Source of the DNA: Candidatus Babelota bacterium
GTDB taxonomy: Bacteria > Babelota > Babeliae > Babelales > Vermiphilaceae
Length of the DNA: 64,000 bases
Assembly (NCBI GenBank): GCA_049325595.1
Contig: JBMOLF010000009.1
Location: forward strand, 27,137-91,136
Direction: 5' to 3'
Below, piece after piece: positions 1 through 64,000 of this stretch. The notes below the pieces were generated by a model that saw nothing but the letters and a program-made list of their open reading frames with translations, was not told where the DNA came from and searched no databases. Positions within the stretch are counted from its first letter, which is position 1, and every line of letters begins with the position of its first letter. Both the position numbers and the translations under genes were made by a program.

Positions 1-1
1 A

Positions 2-2584
2 CAAGAAAACTTCAGCTATACTTTGATTAGTTTCAAACGCTGATACGAGTGAATGTACTATTGCATGCTTAGCTTCTTCAAATTCTTCTGGTGTAATAAT
101 TTCAAGAGCAGTTCTAATAGTATTTTTAATCGCCTTTTCTGCTTCAGGTAAACGATCTAAAGAAACAATAGTCTTTATTAATACCATTCCTGGTTCCTCA
201 TTAGATTGGGACACTAATGATCCGCCAATCGTATAAAATAAGCCCGATTGTTCACGTAGCCTAAATAATAACGAATGCATCGATCCTAATGCGCCGCCGC
301 TAAACATTTGATCAAAAAGCAAAAGCTTATCATAATCAGGATGTTTGCGATTTACCGAAAGTCCAACAAATGCAAGCACCACTTGGTCTCTGTTTATTGG
401 GTAACATACTTCAGTAGGCTTTTGTTTTTGAATAACAGGAAATTCAATTTGTTTTACCGGATTGCCTTTCCAATTACCAAATTCTTTTTCAATAATTTTA
501 GAAACATCATAATTTAGTAAATCACCTACTATAGCAATTTTTGCCCCATCTGGTGAAATAAATTGCTTGTATGCATCAACAATTTCTTTTTTACTGATTT
601 TTTTGAGTGACTCTTCGGTGCCCAATGCATTTTTACTATAAGGATGCCCCTTGTAAATACATTGTGAAATCAAATGACTAGCAAATGCTTTTGGCTCATC
701 CCAGAAATTTTTTAAATTAACTAACAACTGTTCACGAATTTTTTCTATACTTTTTTCATCAAAACGTGGATGAAATAAAATTTCTTTAAGTAACTCAAGC
801 CCTTTTTCAAAATCAGAACTCAATAGAGAAAAAGTTACTCTGCCTGGCGTTGCATTAAAAGACATACCACGTTGTTCTAATTCTTGTGCAAGCTGAGCAG
901 CAGTATATTTTTCTGTTCCTTCAGCCAAAAGACGTGTCATAAAAGTGCTAAGACCCTCAAGACCTTCTGGGTCATAAAATGACTTAGCTTTAAAATCAAT
1001 AATAATATCAATTTTAGGCGTTATTTTGTTGTCATAATAAAAGAGTTTTATACCGTTTGAAAGAATCTTTTGCTGCGCACGAGGAAAATGAAATGGTTTT
1101 CCATCTTTTATTTTTAATGTCTTTGCAAACTGCGGTTCTTCAATCGGAGTTGTGCGTACATGTGTATCTAAAATTTTTTGGTCATCAAGATCCGATTCGT
1201 GTTGAATTTTGACAAGCTCTTTTTTATCGCTCTCAGAAGCAGGTAACAATAACGCTTTATGCATCACCGATGGTCGCAAATAGGTTGCAAGAAGCTCTTG
1301 CACTTGTTTTTCAAGCCCTGGTGTTGGTTCTTGTAGATATTTAAATATATGGTTTTCATCGCCCGTTGCCAAATATGATTTACCGATTTCATAGGCTTGA
1401 GATTCAATATCTTCAAGAGTAGAATAATAATCCATTTGTGCTTTTTTGACCGCTCGTATTAATTCTTCTTTTGATAAGCCATTGTTCACAATATCAGCAA
1501 TTTCTTTATTAATTTGAGCAATTATGTGATCCAAATTCTCCATATTTTTTGGTTCAAAGGCTACAAAAAATAATCCATGATCAAACAGCATAAATGAAAA
1601 TGCTTCTAAAGAAGTAACCAATTGCAACTCATCAACCAACTTCTTTTGCAAGCGCGAACCTTTACCAGTTCCTAATATCCAAGATGCAATATCAACAATT
1701 TGGTCAACTTTTTGAGTTCTTCCCGGGATAAGCCAGCTTACTATTGCTACTGGTTGCTTTACATCGCGGTATAATGCAACTTGTTTTGCAACCACATCGT
1801 TATGAAAATAAAATTTTTCTTTTTTATAACTTAAATTTGGCTTGATCGCTCCAAAGCTTTTTTCAGCTTCTGCAAAAACTTCTTCTGGATCAACATCCCC
1901 CACAACTACTAAAGTAGCATTATTAGGAATATAATGTTTTAAATAAAATTTGCGTAGATCTTGGGCATGGGCTTCCCAAAGATCTTGTTTAAATCCAATT
2001 ATTGGATAATGGTATGGATGCTCAGCAAATATAGCAGGCAAAAGATAATCCATTATCAATGAGCGCTGATAGTTATCTCTATACATTTTAAGCTCTTGTA
2101 TCACCGCTTTCATTTCAGAGCTTAAATGATCTTCCTTAAACGATGCATTCTGCATAACATCAGCCATAAGTGGCAATACTTGGTGCCAATGATGGGAAGG
2201 AGTTATCCAATAAAACGCGGTGAAATCATGCGACGTCATTGCATTTATTCGAGCTGAAAGTTTATGGGCAATAACATTTTGATCAGACTCTGAAAGCTTT
2301 TTTGTTCCTTTGAAAATCATATGCTCAATTAAATGCGCAATCCCCTTTTCACCTGTTTTTTCATCTTTAGAACCAACAAAGTACCACATTTCCATAATAA
2401 CTTTTGGTAGCGTTTTTACGCTGCGCACGAGCACAGTGAGTCCATTTGATAAAACTTTTTTATAAACATGAGTTTCAGAAGCTTGGTTTGTATTCATTGT
2501 TTCCTTTTGAGGCGGTAGATCGCAGACAGCATGTATATTACCAAATATCATTAATAAGCCTGCTAATAATTTTTTTTGCATCAT
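2..2584 (-). CDS. M16 (pitrilysin/insulinase, PqqL-like) zinc peptidase with two fused modules; 3' end runs off the window
   Basis: Missing from the ORF track because it is truncated. Hand translation from ATG 2584 gives MMQKKLLAGLLMIFGNIHA (signal-like), then VLSNGLTVL...VGSKDEKTGEKGIAHLIEHMIFKGT (HxxEH). A second module reads ILSNGIKL...GLSTFMTRLLAEGT. Confidence 0.9.
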   Translation of the reverse strand, partial: MMQKKLLAGLLMIFGNIHAVCDLPPQKETMNTNQASETHVYKKVLSNGLTVLVRSVKTLPKVIMEMWYFVGSKDEKTGEKGIAHLIEHMIFKGTKKLSESDQNVIAHKLSARINAMTSHDFTAFYWITPSHHWHQVLPLMADVMQNASFKEDHLSSEMKAVIQELKMYRDNYQRSLIMDYLLPAIFAEHPYHYPIIGFKQDLWEAHAQDLRKFYLKHYIPNNATLVVVGDVDPEEVFAEAEKSFGAIKPNLSYKKEKFYFHNDVVAKQVALYRDVKQPVAIVSWLIPGRTQKVDQIVDIASWILGTGKGSRLQKKLVDELQLVTSLEAFSFMLFDHGLFFVAFEPKNMENLDHIIAQINKEIADIVNNGLSKEELIRAVKKAQMDYYSTLEDIESQAYEIGKSYLATGDENHIFKYLQEPTPGLEKQVQELLATYLRPSVMHKALLLPASESDKKELVKIQHESDLDDQKILDTHVRTTPIEEPQFAKTLKIKDGKPFHFPRAQQKILSNGIKLFYYDNKITPKIDIIIDFKAKSFYDPEGLEGLSTFMTRLLAEGTEKYTAAQLAQELEQRGMSFNATPGRVTFSLLSSDFEKGLELLKEILFHPRFDEKSIEKIREQLLVNLKNFWDEPKAFASHLISQCIYKGHPYSKNALGTEESLKKISKKEIVDAYKQFISPDGAKIAIVGDLLNYDVSKIIEKEFGNWKGNPVKQIEFPVIQKQKPTEVCYPINRDQVVLAFVGLSVNRKHPDYDKLLLFDQMFSGGALGSMHSLLFRLREQSGLFYTIGGSLVSQSNEEPGMVLIKTIVSLDRLPEAEKAIKNTIRTALEIITPEEFEEAKHAIVHSLVSAFETNQSIAEVFL

Positions 2585-2619
2585 TAATTCCTTTTTTCAT
2601 ACAGAATATAATCATTATT

Positions 2620-2976
2620 TCATTGATTATATTTAAGTGATTTTCCCTTAAACTGATCTATGGGATATTTCTTTCTGTTTATTTCTATTTTTCTTGCAAA
2701 GGCTTTAGCCAAGTTTATATCACAGGTATTGCATAATGCAAGCAATGCAAATAATATATCAGCAGCCTCATTTTCAATGTTTTCTCTTTTTTTCTCCAGC
2801 GTTGCAGCAACTGCTTCACTTGATTCCCATAATAACTCTTCCATTAACTCTGAAGATTCAATTGCAATGGCCATCGATAAATTTTTAGTATTATGGTATT
2901 GATTCCATTCTCGCTCATCAACAAATTCCTTTACCATTTCTTTTAACTCTAAGATTGTTGTTTTTTGATCGGTCAT
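2620..2976 (-). CDS. MazG-like nucleotide pyrophosphohydrolase (dCTP pyrophosphatase type)
   Basis: EFVDEREWNQYHNTKNLSMAIAIESSELME...ENEAADIL...KIEINRKKYP. Start moved to ATG 2976 (AGGA upstream). Confidence 0.88.
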   Translation of the reverse strand: MTDQKTTILELKEMVKEFVDEREWNQYHNTKNLSMAIAIESSELMEELLWESSEAVAATLEKKRENIENEAADILFALLALCNTCDINLAKAFARKIEINRKKYPIDQFKGKSLKYNQ

Positions 2977-3049
2977 TACTATTTTCCTATTTGTTGATAT
3001 ATTAAAAAACAATAGACACAAAATATTCTTATAAGCAATAGCGTACTAC

Positions 3050-4168
3050 ATGAGCTGGTCATTTTTTAAATCTATTTTTTATTCATTTATTCTTATCGAT
3101 TTTCATGGGCTTACTTTTTGCACCTTTTCTTTTATCATGGGCATTGCTACGCAATTTTTCGGATATAACCACCTAATAATAAGCGCTTTTTTAATAAGTA
3201 TATTTTTTTTATTACATAACAAAATCAATTGTATTCTTTTGTTAAGTTTTATTTCATTTATCTGTGGTGCACACATTTTACAAATGCATACAAATTATCA
3301 TAATGCATTATCTGAATTCTATGGCAAAAAGATATCACTGCAAGGACATATAACCAATATCGAGACTACAAAAAACAATTATTTTCCAACAAAAATTACC
3401 TTAAAAATTCATACCATTTTTTATAACAACAAAAACCACAAAAAATCACATACCTTGTATCTTTATGTTTCAGCGAATGAAGGTAATGATGTAGGCGACG
3501 AAATCAAGGTAAAAAACATTGTGTTAACACCGCAATCTAAAAACTCATATGAACAATATTTGCACAAAGAAGGAATTAGCAAAAGCATTTTTGCGCAACA
3601 CAATTCAATTAAATTAATTAAACCCCCAGTCTATTCATTAAACAGATATATTCATCAATTGCGAAATCAATTGTTATTTAAAATTTCTCAATTGATAGGT
3701 CCTGAGTCCCAGGGAATAGTAAATACACTTTTTTTAGGCAATAGAAATAGCGAAACAGATACTATTAAAAACTCATTTAAATATTGGGGAATTTCTCATT
3801 ATCTTGCACGTTCAGGATTGCATCTGATCATGCTTATTATAGTGTGGCAATTTTTGCTTTCATTTTTACCTTTACCGTTTTTTCTAAAAGAAATCATAAT
3901 AACAATTCTTGTTTTGATATATAGCATTTTTAGTTGGGCAAGCATTTCATTTAATCGCGCTCTTTGTATGTTTGTTTTAATTAAAACTTCTTTCTTTTTA
4001 AAGCGGCCGGTACACTACATGCATCTTATTTGTTTAACAGCACTCGTTATCTTAATACATAATCCCTTTCAACTCTTTTTTTTAGATTTTCAACTAAGCT
4101 TTGGGCTTACTTTTGCTATTGCCTGGTTTAACCATCTTCTATTTTTAAAAGAACAACAAATAACATAA
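3050..4168 (+). CDS. comEC: ComEC/Rec2 family competence membrane protein (OB + competence domain, no beta-lactamase domain)
   Basis: Multi-TM protein with FKYWGISHYLARSGLHL, SFNRA, NPFQLFFLDFQLSF motifs. Confidence 0.82.
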   Translation: MSWSFFKSIFYSFILIDFHGLTFCTFSFIMGIATQFFGYNHLIISAFLISIFFLLHNKINCILLLSFISFICGAHILQMHTNYHNALSEFYGKKISLQGHITNIETTKNNYFPTKITLKIHTIFYNNKNHKKSHTLYLYVSANEGNDVGDEIKVKNIVLTPQSKNSYEQYLHKEGISKSIFAQHNSIKLIKPPVYSLNRYIHQLRNQLLFKISQLIGPESQGIVNTLFLGNRNSETDTIKNSFKYWGISHYLARSGLHLIMLIIVWQFLLSFLPLPFFLKEIIITILVLIYSIFSWASISFNRALCMFVLIKTSFFLKRPVHYMHLICLTALVILIHNPFQLFFLDFQLSFGLTFAIAWFNHLLFLKEQQIT

Positions 4169-4230
4169 AAATATTGCAGGTTTATGATTCAAACCCCTAT
4201 GATGTACCTAGTAACAGAAAGGGAGTCGTC

Positions 4231-5574
4231 ATGGTTTTGCATCAAATTAATAAAAAAATAACAACTGGATTGTTTGTACTATTTGTTCTTACTAACAATC
4301 TTCATGCACATATGCATCAAATGGCAGACACTCTTGTATGTGTATTTATGGCAGGAATCAACAACTTAGCAGGATTTGCACCACGCAACATTAAACAAAT
4401 GGCTGCAATTGGGTCCAATGAAAATCTTCATATTGCCGTACACTTAGACATTAAACTTAATGGTAATAAAAAAGTTTCTCGCCGTTATTATATTGAGCCT
4501 AACAAAATAAATCATGTAAATGCTCATGATCCTGCAAGCCAACAAATGGATAGCGGCAACCCAGAAACAGCAATTACATTTTTTAATTGGTGTGTTGATA
4601 ATTGCCCTGCAAAACATTATGTTTTCATTTTTTGGAATCACGGATATGGTATTATTGACCCACAAAATGGGTATGCTATTGATACCTCAAAATTATTTCA
4701 TCTAAATCCAAGCATACATAAATTAGAACTTGATCGCAGTGTGGACTTTTTAGAATTAATAGAAAAGCCTCTTATTGATCCTAAAGGAATTTGCTGGGAT
4801 GATATAACAGGCAATTATCTCACCAATCAAAAATTAGAGTATGTTCTTGAAAAAATGACTGAAAAAATAGGTAGAAAATTAGACATTGTTGTGTTTGATG
4901 CCTGTTTAATGTCTATGATTGAAATTGCTGATATTTTAAAAAAATATGCTCATTACATGGTCGGGTCGCAAGAAGTTGTTCTCGGGCCTGGATATAATTA
5001 CAAAGAATTATTATCTCCTTATTTGCAAACAACACCACTAGACATGGAATCATTTGCAAAACATATTGTTACTTCATACAAAAAAACCTATAGCAATATT
5101 ACAAACGACTACACACAATCAGCTCTCTGTCTAGATGAGCTTTTTGCCCTTGAAAACAACATCAATCAAGTGTCAACTCTATTGCTTGAATGTCTTTCAC
5201 TGCAATACCAGCAAAGCGTAAAAAATGTGATCAATATATGCAAAAGCCCATCTTATTGCACCCATTTTGACCTTACCAGCTACATTGACTTGCAACATTT
5301 TTATAAAAACTTGTTAAACAACCTCAATCGAATGAATTTAAAAGATGAAAACAGAAAATATCAACTACTAAATGAACTGCAAACAAATCTGCAAACTGGA
5401 CTTGATATTATCAATCGTATAGTAATTGAAAATGTAGCGGGTCCAAATCTTTCACAAGCCTCTGGAATAGCAATTTATTTCCCTGATCGCAAAATTCACA
5501 CTTCATACAAAAAAACAAACTTTTCAAAAGAAAATGCATGGGGAACACTGCTAACCCGTTACATTTTGTCCTAA
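4231..5574 (+). CDS. Clostripain-family (C11) cysteine peptidase, probably exported
   Basis: FIFWNHGYG (His), DIVVFDACLMSMIE (Cys), YMVGSQE, GIAIYFP. ATG 4231 follows GGGAG; signal-like N-terminus. Confidence 0.88.
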   Translation: MVLHQINKKITTGLFVLFVLTNNLHAHMHQMADTLVCVFMAGINNLAGFAPRNIKQMAAIGSNENLHIAVHLDIKLNGNKKVSRRYYIEPNKINHVNAHDPASQQMDSGNPETAITFFNWCVDNCPAKHYVFIFWNHGYGIIDPQNGYAIDTSKLFHLNPSIHKLELDRSVDFLELIEKPLIDPKGICWDDITGNYLTNQKLEYVLEKMTEKIGRKLDIVVFDACLMSMIEIADILKKYAHYMVGSQEVVLGPGYNYKELLSPYLQTTPLDMESFAKHIVTSYKKTYSNITNDYTQSALCLDELFALENNINQVSTLLLECLSLQYQQSVKNVINICKSPSYCTHFDLTSYIDLQHFYKNLLNNLNRMNLKDENRKYQLLNELQTNLQTGLDIINRIVIENVAGPNLSQASGIAIYFPDRKIHTSYKKTNFSKENAWGTLLTRYILS

Positions 5575-5646
5575 CCCACATAGAGGTAGAGGTTCTATAA
5601 ATTTTTAACTATACTAATTACTTATTTAAAAACTATAGAGCCCTTT

Positions 5647-6240
5647 ATGACCCCACAAGAATTCAAGCAACAATTACTCAATAAACTTTATGAACCTTAT
5701 AAAAAATGTACCATGTGTCCACTTGGTTTAATGGGAAGAAAAAATGTTGTATTTGGACAAGGAAATCCAGATGCCGACTTAATGTTTATAGGAGAGGGGC
5801 CAGGACAGGAGGAAGATAATCAAGGGTTGCCATTTGTTGGGAGATCGGGGCAACTACTCAATAAAATTTTACAAGCAGTCAACATGTCCCGCGAAGAGGT
5901 TTTTATCACCAATATTGTAAAATGTCGTCCACCTAATAATAGAAAACCTATGCCCCAGGAAAGCGAGACCTGCAAAAACTTGCTCCTCATTAACCAAATT
6001 AAAATTATTAGGCCTACCATTATTTGCACACTTGGATCGGCCGCAATTCAAGGCCTTCTTAATGACTATGACATTAAAATAAGCAAAATTCGTGGAAGTT
6101 TCTTAAGTTATCAAGAAATTCCTGTTTTGCCCACGTATCACCCTGCTTATATTTTGCGAAACCCTAAGGAACTAGATACCCTCTATACCGATATTGAACA
6201 TGCAGTAAAATATGCAACAACCTGTACCAAAAAAAGCTAA
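5647..6240 (+). CDS. Uracil-DNA glycosylase family 4 (Fe-S)
   Basis: CTMC, GEGPG, PFVGRSG, KCRPPNNR, YHPAY motifs. Confidence 0.93.
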   Translation: MTPQEFKQQLLNKLYEPYKKCTMCPLGLMGRKNVVFGQGNPDADLMFIGEGPGQEEDNQGLPFVGRSGQLLNKILQAVNMSREEVFITNIVKCRPPNNRKPMPQESETCKNLLLINQIKIIRPTIICTLGSAAIQGLLNDYDIKISKIRGSFLSYQEIPVLPTYHPAYILRNPKELDTLYTDIEHAVKYATTCTKKS

Positions 6241-7745
6241 GGCTGTAATGGCGTATCTCGCTTTAAATCAAGACGATTTGATGCACCCTTTTCCATTGTT
6301 TCAATAAAATATAAAAGCAGCTTTAATTCATAGCTCGGTTCTTTAATCGACTCATATAACTCGAGCTCTTTGCTTACCAATCGCTCGCTAAATTCTGTAT
6401 ATAAATAATATTTTGTTGCTTGAGAATCAATTACCACATATTGGGTAGTGTTGCCACTTTTTATTATAGATAAACTATAATAATGACCTATTCCTTTACC
6501 CATTTGTGTTTTTTCTTCATTGCCTACCACAAGCGTGTAAAAAAATTGATCTTTTTTTAATCCATCTTGTATAATCTGCTTAGTTTTTTCTACAACTTGT
6601 TGCATAGAGGGTTCAGCCAACTGATAATACTCATCATTTACCAATAACAATGTGGGTAAAAATGCTATCTTGTCTTTAATCGGACCAAATGCTTTTGCTT
6701 GGAAAAATTTTTCTATTTCTTCTATAGAAGCCCATTTAATACAACCATAGACATTTATAAAACTGGCCGCCTCTGTAGAACTTGGCACCGATTTAAGAAA
6801 ATTAACATCACCCGAACTGACAAAATCAAACATTTGTAAAGAATTACGCAATGCAAGTGTTGGACAAGCGCCAACAGTCTCTGAAACTTCATCTTGATTT
6901 ATCGTTTTAAGTTGTATTAATTGAACAGCCCTATTGGATATGCCAAGCTCAGCAGATATATCAATCCAACAAGGAAGCTTTTGTATTTGTAGCTTAGTTT
7001 TTTCTAATGCAGCTTGTTCGCCCTCAATGCCTTGCTCTTTTATTTTTTGGCTAATCTCAACAATTTGCCAATCTGGTTGAGGAATTTTTACTACTTTTGA
7101 ATAATGAACAGGCAACACACTTTCAACTGTTTGGCCATTGATTTTTATCGTTTCAATGCGAGGATATAAGGGACAAAGCCCAAGCTCTTGTAAATTATTT
7201 ACTGGAACAAGAGAAGCAACTTCACTTCCAACTCCCCTTTTTTCACCTAAGGAATCAAGCGTTGCCAAAACCAATCCCTCTAAATCAACAAAGCCTTCGG
7301 GCTTATTTGTTGCAATTCTATAGGTAATAATACTGCTCAAGAGGCTATTCAAAAAATCGACATTCAAAGGCAAAGCTTCTTCACTTGTTGCATAACCAAC
7401 TAGCTCTTCCTCTAAATCTTTAATATCTGAAAGTCGGTGTTTTGACTGAACCTCAACTGCACGACGCGACAATTCATCATTAAGACTGCTAGCAAGAGCC
7501 GATTCCCAGGGATTTCTAAATTGCTTATTTTTTAGATAATTCAATACTAGCTTAACATCAGCCTCATCGGCCACTCGCGGATTAAATCTTCCGCCCCTTA
7601 ATTGGTTTGCCCACTCATCAACAATCGACTCTATACGAATTGACTCCTCAATGGGCTCCTCTTGCTCACGCTCCATACAAAATACAATACCAATTAACGC
7701 AACAGAAAAACCCATAAGGAATAGGAATTTTTTACAAAACCTCAT
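6237..7745 (-). CDS. Exported hypothetical protein with a putative papain-fold (Josephin-like) Cys-His-Asp domain
   Basis: Signal peptide MRFCKKFLFLMGFSVALIGIVFC; motifs NQ...GACPTLALRNSLQ, GHYYSL, YVVIDS. The function is inferred. Confidence 0.5.
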   Translation of the reverse strand: MRFCKKFLFLMGFSVALIGIVFCMEREQEEPIEESIRIESIVDEWANQLRGGRFNPRVADEADVKLVLNYLKNKQFRNPWESALASSLNDELSRRAVEVQSKHRLSDIKDLEEELVGYATSEEALPLNVDFLNSLLSSIITYRIATNKPEGFVDLEGLVLATLDSLGEKRGVGSEVASLVPVNNLQELGLCPLYPRIETIKINGQTVESVLPVHYSKVVKIPQPDWQIVEISQKIKEQGIEGEQAALEKTKLQIQKLPCWIDISAELGISNRAVQLIQLKTINQDEVSETVGACPTLALRNSLQMFDFVSSGDVNFLKSVPSSTEAASFINVYGCIKWASIEEIEKFFQAKAFGPIKDKIAFLPTLLLVNDEYYQLAEPSMQQVVEKTKQIIQDGLKKDQFFYTLVVGNEEKTQMGKGIGHYYSLSIIKSGNTTQYVVIDSQATKYYLYTEFSERLVSKELELYESIKEPSYELKLLLYFIETMEKGASNRLDLKRDTPLQP

Positions 7746-7863
7746 ACCCTTTTCCTTGTGAAAAATTACAAATATCAATTTTAAAATAACAAATCGCCAA
7801 TATCTTATTCAATAAAAAAATTAAATACTGCTTTGTTTATAAAAAAATGGCCAAAGATAGGCG

Positions 7864-7907
7864 GTGGTGGATAAGTGGTGGATAAGTGGTGGATAAGTGG
7901 TGGATAA
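7864..7907. repeat. 4 x 11-bp perfect tandem repeat GTGGTGGATAA (each contains a reverse DnaA-type box TTATCCACC)
   Basis: Copies start at 7864, 7875, 7886 and 7897. Confidence 0.95.
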
Positions 7908-8170
7908 CTTTACCCCCTATCCCCCTTTTTATTCTCTACCAAGACAATCCGAGGGTAGGCGCGTTGCATTGAGCGTCCAAATCAATGTTTTCGACTTTCT
8001 AGAAAAACTTATCCACAAGTTGTCCACCAACAATCCACCACTTATCCACCAAGAACACATTTAAAAAAAAGCCTTTATTAATCGATATTTTTTTATTATT
8101 TCCTTAAGTTATCCACCAAAATTGATGTTGCTTATTATAATTATATATATAACTATATTTATATAGGATT
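7864..8170. other. oriC: Probable chromosomal replication origin (oriC)
   Basis: Nine DnaA-type boxes (perfect TTATCCACA at 8009-8017), AT-rich tract at about 8132-8165, IHF-like site at 7980-7992, apparent GC-skew switch. Confidence 0.82.
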
Positions 8171-8301
8171 ATTGTTTGGCCTAAAAAAGGTTGCGGTTCT
8201 ATGTTGTTTTTTATAAACTATAACAGTGTGCTTCAAAAAGCTGCTCTTCTGTTTATTGTATCAATACACAAAAACAAAACCCAACTTAAGGAAATATACC
8301 A

Positions 8302-9372
8302 GTGAAACTTGCCGATGTTATAGACGAACTCGTTGAAGAGCGTGGTCTAGATAAAGAAATATTAAGCGATATAGTCTGCGAAGGTCTATTGGCCGCTTAT
8401 CAAAAAAGATACCCATATCTTACTCTCCGCGTAGCCTATGATAAAAAAACTGGAGAAATACAAATCGAGGTTGAGAAAGAAATTGTCTCAACAGTCGAAG
8501 ACGACGAATTTGAAATTAGTTTGCGCAAGGCACGGTCACTTGGCTTAAATCAAGAAGTTGGAGAAAAAGTCTATCTGCCCTTTGATGGAAAAATTGGCCG
8601 CATAGAAATTTTGCGTGCTAAACAAGTTATTGCAAGCAAAATAAGAACCATTGAGTCTGCTGCAGTTTATAATGAATTTAAAGAAAAAGAGGGCTCAATT
8701 GTATTGGGTACCATACACAAGTGTGAGCGTGATGGATATGTGGTTAAAATACAAGAAACGATGGCTTTCTTGCCAAAATCACTTACCATTCCTACCGACA
8801 AATGTGTTGTGGGTTATACCATTCGCGCATTGCTTAAAGAAGTTCTTCCAGAGCCTAGAAATGATAACCAGTTGATTCTTGATCGCGTATCAGAAAAGTT
8901 TTTGCAACGCCTATTTGAGTTGGAAATACCTGAAGTTTTTGAAAAATTAGTTGAAATTAAAAAAATCGTTCGCGCGCCTGGTTACAAGTCCAAGGTTGTG
9001 GTTATGTCTCACGACAAGAATATTGATCCTGTGGGAACTTGTGTTGGTGTTGGTGGCGCCCGAATTAAGCCTATATTAAAAGAATTAGGCGGTGAAAAAA
9101 TAGATATTGTTGCAGCGAGTGACTCTATTGAGCAATTAATAAAAGATGCATTAAAGCCTGCTGAAATAAATCGCGTGCAAATTATTGATGAGCAAAATGT
9201 AAATGTGTGGCTTGATGACGATCAACGTTCACTGGCAATTGGGAAAATGGGACAAAATATAAGCCTTGCTTCTCGATTGGTGGGTTTAAATATTCACCTT
9301 GTAAAAAATGAGACAAATAGGTCTATAGAAAATCGATACAACGATGAAATAGAAGGGCTTGATTTAGATTAA
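8302..9372 (+). CDS. nusA: Transcription factor NusA
   Basis: FELEIPEV, RAPGYKSKV, DPVGTCVGVGGARI, LAIGKMGQN; GTG start. Confidence 0.97.
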   Translation: MKLADVIDELVEERGLDKEILSDIVCEGLLAAYQKRYPYLTLRVAYDKKTGEIQIEVEKEIVSTVEDDEFEISLRKARSLGLNQEVGEKVYLPFDGKIGRIEILRAKQVIASKIRTIESAAVYNEFKEKEGSIVLGTIHKCERDGYVVKIQETMAFLPKSLTIPTDKCVVGYTIRALLKEVLPEPRNDNQLILDRVSEKFLQRLFELEIPEVFEKLVEIKKIVRAPGYKSKVVVMSHDKNIDPVGTCVGVGGARIKPILKELGGEKIDIVAASDSIEQLIKDALKPAEINRVQIIDEQNVNVWLDDDQRSLAIGKMGQNISLASRLVGLNIHLVKNETNRSIENRYNDEIEGLDLD

Positions 9373-9429
9373 ATTGCAATAAAGGTTGGGATTTTTGGTA
9401 GCAATAAAGCTTGCGGGTAAGAATACACG

Positions 9430-11496
9430 ATGCGTGTTTATGAATTTTCAAAAAAAAATGAGATAACATCAAAAGAAGTATTGGCGTTGTTGCAAGAAAA
9501 TGGATTTGCGGTTGCGAGCCATATGTCAGTTTTGGCTGACGATGCGTTACAATTCTTGGAAAACCACTATAAGAAAAAAACAAGTCAGCCTCCGCACGAA
9601 GAAGCTCCACAAAAAAAAGAAACTAAACAGATTGAATCGGTGCCAATGACACAGCAAGAACCAATAAAAAAAGAAATCAAAGTAACAAAACCAACAGAAC
9701 TCAAGCCTGTTGAAAAGCCTATTGTTAAAAAAGAACAAGGGGCAAAACCAACCTTTACTCAATCAAAGGTTGCTGTAGCGCCTGCGGTTGCAACGCAAGA
9801 AAGTAAAGCGCTTGCGCTAGAGCCAATAAGCCTTGCAGATTTTGCCAGCAAGGCGCAAAAACCATTCACAGATGTGATTGTCACGCTCATGAAGTGGGGC
9901 ATTTTGTCAAACAAGAATCAAATTTTAACTGAAGATTTGGTTGAAAGATTGGCAGCCCATTATCAATTAAAGTTGGTAAAAAAAGAAGAAAAAAAACAAG
10001 AACATGGCAAGATAGAGGCAGTTGAGGGTGCGCAATTAGAAGAGCGTGTGCCTGTTGTGGTTGTAATGGGTCATGTTGACCATGGAAAAACAACCCTGCT
10101 TGATTTTATAAGAAATACTCGTGTTGCCGCGCGTGAAAAAGGTGGCATAACCCAGCATTTGGGTGCATATGAGGCAAAAACACCTCAGGGCTCCATTGTT
10201 TTCTTGGACACTCCCGGCCATGAAGCTTTTTCAAAAATTAGACAACGTGGAATTAAGGTCGCCGATATTGCAATTTTAGTAGTTGCGGCAGATGATAGCG
10301 TTATGCCACAAACTATTGAAGCGATTAAGCATGCGCAGTCTATGAAAGTTCCCATTATTGTAGCAATTAATAAAATTGATAAAGTGGATTCATCGCGCTT
10401 TGATGTCGTAAAAAGAGATTTAACGCAGCATGGTTTAGTGCCAGAAGAATGGGGTGGCGATGTAATATTTGTCCCGCTTTCAGCAAAAGTTGGCACTGGG
10501 GTTGATAAGCTTCTTGAAATGATTATTCTTCAGTCGCAAATTATGGAACTTCGTGCTGATGTTTCGGGTTCGGGAAGAGGATATGTTCTTGAATCAAAAT
10601 TAGAAAAAGGCCGTGGACCGGTAGCAACAGTATTGTTTCAACATGGAAATGCTCGTGTTGGAGACTATTTTGTTGCAGGAAATACGCAAGGACGCATTAC
10701 TTCCATGGTTGATTCTTATGGTAAAAGAATAGAATCAGTGGGCCCTGCTGTGCCTGTGCAAGTTGCTGGGTTTACTGAGCTTCCAGAGGCTGGCGACTTT
10801 TTTGAAATAGTTGATAAAACAGCATACCTTAAATCGCGACAAGCAGCTCCAATTGCAAAAACTCAGCCTATGATGCGTGTAGCGGATCAAGGATCAATTA
10901 AATTAATTGTAAAAACAGATTCAAATTCTTCAAAAGAAGCACTTTTAGAGTCAATTGAAAAATTGTCTAAAAAGAGCGAAAAAGGCTTTACTATAATCAA
11001 TTCAGGACTTGGTAATGTTCTAGAAAGTGATGTGGAATTAGCTGCTGATACCGGATCTCGCATCCTTACGCTACATGTTAAAACAGAACCTAATGCTGCT
11101 ACCTTGGCTCAACGGCTAGGGGTAACTATAGATGTTTATGATATAATTTATAAACTACTTGAATCATTAGAAGAATTGGCTGAGCGTGGAAAAGAAATAA
11201 AATACATACGCAAAAAAATTGGTGAAGCTGTAGTTCGCAAAGTTTTTGATATAAAAAATCTTGGCGTTATTGCAGGGTCATATATTAAAGAAGGTATATT
11301 TACTCGCGAAGGAACAGTTATTGCTTTCAGGGGCAATAAAAAAATCGGTGGCGGTAAAATTGTTAGCCTTCAGCGCGATAAGAAAAATGTGAAAGAAGTT
11401 CACACTGGTTATGAATGTGCCTTTATGGTTGAAGGATTTAATGACTGGGAAGTTGATGATCGCGTTGAATGCTACATTGATGTACCAGAAAAATAA
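9430..11496 (+). CDS. infB: Translation initiation factor IF-2
   Basis: MRVYE N-terminus, GHVDHGKTT, DTPGHEAF, NKID; follows nusA. Confidence 0.98.
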   Translation: MRVYEFSKKNEITSKEVLALLQENGFAVASHMSVLADDALQFLENHYKKKTSQPPHEEAPQKKETKQIESVPMTQQEPIKKEIKVTKPTELKPVEKPIVKKEQGAKPTFTQSKVAVAPAVATQESKALALEPISLADFASKAQKPFTDVIVTLMKWGILSNKNQILTEDLVERLAAHYQLKLVKKEEKKQEHGKIEAVEGAQLEERVPVVVVMGHVDHGKTTLLDFIRNTRVAAREKGGITQHLGAYEAKTPQGSIVFLDTPGHEAFSKIRQRGIKVADIAILVVAADDSVMPQTIEAIKHAQSMKVPIIVAINKIDKVDSSRFDVVKRDLTQHGLVPEEWGGDVIFVPLSAKVGTGVDKLLEMIILQSQIMELRADVSGSGRGYVLESKLEKGRGPVATVLFQHGNARVGDYFVAGNTQGRITSMVDSYGKRIESVGPAVPVQVAGFTELPEAGDFFEIVDKTAYLKSRQAAPIAKTQPMMRVADQGSIKLIVKTDSNSSKEALLESIEKLSKKSEKGFTIINSGLGNVLESDVELAADTGSRILTLHVKTEPNAATLAQRLGVTIDVYDIIYKLLESLEELAERGKEIKYIRKKIGEAVVRKVFDIKNLGVIAGSYIKEGIFTREGTVIAFRGNKKIGGGKIVSLQRDKKNVKEVHTGYECAFMVEGFNDWEVDDRVECYIDVPEK

Positions 11497-11530
11497 TAAA
11501 TCATAAAAATATTACATATTTTAAGTAAGC

Positions 11531-11561
11531 AAGGACTGCAAAAAACTGCAGTCCTTTTTTT
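11531..11561 (+). terminator. Intrinsic terminator after infB
   Basis: AAGGACTGCA-aaaaac-TGCAGTCCTT followed by a T run. Confidence 0.85.
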
Positions 11562-11897
11562 ATACGTTAGAAAAAACCATTTAAAATAGGGCGTTGTTAC
11601 TGAATGAAAATTTTGTTGTTTTTTTGTTGTTTTTTAAAAAAATTAACATCTTTTTTTAAAAAATGCGTTAAATGGCGAGTTTTCGTGTTGTTGCTTTTTT
11701 AAAAAAACAAAGATTCATTGTTTTTTATTTTTTTTATATCACAATGAATATCACCCTAGGTTGAAAAGTTACTCCTCCTTACTTATCAACAATAAGGGAA
11801 TATGGTTAAATTCACTGCTTATGAGTAAGTAATAGATAAGAATGATTATTACAATTCCTTCTTAGCTCAAACACTTTATTCTTGTCTATTACTTGGC

Positions 11898-12791
11898 TCA
11901 ATCTTCTAATTCTAAACTTTTTTTTGTTTTACTATCTAAAAGTTGTTTTAATATATGCATGTTTCGTGCATAATCCTCTAAAGTATCTCTAGGCGTTTCC
12001 AGAATTTTAGGAATATCAAAAAGGCGCTTGTCATTCATAAAAAGCTTAAATGACTCTATGCCCATTTTCCCCTTGCCAATATCTTCATGGCGGTCTACTT
12101 TAGAGCCAAGCTCTTTTTTTGAATCATTAAGATGTATCATTTTTAAGTGTTCAAGTCCTAGGTGTTTATCAAATTTTTCCCAAACATCGGTATATTCTTT
12201 TTCGCTTCTTAAATCGTAGCCCGCTGCAAATGCATGACAGGTGTCAAAACAAAAACCAATTTTGCGCTTGTGGCTGATTAAGTTTTTTAATTCTGCTAGC
12301 TGTTCAAATGTTGAGCAGACCGCGGATCCCTGGCCGGCCATATTTTCAAGAAGGATAGAACAATGAGCATTGGTAGTTTCGTATATATCATCTATAAATT
12401 GTGCAATTTGTTTAAGGGCAGTCTCTTGAGAATTTTCAAGCCGAGAGCCGGGATGCAATACCAAATAGGGAATTCCTAATTGATCACAACGTTGCAACTC
12501 TATAGCCAGAGCTTGTATTGATTTATGTTGCATTTCTTTATTTGAGGCGCCCAGATTAATCAAATAGCTTGCGTGAGCGGCAATGAATGAAATAGAAGAA
12601 TTTTTAAGCGCCTTTTTAAATAGATCGGCTTGTTCAGTTGAAATGGGCTTTGCCTGCCATTGCCGATTGCTTTTTGTAAAGATTTGAATGGCGGTACAAT
12701 CTATTGATTGTCCTCTAGCAATAGATAGATCAAATCCTCCCGCTATAGACATATGGGCGCCAAGTAAAAGAGAATGTTTTTTGTGTTTCAT
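11898..12791 (-). CDS. nfo: Endonuclease IV (AP endonuclease)
   Basis: GAHMSIAGG, HASYLINL, VLHPG, LLENMAGQG, CFDTCHAFAAGY, HLNDSK, DRHEDIG, ILETP. Confidence 0.96.
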   Translation of the reverse strand: MKHKKHSLLLGAHMSIAGGFDLSIARGQSIDCTAIQIFTKSNRQWQAKPISTEQADLFKKALKNSSISFIAAHASYLINLGASNKEMQHKSIQALAIELQRCDQLGIPYLVLHPGSRLENSQETALKQIAQFIDDIYETTNAHCSILLENMAGQGSAVCSTFEQLAELKNLISHKRKIGFCFDTCHAFAAGYDLRSEKEYTDVWEKFDKHLGLEHLKMIHLNDSKKELGSKVDRHEDIGKGKMGIESFKLFMNDKRLFDIPKILETPRDTLEDYARNMHILKQLLDSKTKKSLELED

Positions 12792-12875
12792 AAGTAATAT
12801 GCGTTTAAGAGTAAAACTGATTAATTCTACTAATTAGCCTATACAGAAAAAGCCCTGTTTAACAGAGTTATTTTG

Positions 12876-12903
12876 TTGACAAATGAATAAATCGAAGTAC
12901 GCT
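12876..12903 (+). promoter_or_regulatory. Putative sigma70 promoter for the outer-membrane protein gene
   Basis: TTGACA-16 bp-TACGCT. Confidence 0.45.
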
Positions 12904-13032
12904 ACTAATATAAACAATTAAGAGCGTATTCGCGCTTGTAATGTACATTATTACAATATCACTAGTGGAAATGAAGCTCCCATATGAGGGGGCTATTACT
13001 TTTTTTAGGGTTTACTGCAGGAGCCTTGGATT

Positions 13033-14979
13033 ATGAACAAATCTCAGAGTATCAGATATATACTCGCGCTTATTTTTGGTGCAACCACCTTATTGTTTTC
13101 TTATTCTATACATGCTAAATGCGGATTTAAAACTGATACCGATTTTGAATTTGCGTTGTGGGGTTTGTATAAGCCTGAAACATTCTATGGCAAGAACATA
13201 AGTTTATTAAATAATAAAAATCATCAAGATCGAATCTTTTTTTCGCGCCATGTTTTTGATGTTAATATAAATATTTTATATGGCCAAGAATGCTATGGTA
13301 TTCCAGTTGCTGAATTTATGAGCACCTTCAGAAATAAAGCAATATGGGGTCTTCCTACGAGTATTTCTCCAAGTACTGAGGCTAACTTTAAAATTCTTGA
13401 TGTTGCAACTGGTGCACATAAGCACTTTTTGCCGCGTTTATTTATGTGGATCCGTGAGTTGTGGTTGGATTTTTCAATCAATGAAGCTTTGGGGCTTGGG
13501 TTCTCTAATGAGCATCGTTTTAAAATAGGTGCTTTCCCTTTTGAGCTTGGACGTGGTATCTCGCTTGGTTCTGCTTTTGGTGTAGGTCCAGACTTGCTAG
13601 GTTTTTATAGTGATAGTATTATTGACCAGTATGCTTTTGGTGCTAAATTTGGTGGCGATCTTGTTGAAGGCAAATTGAGTTATGATGTGTATGGCGCAAT
13701 GCTTAACAATAATAGCGCAACATTAAGTGATACTAATGCTAAAGTGTTGGGTCAGTTGGTTAATTTCAAAGACAACCCTATTCGCGGTTTTGGCAAGATT
13801 AACTATTTAGTTGCTGGACGTTTAAACTGGACTGTCTTTAAAAATGATACTGTTGGCAAGTTAATGGTTGAGCCATATTGCCTTTACAACAATGATCCGG
13901 AGCAAAAAATTGAACATGCAGCAAGTGCTTCAAGTCATTTAGGCACCTTTGGTTTAGCAGCAGAATTTATTGCCCCACGTTTTGAATGCGGTTTTGATAC
14001 GGCATTCAACGTTGGTGCGCAATCAGTAAAAGCGCTTGACCGCAACCGTCCTGAGCTTGAAAATCGCAATGGTACCGTTGTTGTAGTGAATAGTCATGTT
14101 GTTGATCAAAATGGCGACAAAATTCCATTTGTTCCTGGTAGCGATTCGCAAAAATTAATTAGTCGTTGTGAGCAAGGCTCAGAATTTAATTGCAAACAAG
14201 TTGGGCCTGTTTTACAAAGTGATGTGGGATATCTTACTGCTCCAGTTACCATGTTTAATAAGCAACATAGATTTAGAGATGCATACAAAAATGCGTATCA
14301 AGGATTGATGTTTGTTGGTGATGCTGGTTGGTGGGTATACAAAAAAGACCTTATGCTTGCTCTAACGGCAGGATATGCAAGCGGTGATGAAGATCCTAAT
14401 ACTATCCCAACCGATGGTAATTTTGGTGGATTTGTTGGATTGCAAGAATTGTATTCAGGTAAGCGTGTGCGTAGCGCGTTCTTTTTTGGATCAGGCAAAT
14501 TGCAACGGCCAATAGCTGGTGTTACTGATGGTATCGTAAATCCAACAGCTTTCCCGCAAACTATCGTTGGATTTACTAATATAGCCTTGCTTGGTGGTGG
14601 TGCTCTTTACCGACCGTGCGCTTCTCAACGAAGAGTAAGTATAAATCCTAACATTTTAGTATATTGGCAACCAGCTACGGGTAAGTGTTTTGATATTGTT
14701 ACCAAAAAAGAAACAGAGTTTCATGCGCGTTCATTTTTAGGATTTGAAACTAATATTTTTGCCCATGTATATTTGCTTGAAAATTTAAAGCTTTTTGGTG
14801 TTGCTTCAGTGTTCTTCCCGGGAGATCATTTTAAAGATATCCGCGGTAAACCATTAAATTCTGATCAGCAAAAATTGCTTGAACGTCTTGATACCACCTG
14901 TATTCAAAAATGTGATATTCCTAACATCGGCACTGACCGAGCAGTTACATTGAACGTTGGGCTCGAGTTTACCTTCTAA
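13033..14979 (+). CDS. Outer-membrane beta-barrel protein (porin-like), Cys-rich
   Basis: Signal peptide ending IHA, amphipathic beta-strands, C-terminal BAM-type motif LNVGLEFTF, own terminator. Confidence 0.7.
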   Translation: MNKSQSIRYILALIFGATTLLFSYSIHAKCGFKTDTDFEFALWGLYKPETFYGKNISLLNNKNHQDRIFFSRHVFDVNINILYGQECYGIPVAEFMSTFRNKAIWGLPTSISPSTEANFKILDVATGAHKHFLPRLFMWIRELWLDFSINEALGLGFSNEHRFKIGAFPFELGRGISLGSAFGVGPDLLGFYSDSIIDQYAFGAKFGGDLVEGKLSYDVYGAMLNNNSATLSDTNAKVLGQLVNFKDNPIRGFGKINYLVAGRLNWTVFKNDTVGKLMVEPYCLYNNDPEQKIEHAASASSHLGTFGLAAEFIAPRFECGFDTAFNVGAQSVKALDRNRPELENRNGTVVVVNSHVVDQNGDKIPFVPGSDSQKLISRCEQGSEFNCKQVGPVLQSDVGYLTAPVTMFNKQHRFRDAYKNAYQGLMFVGDAGWWVYKKDLMLALTAGYASGDEDPNTIPTDGNFGGFVGLQELYSGKRVRSAFFFGSGKLQRPIAGVTDGIVNPTAFPQTIVGFTNIALLGGGALYRPCASQRRVSINPNILVYWQPATGKCFDIVTKKETEFHARSFLGFETNIFAHVYLLENLKLFGVASVFFPGDHFKDIRGKPLNSDQQKLLERLDTTCIQKCDIPNIGTDRAVTLNVGLEFTF

Positions 14980-14997
14980 ATGAAATTGAAAAAATAG

Positions 14998-15022
14998 AGG
15001 GGCCTATTAAGGCCCCTTTTTT
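14998..15022 (+). terminator. Intrinsic terminator
   Basis: AGGGGCCT-atta-AGGCCCCT followed by a T run. Confidence 0.85.
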
Positions 15023-15102
15023 GATGAAGATTAATTATCAGTATTAATAAAAGTTGATAAAATATAAAAAAAGTTACGTTCCCATTTTTGCAAAGAGGTT
15101 CT

Positions 15103-16881
15103 ATGCAATTCAAGCGAACAATTTCGTGTGGTCTGGTTGAAAAACAACATATTAATAAAACTATAGATTTATGCGGATGGGTAAATCGACGCCGCGATCA
15201 TGGCGGGCTAATCTTCATAGACTTGCGTGATCGGTCGGGGATCATGCAATTAGTTTTTAATGCTGATTTTTCAAAAACTGCTCATGAAGAAGCACACAAA
15301 TTAAGAAGTGAATTTGTAATTTGGGTAACTGGTACTGTTGTGGAACGTTCTGCAGAAACCGTTAATGCTGATATTGCAACTGGACGCTATGAGCTGCAAG
15401 TAAATAATTTAGTTATTTTAAATAAAGCAAAAACATTGCCATTTACTCTTGAAGAAGCGGCAAGTGTTGATGAAGAGTTGCGACTCAAATATCGCTACTT
15501 AGATTTGCGCCGTCCAGAAATGTTGCATCGCATGCAATTACGCAATGCCGTATTTTTTGCAATGCGAGAGTTTTTACAAAAAGAAGGGTTTTATGAGGTT
15601 GAGACGCCAATCTTGACTAAAAATACTGGGGAAGGTGCTCGAGAGTTTTTGGTTCCATCGCGCATTCATCAAGGTTCATTCTATGCATTGCCACAATCCC
15701 CACAGCTCTACAAGCAATTATTAATGGCTGGTGGCATAGAACGATATTTTCAAATTGCTCGTTGTTTTCGTGATGAAGACTTACGTGCTGATAGACAGCC
15801 AGAGTTTACTCAGCTTGATTTAGAAATGTCATTTATAAATGAGAAAGATATTCAAACTACTATCGAGCAATTACTTAATCACGTATGGAAAACAGCTTTT
15901 GGTAAAGAACTAGCATTACCTTTTGCCCGTATGACATGGGATGATGCATTGGCATATTATGGTTCTGATAAGCCAGACTTACGTTTTGGGCTAAAAATAC
16001 ATGACTGCACTTCTCTGTTTGCAAATACCGAACTTAAATTTTTAAAATTAGTACTCTCATCTGGTGGAAAAATAGGTGCATTGCATATTGAAAAGCACGC
16101 ATTTTCTCGTTCTGAGCTTGAAGGATATGTAAACAAAGCGCAACAAATGGGTGCGCAAGGTTTAGTATGGATCCGTGTAAAAGATGGTGTGGTTGAGTCG
16201 CCAATTGCCAAATTTTTACCTGAAGATTTTATAGCAAAAGCGCAACAAATATTCCCAACATTTGAAAACGATAGCACACTTTTTGTAGTTGCCGGTGAAT
16301 ATCAAGATGCGTGGACTATATTAGGACGTTTGCGTTTACAGCTTGGAAATGATCTGAATTTAATACCGCACGATGAATTTAATTTTTCATGGGTAACTGA
16401 TTTCCCACTTTTTGCGTATGATAAAGAAACTAAAAAATGGCAATCAGTAAACCACCCTTTCACCAGCCCACAAACAGGCTGGGAAACCCAAGATAATAGC
16501 CAAATGAAAGCACGCGCTTATGACGTGATTTTAAATGGCATTGAGCTTGGCGGTGGTTCTATCCGAATCTATGACGCGGACATTCAAGATAAAGTTTTCC
16601 AAATTTTAGGCTTAAACAAACAAGAGATGCAAGATCAATTTGGCTTCTTGCTAGAAGCGCAAGAGTTAGGATTTCCACCACATGGAGGTATTGCTTTAGG
16701 GCTTGATCGGTTAGTAATGCTTATGAGTAATTCTTCGTCTATTCGTGAAGTAATCGCATTCCCTAAAACAGCGCGTGGCCATGATCCAATGATGGATGCC
16801 CCAACAGTGGTAAATCCAGATAAATTGAAGGATTATGGATTGCGTTTAAGTGAGAAGCTTCTTAAAAAAGAAACTAAATAA
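15103..16881 (+). CDS. aspS: Aspartate-tRNA ligase
   Basis: RRRDHGG, RLKYRYLDLRR, LPQSPQLYKQLLM, CFRDEDLRADRQPEFTQ, PPHGGIALGLDR; start set at ATG 15103. Confidence 0.98.
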   Translation: MQFKRTISCGLVEKQHINKTIDLCGWVNRRRDHGGLIFIDLRDRSGIMQLVFNADFSKTAHEEAHKLRSEFVIWVTGTVVERSAETVNADIATGRYELQVNNLVILNKAKTLPFTLEEAASVDEELRLKYRYLDLRRPEMLHRMQLRNAVFFAMREFLQKEGFYEVETPILTKNTGEGAREFLVPSRIHQGSFYALPQSPQLYKQLLMAGGIERYFQIARCFRDEDLRADRQPEFTQLDLEMSFINEKDIQTTIEQLLNHVWKTAFGKELALPFARMTWDDALAYYGSDKPDLRFGLKIHDCTSLFANTELKFLKLVLSSGGKIGALHIEKHAFSRSELEGYVNKAQQMGAQGLVWIRVKDGVVESPIAKFLPEDFIAKAQQIFPTFENDSTLFVVAGEYQDAWTILGRLRLQLGNDLNLIPHDEFNFSWVTDFPLFAYDKETKKWQSVNHPFTSPQTGWETQDNSQMKARAYDVILNGIELGGGSIRIYDADIQDKVFQILGLNKQEMQDQFGFLLEAQELGFPPHGGIALGLDRLVMLMSNSSSIREVIAFPKTARGHDPMMDAPTVVNPDKLKDYGLRLSEKLLKKETK

Positions 16882-16895
16882 TTGATAGTGTTATC

Positions 16896-16920
16896 AGGCC
16901 GCTAAATAAAAAGCGGCCTT
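16896..16920 (+). terminator. Hairpin after aspS (likely terminator)
   Basis: AGGCCGCT-aaataaaa-AGCGGCCT. Confidence 0.65.
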
Positions 16921-16929
16921 AATTATTTA

Positions 16930-16980
16930 GTAAACATTTATTACAACCTTTTTTATGTATTAGTGGTAATAAATGTTTAC
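16930..16980. repeat. Perfect 15-bp inverted repeat upstream of parA
   Basis: GTAAACATTTATTAC (16930-16944) / GTAATAAATGTTTAC (16966-16980), 21-bp spacer. Confidence 0.9.
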
Positions 16981-17296
16981 ATACGCAATATTATTTACTC
17001 AGTAATTTAATACGCTGTTTTATTGTTATATTTTTTCTGATTACCTAGATTGAGTTGATTTACCAATGTGTTGATGTCTTATTAAAAATATTTGTATACA
17101 TTGCTTATTGCTTTTACTTAATAGCCTTTTGTTATCATTCTTATCTTTATTTCACAATTTAATGAGTAAGTTTTGTTGTTCTTTAAAAATAATTTACTGA
17201 TTAATTGTCAATTAAAACTATTGCAATGTAATTACGGTTGCGTTTATGGTATCGGTACTATCTGTTTACCATGTTTTCACATAAGGAGAGAGTTAC

Positions 17297-18049
17297 ATGA
17301 AAACCAAAGTAATTGCATTTTTAAATCAAAAAGGAGGAGTTGGGAAAACAACTTCAACAATTAATATTGGCGCTGGTCTTGCCAAGTTAGGAAAAAGAGT
17401 TTTATTAATTGATTTTGATCCGCAAGCAAGTTTGTCTTGCTCTCTTGGTATAGAAACACCGGTTAACTCTATTTATGAACTTTTGAAAAATGAAGTGTTG
17501 TTTGAAGAGGTCTTAGTAAAAAAAGATAAGTTGTCGGTTTTGCCTTCATCAATCAATTTATCGGCACTTGAATATGAATTTGGTGCAACCAACAATAAAG
17601 AATATTTGCTTAAATCAATAATAAAGTCTATTAAGGGATATGATTTTATATTTATCGATTGTCCACCAAGTTTAGGACTGCTTACCATTAACGCATTAAC
17701 TGCGGCTCAAGAAGTTTATATTCCCGTGCAGACTGAGTTTTTAGCTTTGCAAGGGCTCGGACAATTAATGGAAACATTGTCATTGATTACTTCTCATACA
17801 AACCCTGAGCTTGCAGTGGGTGGGATAATCGGTACTCGTTTTAATCGACGTAAAATAAATAAAGAAGTAGTTTCTTTTCTAAAGACTAACTTTAAAGGGA
17901 AAGCATTTAAGACCGTTATTCGCGAAAATGTTGCATTAACCGAAGCACCAAGTTTTGGCAAAGATATATTTAGTCATAATCCAGAATCTAATGGCGCCAA
18001 AGATTATTCAGCTTTATGTAAAGAAATTGTTGCACGGCTGAGCAAATAA
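17297..18049 (+). CDS. parA: ParA/Soj family ATPase
   Basis: NQKGGVGKTT, IDFDPQ, IDCPPSLG, EAPSFG. Confidence 0.92.
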   Translation: MKTKVIAFLNQKGGVGKTTSTINIGAGLAKLGKRVLLIDFDPQASLSCSLGIETPVNSIYELLKNEVLFEEVLVKKDKLSVLPSSINLSALEYEFGATNNKEYLLKSIIKSIKGYDFIFIDCPPSLGLLTINALTAAQEVYIPVQTEFLALQGLGQLMETLSLITSHTNPELAVGGIIGTRFNRRKINKEVVSFLKTNFKGKAFKTVIRENVALTEAPSFGKDIFSHNPESNGAKDYSALCKEIVARLSK

Positions 18050-18116
18050 TCACATAAAACATAGTTTATTTAGTGATAGTGTTTTATTTATAAAATAATG
18101 TTTACAAGGAAAACAT

Positions 18117-18470
18117 ATGAAAAATGGATTAGGTCGTATCCCGAAAAGTTTAACAATGCTCAACCAAAAAAAAGATAAACAAGAAAAAAATAATGCACAG
18201 TATCAAGAGAAAATTGAGCAAGAGCCTAAAATAGTTCCATTAGCTCAGATATATCAAGAAAAAGCAAAAAAAACTACGCAAAAAGGGCTTCCTGCTGGTT
18301 GGACAAGAGCGACATTTATCATAGAAGAAAAAATGAATGATAAAATTAGAGCACTAGCTTATTGGGAACGGCTGACTGTTAAAGAAATTGTATATGAAGC
18401 GTTAAGAGATTATCTCAAAGGCAAACAAATTAAACCTATCCCCGAAAAAAGAATAATTATTAAGCAGTAA
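18117..18470 (+). CDS. Small DNA-binding protein with a C-terminal ribbon-helix-helix (type Ib ParB/ParG-like)
   Basis: Disordered N-terminus, then TRATFIIEEKMNDKIRALAYWERLTVKEIVYEALRDYL (beta-alpha-alpha pattern); directly downstream of parA. Confidence 0.65.
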   Translation: MKNGLGRIPKSLTMLNQKKDKQEKNNAQYQEKIEQEPKIVPLAQIYQEKAKKTTQKGLPAGWTRATFIIEEKMNDKIRALAYWERLTVKEIVYEALRDYLKGKQIKPIPEKRIIIKQ

Positions 18471-18625
18471 TAAACTAATTATTGGGGAGATTGTTCAAAA
18501 AAAGATTCAATTTATTTCAATAAAAGAATTTATGCCTCAATTTGTTTAATTAATAGTATTTGCGATCTGACATTTGATATTCTAATTGTAAATATAGTTG
18601 TTTTTAAACTATTGAGGTTTTTCTT

Positions 18626-19015
18626 ATGCAGGTAAAATATACTTTTTTATTTATTATTGCTTTTGTTCCACTACTTTCTCACGCGTATGTTTTCAGAGTT
18701 AGTAATGAAACCAATCATCGTATTAATGTAACTCTTAATGAAATTGGGCGATGGCGTAACAGAACTCATCAAGTAGATCCGCGTAGTACTATTCAAATAA
18801 ACACCGGCATTTTTTGTGTAAATAGAATCGATGCGCTGGTTCCATCTTTTGATTTTATAAATCGTTTGCAATATCAACTGGAACTTCGTGGAAATGCCTG
18901 CAGAAATAGAAATTTTGTAATAAGAAGCCGCACGGTTATGCGCAAAAGCATTGTACATCATATTGTTCCACAACCGCCTCATCCCGCTGAAGAAATATAC
19001 ATAGAAGAGGTGTAA
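18626..19015 (+). CDS. Small secreted beta-rich protein, paralog 1 of 3
   Basis: Signal ending SHA; YVFRVSNET...IGRW...INTGIFCVNR...GNACRNR. Confidence 0.75.
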   Translation: MQVKYTFLFIIAFVPLLSHAYVFRVSNETNHRINVTLNEIGRWRNRTHQVDPRSTIQINTGIFCVNRIDALVPSFDFINRLQYQLELRGNACRNRNFVIRSRTVMRKSIVHHIVPQPPHPAEEIYIEEV

Positions 19016-19094
19016 GATTAAAAAATTATTTAATATTGTTTATTTGTAAATATTGTCGCTGTTATACTAAAAGTAAAAAGGGGAGAGAGTACAT

Positions 19095-19466
19095 ATGAAA
19101 TATAAATTATTAGCGCTATTTCTAATTACGGGCGTTTATAACATAAATGCTTATATAATGAGAGTTCACAATACGACCGATGGTATTGTTTCGGTTGCCA
19201 TACGAACAACAGCTGGGCCAACTTACACACAAGATATTGATGCGCATGGATTTTGGCAAGTTGATACCATTGGCTGGTGTCCAAGAGAAATTTCGGTTTC
19301 AGGAGTAACTGGCCCTAACGTTGGCTTATCTAATACCAACTCTAATATTACCGGTAATCGTTGCCGGAGCAGAACTATTCACATTGTTCCGCGTTTACCG
19401 TTAGCCCGAAATTTACAAACTAATATTGTGCAATATCAAGGACTTGATATTCTTCTTTCTAATTAA
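19095..19466 (+). CDS. Small secreted beta-rich protein, paralog 2 of 3
   Basis: Signal ending INA; YIMRVHNTT...VDTIGWCPRE...GNRCRSR. Confidence 0.75.
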   Translation: MKYKLLALFLITGVYNINAYIMRVHNTTDGIVSVAIRTTAGPTYTQDIDAHGFWQVDTIGWCPREISVSGVTGPNVGLSNTNSNITGNRCRSRTIHIVPRLPLARNLQTNIVQYQGLDILLSN

Positions 19467-19477
19467 AGGATATAGTC

Positions 19478-19864
19478 ATGAAAATAAAATTATTGATCAT
19501 CGCATTATGTGTTACCTCAATAGCACATGCATACAGATACCGTGTAAATAATAATACTCAAGGACAAGTTTACGTTGAATTAAATGCTATTGGTAGGTGG
19601 TCAAACCCTCACAATGTTATCGAGCCGGGTCAAAGTTGGGAAATTAATACACGCGGCTACTGTGTAAACAGAGTTACTGCTATTGGCCGTAGTGGCGTGG
19701 TCGAAGGGTTACATACAACTCATGAAGTGCGTGGTATAGCATGCCAAGGTCGTACATTTAATATACGTGCATTAGGTGAAATACGCGATGTACTAGAACG
19801 AGTTGATGAAAGCGGCAGACCATTATATGTGCCACAAGCATTGAGAATCGAAGATTCTAATTAA
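19478..19864 (+). CDS. Small secreted beta-rich protein, paralog 3 of 3
   Basis: Signal ending AHA; YRYRVNNNT...IGRW...INTRGYCVNR...GIACQGR. Confidence 0.75.
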   Translation: MKIKLLIIALCVTSIAHAYRYRVNNNTQGQVYVELNAIGRWSNPHNVIEPGQSWEINTRGYCVNRVTAIGRSGVVEGLHTTHEVRGIACQGRTFNIRALGEIRDVLERVDESGRPLYVPQALRIEDSN

Positions 19865-19892
19865 AAAAATCTTCAATTTTTTAGATTTTTGC

Positions 19893-19927
19893 AAAGGGAG
19901 AAAGATATTATTCTTTCTCCCCTTTTT
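19893..19927 (+). terminator. Intrinsic terminator
   Basis: GGGAGAAAGA-tattat-TCTTTCTCCC followed by CTTTTT. Confidence 0.75.
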
Positions 19928-20136
19928 AATCTCCAGGTAAAGGAGTAAAAATAAAATTTTCTTTTTCTTTGCTGCAAGAAATAGCAGCAGCTATCGCTTA
20001 TCATGATTCAAAGAATTTACTGGAGCAAATGCGAGCCAAAAAAATCTGCAAAATTTTTAAACCATGTTCCATCTTCCCTAAACTGTGTATAGTAGCAAGT
20101 AAGATCCATACAATTATGTTAATAGGGGAGTTGTTA

Positions 20137-21390
20137 ATGAAAATTACTAAAATAATCGGCCGTGAAATTTATGACTCCCGTGGTATGCCAACGCTTGAAT
20201 GTGAGTTGTTTTTAGAAGAAGGATATTCAGTTACCTCATCGGTTCCATCAGGAACCTCTAAAGGACAATTTGAAGCAAAAGAACTGCGTGATGCAAAGCG
20301 TCTTGGTGGTCATGGTGTTGCAGTAGCTATTGAAAACTTAGAAAATATCATTGCACCTGCGCTAATTGGACAAGAGCCAGAAGCTATCACCATGGATCTG
20401 CACATGATTGAGCTTGATGGCACTATCGATAAATCAAAACTTGGTGCCAATACTATTTTAGCGGCAAGCATGTGCATTTTTCGGGCACAGTCTCTAATTG
20501 CTGGCGTGGAGCCATATGAATTAGCAGGCCATTTATGTGACTTTAATTCAGTAAGTTTACCATTTCCTATGTTTAATGTATTAAATGGCGGCGTGCATGC
20601 GGATAATGGTTTAATGATACAAGAAATAATGGTTATCCCCGTTGGTGCGCAAAGTTTTAGAGATTCGATGGAAGGCGGCTTTGTTGTAAACCAAGAATTA
20701 AAACAAGTGCTTAAAGAAAAAAAACGTTCAACCTTAGTTGGTGATGAAGGTGGCTTTGCGCCAGTTTGTACCGATGAAGAAGAAGCGCTTGATATTATGA
20801 TGCTTGCCATTGAACGTGCACAGCAAAAAACAGGCTTACGCTATGTATTAGCACTTGATGTTGCAGCAAGCCAATTTTATGATTATGAAAAACAAACCTA
20901 TCGCTGGCATGAGCAAACAAAAACAACGCAAGAACTAGTCGATTGGTATGAAAAACTGGCACATGCATATCCGCTTTATTCGATTGAAGACGGCCTTGCA
21001 GATACCGATTTTGATGGATGGAAAGAGCTTACCAGCCGTCTAGGTGAAAAAATTCTAATTATTGGTGATGATTTATTTGCTACTAATCAACATCGCATTG
21101 TACAAGGTATTGAGCAAGGTCTTGCGACCGGTGTAATCATTAAACCAAATCAAGTTGGTACAGTTACTGAGACATTGCAAGCAATTAAATTATGCAAAGC
21201 GTATGATCTACAAGCTATTGTATCTCATCGATCCGGTGAAACGAATGACACGTTTATCGTTGATTTAGTAGTAGGGTGTAGTGTTCCCTATATTAAAGCA
21301 GGTGGTTTTTCACGAGGAGAGCGCATGGCTAAATACAATCAGCTCATGCGCATCGAAGACTTTTTGATGTTCTCGCTGCTAGGTTCGTGA
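20137..21390 (+). CDS. eno: Enolase
   Basis: DSRGMPT, NGGVHA, GDEGGF, DVAAS, IEDG, GDDL, KPNQVGT, SHRSGET; start at ATG 20137 after GGGGAG. Confidence 0.95.
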   Translation: MKITKIIGREIYDSRGMPTLECELFLEEGYSVTSSVPSGTSKGQFEAKELRDAKRLGGHGVAVAIENLENIIAPALIGQEPEAITMDLHMIELDGTIDKSKLGANTILAASMCIFRAQSLIAGVEPYELAGHLCDFNSVSLPFPMFNVLNGGVHADNGLMIQEIMVIPVGAQSFRDSMEGGFVVNQELKQVLKEKKRSTLVGDEGGFAPVCTDEEEALDIMMLAIERAQQKTGLRYVLALDVAASQFYDYEKQTYRWHEQTKTTQELVDWYEKLAHAYPLYSIEDGLADTDFDGWKELTSRLGEKILIIGDDLFATNQHRIVQGIEQGLATGVIIKPNQVGTVTETLQAIKLCKAYDLQAIVSHRSGETNDTFIVDLVVGCSVPYIKAGGFSRGERMAKYNQLMRIEDFLMFSLLGS

Positions 21391-23742
21391 AAAAGGATTT
21401 TCTTCAATTTGATTAACAAGATCTTTTAGCTGTTTATCTTTGTTGTCATCTAATTGAGCAGGCGATTGTTGAGAAGCAATATGAAAGCTTTCTTCTATGC
21501 CTGCTTCATCTAAAAGATCTTTTTCATACGCATCGGCTGCTATTTCAGGGTCAGTTGCCAAGTATTGATCGACCAATGCCTGCGATGGTTCCCTCGTTGG
21601 TTGGAAGAACCAGCGCGTAATCGGATCACGAAGATTGTCAAAGATATAGTTTTCATTGCTGTAGTTTTGAGCAATTTCAACATAATCTTTGGTCATTTCA
21701 CTAATGCCAGCACGCAAACGTGGCTTAATAATAGTTGGCGAAATAAATACCGTTAAAAAGGTCTTAGTTGCAGCACTGCTTCTGCGTTTAAAGAACCAAC
21801 CCAAAATAGGAATTTGGCCGAGTAATGGTGTTTCATTTAAGGCATCCAGCATATCAATTCGGGTAAGTCCGCCCAATGCAAGTACGCACCCATTTGCAAC
21901 ATTAGCATTGGTTATTACTTTACGGGCAAGGCGGTTTCCATCAGATACATTAGCAGACGTAAATTGTACGATGTCCACTTCTATGTGAAGGTTTACCGTA
22001 TTTGCTGAACTTATACGTGGGGTAATACCAACAGTTAATTGTGCTGGAATCCATTTACGTGTTGCATTTATAGCACCACCAGAAGAACCTGCAGCCGCGT
22101 CTTGTAAAAAGCGATCTTCAGTTACCGTGATCATTGCTTGCTTGTTATTAATTGCAATTACGTGTGGGTGACTTAAAACCTTGGTATTATCAAGCAATTT
22201 TTGAATTTGCAAGATTCCCCAGGTTTGTCCGCTATTAGGATCATTAAATGCAACTGCCATTGATCCCGGACTAAAAAAACTTGCCGCACTGCGATTATCC
22301 CCGCCCGGCGTTGTGGGAGGATAGGCATTACGCAATAGATCAGATTGAAGGGTATTTGCCGGAGGCACCGTATTTTCATTAAGTAAAATATTTGGTGTTG
22401 TTTGCGCTGATTGGAAATTCACTAAATGCGGGAATGGTAATTGTGCTGGGTTCCGAATCGAGCTACCAAGTAATCGAACATCATTTAAGGTTAAATCAGC
22501 AATTAAAACTTGCAGCATTACAATGTCTTGCGGGCGATCAACTTGCTCAATAAATTTTTTGATATATTCCCAATCATCAGAACGTGCTGCAATAATTAAG
22601 TTATTATTACCAGCAAATTTACCCTCTGCCGCTTCTTTATTACCAAGATTGAGTGTTTTATCGCTTTTTACAATAACACTTTGTAAAAGGCGTTCAGGAC
22701 CACCTTCTGTCGCTTCGCCACCTCGTGCTTGCTCAGGTCCGCCACCGCGCTGGCCTTTAATAATTGACTCAAGAACAGGAACAAATGAATCAGCATCTAG
22801 GTATTGTAATTGATACACATGCAAAATTGATTTACCCGTACCGATCTCTACATCGATATATTTCATTATAAAATCTTTGAGTCGCTCAACTGCTTGTGCG
22901 CGCCCCCTTAAGATAATTGAATTGGTGCGAGGTACGGCTGCAACGGCAACAGGTTGAAAATAAGTACCTTCTGGTTTTTTACTGCCGGGTAGCTTGTTTG
23001 GCTCAACGGTTACTTGTAACTCTTTGAGAATTTGATCAACAACAAATGAGGCTTGTACAAAATGTAAACGCAATACTTCTAGTGTTTCTTTGTAGGTTGT
23101 TTGATCGAGTGCATTTAAAATTTGAATTGCTGCGCGAATATTACTTCCTCTATCGGTTATTAAAAAACTATTAGTAGCAACATCAACTTTAATATCTGCT
23201 TTGAATAAGGCGCTATCAGATAAAACATTTTTTAATATAGCAAGCAATTCGCTATCGGCTGCATCAGATGCGCGAATGTTTGATAAATAGTGTAAGTATC
23301 GAACTGGTTGATCAGTATCGGGGGGCAATACACCAACATACAGTGGCAATGATTCACGAATAAGATCAGGTGTAGTTTTTATAATTTGATAATTTCCTGC
23401 GTGAGGAACAATGTTGTACCCAGCGATATTAAGAAGTGTTTGAAAAATGTCCCATGCTTCAGACAACGTTAATTTTTCTTCAATATGTAAGGTTACTTTT
23501 TGATTAATAGGTTCTTTTGGCAAGACGACATTAATTCTTTTTTCAGCACTCATTAAGTTGATGATATCAACCAGATCTTCATTATCAAAATAAAAGCTAA
23601 TTTTTCTTTTGCGATTTTTCTTTTGTTTACCATTAGGCTTTGCAGAAATTTTTTCATTCAATGCGCTTGGATGAAAAATGCTTTTTATATCTTCTGCCCA
23701 TACTGTATTGCTTAAGAGAATTATGATAAATAAAAAAATCAT
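21379..23742 (-). CDS. gspD: Type II secretion secretin GspD, copy 2
   Basis: N0 (FYFDNEDL), N-repeats (TNSIILRG), secretin core (VLSHPH...NNKQA, TPRIS, LGGL, PLLGQIPILGWFFK). Confidence 0.9.
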   Translation of the reverse strand: MIFLFIIILLSNTVWAEDIKSIFHPSALNEKISAKPNGKQKKNRKRKISFYFDNEDLVDIINLMSAEKRINVVLPKEPINQKVTLHIEEKLTLSEAWDIFQTLLNIAGYNIVPHAGNYQIIKTTPDLIRESLPLYVGVLPPDTDQPVRYLHYLSNIRASDAADSELLAILKNVLSDSALFKADIKVDVATNSFLITDRGSNIRAAIQILNALDQTTYKETLEVLRLHFVQASFVVDQILKELQVTVEPNKLPGSKKPEGTYFQPVAVAAVPRTNSIILRGRAQAVERLKDFIMKYIDVEIGTGKSILHVYQLQYLDADSFVPVLESIIKGQRGGGPEQARGGEATEGGPERLLQSVIVKSDKTLNLGNKEAAEGKFAGNNNLIIAARSDDWEYIKKFIEQVDRPQDIVMLQVLIADLTLNDVRLLGSSIRNPAQLPFPHLVNFQSAQTTPNILLNENTVPPANTLQSDLLRNAYPPTTPGGDNRSAASFFSPGSMAVAFNDPNSGQTWGILQIQKLLDNTKVLSHPHVIAINNKQAMITVTEDRFLQDAAAGSSGGAINATRKWIPAQLTVGITPRISSANTVNLHIEVDIVQFTSANVSDGNRLARKVITNANVANGCVLALGGLTRIDMLDALNETPLLGQIPILGWFFKRRSSAATKTFLTVFISPTIIKPRLRAGISEMTKDYVEIAQNYSNENYIFDNLRDPITRWFFQPTREPSQALVDQYLATDPEIAADAYEKDLLDEAGIEESFHIASQQSPAQLDDNKDKQLKDLVNQIEENPFSRT

Positions 23743-24302
23743 GTTGCCTCACGAGCCAATGGTGGTAATAATGTGGCAATAGTTAAGGTTGAATTAATTG
23801 TTTGTGGATTTTTTTCTGAGCGGGTAATTTCTAGGTCTTTTATGTAAAGCCTATTGGTTTGTTCGATTGTTGATAAAAATTGTGCAAGTTGTTTCATGTT
23901 AATACCGGCTAAGGTTACTTTCTCAGCTTGCTCACGATAATTATCTTCAACAACAGTAGTAGTAAATTCTCCAGAGGTAAAATTTTGTTCTAAGTTTAGC
24001 TGTTTGGTAATATCTCGAATAAAACCATCTATTTTAAACTCAGGGTCTTGCGCTAAAATTGCATCAACTGCTTTACGTTGTTGCTGCACTTTTTGTGCTT
24101 TTTGTAAAATTTCACGCGTTTGCTCGCGCGCTTCATTAATAATATTAATGTGTCTGGTAGCTGATGCTATGCCCCAAAAATAATTTATTACTAACAATAG
24201 AGCGATAAGAAAAATAATACCCCAATACACAACAATGTATCTGATAAATGATCGTTCATTTAAGTTTTGAATGAATTCTTGTATTTTTTTTATAAGGGTC
24301 AT
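23739..24302 (-). CDS. T2SS GspM/PilO-like protein
   Basis: LNERS, one TM, coiled coil, then ferredoxin-like LAQFLSTIEQ...IKDLEI; coupled to neighbours by ATGA overlaps. Confidence 0.7.
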   Translation of the reverse strand: MTLIKKIQEFIQNLNERSFIRYIVVYWGIIFLIALLLVINYFWGIASATRHINIINEAREQTREILQKAQKVQQQRKAVDAILAQDPEFKIDGFIRDITKQLNLEQNFTSGEFTTTVVEDNYREQAEKVTLAGINMKQLAQFLSTIEQTNRLYIKDLEITRSEKNPQTINSTLTIATLLPPLAREAT

Positions 24303-25927
24303 GATTTCTCCTGACCGTTTTTAAGCAATCGAATAACAATAGTAAACTGTGGCTCTTTGCCTTCTTCTATGAGTTTAAATAATTTCGATTTTTTTAAATC
24401 GCGTTCGAGATTTTTTAATGCCTCATAATCGTTTACTTTGCCTTGCAGAGTAAGAATACCATCTGCAGAAAAAGTAATTTTTTCAAGATCTAGACCTAGA
24501 GCTTCTTTATCAATTTTATCAGTTAGCTCCAAAAGATATTTTAAATATGAAGTCCGAGCAGTGGTTAAAACAGCAAATCGTCTTTCTTCATCATTAACTG
24601 CGCGCTCTGCTTCAGCGATTAAGTCATCAAGGTCGGTTACTTCTTCTGGGATTTTAGGGAAACGCTCTTTAAGCGTTTCAATCACTTCTTCTTGAGAGGT
24701 ATACGCTTCATTATGCAAGCGACGCAATCCAGCAAGACTAAAAATTAATAATGAGCCAATGATTAAGAGTGATAAAACAAGGCTTACTAATAATTGTTTG
24801 GAAAGCTCCCAGGTCGAGGCGGTTGCAAATTCTTCTTTGCGCACATTAAAACGTGCCATACTGGTATTGGGCAATGCTACTGCTAGACTGACCACATTGT
24901 CATCGGGGAAATTATTTTTTGCTGATATTGAAATTCCTGTTTGGGAAATTGCCTGATGGAGGTTAAAAACATTAGTAGCAACCTGCAAGTGTTCAGAAAA
25001 ATAACCAAGCATACCCTTTAAATGTGCTGTTTGACCAAAAAACAACAACGAATCCATCGATTCATGCTCAAGCGCTGTAAATGATTTAATAGTAAAATCT
25101 ATATCTTTTGCAAGAGTTGCAAAGCCAGAATCAATTGCTTGGGCATAAGTATCGGTATGAGCATGCTTTTCTAGGCCGTAGCGTAAGGTATAATCCAGTG
25201 CTTCGGCTATAGAAATATGTAATTGCTCACTTGCTAATTTGGCGACATCATAAATTCCTTTGGGCAGTGTTCGCATTGCTCGTAACTGGCCGCGTTGAAT
25301 ATAGGCCATTCGGGTTCCTTGAATGCCAATTTCAATCAAGGTTACATTTTCATTAAGTGATCGATAATAAGGTAGTGCGGTATACAAACCATAAAGGGCA
25401 AGCAAATCGATGGTAATTTTTTGAGGACTAATTCCTGCTGCTTCAAATAATGCCAGATGATGAGCAATATGTTGCTTTTGTACAGCGACAATAAGTACTT
25501 CAACACTTTTTTCGTCAGGTAATTGTTTGGTAATAACAAAATCGACGACCGCATCTTGAATAGGAAAGGGCAGTAATGGCTCAATTTCATTTTGAACAAC
25601 TCGCGCAATCATATCATAATCAGTAAAGGGAAATTTTAGTTCTTTAAAGATTGTTTGTGCGCTACTCATAGAGCTATAAACCGCTTGATAACGAGCATCA
25701 ATCGAATCGATAATTTTTTTTATTGCAGAGCTAATTCGACTATCGTTATCATTACCATCGGTGACATCTAATTGTTCTTGAAACCATTTTTCAATTATTA
25801 TGTTACGACCTTTTGCTAATATTTGGGTAGCGGTAACATGGGTCTTGCCGATATCAAATCCAATAATGCGCGTTGGAATTACATAGTAATTGCGAATTTC
25901 CTGCGGGATAAATAGATCTTTAATCAT
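24299..25927 (-). CDS. T2SS GspL (PilM-like actin fold + TM + PilN-like domain)
   Basis: IGFDIG, LKFPF, IEPLLPFPIQDAVVDF, LIEIG, TM near residue 385. Confidence 0.8.
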   Translation of the reverse strand: MIKDLFIPQEIRNYYVIPTRIIGFDIGKTHVTATQILAKGRNIIIEKWFQEQLDVTDGNDNDSRISSAIKKIIDSIDARYQAVYSSMSSAQTIFKELKFPFTDYDMIARVVQNEIEPLLPFPIQDAVVDFVITKQLPDEKSVEVLIVAVQKQHIAHHLALFEAAGISPQKITIDLLALYGLYTALPYYRSLNENVTLIEIGIQGTRMAYIQRGQLRAMRTLPKGIYDVAKLASEQLHISIAEALDYTLRYGLEKHAHTDTYAQAIDSGFATLAKDIDFTIKSFTALEHESMDSLLFFGQTAHLKGMLGYFSEHLQVATNVFNLHQAISQTGISISAKNNFPDDNVVSLAVALPNTSMARFNVRKEEFATASTWELSKQLLVSLVLSLLIIGSLLIFSLAGLRRLHNEAYTSQEEVIETLKERFPKIPEEVTDLDDLIAEAERAVNDEERRFAVLTTARTSYLKYLLELTDKIDKEALGLDLEKITFSADGILTLQGKVNDYEALKNLERDLKKSKLFKLIEEGKEPQFTIVIRLLKNGQEKS

Positions 25928-28497
25928 GTATTAATCCCTTTGGTTTGTTCATCATTAAAGAGTTCCACTAATGATTTTTTAGTCGTTGATTGCGCTAATG
26001 ATCGTGTTCTTGGCATGCTAGCAGCAGGAGTTATACTTTTTGGTTGCTCAATGGTTGCATGAGCTAAATCGATCGGTCTTTGGGATCCTATTGGAGGCAA
26101 AGGTGGCTCGGGATTTACCGGACAATTATTATTCTTACGTTGGAAAATGAAATCGTCAGCCGCGCGTTCAGTTCCTTCACGACTTGGTTGGAAGAATAAT
26201 AGATCAACTGGGTCGCGCTTTTGTGAAACATCACGCATGTCATCAGTGGTTAACTCGTACGCATTAATATGTTTTTGAGTAAATTGTTTTATCGAACTTT
26301 GATCAAACGGCTCAATAATGGTTGTTGATATTAAGATCAGAAGATCTTGTTTTCGTTCTGCCTGGCGCTTATTTTTAAATAACCAACCAAGTACCGGAAT
26401 ATCGCCTAAAATTGGCACTTTAGAAACGTTATTGGTAACCGTGTTTTGAATCAAACCACCAAGTGCAATAACTTCTCTATTTGCAGAAATGGTAGTTGTG
26501 TTAATTTTTCGGGTAATACGTGCGGCATTCACCGGATCAGCTGCAGTGATAAAGTTTGAGAGCTCAATACCAAGGTCAAGTACAATCATGCCATCGGAGT
26601 TAATCTGAGGGGTAACATTAATTTCGAGCTTAGCAGTTTCATCACCAAACGTATTTGCTGTAGCATTACTAATAATTTGGCTGGTAATCAAACGACGAAT
26701 TTCACCAAGTGTTACGGTTGCTTTAGTTTTATTAGTTGCAACAACAAAAGGGTTTGAAACTACTTGTGTATTGCTCACGGTTTGCAACAACTGCAATATT
26801 GCCCATACGTTAAGATTATCCCCAAGAGAAATAACGGTATTACCAGCAGGTGCAAAGTTCACCAGACTTAATAAATTTCCTAACAAACGATTGGCTCCAG
26901 GTCCGAACGTGTTTTCTACGATACCTTTGGCGGCACCACCAGCGCGTAAGCCTGATGTTTGAAAGTCAACATTGTATCCTGTTAATCCTTCAACTCCAGG
27001 AACACGCGTTCTTATTTGTGCACCGAGCTCTTTTGTGTTTACTAAATCAACAAGTAAAATGAGTACTTCTACGGCAACCTGACGTTGTGGAGCGTCAAGC
27101 ATTGCAATAATGTCTTTTACTTTCAAAAAGTCTTCATAATCAGCGCGAACAACTAATTGGTTTCCTTCTGGTTCATGTACAAATGTCATAGGTTTGAAAA
27201 ATTTGTCGCCATCACGAACAGCGCCAAATGCAGCTTGCGGCCCTGTTTGCCCCAGAGTTGTAACACTATTCATAATGTTAGCGATAGTGCGCGCATCAGC
27301 ATAGCGCATTTTAATGACATGAATGGGAGAATATGGTTGGGTTAACTCGACGTCAATAAATCGAGTAATAAAATCTTCAATTTTTTTAATACCTTCTGCA
27401 GAGCCTAAAATAATTAATGAATTAGTGCGCGGTTCTGCAAAAATTTTGGTTCCTTCAGGAAAATACTGACCGGTTGGTGTTCTGCGCCCAGGGAATAATC
27501 GAGCCGTTACACTTTGACGATCTTCTTCAGGATTAAGTTGCTTATAAAGTTTTGCAACATCCATGGCATCTGCGCGACGAAGTTTTAATACCGACATTGC
27601 TTGTGGAGCATTAGCTTTATCTAATTCTTTGATGATCTGCATTAAGCTTTTAATATTATAAGCTTTATCAGTTATCACGAGTGCTCTTAGTTCTTGTAAA
27701 ATCACTACAGCAGATGATGGACTACGTAATCCCGGCTTGTTTTCGTCACCAATTAATGATCGAAGCGTATCAGTTGAAATATTGTCATAAAAATATACAA
27801 AGCGAACCATTTCATCGCTGTCTGGCAATGTTTCAGCAGGTACACCAATAAAGGCCGGAAGCGGCATTCGCCGTGCATTTTCAACCGCCGTAATGCGCAT
27901 AACACGCGGTGTTGGCTCCGGAACAATTGCAAGGCCTGCAATAGACAAAAAGGTATTAAAAAGATTCCACGCAGCTTTTCGCGTTAAAGGCTTTTCTGTT
28001 TTAAAAGAAATTTTATTTCCTTTAATTGGACGTGACAATGCTCCTTGTGCGCCAGGAGTTACCGTATCATCTGTAATAAAGGTAACGCCGTAAATATCTT
28101 CTATTTGTTTTACCAGTTGTTCAAGGTCGGCATTTTCAAAATAAAATTCAATAAGTTCTTCTTGCTCAGGCAATTGAATTTGAGGTTCTTCTATGGGTAA
28201 TTCTTTTTGGTCTAATAATTTGTGTGCTTGTTCGGTAGGGCTTTCTTTATAGCCTTTATCGACTAATGGCGGTTGCTCTGGTACCGGAGCAGTAGGTGCA
28301 AAAACAGGATTTTCAGCTTTTACTTCAGGTATTGCTGGTTCACTTGATAATACCGGTTTTGCATGCTCAACAGGCTTTGCTTTTTTTGTGCACAATTCTT
28401 CTTGCTGTGGTATACAATTTTGTTTTTTAGCGCATGATGGAGTAATGCCAATGAGTGTGAGTAAGAGCCACGCTAAAGGAATACGATATAAATTCAT
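25924..28497 (-). CDS. gspD: Type II secretion secretin GspD, copy 1 (Pro-rich linker, possible lipoprotein)
   Basis: FYFENADL, EPRTNSLII, LDAPQRQVAVEV, VTPQIN, KVPILGDIPVLGWLFK; N-terminal ITPSC. Confidence 0.92.
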   Translation of the reverse strand: MNLYRIPLAWLLLTLIGITPSCAKKQNCIPQQEELCTKKAKPVEHAKPVLSSEPAIPEVKAENPVFAPTAPVPEQPPLVDKGYKESPTEQAHKLLDQKELPIEEPQIQLPEQEELIEFYFENADLEQLVKQIEDIYGVTFITDDTVTPGAQGALSRPIKGNKISFKTEKPLTRKAAWNLFNTFLSIAGLAIVPEPTPRVMRITAVENARRMPLPAFIGVPAETLPDSDEMVRFVYFYDNISTDTLRSLIGDENKPGLRSPSSAVVILQELRALVITDKAYNIKSLMQIIKELDKANAPQAMSVLKLRRADAMDVAKLYKQLNPEEDRQSVTARLFPGRRTPTGQYFPEGTKIFAEPRTNSLIILGSAEGIKKIEDFITRFIDVELTQPYSPIHVIKMRYADARTIANIMNSVTTLGQTGPQAAFGAVRDGDKFFKPMTFVHEPEGNQLVVRADYEDFLKVKDIIAMLDAPQRQVAVEVLILLVDLVNTKELGAQIRTRVPGVEGLTGYNVDFQTSGLRAGGAAKGIVENTFGPGANRLLGNLLSLVNFAPAGNTVISLGDNLNVWAILQLLQTVSNTQVVSNPFVVATNKTKATVTLGEIRRLITSQIISNATANTFGDETAKLEINVTPQINSDGMIVLDLGIELSNFITAADPVNAARITRKINTTTISANREVIALGGLIQNTVTNNVSKVPILGDIPVLGWLFKNKRQAERKQDLLILISTTIIEPFDQSSIKQFTQKHINAYELTTDDMRDVSQKRDPVDLLFFQPSREGTERAADDFIFQRKNNNCPVNPEPPLPPIGSQRPIDLAHATIEQPKSITPAASMPRTRSLAQSTTKKSLVELFNDEQTKGINT

Positions 28498-28502
28498 ATT
28501 TT

Positions 28503-29609
28503 TTACTCGGTGTTAGATAACATATTTTGTATTGGCCGCTTCCCTTTTTCCAACATATTTTTTCTTTCTCTGGCCCTCAATTCATCAATTGTTGGTGCAA
28601 ATGTTTCACGTTCTTCAAGTCGTTTTAATTGCTCTCTTGTTATTTGATCTGCCGTTCTTCTTTGGGTGTCTCGTGCTGGCGGCTTGGCAATAGTATCACG
28701 CAATTCGTAGTAAATGGTGGTTTCTCTGCCATTTCTTATTACTTTAACTGGAATTGTTCGATTTGTCTTTAATGTAGTAAGTTCTTGGTAAATAGTAAAA
28801 CGATTTGCCGTAGTTGTTGCCGGAATATCGTTAATAGCAATCACCATATCGCCACGCTCTAAGCCTATTGCAGCAGCAAGTGACGGAGGGTTTATCGTGC
28901 CAATACGACAGCCAATGCTAGCCCCTTGACTATACACACCAGTTAAATCAAGCATATCGATAAATTGTGCAAGGCTATGAACTCTGCCAGCAAATTCATG
29001 TACATTTACCATAAATTTATTTGATGAAATAGGTTTGATAACAGATGACCAATCTTCAATAAACGTATAAGCAGGATCTGATTTTGCATCACGTTCTTTA
29101 AGGTACAATACTTCTTGCTGGCCATTAGAACGTAAGAATATAACTTTATTACTCATAATCCGAATAAGTTGTGCATCTTCAATACGATCACCAATTTGAT
29201 AACTGGATTCTTGTCCAGTTGCATTGTCGGCAATAATCGCTCTGTTTCTTGTGTCATCATGAACAATCACAATTATGCCACGCAACGTTATAGCCAGTGG
29301 CTCTTGAAATTGCGGCTTGGGCTCTTCTGGTTTGTAGATAGGATGCGGCGCGGGTGGCTCGGGTGCAACTGCCGTGAATGTTGGCACGCGCTCAATAGGC
29401 GCTTCAGGAATTACTGTATTGAATAAATCATTTTGGTATATTTTACTCAAATTAATTTGCGCAGATGTTGTAGTAATTGGCTTTACATACTCGACAGGTA
29501 CAATTTCTTCTCGCTCGGGAATAGATATAGACGAAAAGAGCATAAATCCGAGTACAGAGATAAAAAGGAAAAGGAGTGCGCTGTTTAAAAGCCAAAATGG
29601 TTGTCTCAT
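28503..29609 (-). CDS. gspC: T2SS GspC with PDZ domain
   Basis: N-terminal TM, HR domain (LRGII...RAIIAD...YQIGDRI), PDZ (GLERGDMVIAIND). Confidence 0.85.
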   Translation of the reverse strand: MRQPFWLLNSALLFLFISVLGFMLFSSISIPEREEIVPVEYVKPITTTSAQINLSKIYQNDLFNTVIPEAPIERVPTFTAVAPEPPAPHPIYKPEEPKPQFQEPLAITLRGIIVIVHDDTRNRAIIADNATGQESSYQIGDRIEDAQLIRIMSNKVIFLRSNGQQEVLYLKERDAKSDPAYTFIEDWSSVIKPISSNKFMVNVHEFAGRVHSLAQFIDMLDLTGVYSQGASIGCRIGTINPPSLAAAIGLERGDMVIAINDIPATTTANRFTIYQELTTLKTNRTIPVKVIRNGRETTIYYELRDTIAKPPARDTQRRTADQITREQLKRLEERETFAPTIDELRARERKNMLEKGKRPIQNMLSNTE

Positions 29610-29634
29610 TCATTCATTCCTTGTGATAAGTACC

Positions 29635-29689
29635 TTTCACACAATACCCCTCATATTTGCATTTTGTCAAGTTCCATAATTGTGTGAAA
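29635..29689 (-). promoter_or_regulatory. Putative sigma70 promoter of the gsp operon, bracketed by an 11-bp perfect inverted repeat
   Basis: Minus strand TTGACA-18-TATTGT; arms TTTCACACAAT (29635-29645) and ATTGTGTGAAA (29679-29689). Confidence 0.55.
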
Positions 29690-29716
29690 ATGACTTACCG
29701 TTGCGGCCTTTGCGTA

Positions 29717-30709
29717 TCACGGTGACGGTATTGTTTGCAAGATTTTATTGATAACCATGTCGGGGCTGAGTCCATCCGCTTCAGCTTGGTATGTTAATAC
29801 TAAGCGATGGCGCAAAGCGGGAAGAGCTACTGCTTTTATATCATCAGGCGTAACAAAATGACGTTTTCTTAAAAACGCATATGCTTTTGCTGATTGATAT
29901 AATGTTATGGTGGCTCGCGGTGAAACCCCCGATTGAATATAAGATTTTAAATTGGTCAATCCATAACTTTCAGGTGCTCGTGTCGCAAAAATAATATTTA
30001 CCAAATATTCAATTATCTTGTCATCAACATAAACAGCTTCTACTAATTTTTGAGCAAGTAGAATATCTGCTTCAGTTAAAATTTGTATTAGGTCGTTAGT
30101 ATTGCGAGAGCGCAGAAGAAGTTCTTTTTCTTCATGCTTATTAGGATAGTTTACCAATAGTTTAAACATAAAGCGGTCTACTTGAGCTTCAGGCAACTGA
30201 TAGGTTCCTTCTTGCTCAATAGGATTTTGTGTTGCAAAAACTAAAAATGGTTCTTGCAGCTTAAATGTTTGAGATCCGATAGTTACTTGTTTTTCTTGCA
30301 TTGCTTCAAGTAAAGCTGCCTGCACTTTTGCCGGCGCACGATTTATTTCATCGGCAAGAATAAGATTTGCAAAAATAGGGCCTTTTTTGGTCTCGAACTC
30401 TTGTGTTTTAGGATTGTATATTAACGTTCCGATAACATCTGATGGTAATAAATCTGGTGTAAATTGTATGCGATTAAATTTAAGCCCCAACGCTTTGGTG
30501 AGCGCTTTAATCATAGTTGTTTTTGCAACCCCTGGCACTCCTTCAAGAAGAATGTGCCCATCACATAAAATAGCGATCATCATAAATTGTATAATGTCCT
30601 GATGACCAATAATAACTTTGCCTACTTCGTGACTAAGCCCTTGAAATTGAGCAGTTGTATCTTTTATTTGTTCAATGATAGAACTATCTGGCAGTGCTGT
30701 TTCTATCAT
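29717..30709 (-). CDS. MoxR family AAA+ ATPase
   Basis: LLEGVPGVAKT, RIQFTPDLLPSD, LADEINRAPAKVQAALLEAMQE, ATQNPIEQEGTY. Confidence 0.95.
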   Translation of the reverse strand: MIETALPDSSIIEQIKDTTAQFQGLSHEVGKVIIGHQDIIQFMMIAILCDGHILLEGVPGVAKTTMIKALTKALGLKFNRIQFTPDLLPSDVIGTLIYNPKTQEFETKKGPIFANLILADEINRAPAKVQAALLEAMQEKQVTIGSQTFKLQEPFLVFATQNPIEQEGTYQLPEAQVDRFMFKLLVNYPNKHEEKELLLRSRNTNDLIQILTEADILLAQKLVEAVYVDDKIIEYLVNIIFATRAPESYGLTNLKSYIQSGVSPRATITLYQSAKAYAFLRKRHFVTPDDIKAVALPALRHRLVLTYQAEADGLSPDMVINKILQTIPSP

Positions 30710-30848
30710 AGGATACCTTTCATTATCGATCGCGCATTACTAATTAAAAAATAATGGTTTCATTGTATCAAGCTTATGGTAATCTTACAACTGATACCAT
30801 TCGTATGTAAAACAAGTACAATTTTCTTTTTTTCGTAGGTTATACACA

Positions 30849-31373
30849 ATGATTCTTTCTGGTAAAGAAATAAAAAATAAATTAGGCAAACAGATTATAA
30901 TTGACCCATTTAATGAAAAACAGCTTGGCCCTAATAGTTATAATTTGCGTCTTCACAATGAATTAATGGTATATGAAGATCCTATTTTGGATATGAAAAA
31001 AAAGCATGCAACTAAATCCTTAATTATTCCACCAGAAGGTCTTGTATTAGAAACGGGTAAATTGTATTTAGGAAGAACAATGGAATACACTCAAACTGAC
31101 GAGTATGTTCCTATGCTCGAAGGTCGTTCTTCAATTGGTCGTCTTGGCTTGTTTATTCACATCACTGCTGGTTTTGGCGATGTTGGATTTAATGGTTTTT
31201 GGACACTAGAAATTTTCTGCGTACAACCAATTCGTATTTACCCAGGCGTTGAAATTTGCCAAATCTTCTATCACTCAATAGAAGGCGCATATGAGCGTTA
31301 TTCGAGTAATAAATATCAAAATAATCGCAGCATTCAAGCAAGTATGTTATATAAAGATTTTGAGTTGTTATAA
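30849..31373 (+). CDS. dcd: dCTP deaminase
   Basis: QLGPNSYNLRL, EGRSSIGRLG, TAGFGDVGF, TLEI, ICQI. Confidence 0.93.
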   Translation: MILSGKEIKNKLGKQIIIDPFNEKQLGPNSYNLRLHNELMVYEDPILDMKKKHATKSLIIPPEGLVLETGKLYLGRTMEYTQTDEYVPMLEGRSSIGRLGLFIHITAGFGDVGFNGFWTLEIFCVQPIRIYPGVEICQIFYHSIEGAYERYSSNKYQNNRSIQASMLYKDFELL

Positions 31374-31398
31374 AACATAACAATAACGGGTAAATACT

Positions 31399-32055
31399 AT
31401 GCTTTTTAAGTATCCAATATGGTTACTGTGTTTTTTCTCTTGTCTTAACAGTATGGAAAAAAATCCAGCCATATATGATTGGAGTATGTTTAAAACTGAT
31501 TTAGAAAGAAGAGCAAAAAGAGCAGAGCATATGTTTGCTTGTAGGGATACAGTAACAGCGTCGATTTTAATGGAAAATGCCTTTAATGATTGTTGTGCAT
31601 TTAATGTTGTAGATCAAGCAAGCAAACAAGATCAACTCAAATGTTCAAGCGCGCTAGCATTGAGGGCAGGATTGTTTGCGCGAGCCAATTATGATAATGA
31701 AAAAGCAGTTAGTTTTTTTCAATATGCAGCGGATAATTTTCCAGAAAGTGCAATAGGTTATGAGGGCTTCTATTGCCTGGGTGCAATTTATTTAGAGAAA
31801 AATAATTTAGAATTAGCGAAAAAACATCTACACGGTGCATACGAAAAATGGTTTCCAGAGCTCGATAAAGGGCCCGTATTGTTTAGCTTGGGCGAACTGT
31901 ATCAAAAAAAAGGAAAATTAGCTCAAGCAAAAAAATTTTATCAAGAATGTCTAGATGAAGCTCAAGATTATGACGTCCAAAGACTAGCTGAAGGTGCACT
32001 CCAATTGCTAGAAGGAACAGTTTGTAATGCAAATATATCAAGAAATAAAAGATAA
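31399..32055 (+). CDS. Exported TPR-repeat protein
   Basis: Signal-like N-terminus; TPR helices (YCLGAIYLEKNNLELAKKHL, FSLGELYQKKGKLAQAKKFYQECL). Confidence 0.75.
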   Translation: MLFKYPIWLLCFFSCLNSMEKNPAIYDWSMFKTDLERRAKRAEHMFACRDTVTASILMENAFNDCCAFNVVDQASKQDQLKCSSALALRAGLFARANYDNEKAVSFFQYAADNFPESAIGYEGFYCLGAIYLEKNNLELAKKHLHGAYEKWFPELDKGPVLFSLGELYQKKGKLAQAKKFYQECLDEAQDYDVQRLAEGALQLLEGTVCNANISRNKR

Positions 32056-32122
32056 ATTTTAAACAAAAGCATCCATAATTACTTCTTGCTTATTGTAAAG
32101 CGGAAATTGTTGGATTATTAAT

Positions 32123-32264
32123 ATGAAATGGTTTTTATAGTTTATTTATCATATTGTTTGTTAATGTTTTAACTGACTGCTCAGAAAAAAATGCCGACCT
32201 ATTTTGGTCGGAGTGTCTAAAATTGGCGCAAGAATATTTGATGGCTAAGTGGAAATTTTATTAA
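32123..32264 (+). pseudogene. Possible frameshifted relic of a signal-peptide gene resembling the 31399 N-terminus
   Basis: ATG AAA, then a +1 frame GFYSLFIILFVNVLTDCSEKNADLFWSE versus SMEKNPAIYDWS. Confidence 0.3.
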
Positions 32265-32290
32265 TTTTGTTTCTAAAAAAGGATTTTAAG

Positions 32291-32938
32291 ATGTTACGCA
32301 TGCGCTTTTATTGTTTACTTGTAGCATTAATAAGCACTAATCTATGTATAGCCATGGAGTATGATGATATTAATAAAACACTGGAGAGACTTTACGATAC
32401 AGCGCGTAATCTTAAAAATCTTAATACGCATGACCAATTTGAATTGTTTAATGAAACATTTGAACTTTTTAAAATGATAAAGCATGATCCTGAAATAGAA
32501 TTGATCAAACAAGAACATCTAGCACATCTTGCTTTTAGAGCCGCGACAATAGCTTTTTTAGATAATAGTGAGATTGATAGAAGTATTCCGTTGTATAGCT
32601 TTGTAGTACATTCTGATGCGCCGACTGATATTCGTTCTGCTGCTGCACTTTCTTTAGCGAACATATATTTACGTAAGAAAAAATTCATAGCAGCTGAATT
32701 TTATAACGCGATCGCTCAGAAAAATTGGCCTCAAGAAGAAAGTAAGGGTTTTTTATTTTTATCTAAAGCACGAGTACAGTTTGCAAAAAATAACTTGGCA
32801 AGTGCACAGTCTCATTATGAATTATGTATGCAAAATACTGATGAACCAGACATCGTAGAGAGTGCATTAGAGGAATTATCTGTTTTGAAAAAAATGAAAC
32901 AAAATGATAATAAGAACTGCAAATGTATTATTCTTTAA
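32291..32938 (+). CDS. Exported TPR-like protein with C-terminal CaaX box
   Basis: ATG 32291 after AAGGA; signal ending CIA; TPR-like helices; ends NKNCKCIIL-stop. Confidence 0.75.
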   Translation: MLRMRFYCLLVALISTNLCIAMEYDDINKTLERLYDTARNLKNLNTHDQFELFNETFELFKMIKHDPEIELIKQEHLAHLAFRAATIAFLDNSEIDRSIPLYSFVVHSDAPTDIRSAAALSLANIYLRKKKFIAAEFYNAIAQKNWPQEESKGFLFLSKARVQFAKNNLASAQSHYELCMQNTDEPDIVESALEELSVLKKMKQNDNKNCKCIIL

Positions 32939-33144
32939 AAAGCATGTTTTTTATAAAATCTCCTATGATCTAAAGTAATTACGAAATCTAAAAACAAGAA
33001 TTTTTATTTGCACAATAATAAAAAAAATGCTCATATAAATAACACATAAATATATATTGATAAATAAGCAATCAAGTTACCAAAACTATTTATACAGGCG
33101 CCTTTTGCTTAGCAATATCATGTAATTTAAACAAGGAAGAACGT

Positions 33145-33384
33145 ATGGATGAGCAAGACAAAAAACATACCCAAGCCTTAAAAAAAGATGCAGATCTTAT
33201 TAGTTTTGACCGTTGTCGTTATTTGCATAAGCGAAAAGAAAAAGAGTTAAGAACTCGTGCCTTAATAGGAGCATTGTTGGCAGGAATTTTTGGATTTTGG
33301 CTAGGTTATCTTGCAAGAGATAAAAACTTAACACGTTGCTTATTGCCAGGTAGTGCTCCTGCAACTATCACTGCACCATATTGA
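33145..33384 (+). CDS. Small single-TM hypothetical protein
   Basis: AAGGAAG RBS; TM ALIGALLAGIFGFWLGYLA. Confidence 0.6.
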   Translation: MDEQDKKHTQALKKDADLISFDRCRYLHKRKEKELRTRALIGALLAGIFGFWLGYLARDKNLTRCLLPGSAPATITAPY

Positions 33385-33392
33385 TTATTGGA

Positions 33393-34220
33393 TTAGTTCT
33401 CTCTCCACTCATAGATGGTATTGTTATGGTGCACTGCCCATACGGTGCCATCTTGAGCTACTGTAATCGCTTTAAATCCCTTGAGTGATCCTTTTAAATC
33501 CCACTTTTGAGTGGTTTTGTTCCATTTAAATGCAAATAATTGTTTAGGTGTTTCTCCTTGCAAGGACCAAATGTCTTTTGCGACTCCAGTTGCTAATTTA
33601 AAAATGCGAGGCCCAACTTGTTGTGTTAACAATCGCCATAGTTTTGTCTTAGGGTTCCATTGTTTTAATTTAATAAATAAGGTTGTTTGGCGGCCTTGTC
33701 CAATAATTTCTTTTTCTACAGCCCAAATAAAACCTGAGCTATCAACCGCGAAATCTGAAACATTAGTAAGGTCTGATAAATGCCAAATGTTTTCACTTTG
33801 CGCATTTAATATGCGAATAATGGCATTTTTTATAATGAATATATCTTGTTCATATGGTAAAAAATTAATAATTGGCTCTTTACTCTCAAAGCGGTAAATG
33901 GAAGAAATTTGTTGATTAAAAAAAAGCAACAACTCTTGAGGATCGGCTTGAGTGAGTAAAAATAATGAATCATCTATGGCCTGCATTTTTAAAATATCGT
34001 GCTCAAGCATTCTTGCCTTGATCCACTGTGTTCCAGTCCACGTAAAGAGTGTCGGCTTATCAAATTCATTTATTTTAGTAAGAAGGTAGCCGGTAGTAGT
34101 TTTATAGCGGGTAATATCTTGAATAATTCCTATTACATTCTTGTTTGCATCACTTGTAACCCAATTTCCTTGTAAGGTAAAAACACAAGAAAGAAAAGCA
34201 AGCAATTCTTTATATTTCAT
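33393..34220 (-). CDS. Exported beta-propeller protein, tectonin-like repeats
   Basis: Signal; blades FAVDSSGFIWAV, LATGVAKDIWSL, ITVAQDGTVWAVHHNNTIYEW. Confidence 0.6.
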   Translation of the reverse strand: MKYKELLAFLSCVFTLQGNWVTSDANKNVIGIIQDITRYKTTTGYLLTKINEFDKPTLFTWTGTQWIKARMLEHDILKMQAIDDSLFLLTQADPQELLLFFNQQISSIYRFESKEPIINFLPYEQDIFIIKNAIIRILNAQSENIWHLSDLTNVSDFAVDSSGFIWAVEKEIIGQGRQTTLFIKLKQWNPKTKLWRLLTQQVGPRIFKLATGVAKDIWSLQGETPKQLFAFKWNKTTQKWDLKGSLKGFKAITVAQDGTVWAVHHNNTIYEWREN

Positions 34221-34372
34221 TCTTTTACTCCGTGACTATTGGTACTAATTAAGATAGTGAAGTGAAAACGAATAATACAATGATCTGATGAAAAAATTTT
34301 AAATTGAAATTATAAATTGCATATTGCTATGCTATAATTGGATATTAAATAATAAGAGGGAGGGGCGAGCTT

Positions 34373-34846
34373 ATGAATCGGATCGTATTACCAAGCTTGC
34401 TAGCAATAATTATTACGCTGGGTTGTAGTGTGATCAGTTATGCTTTGATGATTGAGTACTGCGCAAATGCCTCAAATAAAGAATTCTTTTTTGAGTTAAA
34501 AAATAAAAGTAATCAAGATGTAGAGTTTATTTTATATGTCGATTATATACCAATTACGCATTCTCGCATAAAAAAAATGAGAAGTGGCAAAACTCATTTA
34601 ATTCGTATTGGGGATATTGAAGCTGAAAATTCTCTTTCTTTAAAAATATGGCCTGTTGGACAATATTATAAATCGCAGCATTATCAATTTCCGCTAGATA
34701 AAACGATTTATATTAAATATAAAAATAACGTGATTCAACCACAAAAGGGCTCAGCCAAAGGTAGAACTAAGTCAGGGTTGTCATTAGCTAACAATATTTC
34801 AGACAAAGACATTATGAGATGGCAGCCAACCCCGCCCAAGTTTTAA
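34373..34846 (+). CDS. Exported hypothetical protein
   Basis: GAGG-rich RBS, signal-like N-terminus, beta-rich body. Confidence 0.65.
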   Translation: MNRIVLPSLLAIIITLGCSVISYALMIEYCANASNKEFFFELKNKSNQDVEFILYVDYIPITHSRIKKMRSGKTHLIRIGDIEAENSLSLKIWPVGQYYKSQHYQFPLDKTIYIKYKNNVIQPQKGSAKGRTKSGLSLANNISDKDIMRWQPTPPKF

Positions 34847-35607
34847 GTTGCATTAGTGTTGTCAGATTGTATGGGGCCTAAGGTGCTGCCTCTTATAAAT
34901 TGATAGATATAAGGATTATCACATTCCCATATGGTTTTGGCATTCCCTACATATTTAATAGTGCCTTCGTGTAACAGGGCCACATTGTCAGCATATTTGA
35001 ATATTTCAGTATCATGAGAAATGGCAATTGAAGTTATGTTAAGTTTTTGTTGCATCTCATGCATAAGCTCATGAATAACGCGGGTGGTTACTGGATCTAA
35101 GCCGGTAGTTGGCTCATCATACAAAATAACCTGTGGATTAGTTATTAAGGTGCGTGCTAGCCCAACTCGCTTACGCATACCTCCTGAAAGCTCTGACGGA
35201 TATTTGTGCAAGGTATTTTGGCTCAAATTTACTAAAGCTAATTTTTCTTTCACAATGGGTAGTACTTCTTGGCGTGAATGACCAGCTTCAAGGAGGGTAA
35301 TGGCAATATTTTCAAATACCGTTAGCGAATCAAGCAGTGCAGCAAATTGAAATACATAGCCAAACATTTTGTAATGACTTTCTAACTGATCATCGGACAA
35401 TGTTGTAATATCAATACCATTGACAATAATTGAACCAGAGGTTGGTTTTATAAGCCCAATAATTTGCTTGAGCAAAACAGATTTGCCTTCACCAGATCGC
35501 CCAATGATTACGGTCATTTGCCCAGCAGGTATGGAAAGATTTACCCCTTTAGTTATCCAATGAGAGTCAAACTTTTTTTTTAGATTCACAATTTCTATAA
35601 GGGACAT
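34843..35607 (-). CDS. mlaF: MlaF/Mkl-type ABC ATPase
   Basis: GRSGEGKS, VFQFAALLDSL, ELSGGMRKRVGLAR, YDEPTTGLDP; next to mlaE. Confidence 0.88.
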   Translation of the reverse strand: MSLIEIVNLKKKFDSHWITKGVNLSIPAGQMTVIIGRSGEGKSVLLKQIIGLIKPTSGSIIVNGIDITTLSDDQLESHYKMFGYVFQFAALLDSLTVFENIAITLLEAGHSRQEVLPIVKEKLALVNLSQNTLHKYPSELSGGMRKRVGLARTLITNPQVILYDEPTTGLDPVTTRVIHELMHEMQQKLNITSIAISHDTEIFKYADNVALLHEGTIKYVGNAKTIWECDNPYIYQFIRGSTLGPIQSDNTNAT

Positions 35608-35627
35608 AGAATAATTCCTGCTGTTGT

Positions 35628-36407
35628 TTATAAGTGCTCAAGGAGTTTTGTAAGAAAGTAATTACTTATTAAAATAAATATTGAAGCAACAACTACGCTT
35701 TGTGTAGTAGAAATGCCAACACCACGAGCGCCACCAGTTGTATTGTATCCTTTATAGGCACCAACGGTTGAAAGAATGAGTCCAAAAAAAGAGGCTTTTA
35801 TTAAACCGCCTTTTATGTCAGATAGCTCAACATATGTTTTTATGTTGCTTAGATAATCTTCAGGGCTTAGGTGTAAAACATATACACATAAAAAATAACC
35901 ACCCATAATACCACAAATCATGCTAAAAACAGCCAAAAAGGGTAGAGCAACCGTTCCTGCCAAAATTCGCGGTACAATGAGATATTGAAAAGGATTAATG
36001 CGTAAGGTAATAAGTGCATCAATTTGCTCGGTAATGCTCATGGTGCCAAGCTCGGCTGCAATTGCTGATCCAGCGCGACCAGTTACCATTAAACCCGTAA
36101 GAACCGGTCCAAGTTCTCGGATCATACCAAGAGCTACTACCGCACCAATAAACTGTTCGCCACCTACCCGTTGAAAGCCGATATAGCTTTGAAGTGCAAA
36201 TACCATGCCACTAAATGTGCCTGTTAACACCACGATATAAAATGAATCAACGCCAATGCGATTAACTTGTTCAAAAAACTTGTGCCATTTAAGCTGCGTA
36301 GTGAACAAAACCTTGATGCTTTTTATAAAAAAAAGTGTAAAGGTGCCGATGACGGTACACAAAGATAATGTGCGTGCTCCCACGTTTTGTATTAAGCCAT
36401 TAATCAC
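35628..36407 (-). CDS. mlaE: MlaE-type ABC permease
   Basis: RELGPVLTGLMVTGRAGSAIAAELGTM, EQIDAL, GGARGVG. Confidence 0.92.
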   Translation of the reverse strand: MINGLIQNVGARTLSLCTVIGTFTLFFIKSIKVLFTTQLKWHKFFEQVNRIGVDSFYIVVLTGTFSGMVFALQSYIGFQRVGGEQFIGAVVALGMIRELGPVLTGLMVTGRAGSAIAAELGTMSITEQIDALITLRINPFQYLIVPRILAGTVALPFLAVFSMICGIMGGYFLCVYVLHLSPEDYLSNIKTYVELSDIKGGLIKASFFGLILSTVGAYKGYNTTGGARGVGISTTQSVVVASIFILISNYFLTKLLEHL

Positions 36408-36445
36408 GCAAGCCCTTGTTGTTGGTAGCTTTAAAAAAATGTTTT

Positions 36446-36754
36446 TTATTCTTGGCTTGTTCCTGGAACAGCTGGTGCTGATTGGGTAGTTAGTGGGCGT
36501 ACTGAGCGAGTATACGTTTCAAGTTGGGAAGATTTCATAACGGCCAATAGCAATGACCCAGCCATAAAAATTGCCCCAAGAATCCAGGTAATTTTTTGGA
36601 AAATATCTTGTCCGCCAGAGCCACCAAAAAGCATTTGAGCGCCACCGCCAAGGTTGCCAAGGCCCATATTGCCTTTTCCTTGTTGGATAAGAATAAGCAG
36701 TACGAGTAAAAATGAGTTGAATATAAAGAAAGTTACTAACATGCCATATAACAC
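36446..36754 (-). CDS. secG: Preprotein translocase SecG
   Basis: LILIQQGKG...LFGGSG...KITWILG; downstream of tpiA. Confidence 0.93.
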   Translation of the reverse strand: MLYGMLVTFFIFNSFLLVLLILIQQGKGNMGLGNLGGGAQMLFGGSGGQDIFQKITWILGAIFMAGSLLLAVMKSSQLETYTRSVRPLTTQSAPAVPGTSQE

Positions 36755-36770
36755 GGAAGATCTCCTTGCA

Positions 36771-37523
36771 TTATTGTTTGTCTATTATACATGAGCGTAC
36801 TATTTTTTTAAATTTTTGAGAATCAAGACTTGCGCCACCAACCAATAATCCCGATAGATTTGATATAGTAGTTATTGATTGAAGATTTTTATCATCAACG
36901 CTTCCCCCATAAATAAGAGTTGGTTGCCCTGCTAAATTGCCATTGCGCCAACAGGTAAGTATATAGGAAAAAACCTGTTCTATGTGTTGTTTTGACGGAG
37001 TAATTCCGCTGCCGATAGCCCAGACTGGTTCATAGGCGATAGCAATAGTTTTATAGGATACTGTTTTGAGTAGAGTTATAAGAGGAAAAAGCTGGTCTTG
37101 CAATTCATCTAAAAAATTATTGCTTTGTGTGCGTTCTCCAATACAAATTATGGGTACAATATTTACATTTATTAATTGGTTAACTTTTTGAACAATTTCT
37201 TGATTGCTTTGTCCTAAAGCTCGCATTTCGCTATGTCCAACAATGCAATAAGAGCAGCCAATTTCTGCAAGCGATTGTGATTGTATTTGCCCGGTATATG
37301 GGCCTTGTGCATGAGCAGAGCAATCTTGGGCTCCTAAATAAAGCGATGAGTTGTTAATTATTTTTTTTACACCGGCTAAAGCATCATATGATGGACATAT
37401 AACAATCTCTGCCTGATGAGCCTCGTGTGCTAATGCATGAGCAATTTCTTGTGTGTAGACCAGCGAACGGTTGTAAGAAAGTTGCATTTTCCAATTTGCT
37501 ATGATCAAAAAATTTTTCATCAC
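36771..37523 (-). CDS. tpiA: Triosephosphate isomerase
   Basis: ANWKM, VGHSE, AYEPVWAIG, YGGSV, LVGGASL. Confidence 0.95.
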   Translation of the reverse strand: MMKNFLIIANWKMQLSYNRSLVYTQEIAHALAHEAHQAEIVICPSYDALAGVKKIINNSSLYLGAQDCSAHAQGPYTGQIQSQSLAEIGCSYCIVGHSEMRALGQSNQEIVQKVNQLINVNIVPIICIGERTQSNNFLDELQDQLFPLITLLKTVSYKTIAIAYEPVWAIGSGITPSKQHIEQVFSYILTCWRNGNLAGQPTLIYGGSVDDKNLQSITTISNLSGLLVGGASLDSQKFKKIVRSCIIDKQ

Positions 37524-37599
37524 GCTCCTTATTAAGTGTGGCCTTTAGTCTTTTAAACTTGGTAGATTTAAAGTTAAGGGATTTGTTTTAGGGTAAATA

Positions 37600-38994
37600 A
37601 TGATAGTGTGTACGTCCAGGGCTTGTGATATTGCTATTTTATTAAGCTTCTTCGTGCTCAGTGTGGTAGGGGCAGAACGCCCTCTTTTTGACTACAAAGA
37701 ATTTTATCATCGATCAATCAAGCCATACATTATTGCCGAACAAACAGATATTGCCGTTATTCAACATAGAGCTGCTTTATTAGACTCAATAGAAAAGCTT
37801 GATGTTCCCGATCAAAAAAAAATTGTTTCTTTTCTTGTGTGTCATCCGCTATTAACCACTACTGATAAAAAAGATCTCTTGCACATCAAAAAAAGAGATA
37901 TGCTGTTTTTTCTTGCGGGTAAACAAATAATTAGTAGCCAAGAGTATTTGGATCATATTGCCATGCTATGCTATTTCCCAACGCTCATACATGCGCCTGC
38001 AATGGGATATGGTATAAGAAAATTATTAGCAGATTGGGGCGTAAACCCCTTGTGGAATAAAAAAAAGAATTGGCAGGAAGCTTTACAACTCTATAGCCCT
38101 GCTGTCCGTAACCAATTAATTAAATCAGCTTCTTGCGTAAAAAACCAGACCTATTGCAATCATCTTATAGATGATCTATCAAACGCGAGCATAGAGCATT
38201 ACATCAATCATACTCATGAGTGTGCTCTGCAACGACTGAGCTTTTATAAGCGGCAAATTACAGACAATGCTGCTTTTAATAAAAAAAGTGTGCCAACCTT
38301 GGCAGCAATGATCGGCATTAAACTTATTAATAATGCTATTTCGTGGGATGAGCACGAAAAAAAAATTATTATTCCTAAAACTCTGGTTGGCTTTTTTAAG
38401 CAACTAAATATCAGTCAACAGAATCTTTTTTTATCTCTTTTGATGTTTCATCCTAATTCACCGATTAACTCAGTATTTTCGCTAGCAAGAAAGCTGAGCA
38501 CTCTTAATGCTATTTATCCGGTTATGTCGGTGCAGCAATATGTTTATTATCGCACTATCATTGAATATTTTTCTTCAATTTTAACCGTTAATAATCTTTC
38601 ATTGTCGGTTGTGCATAAAATTTTGGATATGGGGGGTGACCCGAGAGCAGTTTTAAACAATTGTTCGGCAATAAAAAAAACAGCACTCAAAGCCTTGGAA
38701 GGGTGTGATTATCGATGGGCAAATTTAGCAATACTCAATATCATTAGCTTTGAAAAAAAATGCTTTAAAGCATGTGAAGAAAAATTAAGTTATTATCTGA
38801 TGCATTTGCAAAACGAAACCTTTGTTGATTTCACGCCCTATTTTTTGCAGGCAATTAAAGAAAAAAATTATTACGCTTTAAAATTTTTATTACGCGTGGT
38901 TCGCCCAGGGAAAAATGATTTACAAAAATTTAAAAACAATCACATTGAAGATAAAAAAATAAAAAAAATACTTGAGAATTACTTTACTGATTAA
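37600..38994 (+). CDS. Hypothetical helical protein, signal-like N-terminus, degenerate ankyrin-like segments
   Basis: Long ORF; ILDMGGDP, LQAIKEKNYYALKFLL. Confidence 0.55.
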   Translation: MIVCTSRACDIAILLSFFVLSVVGAERPLFDYKEFYHRSIKPYIIAEQTDIAVIQHRAALLDSIEKLDVPDQKKIVSFLVCHPLLTTTDKKDLLHIKKRDMLFFLAGKQIISSQEYLDHIAMLCYFPTLIHAPAMGYGIRKLLADWGVNPLWNKKKNWQEALQLYSPAVRNQLIKSASCVKNQTYCNHLIDDLSNASIEHYINHTHECALQRLSFYKRQITDNAAFNKKSVPTLAAMIGIKLINNAISWDEHEKKIIIPKTLVGFFKQLNISQQNLFLSLLMFHPNSPINSVFSLARKLSTLNAIYPVMSVQQYVYYRTIIEYFSSILTVNNLSLSVVHKILDMGGDPRAVLNNCSAIKKTALKALEGCDYRWANLAILNIISFEKKCFKACEEKLSYYLMHLQNETFVDFTPYFLQAIKEKNYYALKFLLRVVRPGKNDLQKFKNNHIEDKKIKKILENYFTD

Positions 38995-39094
38995 ATGCAT
39001 AGTCTTAAAAATCTTAACACGCCACGCAAAAATATCTGTCAGATAATTTTTTTTTGCTATACTTAATATCTCATATTTCTCAAGGATATTTCTC

Positions 39095-40918
39095 ATGCCT
39101 CGCATAAAACAACTCCCGTTAGATGAAGCACAAAAAATAGCTGCCGGCGAAGTCGTAGACAGACCAGCCAATGTAGTAAAAGAACTAATAGAAAATGCAA
39201 TTGATGCTGGCGCAACACAAATCATGCTCCATATTGTTGATGGCGGTAAAGAGCTTATTCGGGTTGTTGATAATGGATGTGGCATGTCTTTGCAAGATGC
39301 GCGACTATGTTTTTTGCACCATGCAACCAGTAAAATCACCAGTGTTCATGATTTACCTAACTTAGCCACATTTGGCTTTAGAGGGGAAGCGCTTTCAAGC
39401 ATTAGTGCCGTAAGCAAAGTAACGCTGGTTACCAAAGAAGATGGTATTGAAGGAACGCAATTAGTTCTTGAAGCAGGTGTTATAACTGATGAATCAGTTG
39501 TTCCTTGTGTACAGGGAACCGATATTACCGTAGAAAATTTATTTTATAATGTACCGGCGCGTAAAAAATTTTTAAAAACACGTGATACTGAGTGGCGTCA
39601 AATTGTTAATTTGTTTCATGCATTTGTTTTAGATTACCAATCGATTCATTTTAAAATGTTTTCTGAAGGTGCAGAACTTTATAACTGCCCACCAGTATTG
39701 AATTTGTCAGAACGATTTATGCAGTTGTGGGACTCTTCTTTGCATAGTCAATTAATATCTATCGAGCAGGAAAACGCCGATTACCAAGTGCGTGTACATG
39801 GTGTAATTACCAATCACCAGTATTATAGATATGACAGATCATGCATGTTTTTCTTTGTGAATAATCGTTGGGTAAAAAACCAAGCGCTGAGCAAGGCGGT
39901 AATGAAGGGCTATCTTAATGTTATTCCTGCAGATCGATTTCCGGCCACAGCTTTATTTATTTCTATTGATTCTCATCAGGTTGATATTAATATTCACCCA
40001 AGAAAAGAAGAAGTTCAGTTTTTACATCCCCGTGCCGTAGAAACTTTAATTACTCAAGCTGTAAAACAAGCGCTTGAAAATAATTTATCAGCGCAAATTG
40101 GTAAAAAAGTTTCTTTTTTTCAAGATAAGCACGCATGGGTGAATGCTCCTGCTCCTACTTTAGCGCGTACTAATCTTTTTGTTCCGGAAATGGCAACTCC
40201 TTTTATTGTGCAACCAGTCGTACAGCAATTGAGCCAAGAAGTGGTGGCGCCGCCATCTACCAGCTTTAAGCAAGAAGAAGTGCAACACACTATTGCGCAA
40301 TCGACAGCTCACGATGTAGGCACTGAGGTAGTTTTGCCGCATTTTACTATTATAGGGCAGTTTAATAAAACCTATATTTTAATTGAGCAGGAAGATGGTC
40401 TGTTCTTAGTTGATCAGCACGCTGCCCATGAGCGTATTTTATACGAACAGTTTGCAAATCGTTTTGAAAATAACCAACCAGTTTCTTTGTTGTTTCCTAT
40501 TACAATTGCCCTCCAGCAAGATGATTTACAATTATTAGAAGCACATTTTTATCTCTTTAAAGAAAATGGCATTGTATGGGAACAAATTAGCGCGCATCAA
40601 ATTGCAATTGTAGCAGTTCCTGTTTTTGCGAAAGAGATATCGTTTGATGAGTTAGTGCATCAAGCAATTGGATGGCTTAAAGAATACAAGGCAATTGAGC
40701 ATGATCGTTTTGAAAAATTAATTAATGAAAAATTGCGCGCTCAAATGGCATGCAAGGCTGCTGTAAAAGCTGGAGATACACTAACTCACGCTCAAATGGA
40801 ACAACTGCTTGCCGATCTTATTAAAACGCCACAACGTTTTACCTGCCCCCATGGCAGGCCCACTGGATGGTTATTATCACTTAATGAAATAGAGCGCAAG
40901 TTTAAGCGTAAATTATAA
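39095..40918 (+). CDS. mutL: DNA mismatch repair protein MutL
   Basis: IAAGEVVDRPANVVKELIENAIDAGA, GFRGEAL, DQHAAHERI, CPHGRP. Confidence 0.98.
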   Translation: MPRIKQLPLDEAQKIAAGEVVDRPANVVKELIENAIDAGATQIMLHIVDGGKELIRVVDNGCGMSLQDARLCFLHHATSKITSVHDLPNLATFGFRGEALSSISAVSKVTLVTKEDGIEGTQLVLEAGVITDESVVPCVQGTDITVENLFYNVPARKKFLKTRDTEWRQIVNLFHAFVLDYQSIHFKMFSEGAELYNCPPVLNLSERFMQLWDSSLHSQLISIEQENADYQVRVHGVITNHQYYRYDRSCMFFFVNNRWVKNQALSKAVMKGYLNVIPADRFPATALFISIDSHQVDINIHPRKEEVQFLHPRAVETLITQAVKQALENNLSAQIGKKVSFFQDKHAWVNAPAPTLARTNLFVPEMATPFIVQPVVQQLSQEVVAPPSTSFKQEEVQHTIAQSTAHDVGTEVVLPHFTIIGQFNKTYILIEQEDGLFLVDQHAAHERILYEQFANRFENNQPVSLLFPITIALQQDDLQLLEAHFYLFKENGIVWEQISAHQIAIVAVPVFAKEISFDELVHQAIGWLKEYKAIEHDRFEKLINEKLRAQMACKAAVKAGDTLTHAQMEQLLADLIKTPQRFTCPHGRPTGWLLSLNEIERKFKRKL

Positions 40919-40992
40919 TTTCTAATTGTTTGACAAAAAAATGAAGCAGTGCCATACTGGCGCAAATTTTTTATTAAAAAAAGAGGCAAACA

Positions 40993-42237
40993 ATGAAGAT
41001 AAGTAATTTATATAGATTGTTGTTATGCACGACCATTTCATTATTAGCAAGTGAGCAACAACCTTGGATGAATTGGGCGGGCAATCAAAAATGTTGTCCT
41101 CAATTGAATATCGCGCCTAGCACTCTTAAAGATTTACAGACCTCTCTCCATTTTGCACAACAAAATAAATTGCAGATACGTGCTGTTGGTAAGGGATACT
41201 CGCGGAGTGATATAGCAACTACAAATGATTGCATGATCAGTATTCAAAATTTAAATAAAATTATTGAAATAGATTCCATAAATAAAAGAGTAAAAGTAGA
41301 ATCTGGCATTGAATTAAAAGAATTGAGCGAAAAACTTGCTGAACAGGGTCTTTCGCTCTCAAATTTGCCCGCTACATCAGTAACATTAGGAGGTGCAGTG
41401 TCAACCGCAGTGCATGGTACAGGGAAAACTGGATCCCTCTCAAGTTTTATTACTGAAATAGAAATGCTTACTGCTGATGGTTCTGTAAAAAAACTTTCAA
41501 AAGAACAAAATCCAGAATTGTTTGCAGCAGCTCGAGTAAGCATGGGAGCATTAGGAATTATTTATTCGCTTACCCTACAGTGCGAGTCATTGTTTGATAT
41601 ACAGCCACAAGAAGTTACCTATAGTTTTGAGGAAGTAATAAAAAATTACAAAAAACTATACGAAAACAATGATTATTTTCAATTTATTTGGCACATTGAC
41701 AATAATATGGCGATAACGCACTTGTGGAACAAGATTGACCATTCTTTAAGTAAAGATCTTGCTACAACACGCCCCAGCCATGAAACGCTACTATGGTTTT
41801 CAGAAGTGGGTGTAGAAAAAGATTTAGCATCAGAATATGCTATTCCCTTTGAAAATTTAGAAAAAGCTCTGCAAAAAGTTAAAGTTATTTACGAGCAGTA
41901 TAAAGATAAGGGATTTAAAACAGCTCCAGTGGTTGTGCGGTTTGCACAAGGAGATAAAGATATATTAATGAGTCCTTGTGGTGATCGCAAAGTTGCATAC
42001 GTTAATATCTGGTCTCCTGTTGATGATTCTTATTTGCCATTATTGCGTACCATGGATGAAGCACTTTGTGAGTTAGGTGGTAGGCCACATTGGGGAAAAA
42101 TTAATTTTCTTGATTATGAAAAAGCTTCGCAAATGTATGGCTCTAAATTAACAAAATTTATTGCAGCAAAGAAAAAGCTTGATCCTGATAATCTATTTTC
42201 TAATGATTTTGTAAATCGCCTTTATAATCTTAAATAA
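40993..42237 (+). CDS. FAD-linked aldonolactone oxidase family (ALO/GULO-like) with signal peptide
   Basis: WMNWAG, RAVGKGYS, GGAVSTAVHGTG, VSMGALGII, GRPHWGK, LDPDNLFSN. Confidence 0.85.
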   Translation: MKISNLYRLLLCTTISLLASEQQPWMNWAGNQKCCPQLNIAPSTLKDLQTSLHFAQQNKLQIRAVGKGYSRSDIATTNDCMISIQNLNKIIEIDSINKRVKVESGIELKELSEKLAEQGLSLSNLPATSVTLGGAVSTAVHGTGKTGSLSSFITEIEMLTADGSVKKLSKEQNPELFAAARVSMGALGIIYSLTLQCESLFDIQPQEVTYSFEEVIKNYKKLYENNDYFQFIWHIDNNMAITHLWNKIDHSLSKDLATTRPSHETLLWFSEVGVEKDLASEYAIPFENLEKALQKVKVIYEQYKDKGFKTAPVVVRFAQGDKDILMSPCGDRKVAYVNIWSPVDDSYLPLLRTMDEALCELGGRPHWGKINFLDYEKASQMYGSKLTKFIAAKKKLDPDNLFSNDFVNRLYNLK

Positions 42238-42602
42238 TGAAATCTATGAAAATAATTTTGTTGCTTATCTTTTTTATCTCGAACTTGTTTTTTGCTATGG
42301 AATCAAAAAAGCAACTTGACCAGTTGGATTTTGAACTGCAAAGAAGAGTAGATACTTATCTGATAAAACTAACTAGTCAATGTGAAAAACATCAACAAGA
42401 GTGCAACTACCATGCGGCAACTTTTTGTCGCCATGATGTCGCCTTAATCAAAGGAGCAATTACTGATTTGCTTGGGAAAAAACATCCAAATGCGCAAAGT
42501 ACTTTTTATGCTACCGGATTTAAAAGAGGAAAATTAGCGCACCATATTGGAGCAAAAGAACTGCAAAAAAAATATGAATTACTTGCTAACAATTGGAATT
42601 GA
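42237..42602 (+). CDS. Small exported helical protein (paralog A)
   Basis: Signal ending FFA; similar to the next gene. Confidence 0.7.
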   Translation: MKSMKIILLLIFFISNLFFAMESKKQLDQLDFELQRRVDTYLIKLTSQCEKHQQECNYHAATFCRHDVALIKGAITDLLGKKHPNAQSTFYATGFKRGKLAHHIGAKELQKKYELLANNWN

Positions 42603-42612
42603 TTAAAGTTAT

Positions 42613-42984
42613 ATGAAATATTTTTTGTTTTTATTATTCTCTGTTTCAATGATTAAGGGTATGAGCAACTTAGATTGCTTGCAAAAATTGGATGAACAAT
42701 TGCAAAAAAATGTTGAGAATTATATTAAGCAATTAGATCAAGATATAGAACTCTTCAAGCAAGAATCTGCTTATATGCCTGACGCCCAAGATGAATTAGT
42801 AAAGGCCGAACGCTATAAAAAGCGAATTGTTATTGCCTTCAATGGTTTATTGGCTACAAAGCATCCTCAAGCTTGTGTGCATTTTTTGTGTGACAAGATA
42901 ACAAGAAGACGCTTTGCAGGCTTTTATTTAGAGTTGTCGAGTCTAAGTAGGCAATATGCACTACTTGAAAGAAGATGGAAATGA
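42613..42984 (+). CDS. Small exported helical protein (paralog B)
   Basis: Signal-like N-terminus; shares LD.(E/Q)LQ..V..Y, LL..KHP.A, Y.LL...W with the previous gene. Confidence 0.7.
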   Translation: MKYFLFLLFSVSMIKGMSNLDCLQKLDEQLQKNVENYIKQLDQDIELFKQESAYMPDAQDELVKAERYKKRIVIAFNGLLATKHPQACVHFLCDKITRRRFAGFYLELSSLSRQYALLERRWK

Positions 42985-43101
42985 AAGCCTTGCCACTTTT
43001 TGAATAAAACAAATTGTGTAACTTCTAGATTTTCACTAATAAGATTTATTACGTTGTTCCATAAAGATAGTTAAAAACTTAAAAAAAAGGGAGCAATAAT
43101 A

Positions 43102-43308
43102 ATGGCTTTTAGTGTAAAATCGAAAAAAAGTGGTAAAACATACTATTTACATACTAAAGAAGTAAAACTTGCCGGTGATAGAAAGCAAAAGATTTTTTAT
43201 TTTGCTGGAGAGCAAGGCAAGGGGTCATTAGATGCGTTGCCAGCAGGGTATGAAGTTATTGAAAATGAACGCACTGGCTTGCCAATGTTACGTAAAAAGA
43301 AAAAATAA
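43102..43308 (+). CDS. Small basic protein of unknown function
   Basis: GGGAG RBS; KSGKTYYLH...IFYFA...LPAGYEVIENERTGLPMLRKKKK; own terminator. Confidence 0.8.
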   Translation: MAFSVKSKKSGKTYYLHTKEVKLAGDRKQKIFYFAGEQGKGSLDALPAGYEVIENERTGLPMLRKKKK

Positions 43309-43311
43309 AAT

Positions 43312-43337
43312 AGGGCACCAAACAAGGTGCCTCTTTT
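43312..43337 (+). terminator. Intrinsic terminator
   Basis: GGCACC-aaacaa-GGTGCC followed by TCTTTT. Confidence 0.7.
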
Positions 43338-43339
43338 GC

Positions 43340-43681
43340 TTATTGCTTATATTTTTTATGGGTAAAACTTCCCAATTGATAGGTAGCAGCTCCCAAAGCT
43401 GCTAACGTAGCAACGTCTATTACTGCCAATTGGCCTTGTTGAGCGTGTGCGAGTAAGTTATCCCAGCTGTGGCAGGTGGTTAATGCAGCAATTAGGCTCA
43501 CGCCACCCCAAACACAAACGTCAATACCTTTTTGAATTTTTTTGTTCTGATGTTCGGTTAACTCTGCTTCAAAAGTGTTCTTTTTCTCAGAAGGAATAAT
43601 AAAAAGGCTTACTGAGTGAGGCAGGTTGCCATGTAAGGATATACTAGTCACTAACATTAGTATTAAAGATGCTATTTTCAT
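43340..43681 (-). CDS. Hypothetical membrane/exported protein
   Basis: Signal plus two hydrophobic segments. Confidence 0.55.
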   Translation of the reverse strand: MKIASLILMLVTSISLHGNLPHSVSLFIIPSEKKNTFEAELTEHQNKKIQKGIDVCVWGGVSLIAALTTCHSWDNLLAHAQQGQLAVIDVATLAALGAATYQLGSFTHKKYKQ

Positions 43682-43831
43682 GGTAATAAAATTTCCTATA
43701 TTGTTTTTTTGTAAATAAATTACAATTTGCTGTAAATACTCTATTCTTTTATAATATATAATATACTCACAATACAGTGCCCGTCAAACCCAGATAAACT
43801 CTTACCTTTTTTATTATACTATGAGGTTCAT

Positions 43832-44983
43832 ATGGAACCATTAGCATCAAAAATTCGTCCTAAAAACCTAGATGGATATATTGGTCAAACTCACTTAGTT
43901 GGCCACGGTAAGCCATTACGGGTTGCCATTGAAAAAAAACATATTTTTAGCTTTATCTTGTGGGGGCCGCCCGGGGTTGGCAAAACAACTTTGGCTCGCA
44001 TTTATGCACAGGAAATTGGCGCAGAATACCACGAACTTTCTACCGTTTCTGCCGGCAAAGAAGATATAAAGAAAATTATAGTAACCAAGCCGGTTTTAGA
44101 GATTGAGTCACGGCCTAAGATCTTATTTTTAGATGAAATTCATCGGTTTAACAAAGCACAACAAGATTTTTTATTGCCTTACGTAGAATCTGGTCAATTA
44201 ACGTTGATCGGTGCAACCACCGAAAACCCCAGCTTTGAAGTGATACCGGCTTTACTATCACGTTGTCGAGTATTTGTTCTTAAAGAATTAGCACATGATA
44301 AAATCAAACAAATTATCAATAGCATAGGTTATGTTATTGATCAAGAAGCACAAGATTGGCTTGCGCGTATGGCCAATGGTGATGCTCGTCAAGCTATTGC
44401 CATGATTGAAAATACTGCAAAACTTTATAAAGAAATTACGGTAGAAAATTTGCAAAATACCTTGCAAAGTAGTTACTTGCGCTATGATAAAAAAGCTGAA
44501 GAGCATTACAATACCATTTCGGCATTTATCAAATCTATGCGCGCCTCACAGCCAGATGCAGCGCTTTACTATCTTGCACGAATGGTTGAAGCGGGAGAAG
44601 ATCCAAAATTCATAGCCCGACGTATGGTAATATTTGCCTCTGAGGATATTGGCCTTGCTGATTCAGATGCATTAACCATAGCAAATAATGTGTTTCGTGC
44701 GGTAGAAACTATTGGTTATCCTGAGTGTGCAATAAATTTAGCTCATGGTGTTTGCTATTTGGCTCTTGCTCCTAAAAGCAAGCATTCATACAATGCATAC
44801 TTTGAAGCAGTAGACGATGTAAAGGCCTTTGGCAATTTGCCAGTGCCCTTACAAATACGAAATGCACCAACAAATTTCATGAAAGAACTCGGTTATGGCA
44901 AAGGATATGAGAAATATACTACCGATAGTTTATTGCCTGAAAAACTGAAAAATAAGAAATATTTACGAAAAGACAATGCATAG
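43832..44983 (+). CDS. rarA: Replication-associated recombination protein RarA/MgsA
   Basis: PLASKIRP, GPPGVGKTT, LDEIHRFNKAQQD, GATTENP, SAFIKSMR, ASEDIG. Confidence 0.96.
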   Translation: MEPLASKIRPKNLDGYIGQTHLVGHGKPLRVAIEKKHIFSFILWGPPGVGKTTLARIYAQEIGAEYHELSTVSAGKEDIKKIIVTKPVLEIESRPKILFLDEIHRFNKAQQDFLLPYVESGQLTLIGATTENPSFEVIPALLSRCRVFVLKELAHDKIKQIINSIGYVIDQEAQDWLARMANGDARQAIAMIENTAKLYKEITVENLQNTLQSSYLRYDKKAEEHYNTISAFIKSMRASQPDAALYYLARMVEAGEDPKFIARRMVIFASEDIGLADSDALTIANNVFRAVETIGYPECAINLAHGVCYLALAPKSKHSYNAYFEAVDDVKAFGNLPVPLQIRNAPTNFMKELGYGKGYEKYTTDSLLPEKLKNKKYLRKDNA

Positions 44984-45081
44984 AGGTAATCAGAAAATCT
45001 AGCATTAGTTAATAAAGCTAGATTTTAATTTCGTAAGCATATTATTTTATTGAAAGAAAATAAGTTTTTAAAAGGAATAAG

Positions 45082-45804
45082 ATGAAGCAGAAAATAATCG
45101 CATTTTTGTTAGGTTGTATTGTGTATCAATTGCATGCAACATCCTTATCCGAGCTCGCACACGAAACTGACAAAGGTCCAAGCGGTCACAATTATACCGC
45201 TGTTTATGAAAAATATTTCACTGATTTGCGCCATAAGTCTATTAAATTTTTAGAAATAGGATTTTTAATAGGGGGTTCTGCGCGCATGTGGGATAAATAT
45301 TTTACGGATGCTGAATTATATTTTATGGATATATCGGAAGAATTATTTGAAAAATATAGTTATGGTCTATCTAAACGTTGCCATTTCTACGTTGTAGACC
45401 AAAGCAATACCGCTGAATTGAGTCAATTTATTAAAACAGTTGGTGGCGATTTTGATATTATCATTGATGATGGCGGACATCATATGCACCAGCAAATTAC
45501 GAGCTTTAAAACACTGTTTCCTTTTCTTAAAAGTGGCGGTCTTTATGTAATTGAAGATTTGCATACCTCATATTGGCAACGCTTTGGTGGTGCAGGAGAA
45601 ATTGGCGCACCAAATGCTGATGGTCAAACAACTATTCGTTTTTTGCAATCGCTTGTTGATGAAGTAGGATATATAGGTGCCTACACTGGATATGCTGATG
45701 CAGGTAAATGTCCGGCTGAGGTATATGAAAAATTAACCTATTACCAAAAACATATACAATCAATTCATTTTTATGGAAGTATCTGTTTTATTCTCAAGCG
45801 TTAA
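45082..45804 (+). CDS. Class I SAM-dependent sugar O-methyltransferase (MycE/Rmt-like) with signal peptide
   Basis: TDK...HNY...FLEIGF...MWDKYF...FDIIIDDGGH...GLYVIEDLHTSYW. Confidence 0.82.
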   Translation: MKQKIIAFLLGCIVYQLHATSLSELAHETDKGPSGHNYTAVYEKYFTDLRHKSIKFLEIGFLIGGSARMWDKYFTDAELYFMDISEELFEKYSYGLSKRCHFYVVDQSNTAELSQFIKTVGGDFDIIIDDGGHHMHQQITSFKTLFPFLKSGGLYVIEDLHTSYWQRFGGAGEIGAPNADGQTTIRFLQSLVDEVGYIGAYTGYADAGKCPAEVYEKLTYYQKHIQSIHFYGSICFILKR

Positions 45805-46736
45805 TTTTTGCTGACTTGTAATTGATTGATAATTTTTAGTAAGCATTCAATGGATGCATAGTCACTCATATTTTTTAATACCCAATCTCGCGGTGAAAAA
45901 ATAAATTTATTATTTTGATATGCTTGTATCAGCTTTTCAAGTTGAGAAGTCGTCTTCCAATCTCTACCTTGCATATCAGTTAAAAAGGGGCAGGATGATA
46001 CAGGATTATAATGTTTACCGGCATAAAAAAATTCACCAGGATTCCATACGAAAGTTGGTACATTCATTGCCCAAGCTTCTGCTAGGGCAATGCCTTGCGA
46101 TTCTGAGCGACTAACAAAAATTGCAAATTCGCATTCATTAAGTTCGGATTTAAATTGTTCTTGAGAGTAGGCGCCATAAGTAATGCGTGTTGTCATGTAT
46201 CCTTTAGCTTGCACCATGTCTTCAATTGATTTGCAAAAAGATTCTGATTCTGTTTTCCAGTAAATAAGCGCCTTTTTTTGTTTAGGTGCTAAATTAGGTT
46301 GCCAATAATGAATGTCTACTCCTGAAGGCCATATGCTAATATGATCTGCAAGACTTGGTTCATCTTCAATATAAGCAATTTTTGTCCATTCTGAAGGTAC
46401 TAAATAGTGATCGAGTTCAGGTGAGGCTAATAAATGGTTGTAATCGCAAGATCGAATCATTAAATTTGGGCCCGCTAACAATAATTTAATATGTCCTAAC
46501 TTTTTTAAATGGACGCCATATCTAAATTTATCTAATCCATCAATTACCAATACTACTGGATAGACATCCTCTGCTCGAACAGGATTTATATTGTAAGTTA
46601 TTTTATGCTGTTGTAATCCATTTTGTAGGCTGCGGAACACTCCTTTATGAGGATCTTGTGTTAAAATAGTTAGCTCAACACAAAATCCTATATTAGTGCC
46701 TAACAAAATAAGGAAAAATAGTACTATAAAAATCAT
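45801..46736 (-). CDS. GT-B (GT4-like) glycosyltransferase with signal peptide
   Basis: VPSEW, SGVDIHYW, SRSESQGIALAEAWAMNVP (E-x7-E). Confidence 0.8.
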   Translation of the reverse strand: MIFIVLFFLILLGTNIGFCVELTILTQDPHKGVFRSLQNGLQQHKITYNINPVRAEDVYPVVLVIDGLDKFRYGVHLKKLGHIKLLLAGPNLMIRSCDYNHLLASPELDHYLVPSEWTKIAYIEDEPSLADHISIWPSGVDIHYWQPNLAPKQKKALIYWKTESESFCKSIEDMVQAKGYMTTRITYGAYSQEQFKSELNECEFAIFVSRSESQGIALAEAWAMNVPTFVWNPGEFFYAGKHYNPVSSCPFLTDMQGRDWKTTSQLEKLIQAYQNNKFIFSPRDWVLKNMSDYASIECLLKIINQLQVSKN

Positions 46737-47671
46737 TCTTGTTGGTTTCCTTTAATTGATTGTGTCATTCGTTTAAATACGTTTACTATTGATTCTTGTA
46801 TAGAGGGAATATGTGGAAATTCTTTCAGTAATTTAGAGCAATCCAAACAATTGTTGGAGCGTTTTGCCTTTAAAATTTGTGCTTGCTCATTGAGTGTAAA
46901 GTTTTCATAGGTAAAAGATGGATCAATGTATTTTTTATAAAGATCTAAGATTTGATTGTGCGAGATTACACCTGGATTAGTAAAATTATAATTACCTGTC
47001 AATTTGCGTTCAATCATTTGAGGGATTAGCGGTAATAAATCAGTAAGAACACTCATAGAGTTGGGTATATTGATTACCTTTTGATAACGGGTAATTTTAG
47101 TAATAAAATTTTTAGGATGCAAATCATCTGAGATTGGCATTCTAATACGGAGATTTAAAACATTTGGATAATTAAGCAATAGCCCATCTACCATAGCTTT
47201 GGTTTTTGAATAAAATGATCCACTAAAATTAGGAGTATCTTCTTCGGTATATCCTTTTAGATTTTCTAAATTATGATCTGCATCATATTCATAGATACAT
47301 CCAGTACCAAGATTAGTAAGGTGAATGTCTAATGTAGCGCAAATATCTGCCAAATTGAGTGTGCCAATAACATTAGTACGCAATGTTTCTTGTTTATGAT
47401 CTTCACACCAATCAACATTGGGTGTACCGGTTAGTCCCGCAGCACTTACAATTACATCAGGATTTATTTTTTTAATTTCGTTAATGATATCTGTTCTGTT
47501 TTCTAATCGAGATTCAGCGCAATGAACCTGATACCCGCTATTACTAAAAATAGGGATTAATTGTTGGCCAATCCAACCGGTTTTTCCACCGAACAATAAA
47601 ACTGTTTTAGCAAACATAGTATGAGACAAAATAATGGTGCTTATAAAAAGTGTTAATACTATTTTTTTCAT
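46733..47671 (-). CDS. NDP-4-keto-6-deoxyglucose 3,5-epimerase/4-reductase (UER1/NRS-ER type) with signal peptide
   Basis: GKTGWIG, GLTGTPNVDWCEDHKQET, GTGCIYEYD, SFYSKTK, LRIRMPIS, NFTNPGVISHN, RSNN. Confidence 0.9.
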   Translation of the reverse strand: MKKIVLTLFISTIILSHTMFAKTVLLFGGKTGWIGQQLIPIFSNSGYQVHCAESRLENRTDIINEIKKINPDVIVSAAGLTGTPNVDWCEDHKQETLRTNVIGTLNLADICATLDIHLTNLGTGCIYEYDADHNLENLKGYTEEDTPNFSGSFYSKTKAMVDGLLLNYPNVLNLRIRMPISDDLHPKNFITKITRYQKVINIPNSMSVLTDLLPLIPQMIERKLTGNYNFTNPGVISHNQILDLYKKYIDPSFTYENFTLNEQAQILKAKRSNNCLDCSKLLKEFPHIPSIQESIVNVFKRMTQSIKGNQQE

Positions 47672-47685
47672 GATGAAATCCATCG

Positions 47686-48585
47686 TTAATTTGCTAATAT
47701 ATCGTTAAAATAATTGTTAAAAATTGACATTTTTTGTCCATCTTGCTCATAAGATGAACCGCGATAATGTACAAAATTAAGATCTAAATAATATTCAAAG
47801 GTATCAGGACGGTTTAATAAGAATGCAATTTCTATATCAGTAAAACCATAATGCTCATAAAAACTTCTTTTTAGTTCATCTGAGATATGAACATCTGCTG
47901 GCTTGTTAATATGTCTGTCGCCAAGGAATAATTGATGACTAAAGGTCATATGAACAGGTATGATTTTAAGTTCTGGGTGTTCTTGCATATAATAATAAGA
48001 CCATGCACCCGTATCGCCCAATATGCCATTTATGGTTCCCGCATTAAAATTTAACGATTTTTTATCTGGTATTTTATTCATAGCAATCATACAAAAAAGT
48101 GGACTGCAATATTGAATTTTATTGCGTGGGCGATTTATGCGCCCGCTAATGTGTTTGTCAGCCATGTAATCTTCAATTGAAAAAGGTCGCACAAGTAAAC
48201 AATCTGAATCAATAATGAAAACCACCCCATCATGATCATAACCAATTACATCTAAGGAGTATTGCACGCAATTGCTATGACGGTAATTATTTTGTTGAAG
48301 GTTGTCACCTGGTAATCTCGGACAGTAAGGACGGGTATGTATTTCTTGTGGTATTTCAATGCAGCGAATATGATAACGATTACACATATCATAGATGTTT
48401 TGACGCATATGATCACTAGTCGCGTCATTAAAAACTACATATTCATAATCATCTTTTAAAAATTTTTTAAAAGTTTTGTGCTGAAGCTCAATAAAATCAG
48501 GGCGATTATAATTATGAGTAATTATTAAGACTTTTGCACTTAAAGCTGTTGATATAAACAACAATAGAGTTAATAAACGCTTCAT
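47686..48585 (-). CDS. Putative GT-A glycosyltransferase with signal peptide
   Basis: YNRPDFIELQ, YVVFND, IIDSD (DxD), GDTG, HYRGSS. Confidence 0.6.
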   Translation of the reverse strand: MKRLLTLLLFISTALSAKVLIITHNYNRPDFIELQHKTFKKFLKDDYEYVVFNDATSDHMRQNIYDMCNRYHIRCIEIPQEIHTRPYCPRLPGDNLQQNNYRHSNCVQYSLDVIGYDHDGVVFIIDSDCLLVRPFSIEDYMADKHISGRINRPRNKIQYCSPLFCMIAMNKIPDKKSLNFNAGTINGILGDTGAWSYYYMQEHPELKIIPVHMTFSHQLFLGDRHINKPADVHISDELKRSFYEHYGFTDIEIAFLLNRPDTFEYYLDLNFVHYRGSSYEQDGQKMSIFNNYFNDILAN

Positions 48586-48597
48586 AAATATCCTATT

Positions 48598-49704
48598 TTA
48601 ATTACGTTTTTGTAAAAATGTAAGCCCATTACAGAATGGGTAATGCACCATATGCCAGGTGTTCCCATCTTTTATAAAAGTGGTATTAACATAATAATGT
48701 TCATTAAATTCAAGAGCAAAATATTCTTTTAGAGCTTGCGTTACTCCTCTGGTATTGCCCGGAGCCGAATCGGTTGTTCCATTGATTCTCATAAAGCTAT
48801 GATTTGGCAATGGGGTAACATTTGAGTCATGAAAGGCGATAATTCCTTGAGTATTTAAAAGAGGCACAAACATTTTTATTTCTGCAAGTGTATGCTCATA
48901 TAAATGAGATGTGTCGATAAAGATTAAATCAATTGGCGTGTTTTTATAATCACTGTTTTGATAATAATTAACAAAGTTTAAGTCGTCCATATGAATAAAA
49001 AGGGTATTTTTTAAGGCATTATAGGCTGCCGCATATGAGGGTTCAATATCAAGGCCAATCATTGTGGCTGAACATAATTGCAATGCTTGATAAAATGGTT
49101 TTGTTGATTGTCCACCACGGACACCTGCTTCAACGATAAGATTAGGGTTTAAAAGTAGCGTATAGGTAAATAATGCTGGAATGTGACTTGATATGTCTGT
49201 ATCTTTTTGATTACTGTAAATAAGCATTTGTTTGTAAGAGTCAAGTGCGCGAGTTGGTAGAAAGCACGGTAAAATTACTGGATCAGCATATTCGTAATTG
49301 GCAGGAAAGTAATAATAATTGTAAAGATGACGATAATGATTAATATTACTACTGTTATAATCCCATACTGCTATGGCATTCGATAGTTTTTCATTATAAT
49401 CTGATGTCAAATATGCCCCAGAAAGATCTAATGTTTGGTAAATAATGTAATGTTGTGGAAAATCTTTTTTATTAAGTTGATGTGCATCAAAAATGATATA
49501 AAGAGCATCATTATTATCAAACATTGATGTTTGCTCATAATTAATATTGAATTTTTTTAAAATATTCAATAGCGGTTGGGTATAATTGTCATGATAACCA
49601 TGAATAAAAACTTTAGAATTGCATTTAAGTAAATGATCAGCATAAATAGAGTGGCTAATGATAGTTGCTAATATGACCAGTGCATAAAAAATATTTTTCT
49701 TCAT
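48598..49704 (-). CDS. Fusion of a GT-like N-domain and a class I methyltransferase (Methyltransf_24-like), with signal peptide
   Basis: YIIYQ/AVWDYN N-domain; VEAGVRGGQST, IFIDTSHLYEHT, IAFHD. Confidence 0.72.
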   Translation of the reverse strand: MKKNIFYALVILATIISHSIYADHLLKCNSKVFIHGYHDNYTQPLLNILKKFNINYEQTSMFDNNDALYIIFDAHQLNKKDFPQHYIIYQTLDLSGAYLTSDYNEKLSNAIAVWDYNSSNINHYRHLYNYYYFPANYEYADPVILPCFLPTRALDSYKQMLIYSNQKDTDISSHIPALFTYTLLLNPNLIVEAGVRGGQSTKPFYQALQLCSATMIGLDIEPSYAAAYNALKNTLFIHMDDLNFVNYYQNSDYKNTPIDLIFIDTSHLYEHTLAEIKMFVPLLNTQGIIAFHDSNVTPLPNHSFMRINGTTDSAPGNTRGVTQALKEYFALEFNEHYYVNTTFIKDGNTWHMVHYPFCNGLTFLQKRN

Positions 49705-49733
49705 ACCTTTTTCCTTTTTTTATATATGCCTAC

Positions 49734-49817
49734 AAAGTAGTAAAACTAGGTCCTTTGTCAAGTTACAGAATAGATGGGAAAAGTCACCTTGACTATTCTA
49801 CGCAATTTTAATAGAAC
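49734..49817. promoter_or_regulatory. Back-to-back putative sigma70 promoters of the glycan cluster
   Basis: Minus strand TTGACA (49756-49761)-16-TACTTT; plus strand TTGACT at 49789-49794. Confidence 0.4.
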
Positions 49818-49844
49818 CTTTTAAGTCATAAAAAAGGAGACACT

Positions 49845-50948
49845 ATGATTTATTTATCATCTAAAAAAATTTCTATTTTATTTTCTTGGATAATTTTATT
49901 TTCTTATTTTATTGAAGCAAAAAATGTCTTTGTAACAGGTGGTGCAGGATTTATTGGTAGTAATTTTATTAATTATATGTTCAAAAAGTATCCAGATTAT
50001 CATTTTACCGTGCTTGATAAACTTACTTATGCCGGAAATCTAAATAATATTAATGAACAAGTGCGCAATTCTAATAGATTTACTTTTGTAAAAGGATGCA
50101 TCACTGATGTTGAATTAGTTGACCAACTTATGAGCGATGCAGATTTTGTTGTGCATTTTGCTGCAGAATCGCATGTAGCGCGTAGCATAGTTGATGATTA
50201 TGTTTTTTTTGAAACTGATGTATTAGGAACTCGTTCATTAATGGCAGCATTGGTAAAACATAACAAGCGTGTTGAGCGGTTTATTCATATTTCAACCTCT
50301 GAAGTATTTGGTACTGCCGAAGAATTTCATATGACTGAAGACCATCCAATTAACCCACGCACACCCTATGCAGCTGCTAAAGCAGGGGCTGATCGCTTAG
50401 TATATGCTTATTGGTGTACCTATGATATTCCTGCAGTTATTGTTAGGCCCTTTAATAATTATGGACCAAACCAACATGTTGAAAAATTAATCCCTCGTCT
50501 TATTGCACAGGCAATTGAAGGAATACCTCTTACAATTCATGGAAATGGGGAACAAAAAAGAGATTGGGTTCATACGTATGATATTGCGCGCGCGTTAGAC
50601 ATGATTTTGCATGCCGACAATTTCTCAAAAATTAAAAATCAGGTTATTAATTTGGGCAGTGGACGTGCTACGTCGGTTAATGAAATTGCCAATGTAATAT
50701 TAACTTACTTTAATTTGCCAGATGATTTTAAAAATTACACTAAAGATAGACCTGGACAGGTGATGTTACATATTTCTGATACAAAAAAAGCATTAGAGCT
50801 GTTGGGATGGGAACCCAAAATTAACTTAGAAGAAGGCTTAGAGAATGTTATTGAATGGTACAGGCATAATACCCAACATTGGACTGAAAATTTAAAAACA
50901 TGCCGAATTCCAATCAAACATGAAGATAATGTTATTGAACATTATTAA
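49845..50948 (+). CDS. rmlB: dTDP/UDP-glucose 4,6-dehydratase (RmlB family) with signal peptide
   Basis: VTGGAGFIG, LDKLTYAGN, HFAAESHV, PYAAAKAG, NNYGPNQ, RDWVH, DRPG; strong AAGGAG RBS. Confidence 0.88.
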   Translation: MIYLSSKKISILFSWIILFSYFIEAKNVFVTGGAGFIGSNFINYMFKKYPDYHFTVLDKLTYAGNLNNINEQVRNSNRFTFVKGCITDVELVDQLMSDADFVVHFAAESHVARSIVDDYVFFETDVLGTRSLMAALVKHNKRVERFIHISTSEVFGTAEEFHMTEDHPINPRTPYAAAKAGADRLVYAYWCTYDIPAVIVRPFNNYGPNQHVEKLIPRLIAQAIEGIPLTIHGNGEQKRDWVHTYDIARALDMILHADNFSKIKNQVINLGSGRATSVNEIANVILTYFNLPDDFKNYTKDRPGQVMLHISDTKKALELLGWEPKINLEEGLENVIEWYRHNTQHWTENLKTCRIPIKHEDNVIEHY

Positions 50949-50963
50949 TTTTTGGAGAAATAA

Positions 50964-51635
50964 TTGAAGTTTATCAATGTCCCATTCCTCGTTTATTTAC
51001 TATTTTGTATGTTGCAAGCAAAAGCCCAAAATCTTGTTATTTTGTGTACCGCATCGTTAATCCCCGCACAATTTGAGCAGCGCAAAAAAGAATACATCGA
51101 AGCTTTGAAGCAATTGCCACAGCTAGCCGTACCTTTTTATGTTGTTGAAAATCATTTGGTAGGAGGACCTTCATTCTTAGATGATTATTGTAGCAATGTA
51201 TTTTATTTTGCATGCAATAATATCAATTTACGTAACAAAGGTGTAAATGAAGCAATTTCTATGCTGAAGGCGCTCGAGCTACTTAATTTAAATGACGAAA
51301 CTATGGTAATTAAATTAACGGGGCGTTATCAATTAAGACATTTTGCCTTATTTAAATTAATTAAAGAAAATCCTGATTGTGATGCATTTGTAAAATATGA
51401 TTCTTATGGCCAAGTTTATACAGGGTGTTATGCAATGCGTTATCATTGCATGAAAAAAATGGTACAAGAAATGGATTTGCATCGCATGGAAGTTGAAATG
51501 ATATCAATAGAAAAAGTAGTGGCTGATTTTATACATAATAATATTAACGCTAAAAAAATATATATCCTACAAGATCTGGGTATTATGGCTCATTTTTTTG
51601 GTGACGGTTCTCAAATTACTTCTATGGAGCTTTGA
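50964..51635 (+). CDS. Glycan-locus protein, putative glycosyltransferase, with signal peptide
   Basis: RKKEY, NKGVNE, IKLTGRY motifs; TTG start after GGAG. Confidence 0.55.
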   Translation: MKFINVPFLVYLLFCMLQAKAQNLVILCTASLIPAQFEQRKKEYIEALKQLPQLAVPFYVVENHLVGGPSFLDDYCSNVFYFACNNINLRNKGVNEAISMLKALELLNLNDETMVIKLTGRYQLRHFALFKLIKENPDCDAFVKYDSYGQVYTGCYAMRYHCMKKMVQEMDLHRMEVEMISIEKVVADFIHNNINAKKIYILQDLGIMAHFFGDGSQITSMEL

Positions 51636-51636
51636 T

Positions 51637-52482
51637 ATGAAGGGTCTTAAGACTATTATTTTTTTAAATATTATATTTTTAAGTAATACAACCTACGGAT
51701 TAATTTTTCATGGGACACAGGAAACCTTGCAAGAAATCAAAAATATTATTGAAAATAAACAATCAGGTTGTTATTTACGTTTTGGTGATGGAGATTTAAA
51801 CCTTGCCTATGGAATGAATGAGTTGTGCCAATTGCAAAATGCACATCTACAACATGAAATGCAAGAAGCTTTTAGCCTTAACCATAAAACTATAATAAAA
51901 ACCTTGCCATTACATTGTAAAGAATTTGGTGGCTTAGAAAAGCATATGTTCCCTGGTAATCATGAAGTTGGTTATGAACAGGCATGCCAATTTGTAGCCC
52001 GAGCACAACCTCTTTGGGGGCAAGAGATAACAGATATTTATTCTCCAGTTGCACTTGCATATACAGCAACATATAATGTTGATATTTGTTTGGATTTTTT
52101 AAAATTTCTTAAGTCACAAAATTGTTTGTTATTAATAGGCAATGAATGTATTCCAAACACGATTATTAAACTTTTATTTGGTAACCAAACAATTTTTATT
52201 CCAACACCAGCTGTTAATGCCTATTCATCAATAAATGAGATCGAAGAACAGGCTCAAAAAATTTTAAGAGAGCAAGATGATACCTATAAAATTGTAGTGT
52301 TATCAATGGGATGTTCTGGCAGAATTTTAACTAAGCGTTTATGGAAAAGTCGTAAAAACATATTTATTTTTGATTTTGGGAGTCTCATGGATGCGCTTTG
52401 TGGTTGGAATACTCGGGCGTGGATAGAGCTTACACAATTTGATAAGAATCAAATTTTAATTCCTCTTAATAATCATCACTAA
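51637..52482 (+). CDS. GT-D fold (DUF1792-like) glycosyltransferase with signal peptide
   Basis: YLRFGDGD, NAYS, LSMG, FDFGS; start moved to ATG 51637 after GGAG. Confidence 0.72.
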   Translation: MKGLKTIIFLNIIFLSNTTYGLIFHGTQETLQEIKNIIENKQSGCYLRFGDGDLNLAYGMNELCQLQNAHLQHEMQEAFSLNHKTIIKTLPLHCKEFGGLEKHMFPGNHEVGYEQACQFVARAQPLWGQEITDIYSPVALAYTATYNVDICLDFLKFLKSQNCLLLIGNECIPNTIIKLLFGNQTIFIPTPAVNAYSSINEIEEQAQKILREQDDTYKIVVLSMGCSGRILTKRLWKSRKNIFIFDFGSLMDALCGWNTRAWIELTQFDKNQILIPLNNHH

Positions 52483-52500
52483 TTTTTTAAAGGATAAGTA

Positions 52501-53307
52501 ATGAAAAAGCTTATTTTTATGTCTTTGTTATTTTCATATCAATTAAAGCCCTGTGACTTTAATGAATTACTTAAATGCAACTTGCCTAAAATAAATGTTG
52601 CTCAATTATGCAATGTGGAAAAGGAGTTACAATTATATGAAGCAGCATTAAAGGACGAATCAAATTACTCTGGTGTTCCAACACTTGACGGTTGGATAGA
52701 TCAAGGATATGAGTATCCCCATATTAATCCAGTACATCAAAGACTTTTAGACGCGGTAAAACCACTAACTGTAGAATCTGTGTGTGAATTAGGAGCAGGA
52801 TGTGGCAAAATCTCAAAATATATTTTTGCCCAAAAACCACATATTAAATTGACTTGTGTTGAGCACGATTCAACTCATCTTGCACAGATTAATGAAAATT
52901 TTAAAACAAGAACTCATATTATTGCGCCAGATATTTCTGTAGAGGCAAATATTATAAAAGGTTCTTTGCATAATTTACCTATGATTGCCCCTGAAAGTTT
53001 CGACTTAGTATTTACGTGTACGGTAATGATGCATTTGCCGTTTATAGTTGCGGTAAAAGCAGCTGAAGAAATTGTCCGTATTAGTAAAAGATATATTCTT
53101 CATGTAGAAAATAAAAATCAAGGTGGAGATTGGTACAGTATGACTATTGTAAAACCAGCAACAATGTCTCAAGCTAATTTGGTGGGCATTGATTATCCAC
53201 GGCTTTATGAAAATCTTGGGGTTAAAACGCTGATCTATTATGAATATCAAGATCCAGCAAGTCCAGCTACAGGCGTGGTATATCTTGGTGAAAAAATTTC
53301 TCAATAA
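52501..53307 (+). CDS. Class I SAM-dependent methyltransferase with signal-like N-terminus
   Basis: VCELGAGCG, FDLVFTCTVMMH, EIVRISKRYILHVE. Confidence 0.8.
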   Translation: MKKLIFMSLLFSYQLKPCDFNELLKCNLPKINVAQLCNVEKELQLYEAALKDESNYSGVPTLDGWIDQGYEYPHINPVHQRLLDAVKPLTVESVCELGAGCGKISKYIFAQKPHIKLTCVEHDSTHLAQINENFKTRTHIIAPDISVEANIIKGSLHNLPMIAPESFDLVFTCTVMMHLPFIVAVKAAEEIVRISKRYILHVENKNQGGDWYSMTIVKPATMSQANLVGIDYPRLYENLGVKTLIYYEYQDPASPATGVVYLGEKISQ

Positions 53308-53320
53308 TTTATATCAGGAG

Positions 53321-53345
53321 AGGTGGCGCAAAGCCACCTTTTTTT
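53321..53345 (+). terminator. Hairpin/terminator closing the glycan operon
   Basis: AGGTGGC-gcaaa-GCCACCT followed by T6. Confidence 0.75.
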
Positions 53346-53633
53346 ATGGTCAAAAATACAAAAAAGAAATGGGTGCAAAAAGTGAGGGAAACTTCTTTTG
53401 CAATGGATTTGCCAGAGGGTATTTTTACCCGGACATCTAAAGAAATAGCAAAGGGGTTACAACAAGCTGTGCTTGCCAGCAATCGCACCAAAGGAACTAA
53501 ATTTCAATCGGCCATGTCGATGCTTAATTATTATATTAATCGTGCGGGAAAAAAATTGCCTGCCAAAGATCGCATGCGATTGGAACGGGCAAAAAATGAG
53601 CTTCGTAAATTATTTGATAAACCAACTAAATAA
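53346..53633 (+). CDS. DUF3175 family protein
   Basis: KKWVQKV...AMDL..GIF...SAMSMLNYYINRAG..L...LERAK.ELR. Confidence 0.8.
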   Translation: MVKNTKKKWVQKVRETSFAMDLPEGIFTRTSKEIAKGLQQAVLASNRTKGTKFQSAMSMLNYYINRAGKKLPAKDRMRLERAKNELRKLFDKPTK

Positions 53634-53634
53634 T

Positions 53635-54888
53635 TTACAAAGCAAGAAGTTTTTTTAATCGTTCTGATGTCGGCGCTAATTGTTGTGCAATGTAAATAGC
53701 CGAATTTAAAGCACTTTCGTGCGAATCAATATCGTTAGTATACAGTCCTGCAACCCATAAATTATTTTTACCTTGTTCTAGTGCGATGATCTCCTGGGTT
53801 TTAAAATAATTTTTATTTGGTTTTGCATGGTGATAATGTTGTATCGCGTGAATAGTTTTTGGTTCGGGAAATTCTGGTAGCAGCCAGCTACGAAAACAGG
53901 GGTTCTTAGTTGGCTTATTTTTAAAAATGGTAAGGGTACTAAAGTTATTATTTTGCCATACATTAGCAACAGACCAATCGCGTGGGCAAGGTGGCATAAA
54001 GCGACGATCTTCGTGTATTGCTAAAGTTGCTGGAATGTAATCTAGGGTTTTGATGGTATTCCTTAAAGTAGTTGTGTGGCTAATGTTCCTTAAAAGATCA
54101 CCAGTTTTATGTGCATCAGTTGCGATAATAAGATGGTCAACAAGAATTCTTTTTTTACTTGCCTCGATTACATATTTGCCATTTTCATAATAAATATGTT
54201 CTGCGCTGGTAGATGAATACAGATGGGTTTTTGTAAGATTATGGACTAATTTATTTATGTAATAGGTCATTCCTGCCGTAATTTGATACCAATAGCTCGG
54301 TTGTAAGCCAATAGGTTTATTTTTTACAATATAGGCAAGCACATTATAAGCGGAAAATGTAGCAAATTCTTCGTAGTTAACGCCCCATCCTGCGCTGAAT
54401 AACGGATAAAAAAAATTACGCATAAATGAAGATGAAATTTTTGCTTCTTTTGCAAACTCATCAAGTGTTATGAGCTTTTCTTTTGATTGTATGAGTTTTA
54501 TTCCCTCATGTATTGTTTTTTTTAGTTGTAGGAGCGCTAAAATCTTTAATGGAGTGAGTGTATGCCAAAAAATTTTATGACCTTGAATTGGGGGCAAAAC
54601 ATATACCGATGAGGAGTGTTGAGAAAAAAAGGAATAAGTAAATGGATAAATGGTTGTCGGCACAGAGAGTATTTTTAGCAGACTACAAAAATGTGGGTAC
54701 ATGCGTTCATTAAAAAACTCAAAACCAATTTCGATTGGTATGCTTTTGCCCTTTTCTTCAAGGTAAATCGTTTGGGCATGACCGCCAAAAAAATTATTTT
54801 TTTCAAATAAAACCACCTCATGTTCTTGTTCTAATAACCATGCGGTTGCTAGGCCTGCAATACCACCACCAATAATACCTATTTTCAT
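53635..54888 (-). CDS. FAD-dependent oxidoreductase (COG2907-like amine oxidase family)
   Basis: MKIGIIGGGIAGL, GGHAQT, FFNERMYP, HEDRRFMP, HESALNSA; start moved to 54888. Confidence 0.8.
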   Translation of the reverse strand: MKIGIIGGGIAGLATAWLLEQEHEVVLFEKNNFFGGHAQTIYLEEKGKSIPIEIGFEFFNERMYPHFCSLLKILSVPTTIYPFTYSFFSQHSSSVYVLPPIQGHKIFWHTLTPLKILALLQLKKTIHEGIKLIQSKEKLITLDEFAKEAKISSSFMRNFFYPLFSAGWGVNYEEFATFSAYNVLAYIVKNKPIGLQPSYWYQITAGMTYYINKLVHNLTKTHLYSSTSAEHIYYENGKYVIEASKKRILVDHLIIATDAHKTGDLLRNISHTTTLRNTIKTLDYIPATLAIHEDRRFMPPCPRDWSVANVWQNNNFSTLTIFKNKPTKNPCFRSWLLPEFPEPKTIHAIQHYHHAKPNKNYFKTQEIIALEQGKNNLWVAGLYTNDIDSHESALNSAIYIAQQLAPTSERLKKLLAL

Positions 54889-54961
54889 ATTTACCCATAG
54901 AGTTTTTTTGGTTGTTTTTGACAAGCTAATACGTTGATAAAGGTGAGTGCAATTAAACTGA

Positions 54962-55705
54962 TTATTTTTGATATGTATCAGTTGCCTTTTTAACATCAGT
55001 TATTAGCTTTGCAAGCTGTTCTCGTTGTTGTAAACTAGAAGTTTTTTTAAGCGCATCAAAATATAATTCTGATGTGGCACCAAAGAAGGTTTTGCCTTGT
55101 GGATCTAAGGCAGTTAAATTAAAGTCAGGTGAGCTTTCAAGAATTAACGATACTAAATGTTGTTTTGCTGCTGGATTGTCAAGATCTTTGGTAAATGCAT
55201 AGGAAAGCAAATTATGATCTAATTCTTCACAAAAGACAACACGATTTAAATTAACTCCTAAATTTTCTAATTGTTGTAATGAATTTTTAAATTCAGATCT
55301 TTTTTTTGCAATAAAATCATTTACTTGTGCTGCAGGAATTTTAACCAATTCGTCATGGAAAGTGCTCATTTTCCCCATAATTGTTTTTATAATTTGTTCT
55401 TCAGGATGTTTTTTTGAATAATCCTCATACCAAACTTCAAATTGTTTTTGTAAATCTACCGGTAAATTGTAACTCAAAAAATACCCCGAACAAGGAAATT
55501 TATTTGCAATTGCCGTAAGTGCTTGGGAGAAAAATTTTTGTTCTAGTTTGGTGGGATTTTTTTCAATCAGATCTACTAATTTTTCTAAGGCAAATTTAGG
55601 ATTTTTGGCCTCTTCAACGATAGTTGCCAGATTTTTATACTCAGAACTTAAACTAATAGTTGGTAAGATAAATAAAATTGATAATAAAATTGTTTTTTTA
55701 TTCAT
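54962..55705 (-). CDS. Exported hypothetical protein with an ankyrin-like C-terminal segment
   Basis: AAGGAG RBS, signal; LGVNLN...NLLSYA...LVSLILE...DPQGKT. Confidence 0.6.
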   Translation of the reverse strand: MNKKTILLSILFILPTISLSSEYKNLATIVEEAKNPKFALEKLVDLIEKNPTKLEQKFFSQALTAIANKFPCSGYFLSYNLPVDLQKQFEVWYEDYSKKHPEEQIIKTIMGKMSTFHDELVKIPAAQVNDFIAKKRSEFKNSLQQLENLGVNLNRVVFCEELDHNLLSYAFTKDLDNPAAKQHLVSLILESSPDFNLTALDPQGKTFFGATSELYFDALKKTSSLQQREQLAKLITDVKKATDTYQK

Positions 55706-55850
55706 GGCAAATTCTCCTTTTTTTGTAGTATAGCATTTTGAGCTATTCAATAAGAATATTTTTATATTTTTTTAATATTTTAATAAAACCATTTATTTCA
55801 TGAAAATTGATGTGATAGAATTATAAAAAGAACTAAAAAAAGAGGGTAAA

Positions 55851-56084
55851 ATGTTCAAAAAATGTCTTTTATCATTACTAGTTTTTGCTGGATTTGCAAC
55901 TTCATTTGTTCATTCTAGATATCAAGAAGCGCCACAAGGTAAATGCTTTTGCTCGCGTATTTGTGAATACCGTGATCAAAAACCAGATGACAAGCCGATA
56001 ACTGATGAAGAAAGTGGGATAACGTTTTGTAAAATTTGGGACAAAAATAATTATAAGAAACGTTGTTTAGCAAAAAAAAGATAA
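55851..56084 (+). CDS. Small exported Cys-rich protein
   Basis: GAGG RBS, signal, CFCSRIC...FCKIWD...RC. Confidence 0.7.
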   Translation: MFKKCLLSLLVFAGFATSFVHSRYQEAPQGKCFCSRICEYRDQKPDDKPITDEESGITFCKIWDKNNYKKRCLAKKR

Positions 56085-56094
56085 GGATAAAACT

Positions 56095-56298
56095 ATGTGG
56101 TCAAAAAGAGATACTCTTATTTTCTTAGCTGGCGCATTTGCATTTCATACCTTAAGTCATTTTCTTCTTAATTTTTCCGGAATGTTGCCCTTTACTATTT
56201 TTGGCATTACTCTTACTTCCCAATTAAATTGGTTTGCTATAATTGCAAGTGGTTTAATAACGGTATGGCTTTTGGGCTGGGCGGCAAAAGAAAAATAA
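56095..56298 (+). CDS. Small two-TM membrane protein
   Basis: AAGGA RBS; two hydrophobic helices. Confidence 0.7.
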   Translation: MWSKRDTLIFLAGAFAFHTLSHFLLNFSGMLPFTIFGITLTSQLNWFAIIASGLITVWLLGWAAKEK

Positions 56299-56579
56299 AG
56301 TTATTTATTTAGTTGTGCAAATGTTTTCCATAACAACTTATGAAAGCAGCTATGTCCACCCTCATTACTGCTTAAAGCAATAATTTTGCCAATAACAGAT
56401 TGCTTAATAACGTTTATCGCGATTGCTAATCTCTGTTCTTATTTTTTGCTCATCATAACAATTACTTGTATGAGCACGATAACAATAAATAAAGATAATA
56501 CAAACATGTTAAAATAGAGCATACTATTCTAGCAAAAATTTGTTTGATAAATAATGCTTAAAAACAAAAAGGCTTATCC

Positions 56580-57311
56580 ATGAATAAGGACCAGTTATTG
56601 CAATATCTTTTGTACATGAACATAGGAACACCGGCAAATGATTATGCCAATGAGCGCATATTTGCAATGAAAAGTGGGTCGCAGCTTCCTTTTTGTAACC
56701 GCGTGTATGGTAATAACTTAACTAACATTGGCGATTTAATAGCTGCGCGGATGTTTTATCAAGCCACCCCTTTTCGATGGTTTGTAGATCAGAATGATGT
56801 TGTTTTAAAAAAACAATTAGAATCATTTGGACTGCAATACAAGATTTCATATCCAGCGATGATTTTGTCATTGAATGAGATGCAGCAAGTTTCCTATGGA
56901 CCGGATATACAGATAAGAAAAATAGATAATGCAGATTATGATAAATGGGTAATGCTTGTTTGCAAAGCTTATAGTATTCCTGCAGTAAACCAATTTAAAC
57001 TATTTATAGAATATCTTTTAAAGCGTGCCCAACCCAATAACATTCATTTATATATTGGGTATTATCAAGATGTTCCTGCAGCGACAAGTATGGTTATAGA
57101 CCATGCCTCTATTGCAGGATTGCATTGGGTTGGTGTATTGCCAGAATTTAGACAAAAAGGTTTGGGTTTTGCAGTAAGTCACCACGCTTTGCATGATGCT
57201 CACGCGCGTGGCATAGCTCAAGCAATTTTACTAGCATCAGAAATGGGAGAATCAATTTATAAAAAGATTGGATTTTCAGAATATGCAAAATATGATGTCT
57301 ATGGATATTAA
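56580..57311 (+). CDS. GNAT family N-acetyltransferase
   Basis: VGVLPEFRQKGLG, LLASEMGESIYKKIGF. Confidence 0.9.
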   Translation: MNKDQLLQYLLYMNIGTPANDYANERIFAMKSGSQLPFCNRVYGNNLTNIGDLIAARMFYQATPFRWFVDQNDVVLKKQLESFGLQYKISYPAMILSLNEMQQVSYGPDIQIRKIDNADYDKWVMLVCKAYSIPAVNQFKLFIEYLLKRAQPNNIHLYIGYYQDVPAATSMVIDHASIAGLHWVGVLPEFRQKGLGFAVSHHALHDAHARGIAQAILLASEMGESIYKKIGFSEYAKYDVYGY

Positions 57312-57327
57312 GATTATTTTTTAGCAT

Positions 57328-57360
57328 AAAAAAGGCCTGTAAAAAACAGGCCTTTTTTTT
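57328..57360. terminator. Bidirectional intrinsic terminator
   Basis: A6-GGCCTGT-aaaaa-ACAGGCC-T8 between convergent genes. Confidence 0.88.
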
Positions 57361-57364
57361 ACTT

Positions 57365-58153
57365 CTATGCAGCCAAATTAATAAATGGCGTATTGCCACC
57401 TGCGACTTGTGGAAGCTTGCCATCCCATTTTTCGATTGCTTTAACTAATGCTTCAGCTTTTTTTAATTCAATAAGTTCTTGCGTCACGGCTTCTTTTTTT
57501 ACTTTGAGTGCATAGGCTTCAGCTTCTGCCTTCGATTTGGTTTGCAATGCTTCTTCTTTAACTTTTTCGGTTAAATTGCGTGCAGTTTTAGCGCTTTGTT
57601 CTGCAATTTGTTTTTCTTCAACTGCTTTAATAAAGTCAGGCGAAAAGTCTGAATGTACAAAGTTAAAGTCAATTAAAGTGATATTAAGTGGTAGTAGGCG
57701 TTCTTTTAGCTCAGAACTAACTTTTTCTTTTGCATCATGACGATATTGGATCAAATCTTCGGCTGTATATTTTGCCACAACAGCTTTAATACTTTCTTGC
57801 GCAAATGGATCAATGATCACTTGCTCAAAATTAGTGCCCACTGTTTGATATAACGCAACAGCATTATTAATTTTATAGTTGATTGCTACCCCAATAGAGA
57901 CTGTTTGCAAATCTTTTGAAAGTGCCGTTGTTTCAATCACTGATTTGCATATGCGGTTATTAATATAAATTACCGAATCTATAATAGGCGCTTTAACGTA
58001 CCAACCCGAGGCTTCATGTGCTGAGATAATTTGCCCTAGACGCAAATGTAAGGCAGTATAACCCGGCTCGACAATATAAAACATAGATGGTAAGCCAATG
58101 AGCATGAACGCTAAGGTACCTAATCCAATGAATGCAAAAACTTTTTTGAACAT
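57365..58153 (-). CDS. SPFH/prohibitin family protein
   Basis: N-terminal TM, SKDLQTV, KAVVAKYTAEDLI, FSPDFIKAVEEKQIAEQ, KWDGKLP. Confidence 0.92.
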   Translation of the reverse strand: MFKKVFAFIGLGTLAFMLIGLPSMFYIVEPGYTALHLRLGQIISAHEASGWYVKAPIIDSVIYINNRICKSVIETTALSKDLQTVSIGVAINYKINNAVALYQTVGTNFEQVIIDPFAQESIKAVVAKYTAEDLIQYRHDAKEKVSSELKERLLPLNITLIDFNFVHSDFSPDFIKAVEEKQIAEQSAKTARNLTEKVKEEALQTKSKAEAEAYALKVKKEAVTQELIELKKAEALVKAIEKWDGKLPQVAGGNTPFINLAA

Positions 58154-58335
58154 GATGTTCTCCTATCTAAGGAGTTTGAGGTGAGATACGATTACATCGT
58201 ATCAAATGACGCACGTATTGTCAAAACACAATAAAAAACAGATGGCGGCTTATAAAAGTTTTCAATATGAATTTTATTTTGCTAAATAAGCAATATAGTG
58301 ATAAACTTAAAGATAATTTATTATTAGGAGCATAT

Positions 58336-59595
58336 ATGATTTTAAGAAAGTTTTTGTTAGCAATTGTACTTTTTTGTTCAATTACTGCTTATTGCAATCA
58401 ACAAGATAAAATTGCAGGTGCTATAATTGTTTCAGCAGTTGGCGATGCACTTGGCCGGGTCACTGAGTTTATTGATACTACTTTTAAGATACAACAAAAA
58501 TATGGTGCGCAAGGTATTACTTCTTTTGCCGATTTTAAGCCAACTGATGTAATACATAATAAAGCGCTTTATACCGATGATACCCTGATGGCAAAGATTT
58601 TGCTTGAAGAAGCACTCAAAGCAAAACAAAACAATTTGTCAGATGAATTATTCATAGGAAATTATGCGTTGCGGTGCAGCGAATTATTCGGCAAAAAATC
58701 AATGAGTGTTGACCCATATTGTTATTATCGCGCTCATGGGCCTACCAATATTAATGCTGGTCAAGTTTTAGAAGCGCTTTTTGAATTACAGCTTCAAGCA
58801 AAAAAAGAGGCAGAAGAGAAAAAGGAACAAAAAGAGATTGATCCTTGTTGGTGGGACCGCAATCGTGCAAATCAGCAAGCTTTGTATGGTGAAATTTTAA
58901 AAGAAGGTGGCTGCGGATCAGTTATGCGTGCATGGCCACTTGGCTTGCTTTATGGCAATGATACTAATCATCTTTGCATCTTAGCCGACAAACAATCACA
59001 ATTAACGCATCGTCATCCCATGGCACGCGCAGCTTCATGTGCTATTGCTTGTGGTGTAGCAGAAGCGTTACATGGTAAGAGTTTAGAAGAGATTGTACAA
59101 AAAATGGTAGAAGTAGCAGAGCAATTTGATAGTGAAGAAAAAACCTACAAACCGCAAGCAATTAAACTGGATAAAAATAATAGTTTGTATGATCCTAACT
59201 TGATTGCCAAAGACCAATTATTAACGAGTGATATGATTTGGTATGCTTACCAAATGGCAGTACAGGGGTATACACCTAATCTTGTTTTAGGAGTTAACAA
59301 TCAAAAACAACGTAACTATCGTTCTCCTCATGGTTATTTATTAGGCTGGTCGGCAGATGAAGCAGTAGCAGCAGCAGTGTATGTTTTTGCACGTCATTCA
59401 AAAAATTGTCATGCAGCACTCATTGAAGCAGTAAATACCCCAGGCGACAGCGATAGCATTGCGACATTAGCAGGCGCACTAGTTGGTGCTTATAATGGCC
59501 TAGAAGTATTTAATGCCCAATTTAATTATTCTATTCTAGAAAATAGGCAAGAACTCTTAGCGTTGGCAAAGAAAACAAGCGAATTGATTAAATAA
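58336..59595 (+). CDS. ADP-ribosylglycohydrolase (DraG/ARH family) with signal peptide
   Basis: GDALG...EF, YTDDT, GCGSVMR, LTHRHP, GDSDSIATLAGAL; ATG 58336 after AGGAG. Confidence 0.88.
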   Translation: MILRKFLLAIVLFCSITAYCNQQDKIAGAIIVSAVGDALGRVTEFIDTTFKIQQKYGAQGITSFADFKPTDVIHNKALYTDDTLMAKILLEEALKAKQNNLSDELFIGNYALRCSELFGKKSMSVDPYCYYRAHGPTNINAGQVLEALFELQLQAKKEAEEKKEQKEIDPCWWDRNRANQQALYGEILKEGGCGSVMRAWPLGLLYGNDTNHLCILADKQSQLTHRHPMARAASCAIACGVAEALHGKSLEEIVQKMVEVAEQFDSEEKTYKPQAIKLDKNNSLYDPNLIAKDQLLTSDMIWYAYQMAVQGYTPNLVLGVNNQKQRNYRSPHGYLLGWSADEAVAAAVYVFARHSKNCHAALIEAVNTPGDSDSIATLAGALVGAYNGLEVFNAQFNYSILENRQELLALAKKTSELIK

Positions 59596-59716
59596 ATTTT
59601 ATAACTGTGGATAGAGATGAAAACTTATCAAGGTCGCATGGAACTTTAAAAACTAAATTTGGCATTTAATTAAATGTATAAACCTAATTTTTAGATTTGA
59701 TTTCTTATAAAGATAG

Positions 59717-59743
59717 AACCCAGCATTTTACCGCTGGGTTTTT
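59717..59743. terminator. Intrinsic terminator between convergent genes
   Basis: AACCCAGC-attttacc-GCTGGGTT-TTT. Confidence 0.7.
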
Positions 59744-59751
59744 GAAATTAA

Positions 59752-60417
59752 TTATTTATGTAAATCTGTCCATACCAGCGCTGCGGATCCTTCAAAAGAT
59801 ATTGGAACAGCTTGATTCTGGCTTTTAGCAAAATCAATTGCTTTTTTATGGTTCATGTCAGCAGCGTAGAATGTTACTTTACTTTTATCTTTTATAAATG
59901 CAGCTTTGAGTTCTTCAGCTGCCACTGGTCCGCCACCAATTACAATAAAAAAATCACTGAGTGCTATGCGCGATTGAGAGACGGCGCTCAATGAATCATT
60001 TTCATCAAGTTTTTTTTCAATGTAGTACATTTGATCAGCATAAGTCGAAGGGGTAAATTTTGCGCTGTTTAAGAATTTTATTGGTGCAAGCCCAATAGTT
60101 GGTATGTTATGTTTTTTAGCTTGTTTGTATACTTGCCCAATACCAATATCATCAAAACCAGCAGCTACTACTAAAGATGAAGAATCAAATTGCTTAAGAA
60201 CATTATCAACGATATCAAGCATTTCTTGGTTGTTTTCATATTCAGCGACCGAATAACCAATAAAAGTGATAATAGTTTTGTTTTCTTTTTTTAATTGAGC
60301 GTACAACTGTTGTAAGTCATCAAGCTTTTTTATTGTTTTTTCAGCTGCATAACTATTTAAAATAATTAAACAACTTAAAGCGTTAATAGCTAGTGATATT
60401 TTTTTTGTTGTTATCAT
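59752..60417 (-). CDS. SLOG/LOG-like nucleotide-binding protein with signal peptide
   Basis: ITFIGYS, VVAAG..DIGIG, IPTIG, SR...SDFFIVIGGG...EE. Confidence 0.6.
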   Translation of the reverse strand: MITTKKISLAINALSCLIILNSYAAEKTIKKLDDLQQLYAQLKKENKTIITFIGYSVAEYENNQEMLDIVDNVLKQFDSSSLVVAAGFDDIGIGQVYKQAKKHNIPTIGLAPIKFLNSAKFTPSTYADQMYYIEKKLDENDSLSAVSQSRIALSDFFIVIGGGPVAAEELKAAFIKDKSKVTFYAADMNHKKAIDFAKSQNQAVPISFEGSAALVWTDLHK

Positions 60418-60425
60418 ATTTCTCC

Positions 60426-61406
60426 TTAATGGGTATCAATAGCCTTTAAATATTTTTCAATAGTTTCTATGCGTGCTTCCGGGCTTGGATGTGCGCCAAG
60501 GCGAGTATTATAGTAAAGCCAGTAATAAAGCTTGTGTAATTCATCAGCAAAAAAGAAGCGGATCTTAAAAAGTAGATTGTCGATAGTCCCGAATTTTTGT
60601 TGATGTGTTTGTAATAATGCTTTAGATGAAGTTATTTCGGCTTCATATTTTTTACGCTTTTCTATAACTCGTTGCATAAATTGTTTAAGACCTCGGCCTT
60701 TACCAACTGTTTTATAAGCAAATTCATCTGCTTGTTGTTCAAATCGTTTTCCAATAATTAATTGGGTAAATAATGCAGCCCAAATATTTGATTGGTAGTC
60801 ATTTTTTTGAAACTTATCAATTTTTGTAAAAAAAGAATCATTCATTCTAATGGGATTACGATCATAAATCCAAGACGCAACAAAAATATAAATTAATCGA
60901 TTCAATGCAAACATTTTATTGGTGTGATTATATTTTATATGTCCTAGTTCATGAGCAATTACTGATTCTAGTTCTTCATCAGTAACTTCATTGAGCATTT
61001 TTTGACCGATAAGTATGCCGCCACAACTTAAAAGAAGTTTTGCAGCAAATGCATTAAAAATAGATTTTTTGTTGGAGATAAAAATTACCGGAACCTTAAT
61101 TTTTTGCTCATTACAAATATTTTCAATGTGTGAATAAAGCTTAGGCATAGTACGTGAGTTTACAATAATCGTATCGGTATCTAAAAAAACTTTGTGTAAC
61201 AAACGATAGATAAATGAAAGCTGTTGGTGATTATAAATATCACGTTGAATATTTTTAAGATTTGATGCAACATCTTTATTGTCAAAAAATTCTTTGTACT
61301 CGGCAGTTTCTTTAAAAGCTTGAAATTCTTGCAAATATGTTTGATCTGCAAATCCAAAGTTGATGTAAAAAAATGATACTATAAATGTAATTCGAGCGAA
61401 TTTCAT
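60426..61406 (-). CDS. M48 (HtpX/Ste24-like) zinc metalloprotease
   Basis: NAFA, ELESVIAHELGHI, EQQAD, HPSPEARI. Confidence 0.88.
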   Translation of the reverse strand: MKFARITFIVSFFYINFGFADQTYLQEFQAFKETAEYKEFFDNKDVASNLKNIQRDIYNHQQLSFIYRLLHKVFLDTDTIIVNSRTMPKLYSHIENICNEQKIKVPVIFISNKKSIFNAFAAKLLLSCGGILIGQKMLNEVTDEELESVIAHELGHIKYNHTNKMFALNRLIYIFVASWIYDRNPIRMNDSFFTKIDKFQKNDYQSNIWAALFTQLIIGKRFEQQADEFAYKTVGKGRGLKQFMQRVIEKRKKYEAEITSSKALLQTHQQKFGTIDNLLFKIRFFFADELHKLYYWLYYNTRLGAHPSPEARIETIEKYLKAIDTH

Positions 61407-61529
61407 GAGGTGATTCCTTGATGGATAATTTGTGTTGCATTTGCTTTTTTTATCACATTTTTTGGCGAAGTTTTTTAAGATGTGACAAGGACAATGTAAT
61501 TGACTGGAGATAAAAGAGCAAACTTTATA

Positions 61530-62177
61530 TTAATATTTTTCAATAATTTTAAATTGCATTCTAGCTAAATCAATTAATGGTTCTATTTTTGTTCTATAAT
61601 AAGACAATCTTTTTATTGTATTTTTTTTATTATCTCCCAATCGTTGTTCTAATTGGTGGTTACAATTATCACAAACCATATGGTTAAGAGGAATTTTTGT
61701 TTTTAAATTGTAAATGCTATAGCAGTTAAAGCAGACAAGTCTATTTGAAATTCGATCTATGCATATTTTATCATTAATAATAAAATGAACATATACAATA
61801 GTTTCTTTAATTTTTAATTGTTCAAATAAATTATTTAAAAAATTAAATCCATCTATATTTCTTGGAAATCCATCAATAATAAATGGAATATTATTATGAA
61901 TACATTCTCGTACTTGATCATCAATAATTTTAAAAATTATTTGATCATCAATGTAATCCCCACTTTCTACAATTGTTTTGATAGATTTGCCTAGCTCAGT
62001 TTCATTTTTAATATGGGTTCTTAAAATATCTCCAGGACAAATTTGCTTATAATTGAACTCTTGTGTCATTTTTGATGAAAATGTCCCCTTCCCGCTGCCA
62101 GGTGGACCTATTAAAATATAATTTTCAAACCCATAGAGCGAGAAACAAAAAGACAATAATAATAAAATGATGATCAT
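61530..62177 (-). CDS. adk: Adenylate kinase family protein (Zn-lid) with signal peptide
   Basis: GPPGSGKGT, GDILR, IDGFPR, RLVCFNC...CDNC, QRLGD. Confidence 0.85.
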   Translation of the reverse strand: MIIILLLLSFCFSLYGFENYILIGPPGSGKGTFSSKMTQEFNYKQICPGDILRTHIKNETELGKSIKTIVESGDYIDDQIIFKIIDDQVRECIHNNIPFIIDGFPRNIDGFNFLNNLFEQLKIKETIVYVHFIINDKICIDRISNRLVCFNCYSIYNLKTKIPLNHMVCDNCNHQLEQRLGDNKKNTIKRLSYYRTKIEPLIDLARMQFKIIEKY

Positions 62178-62680
62178 AGCTTACCCTCTATTTCTTTTAA
62201 AATAGGAAGCAAATCGCTTTTTGCTTTATCGCCATTCATTAACCGAATTGATACTTCATTAGGTTTCAGCCAATAATATTCGACAAAATCATTCTTGTTA
62301 AAGGCCGGAACATCATTTGAATAAATGATATATACCCACATGAATGCTGAAGTGCCGTGAGTAAAAGGCGTTAACCGTGCAACTTTTTTGAAATTTATTT
62401 TTGTTATATCAATATTTAATTCTTCTTGTGTTTCGCGTATGAATGCAGTTTCATAATCTTCGCCACTCATAACATGGCCACCCACACTACAATCTAAATA
62501 AAGAGGGAATAGTTTTTTATCAGGATGTCGGCGCGGTATCCATAGTTTTTTTTCTGAGTTACATATAAATGCATTAATCACGCGAAAATGTAGTTTTTGC
62601 TGATAAATAACACTTCTTTTTTCTTTTTTTATTACTTTATCTTCTTTAGAAACTACGTCTAAAATCTCATCGCAACTCAT
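62174..62680 (-). CDS. NUDIX hydrolase (YfcD/IPP-isomerase-like)
   Basis: GGHVMSGEDYETAFIRETQEELNI Nudix box. Confidence 0.88.
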   Translation of the reverse strand: MSCDEILDVVSKEDKVIKKEKRSVIYQQKLHFRVINAFICNSEKKLWIPRRHPDKKLFPLYLDCSVGGHVMSGEDYETAFIRETQEELNIDITKINFKKVARLTPFTHGTSAFMWVYIIYSNDVPAFNKNDFVEYYWLKPNEVSIRLMNGDKAKSDLLPILKEIEGKL

Positions 62681-63031
62681 TTTCTACCCATTCAGATAAT
62701 TTTTAAAATTATTTTTATTTTGTTTAATTATTTCATTATAAGCTTTTTTGCTTGTTCAATTTTCATTAGCTTAAAATGAATAATGCTCTTATCGAAAATA
62801 ATATGTTCTTTATTGCCATAATTGCTTTATACAAAATTGCACGATACTACTAGAGCTTATCCGAAAATTCCCAAAAATTTAAAATTGTGAATAGCAGAGG
62901 CTAATTAACATAGGGATCAGAAAAGAACTTTTAGTTTTTGTCCAACAAAATTTGATGCCTCGATTCCATTGTTGAATGCCAAAAATTTGCCCGATTTTCT
63001 AGTGACCGCCAGGTTTAATTCTAACATTTAA

Positions 63032-63543
63032 ACCACATCCTGTTGATGTGGTAATAAATAGTTTGCTATGCATGTTCTAACTCATTGCTAACCTAAGATT
63101 GGTTACTCCCAGCAACAACAATCGAAGGTTAAGCAAATGAGTCGTTTTAGAAGCTTAGCACATAGTATATGGCATTGCCATTATCATATTGTTTGGGTTC
63201 CTAAATATAGGTTTCGCATATTAAAAGGAGAAGTGAGAGTTGAAAAAGCAATTAGATTGGTATCTGATAAAAAAGGATGTATAGTAATTGAACTGAATAT
63301 ACAAAAAGATCACGTACATCTGCTGGTGATGATTCCGTCTAAGTTATCGATATCAGGCTATGTCGGAATTGTAAAAGGTAAGAGGATATTGCGTTGACGC
63401 AGTTGGATTAGATCTAGAGAAAATAAAGAAGTACGTAAAATATCAAGAAAAGAAAGAACGAGAGCAGTAAATTAACAATGTTGGGAGCAAATCCTCTATG
63501 AGGATGTCTAAAAGCCGCCTCCTTTGGTGTCAGATTTATTTAC
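63032..63543 (+). mobile_element. Degenerate IS200/IS605-family element (tnpA only)
   Basis: Left hairpin ACCACATC-ctgtt-GATGTGGT (63032-63052), broken tnpA, decayed right-end hairpins; boundaries approximate. Confidence 0.7.
63137..63470 (+). pseudogene. tnpA: IS200-type HUH (Y1) transposase TnpA with an internal deletion and frameshift
   Basis: YHIVWVPKYR, DHVHLL, VKG; another frame then reads RGYCVDAVGLDLEKIKKYVKYQE-stop at 63470. Confidence 0.88.
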
Positions 63544-63670
63544 TTCCACATAATAGCCTTACCCACCTCCCAAGGATATTGAATGAATATAGGCATTGAA
63601 TTTGTTTTGCATGAGGAGAAAAAAAATAAAAAAATAAGTAATGATTTTTTTCATTTCTACCCCTGATACT

Positions 63671-64000
63671 CTATTTCTGTTCTAACTTTTTGGATAATTC
63701 ATAGAACTCATGCAGGCAGGAGCTCCATCTTTTCAACAAAATTTCTAATTGGGCTGCATGAAACCCTAATTTTAAATTGTAAAATTTACATAATGCTTCA
63801 TCTACTTTATTCAGCGATGTAAATTCTGAGCTTATTATATTATCAAAAAATGCAATATTCTTATTTATTAGATAAGTCGAATTGTGAAATTCAAAAGAAG
63901 TTAAAAGAGAGATAGGATAGCTCCTAGAAGCAAAAAGAGAGGAGCTACCCATGAAAAATATAGTAGAACTATACTGGATTGTTGATGAAGTGGTCAAGCA
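63671..64000 (-). CDS. Hypothetical protein, 5' end outside the window
   Basis: Open frame runs to the window edge; no recognisable motif. Confidence 0.45.
   Translation of the reverse strand, partial: CLTTSSTIQYSSTIFFMGSSSLFASRSYPISLLTSFEFHNSTYLINKNIAFFDNIISSEFTSLNKVDEALCKFYNLKLGFHAAQLEILLKRWSSCLHEFYELSKKLEQK

Follow-up and report, generated by a model that had tools for sequence, protein, structure and literature searches.

Nine predicted glycan-biosynthesis enzymes of a Dependentiae bacterium begin with signal-like N-termini and may act outside the cytoplasm

Nine genes at 45082-53307 of the window (the whole stretch of DNA analysed here, 64,000 nucleotides) encode a predicted glycan pathway in which every enzyme starts with a signal-like stretch. 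The genome (1.29 Mb, 35% G+C) belongs to the Dependentiae, and the genes probably form an accessory glycan toolkit of a Babeliales-type protist parasite. The reading that we favour, with some reserve, is that Sec exports the enzymes to the periplasm or cell surface, where they use host nucleotide sugars to glycosylate proteins that the bacterium itself exports. All nine ORFs were recovered in the ORF check and are listed in Table 1, together with the secretion-related genes of the window.

Table 1. The nine-gene cluster and secretion-related genes in the same window.
Feature	Position	Strand	Remarks
SAM methyltransferase (Methyltransf_24)	45082..45804	+	Signal-like N-terminus MKQKIIAFLLGCIVYQLHA; homologues signal-like in 5/5 related loci
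Weak GT1-like (GT-B?) protein	45801..46736	-	Hydrophobic N-terminus MIFIVLFFLILLGTNIGFC; 4/4 homologues signal-like
Eukaryote-type bifunctional NRS/ER	46733..47671	-	Predicted UDP-4-keto-6-deoxyglucose 3,5-epimerase/4-reductase; signal-like N-terminus; start ATG 47671
GT-A-fold glycosyltransferase, unnamed family	47686..48585	-	DxD motif, invariant Cys pair; signal-like N-terminus
Methyltransferase, rhamnosyl O-methyltransferase/CmcI-like domain	48598..49704	-	368 aa; signal-like N-terminus
NDP-glucose 4,6-dehydratase (RmlB type)	49845..50948	+	Signal-like N-terminus; 10/11 homologues signal-like
Small GT-A-like protein, no Pfam family	50964..51635	+	Signal-like N-terminus; 5/6 homologues signal-like
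GT-D-fold glycosyltransferase	51637..52482	+	Signal-like N-terminus; start ATG 51637; 2/2 homologues signal-like
Class I SAM methyltransferase (MT_C)	52501..53307	+	Weakest signal-like N-terminus of the nine
SecG	36446..36754	-	Context
T2SS-like genes: two secretins, GspC-, GspM- and PilM/GspL-like	21379..29609	-	Context

The dehydratase matches PF16363 with 246 bits (cut-off 27) and has 6bi4 as its best PDB match (251 bits), while its score against the TIGR01181 equivalog is 328.1 bits, the curated cut-off being 365.1. The NRS/ER (UER1) assignment rests on a match to 4qqr (352.7 bits, query residues 26-298) and on the conservation of both the N-terminal Rossmann glycine motif GGKTGWIG and FYSKTKAM of the S-Y-K region, and the predicted enzyme would convert UDP- or dTDP-4-keto-6-deoxyglucose to NDP-L-rhamnose with NADPH. 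The GT1-like protein scores 21.4 bits against PF00534, under the cut-off of 26.4, and is thus only weakly GT1-like. The unnamed-family protein is GT-A-like both by Atlas look-up and in its AlphaFold model (pLDDT 86), and the small GT-A-like protein is so by Atlas look-up, its structural neighbours being viral clusters that align from residue 20-23. The GT-D protein passes Pfam gathering for this fold (DUF1792) with PF08759 (34.3 vs 27) and PF22882 (30.6 vs 27), and also matches TIGR03728. As predicted from these families, the dehydratase and the plant-type NRS/ER would take NDP-glucose to NDP-L-rhamnose, after which a methylated glycan containing rhamnose would be assembled by the glycosyltransferases and O-methyltransferases.

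The initial annotation had placed a signal-like stretch before the catalytic fold of all nine enzymes, and their N-terminal features bear this out. In each, a basic n-region and then a hydrophobic core stand directly ahead of the catalytic fold, with medians of +2 for the net charge, 13 residues for the core and 18 residues for the uncharged stretch, and small residues precede the mature start. These values resemble those of outer-membrane and periplasmic proteins of the same genome, such as BamA, Skp, ZnuA and TolC. It was also correctly noted that one methyltransferase is the weakest case; this is the last gene of the cluster, of which no homologue was found in related loci. A Sec (SPase I) signal peptide has a positive n-region, a hydrophobic core of ~7-15 residues and small residues at -3 and -1, and all nine proteins have these features under a crude hydrophobicity rule, which is also triggered by some cytoplasmic N-termini of Rossmann and Mur type. 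An RR motif is missing from all nine N-termini and TatC had no match in the genome, so that the marks of Tat export are absent; with no TatC found, export would run through Sec with unfolded protein. The crude rule fires at 3-4% of internal control positions, compared with 577 of 1054 (55%) true N-termini (those of ORFs without later TM segments). Against this control rate, nine out of nine means that the pattern in the cluster is real, but it is less exceptional than it first seemed, because about half of the proteome has such N-termini.

Relatives carry the same kind of extension. Among 114 close homologues of the NRS/ER, 106 have a signal core (median 12 residues), 104 of these with a (-3,-1) site, and in the Dependentiae clade of this enzyme a signal with a median of 23 residues is added before the Rossmann fold. 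The extension is open and signal-like, with no conserved internal Met, in more than 100 orthologues of 53-81% identity. For eight of the cluster proteins, 49 of 53 homologues in 15 high-identity loci are signal-like, and 8/10 homologues of the unnamed-family GT-A protein pass a strict signal test. In the sampled genomes of the phylum, 21 of 25 NRS/ER genes pass the strict test, the other four being hydrophobic by eye. Homologues from CPR and gammaproteobacteria begin at the Rossmann fold without a signal, and the viral structural neighbours of the GT-A-like proteins align only from residue ~20. The description of these N-termini as Sec signals is retained in qualified form: they look like cleavable Sec signal peptides, conserved in kind, not in sequence, across the order and absent from homologues outside the Dependentiae.

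The cluster is not unique in this respect but is one instance of a genome-wide, published trait. About 45% of the ORFs of the genome have such N-termini (577 of 1283 crude ORFs), and in Chromulinavorax destructans 44% of the CDS are given as signal-bearing (PMC6561590). Thirteen further sugar enzymes are tagged, including Gmd, GDP-fucose synthase (Fcl), UDP-glucose dehydrogenase (UGDH), and members of GT2, GT6, GT10 and the FkbM methyltransferases, as are ankyrin, LRR and WD40 proteins, a DOT1-like histone methyltransferase and a histone deacetylase. The tag is selective, being absent from housekeeping proteins, GalU, GlmU, one GT2 and one GT1. A second, signal-less rml set, which the initial annotation proposed to look for, was not found in the genome, where all five PF16363 matches carry signal-like N-termini.

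Since the genome is a 24-contig MAG (95% complete), absences from it are provisional. ManC, RmlA/C, a priming transferase, Wzx, Wzy and Tat were not found in it; the Bac_transf, Wzy_C and Polysacc_synt profiles had no match in the genome, the one GT4-family match is MraY-like, and the 55 scanned ORFs with at least 4 TM segments include neither a priming transferase, flippase or ABC-2 exporter nor a polymerase or ligase. What was first reported for the cluster, that RmlA, a priming transferase, a flippase and a polymerase are missing, extends to the whole 95%-complete genome, which shows neither a Wzx/Wzy- nor an ABC-dependent surface polysaccharide system. Regarding supply, GalU and GlmU are encoded without signals. 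For Gmd and GDP-fucose synthase, both signal-bearing, no ManC that could feed them was found in the genome, which supports indirectly the suggested dependence on host substrates. Given the signal-less GalU, the pathway does not strictly need UDP-glucose from the host. The genome has only 3 EamA and 2 TLC carriers and no recognisable nucleotide-sugar transporter. Besides the SecG of the window, SecY, SecD, SecF, YidC and signal peptidase (LepB) are encoded elsewhere in the genome, DsbD is also present, and GspE/F-type genes lie outside the T2SS-like region of Table 1.

The initial annotation gave no concrete target. The acceptors may be the 17 exported, Thr-rich collagen-like (BclA-type) proteins, which is the speculative part of the model. 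All 17 collagen-repeat proteins of the genome have signals, several have a BclA C-terminal domain, and Thr occupies Y in 313 of their 532 G-X-Y triplets. On contig C1, fourteen of the 17 genes have signal-bearing GT and MT genes as neighbours. Against the model, the collagen genes are on other contigs than the nine-gene cluster, none was found within 8 kb of it in relatives, and the GT-A protein resembles collagen galactosyltransferase only weakly in structure (TM about 0.4).

According to the favoured reading, the precursor of every enzyme would bear a Sec signal peptide of the cleavable type, kept in relatives, and the enzyme would be exported unfolded and fold outside the cytoplasm. Its site of action would be the periplasm or cell surface of a bacterium living inside the host cell; nucleotide sugars, NAD(P)H and SAM from the host would reach that extracytoplasmic space, and the bacterium's own exported proteins would be glycosylated directly, without lipid carrier, flippase or ligase. 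That the N-termini are instead artefacts, namely over-extended gene calls in AT-rich DNA encoding hydrophobic residues by chance, was already disfavoured and is very improbable. Indeed, 35% G+C favours Phe, Ile, Leu and Lys codons, the longest-ORF rule had over-extended the NRS/ER and GT-D ORFs (Table 1 gives their corrected starts), and codon 19 of the NRS/ER is an in-frame ATG. However, the background rate at internal positions is only 3-4%, compared with 55% at true N-termini, the housekeeping genes of the same DNA have no such N-termini, and the orthologues keep the extension open without a conserved internal Met. SD-like motifs are found 9-16 nt upstream of 8/9 starts, and two genes have no other start ahead of the catalytic motif: the CmcI-like methyltransferase (48598..49704), which has no alternative start in its first 45 codons, and the dehydratase, whose strong RBS and lack of a Met just before the Rossmann motif had been pointed out initially and are confirmed by an AAGGAG 9-11 nt upstream and an earliest alternative start at codon 45.

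All characterised relatives of these enzymes are, to our knowledge, cytoplasmic and depend on NAD(P)H, SAM and NDP-sugars, which counts against export, as does GalU, which being cytoplasmic would fit a cytoplasmic pathway. The hydrophobic N-termini could then be uncleaved tethers at the cytoplasmic face of the inner membrane, with the pathway running on GalU-made UDP-glucose and the product leaving by an unrecognised route; the mature domain follows the hydrophobic stretch directly, without a linker, and the crude test does not separate anchors from signals. We nevertheless consider tethers improbable, given the N-side positive charge (median +2), cores of ~12 residues that are too short for a typical membrane span, the small-residue (-3,-1) site, the likeness to BamA, Skp, ZnuA and TolC, and the invariant Cys pair of the GT-A family, in a genome where no assembly or export machinery for such a product and no ManC for the tagged Gmd were found. 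If the enzymes are exported, they could also travel further, the T2SS, as proposed in the initial annotation, or outer-membrane vesicles carrying them after Sec export into the host cytosol or vacuole, where NDP-rhamnose would be made from host UDP-glucose and host targets, or the bacterial surface from outside, would be glycosylated. Every needed cofactor is available in the host cytosol, T2SS parts are encoded, and the signal-bearing ankyrin, LRR, WD40, DOT1-like and histone deacetylase proteins would act only on host structures; moreover, outer-membrane vesicles and an intracytoplasmic replication body are described for C. destructans (PMC6561590), and secreted glycogen enzymes fed by host UDP-glucose for Chlamydia (PMC4829429). 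This delivery is still unlikely, if less so than tethering: the enzymes are indistinguishable from periplasmic residents, T2SS substrates having no sequence signature, no host-like acceptor is indicated, a multi-step pathway diluted in the host cytosol would be inefficient, and the bacterium's own exported Thr-rich collagen-like proteins are a simpler acceptor. Compared with the host cytosol reached by T2SS transfer, the periplasm or the bacterial surface is no less likely as the site.

Several known systems share parts of this arrangement. The rhamnose route is like the UDP-L-rhamnose route of plants and giant viruses, with a match over 273 residues to A. thaliana 4qqr (353 bits) and one of 229 bits to Mimivirus L780 (7jid), two enzymes with no separate RmlC or RmlD, and mostly viral nearest neighbours of the GT-A proteins in the Atlas and BFVD. 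The plant and giant-virus enzymes, however, act in the cytoplasm and begin at the Rossmann fold, chain residues 16 (4qqr) and 7 (7jid) corresponding to query residues 26 and 25. Leloir glycosyltransferases of the eukaryotic Golgi act on exported proteins in a compartment outside the cytosol, using imported nucleotide sugars, and the GT6 and GT10 families are common to both systems. Golgi enzymes are type II membrane proteins served by dedicated nucleotide-sugar transporters, and NDP-sugar synthesis is cytosolic, whereas here the NDP-sugar-converting enzymes themselves are tagged and no such transporter was recognised in the genome. For BclA, the exosporium glycoprotein of Bacillus anthracis, signal-less enzymes carry out the glycosylation in the cytoplasm of the mother cell, with RmlABCD as the rml genes, while in our case putative acceptors and enzymes are both signal-bearing and an NRS/ER-type enzyme would supply the rhamnose. 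The likeness to BclA lies in the G-X-T collagen-like repeat, the BclA C-terminal domain and a rhamnose/anthrose glycan reported to consist of a 2-O-methylated sugar and three rhamnoses (PMC6222408), the link to collagen being putative here.

Chlamydia trachomatis, an obligate intracellular bacterium, likewise exports sugar-polymer enzymes of a normally cytoplasmic kind (GlgA, GlgB and others), which are reported to use host UDP-glucose outside its own cytoplasm (PMC4829429). As described there, these enzymes lack a signal peptide, are released by type 3 secretion and make glycogen in a vacuole, whereas the present cluster has a predicted Sec signal tag on putative NDP-sugar-converting SDR enzymes, Leloir glycosyltransferases and methyltransferases. 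C. destructans is of the same phylum and has the same proportion of signals, ankyrin proteins and hydrolases being signal-bearing in both; in the main text of that report (PMC6561590), glycosyl, rhamnose and lipopolysaccharide have 0 occurrences, and nucleotide-sugar pathways with signals are not discussed. If true, the favoured reading suggests that this bacterium makes sugar coats outside its own cytoplasm from building blocks supplied by the host.

The genome (1.29 Mb in 24 contigs, about 35% G+C, 95% complete) encodes proteins whose named relatives are Vermiphilus pyriformis, a Babeliaceae MAG and 'Candidatus Dependentiae' records. The nine ORFs of the cluster match their description in the initial annotation, including its claim of a signal-like N-terminus on every enzyme: all nine proteins have a basic n-region followed by a hydrophobic core, with small residues before the mature start. 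The median net charge of these N-termini (hereafter tags) is +2 and the median core is 13 residues long, values in which they are indistinguishable from the genome's own BamA, Skp, ZnuA, TolC and similar proteins. The enzyme families are listed in the table. The NRS/ER scores 353 bits against its A. thaliana counterpart (4qqr) and 229 bits against Mimivirus L780 (7jid), both alignments starting at query residues 25–26, and for the two proteins without a family the nearest Atlas clusters, most of them viral, align only beyond about residue 18–23. In alignment A1, built for the 299-aa protein with 10 homologues, the NDA and DxD motifs are invariant, as is a Cys pair, which may form a disulphide and would then fit an extracytoplasmic location of this family. 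The AlphaFold model obtained from A1 has a pLDDT of 86, and a fold search with it returned generic GT-A folds only (TM about 0.4). A likeness to collagen galactosyltransferases was set aside, as the top match, human COLGALT1 (TM about 0.41), is too weak for use. The methyltransferase with the lipobox-like motif might be a lipoprotein instead of a soluble exported enzyme.

Coordinates of the features discussed (window positions unless a contig or locus is named; G000 is the genome under study, C1, C9, C10 and C15 are its contigs, the window is C9:27137–91136, and L071 is a locus on C15)
Feature	Location	Strand	Observation
Nine-gene cluster	45082–53307		Members in the following nine rows, which overlap in part
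Methyltransferase	45082–45804	+	Lipobox-like L-L-G-C in N-terminus
NRS/ER	46733–47671		RmlD/epimerase-family protein; eukaryote-type, bifunctional
299-aa GT-A-like protein	47686–48585		C68 and C75 invariant in 11/11 members of A1
368-aa methyltransferase	48598–49704
4,6-Dehydratase, RmlB type	49845–50948		PF16363, 246 bits; TIGR01181, 328 bits, below its cut-off of 365
SAM methyltransferases	in cluster		Three in all, counting the two listed above; one with a rhamnosyl O-methyltransferase/CmcI match
GT-D glycosyltransferase	in cluster		One
GT1-like protein	in cluster		Weak (21 bits, below cut-off)
Proteins without family	in cluster		Two, both GT-A-like
Tandem paralogues	18626–19864	+	Three ORFs (129, 123, 128 aa), signal-like N-termini, no Pfam family; mature part begins with common Y-x-x-R-V-x-N-x-T
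T2SS-like cluster	21379–29609	-	Two secretins (787, 857 aa) flank GspM- and PilM/GspL-like genes; GspC-like gene
FAD oxidase, D-arabinono-1,4-lactone oxidase type	40993–42237	+	PF04030, PF01565; signal-like N-terminus
Adenylate kinase	61530–62177	-	PF00406 match from residue 22; signal-like MIIILLLLSFCFSLYGF directly before P-loop
86-aa ORF	63137–63397	+	H-C-H-Y-H-I-V-W motif
Untagged GT2	G000:C10:50583–51356		Adjoins a membrane-protein ORF
DOT1-like histone methyltransferase	G000:C10:55442–56131		Signal-like N-terminus
Histone-deacetylase-domain protein	L071:16437–17468		Signal-like N-terminus
Collagen-like island	G000:C1:146–56760		14 tagged collagen-repeat proteins, several with BclA_C; G-X-T-rich repeats

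That the tags are gene-call artefacts was ruled out by a control at internal positions, by Shine-Dalgarno (SD) motifs, by the scarcity of alternative starts and by conservation in relatives. Our hydrophobicity rule fires at 3–4% of internal control offsets. Eight of the nine starts are preceded by an SD-like motif, the exception being the NRS/ER, which starts 14 nt past the stop of the preceding gene; neither the dehydratase nor the 368-aa methyltransferase offers an alternative start codon ahead of the catalytic fold. The best 120 database homologues of the NRS/ER were collected, 6 long forms set aside and 114 scored. A signal-like core precedes the Rossmann strand in 106 of these (median extension 23 residues), with a (-3,-1) small-residue site in 104 of the 106, and the 8 misses resemble truncated gene calls or near-threshold cases. 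For eight of the nine cluster proteins, 49/53 homologues from 15 high-identity loci passed the strict form of the test; of the four that failed, three look hydrophobic on inspection and the fourth is a distant paralogue. Among seven CPR and gammaproteobacterial MAG loci (37–46% identity) one passes, a spurious 1066-aa ORF, and the remaining homologues begin right at the Rossmann fold. The two groups of loci were separated by identity to the query, and the submitters' labels in the first include 'Chlamydiae' (one locus) and 'Pseudomonadota' (three loci). Across the phylum, the NRS/ER gene occurs in 29 of 151 sampled genomes (24 of 96 genera), all of the same order as this genome; a motif search located it in 25 of the 29 loci, and the strict test accepts 21 of these 25, while in the remaining four the extension is likewise hydrophobic by eye.

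Anchors inherited from eukaryotic Golgi enzymes were rejected as the source of the tags in the NRS/ER, the dehydratase, Gmd and Fcl, whose solved homologues have no N-terminal extension at all; such an inheritance is possible for GT6 and GT10. The N-termini could also be read as a tether holding the enzymes on the cytoplasm-facing side of the membrane, a reading against which their charge distribution and core length argue. The cluster enzymes rather look like Sec substrates, and we infer from the retention of the tag across an order that it is functional.

The tag extends well beyond the cluster. Crude ORF calling gave 1283 ORFs of at least 80 aa. Of these, 1054 lack later TM segments, and 577 of the 1054 (55%) begin with a hydrophobic N-terminus. 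The resulting genome-wide share of 45% is approximate, because the rule also fires on some cytoplasmic proteins with a domain beginning as early as residues 4–7, for example a Mur ligase, CTP synthase and a lactate/malate dehydrogenase. It agrees with the 44% of CDS with signal peptides given for Chromulinavorax destructans in PMC6561590, whose main text does not contain the terms glycosyl, rhamnose and lipopolysaccharide. The housekeeping proteins NusA, IF-2, AspRS, ParA, MutL, TIM and MgsA of the window are untagged. All tagged ORFs beyond the window with a length of 200 aa or more, 344 in number, were scanned against Pfam. Besides a few likely false positives, the DOT1-like and histone-deacetylase proteins and the collagen-repeat proteins, they comprise true envelope proteins, numerous proteins with ankyrin, LRR or WD40 repeats, and 13 further sugar enzymes: a GT2+GT10 fusion protein, four more GT2, one GT6, one more GT10, two FkbM methyltransferases, UDP-glucose dehydrogenase (UGDH), Gmd, a Gmd-like protein and GDP-fucose synthase. 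Among sugar enzymes the tag is selective, being present on five of six GT2 genes and absent from the sole strong GT1, GalU (329 bits, above its cut-off) and GlmU. The untagged GT2 may represent a GtrB/DPM1-like polyprenyl-phosphate glycosyltransferase, which would constitute a separate lipid-linked sugar route. The adenylate kinase appears to be a further nucleotide-dependent enzyme tagged for export, and the DOT1-like and histone-deacetylase proteins are probably host-chromatin effectors exiting via Sec. The motif of the 86-aa ORF is presumably that of IS200/IS605-type transposases.

The initial annotation had found no RmlA, priming transferase, flippase or polymerase in the cluster, and the 95% complete genome yielded none elsewhere, nor a second, signal-less rml set. 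For the pair rmlA and galU the outcome was divided, RmlA being absent from the finds and GalU present without a tag. Within the same genome, searches did not find RmlC, a Bac_transf priming transferase, a Wzy_C ligase/polymerase, a Polysacc_synt flippase, TatC or any nucleotidyltransferase besides GalU and GlmU, and therefore neither RmlA nor ManC. The GT4 family has one gene, which is MraY-like. The 55 ORFs with at least four TM segments include SecY, SecD, SecF, YidC, Lgt, DsbD, MurJ, FtsW/RodA and BacA as well as two TLC and three EamA carriers; no GT-C, Wzx, ABC-2 exporter or recognisable nucleotide-sugar transporter is among them. LepB and SecG are encoded, and T2SS-like genes in the window are accompanied by GspE/F-type genes elsewhere in the genome. 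Export of the cluster enzymes by Tat was rejected for want of TatC, and no lipid-linked pathway was found in these searches.

Seventeen collagen-repeat proteins, all tagged and several with a BclA C-terminal domain, are good candidates for the acceptors of glycosylation. Their G-X-Y triplets carry Thr at Y in 313 of 532 cases. In the C1 island the collagen-repeat genes are interleaved with about 18 tagged GT2, GT6, GT10, FkbM and unnamed proteins, and the three collagen-repeat proteins outside the island lie on contig C23. Within 8 kb of the cluster in relatives (22 loci), no collagen-like genes were found. The glycan of B. anthracis BclA is described in PMC6222408 as three rhamnoses and a 2-O-methylated sugar.

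If exported through Sec in a genome lacking Tat, the enzymes would have to fold and load their cofactors outside the cytoplasm. UGDH, Fcl, the NRS/ER and the methyltransferases consume NAD+, NADPH or SAM, so that they would be active only where host metabolites are at hand to draw on, be it in the periplasm, on the surface or in the host cytosol; the genome (95% complete) offers no bacterial source of GDP-mannose for the tagged Gmd and Fcl. Since no lipid-carrier machinery was found, the simplest outcome would be that exported acceptors are glycosylated directly. We therefore put forward, as a tentative model that we hold possible rather than probable, that Babeliales-type Dependentiae perform an extracytoplasmic, Leloir-type glycosylation including nucleotide-sugar conversion (rhamnose, fucose and glucuronate routes), Golgi-like and free of carrier lipid, in the envelope, drawing nucleotide sugars, NAD(P)H and SAM from the host and decorating exported collagen-like fibres that cover the infectious cell.

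The closest experimental precedent is that of the secreted glycogen enzymes of Chlamydia, which according to PMC4829429 use host UDP-glucose, have no signal peptides and leave by type 3 secretion, whereas the tag described here is a Sec-type signal predicted from sequence. A literature search covering papers outside subscription journals turned up no account of nucleotide-sugar pathways with signal tags in Dependentiae. The present analysis contributes tag counts for the genome and the phylum, the failure to find ManC or carrier machinery, and the collagen-like proteins as candidate acceptors. A standing assumption of bacterial glycobiology is that Leloir transferases and the enzymes of nucleotide-sugar conversion operate in the cytoplasm, with lipid carriers taking the glycans across the membrane. 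Here an entire order of parasites seems to tag such enzymes and transferases for export without carrier machinery. If confirmed, this would represent a different logic, with glycosylation taking place in the envelope or the host cytosol at the host's metabolic expense, and would extend the single known case of Chlamydia glycogen. It would also account in part for the unusual size of the secretome predicted for Dependentiae, and would provide testable candidates for the cell coat and for the mediation of uptake by protists.
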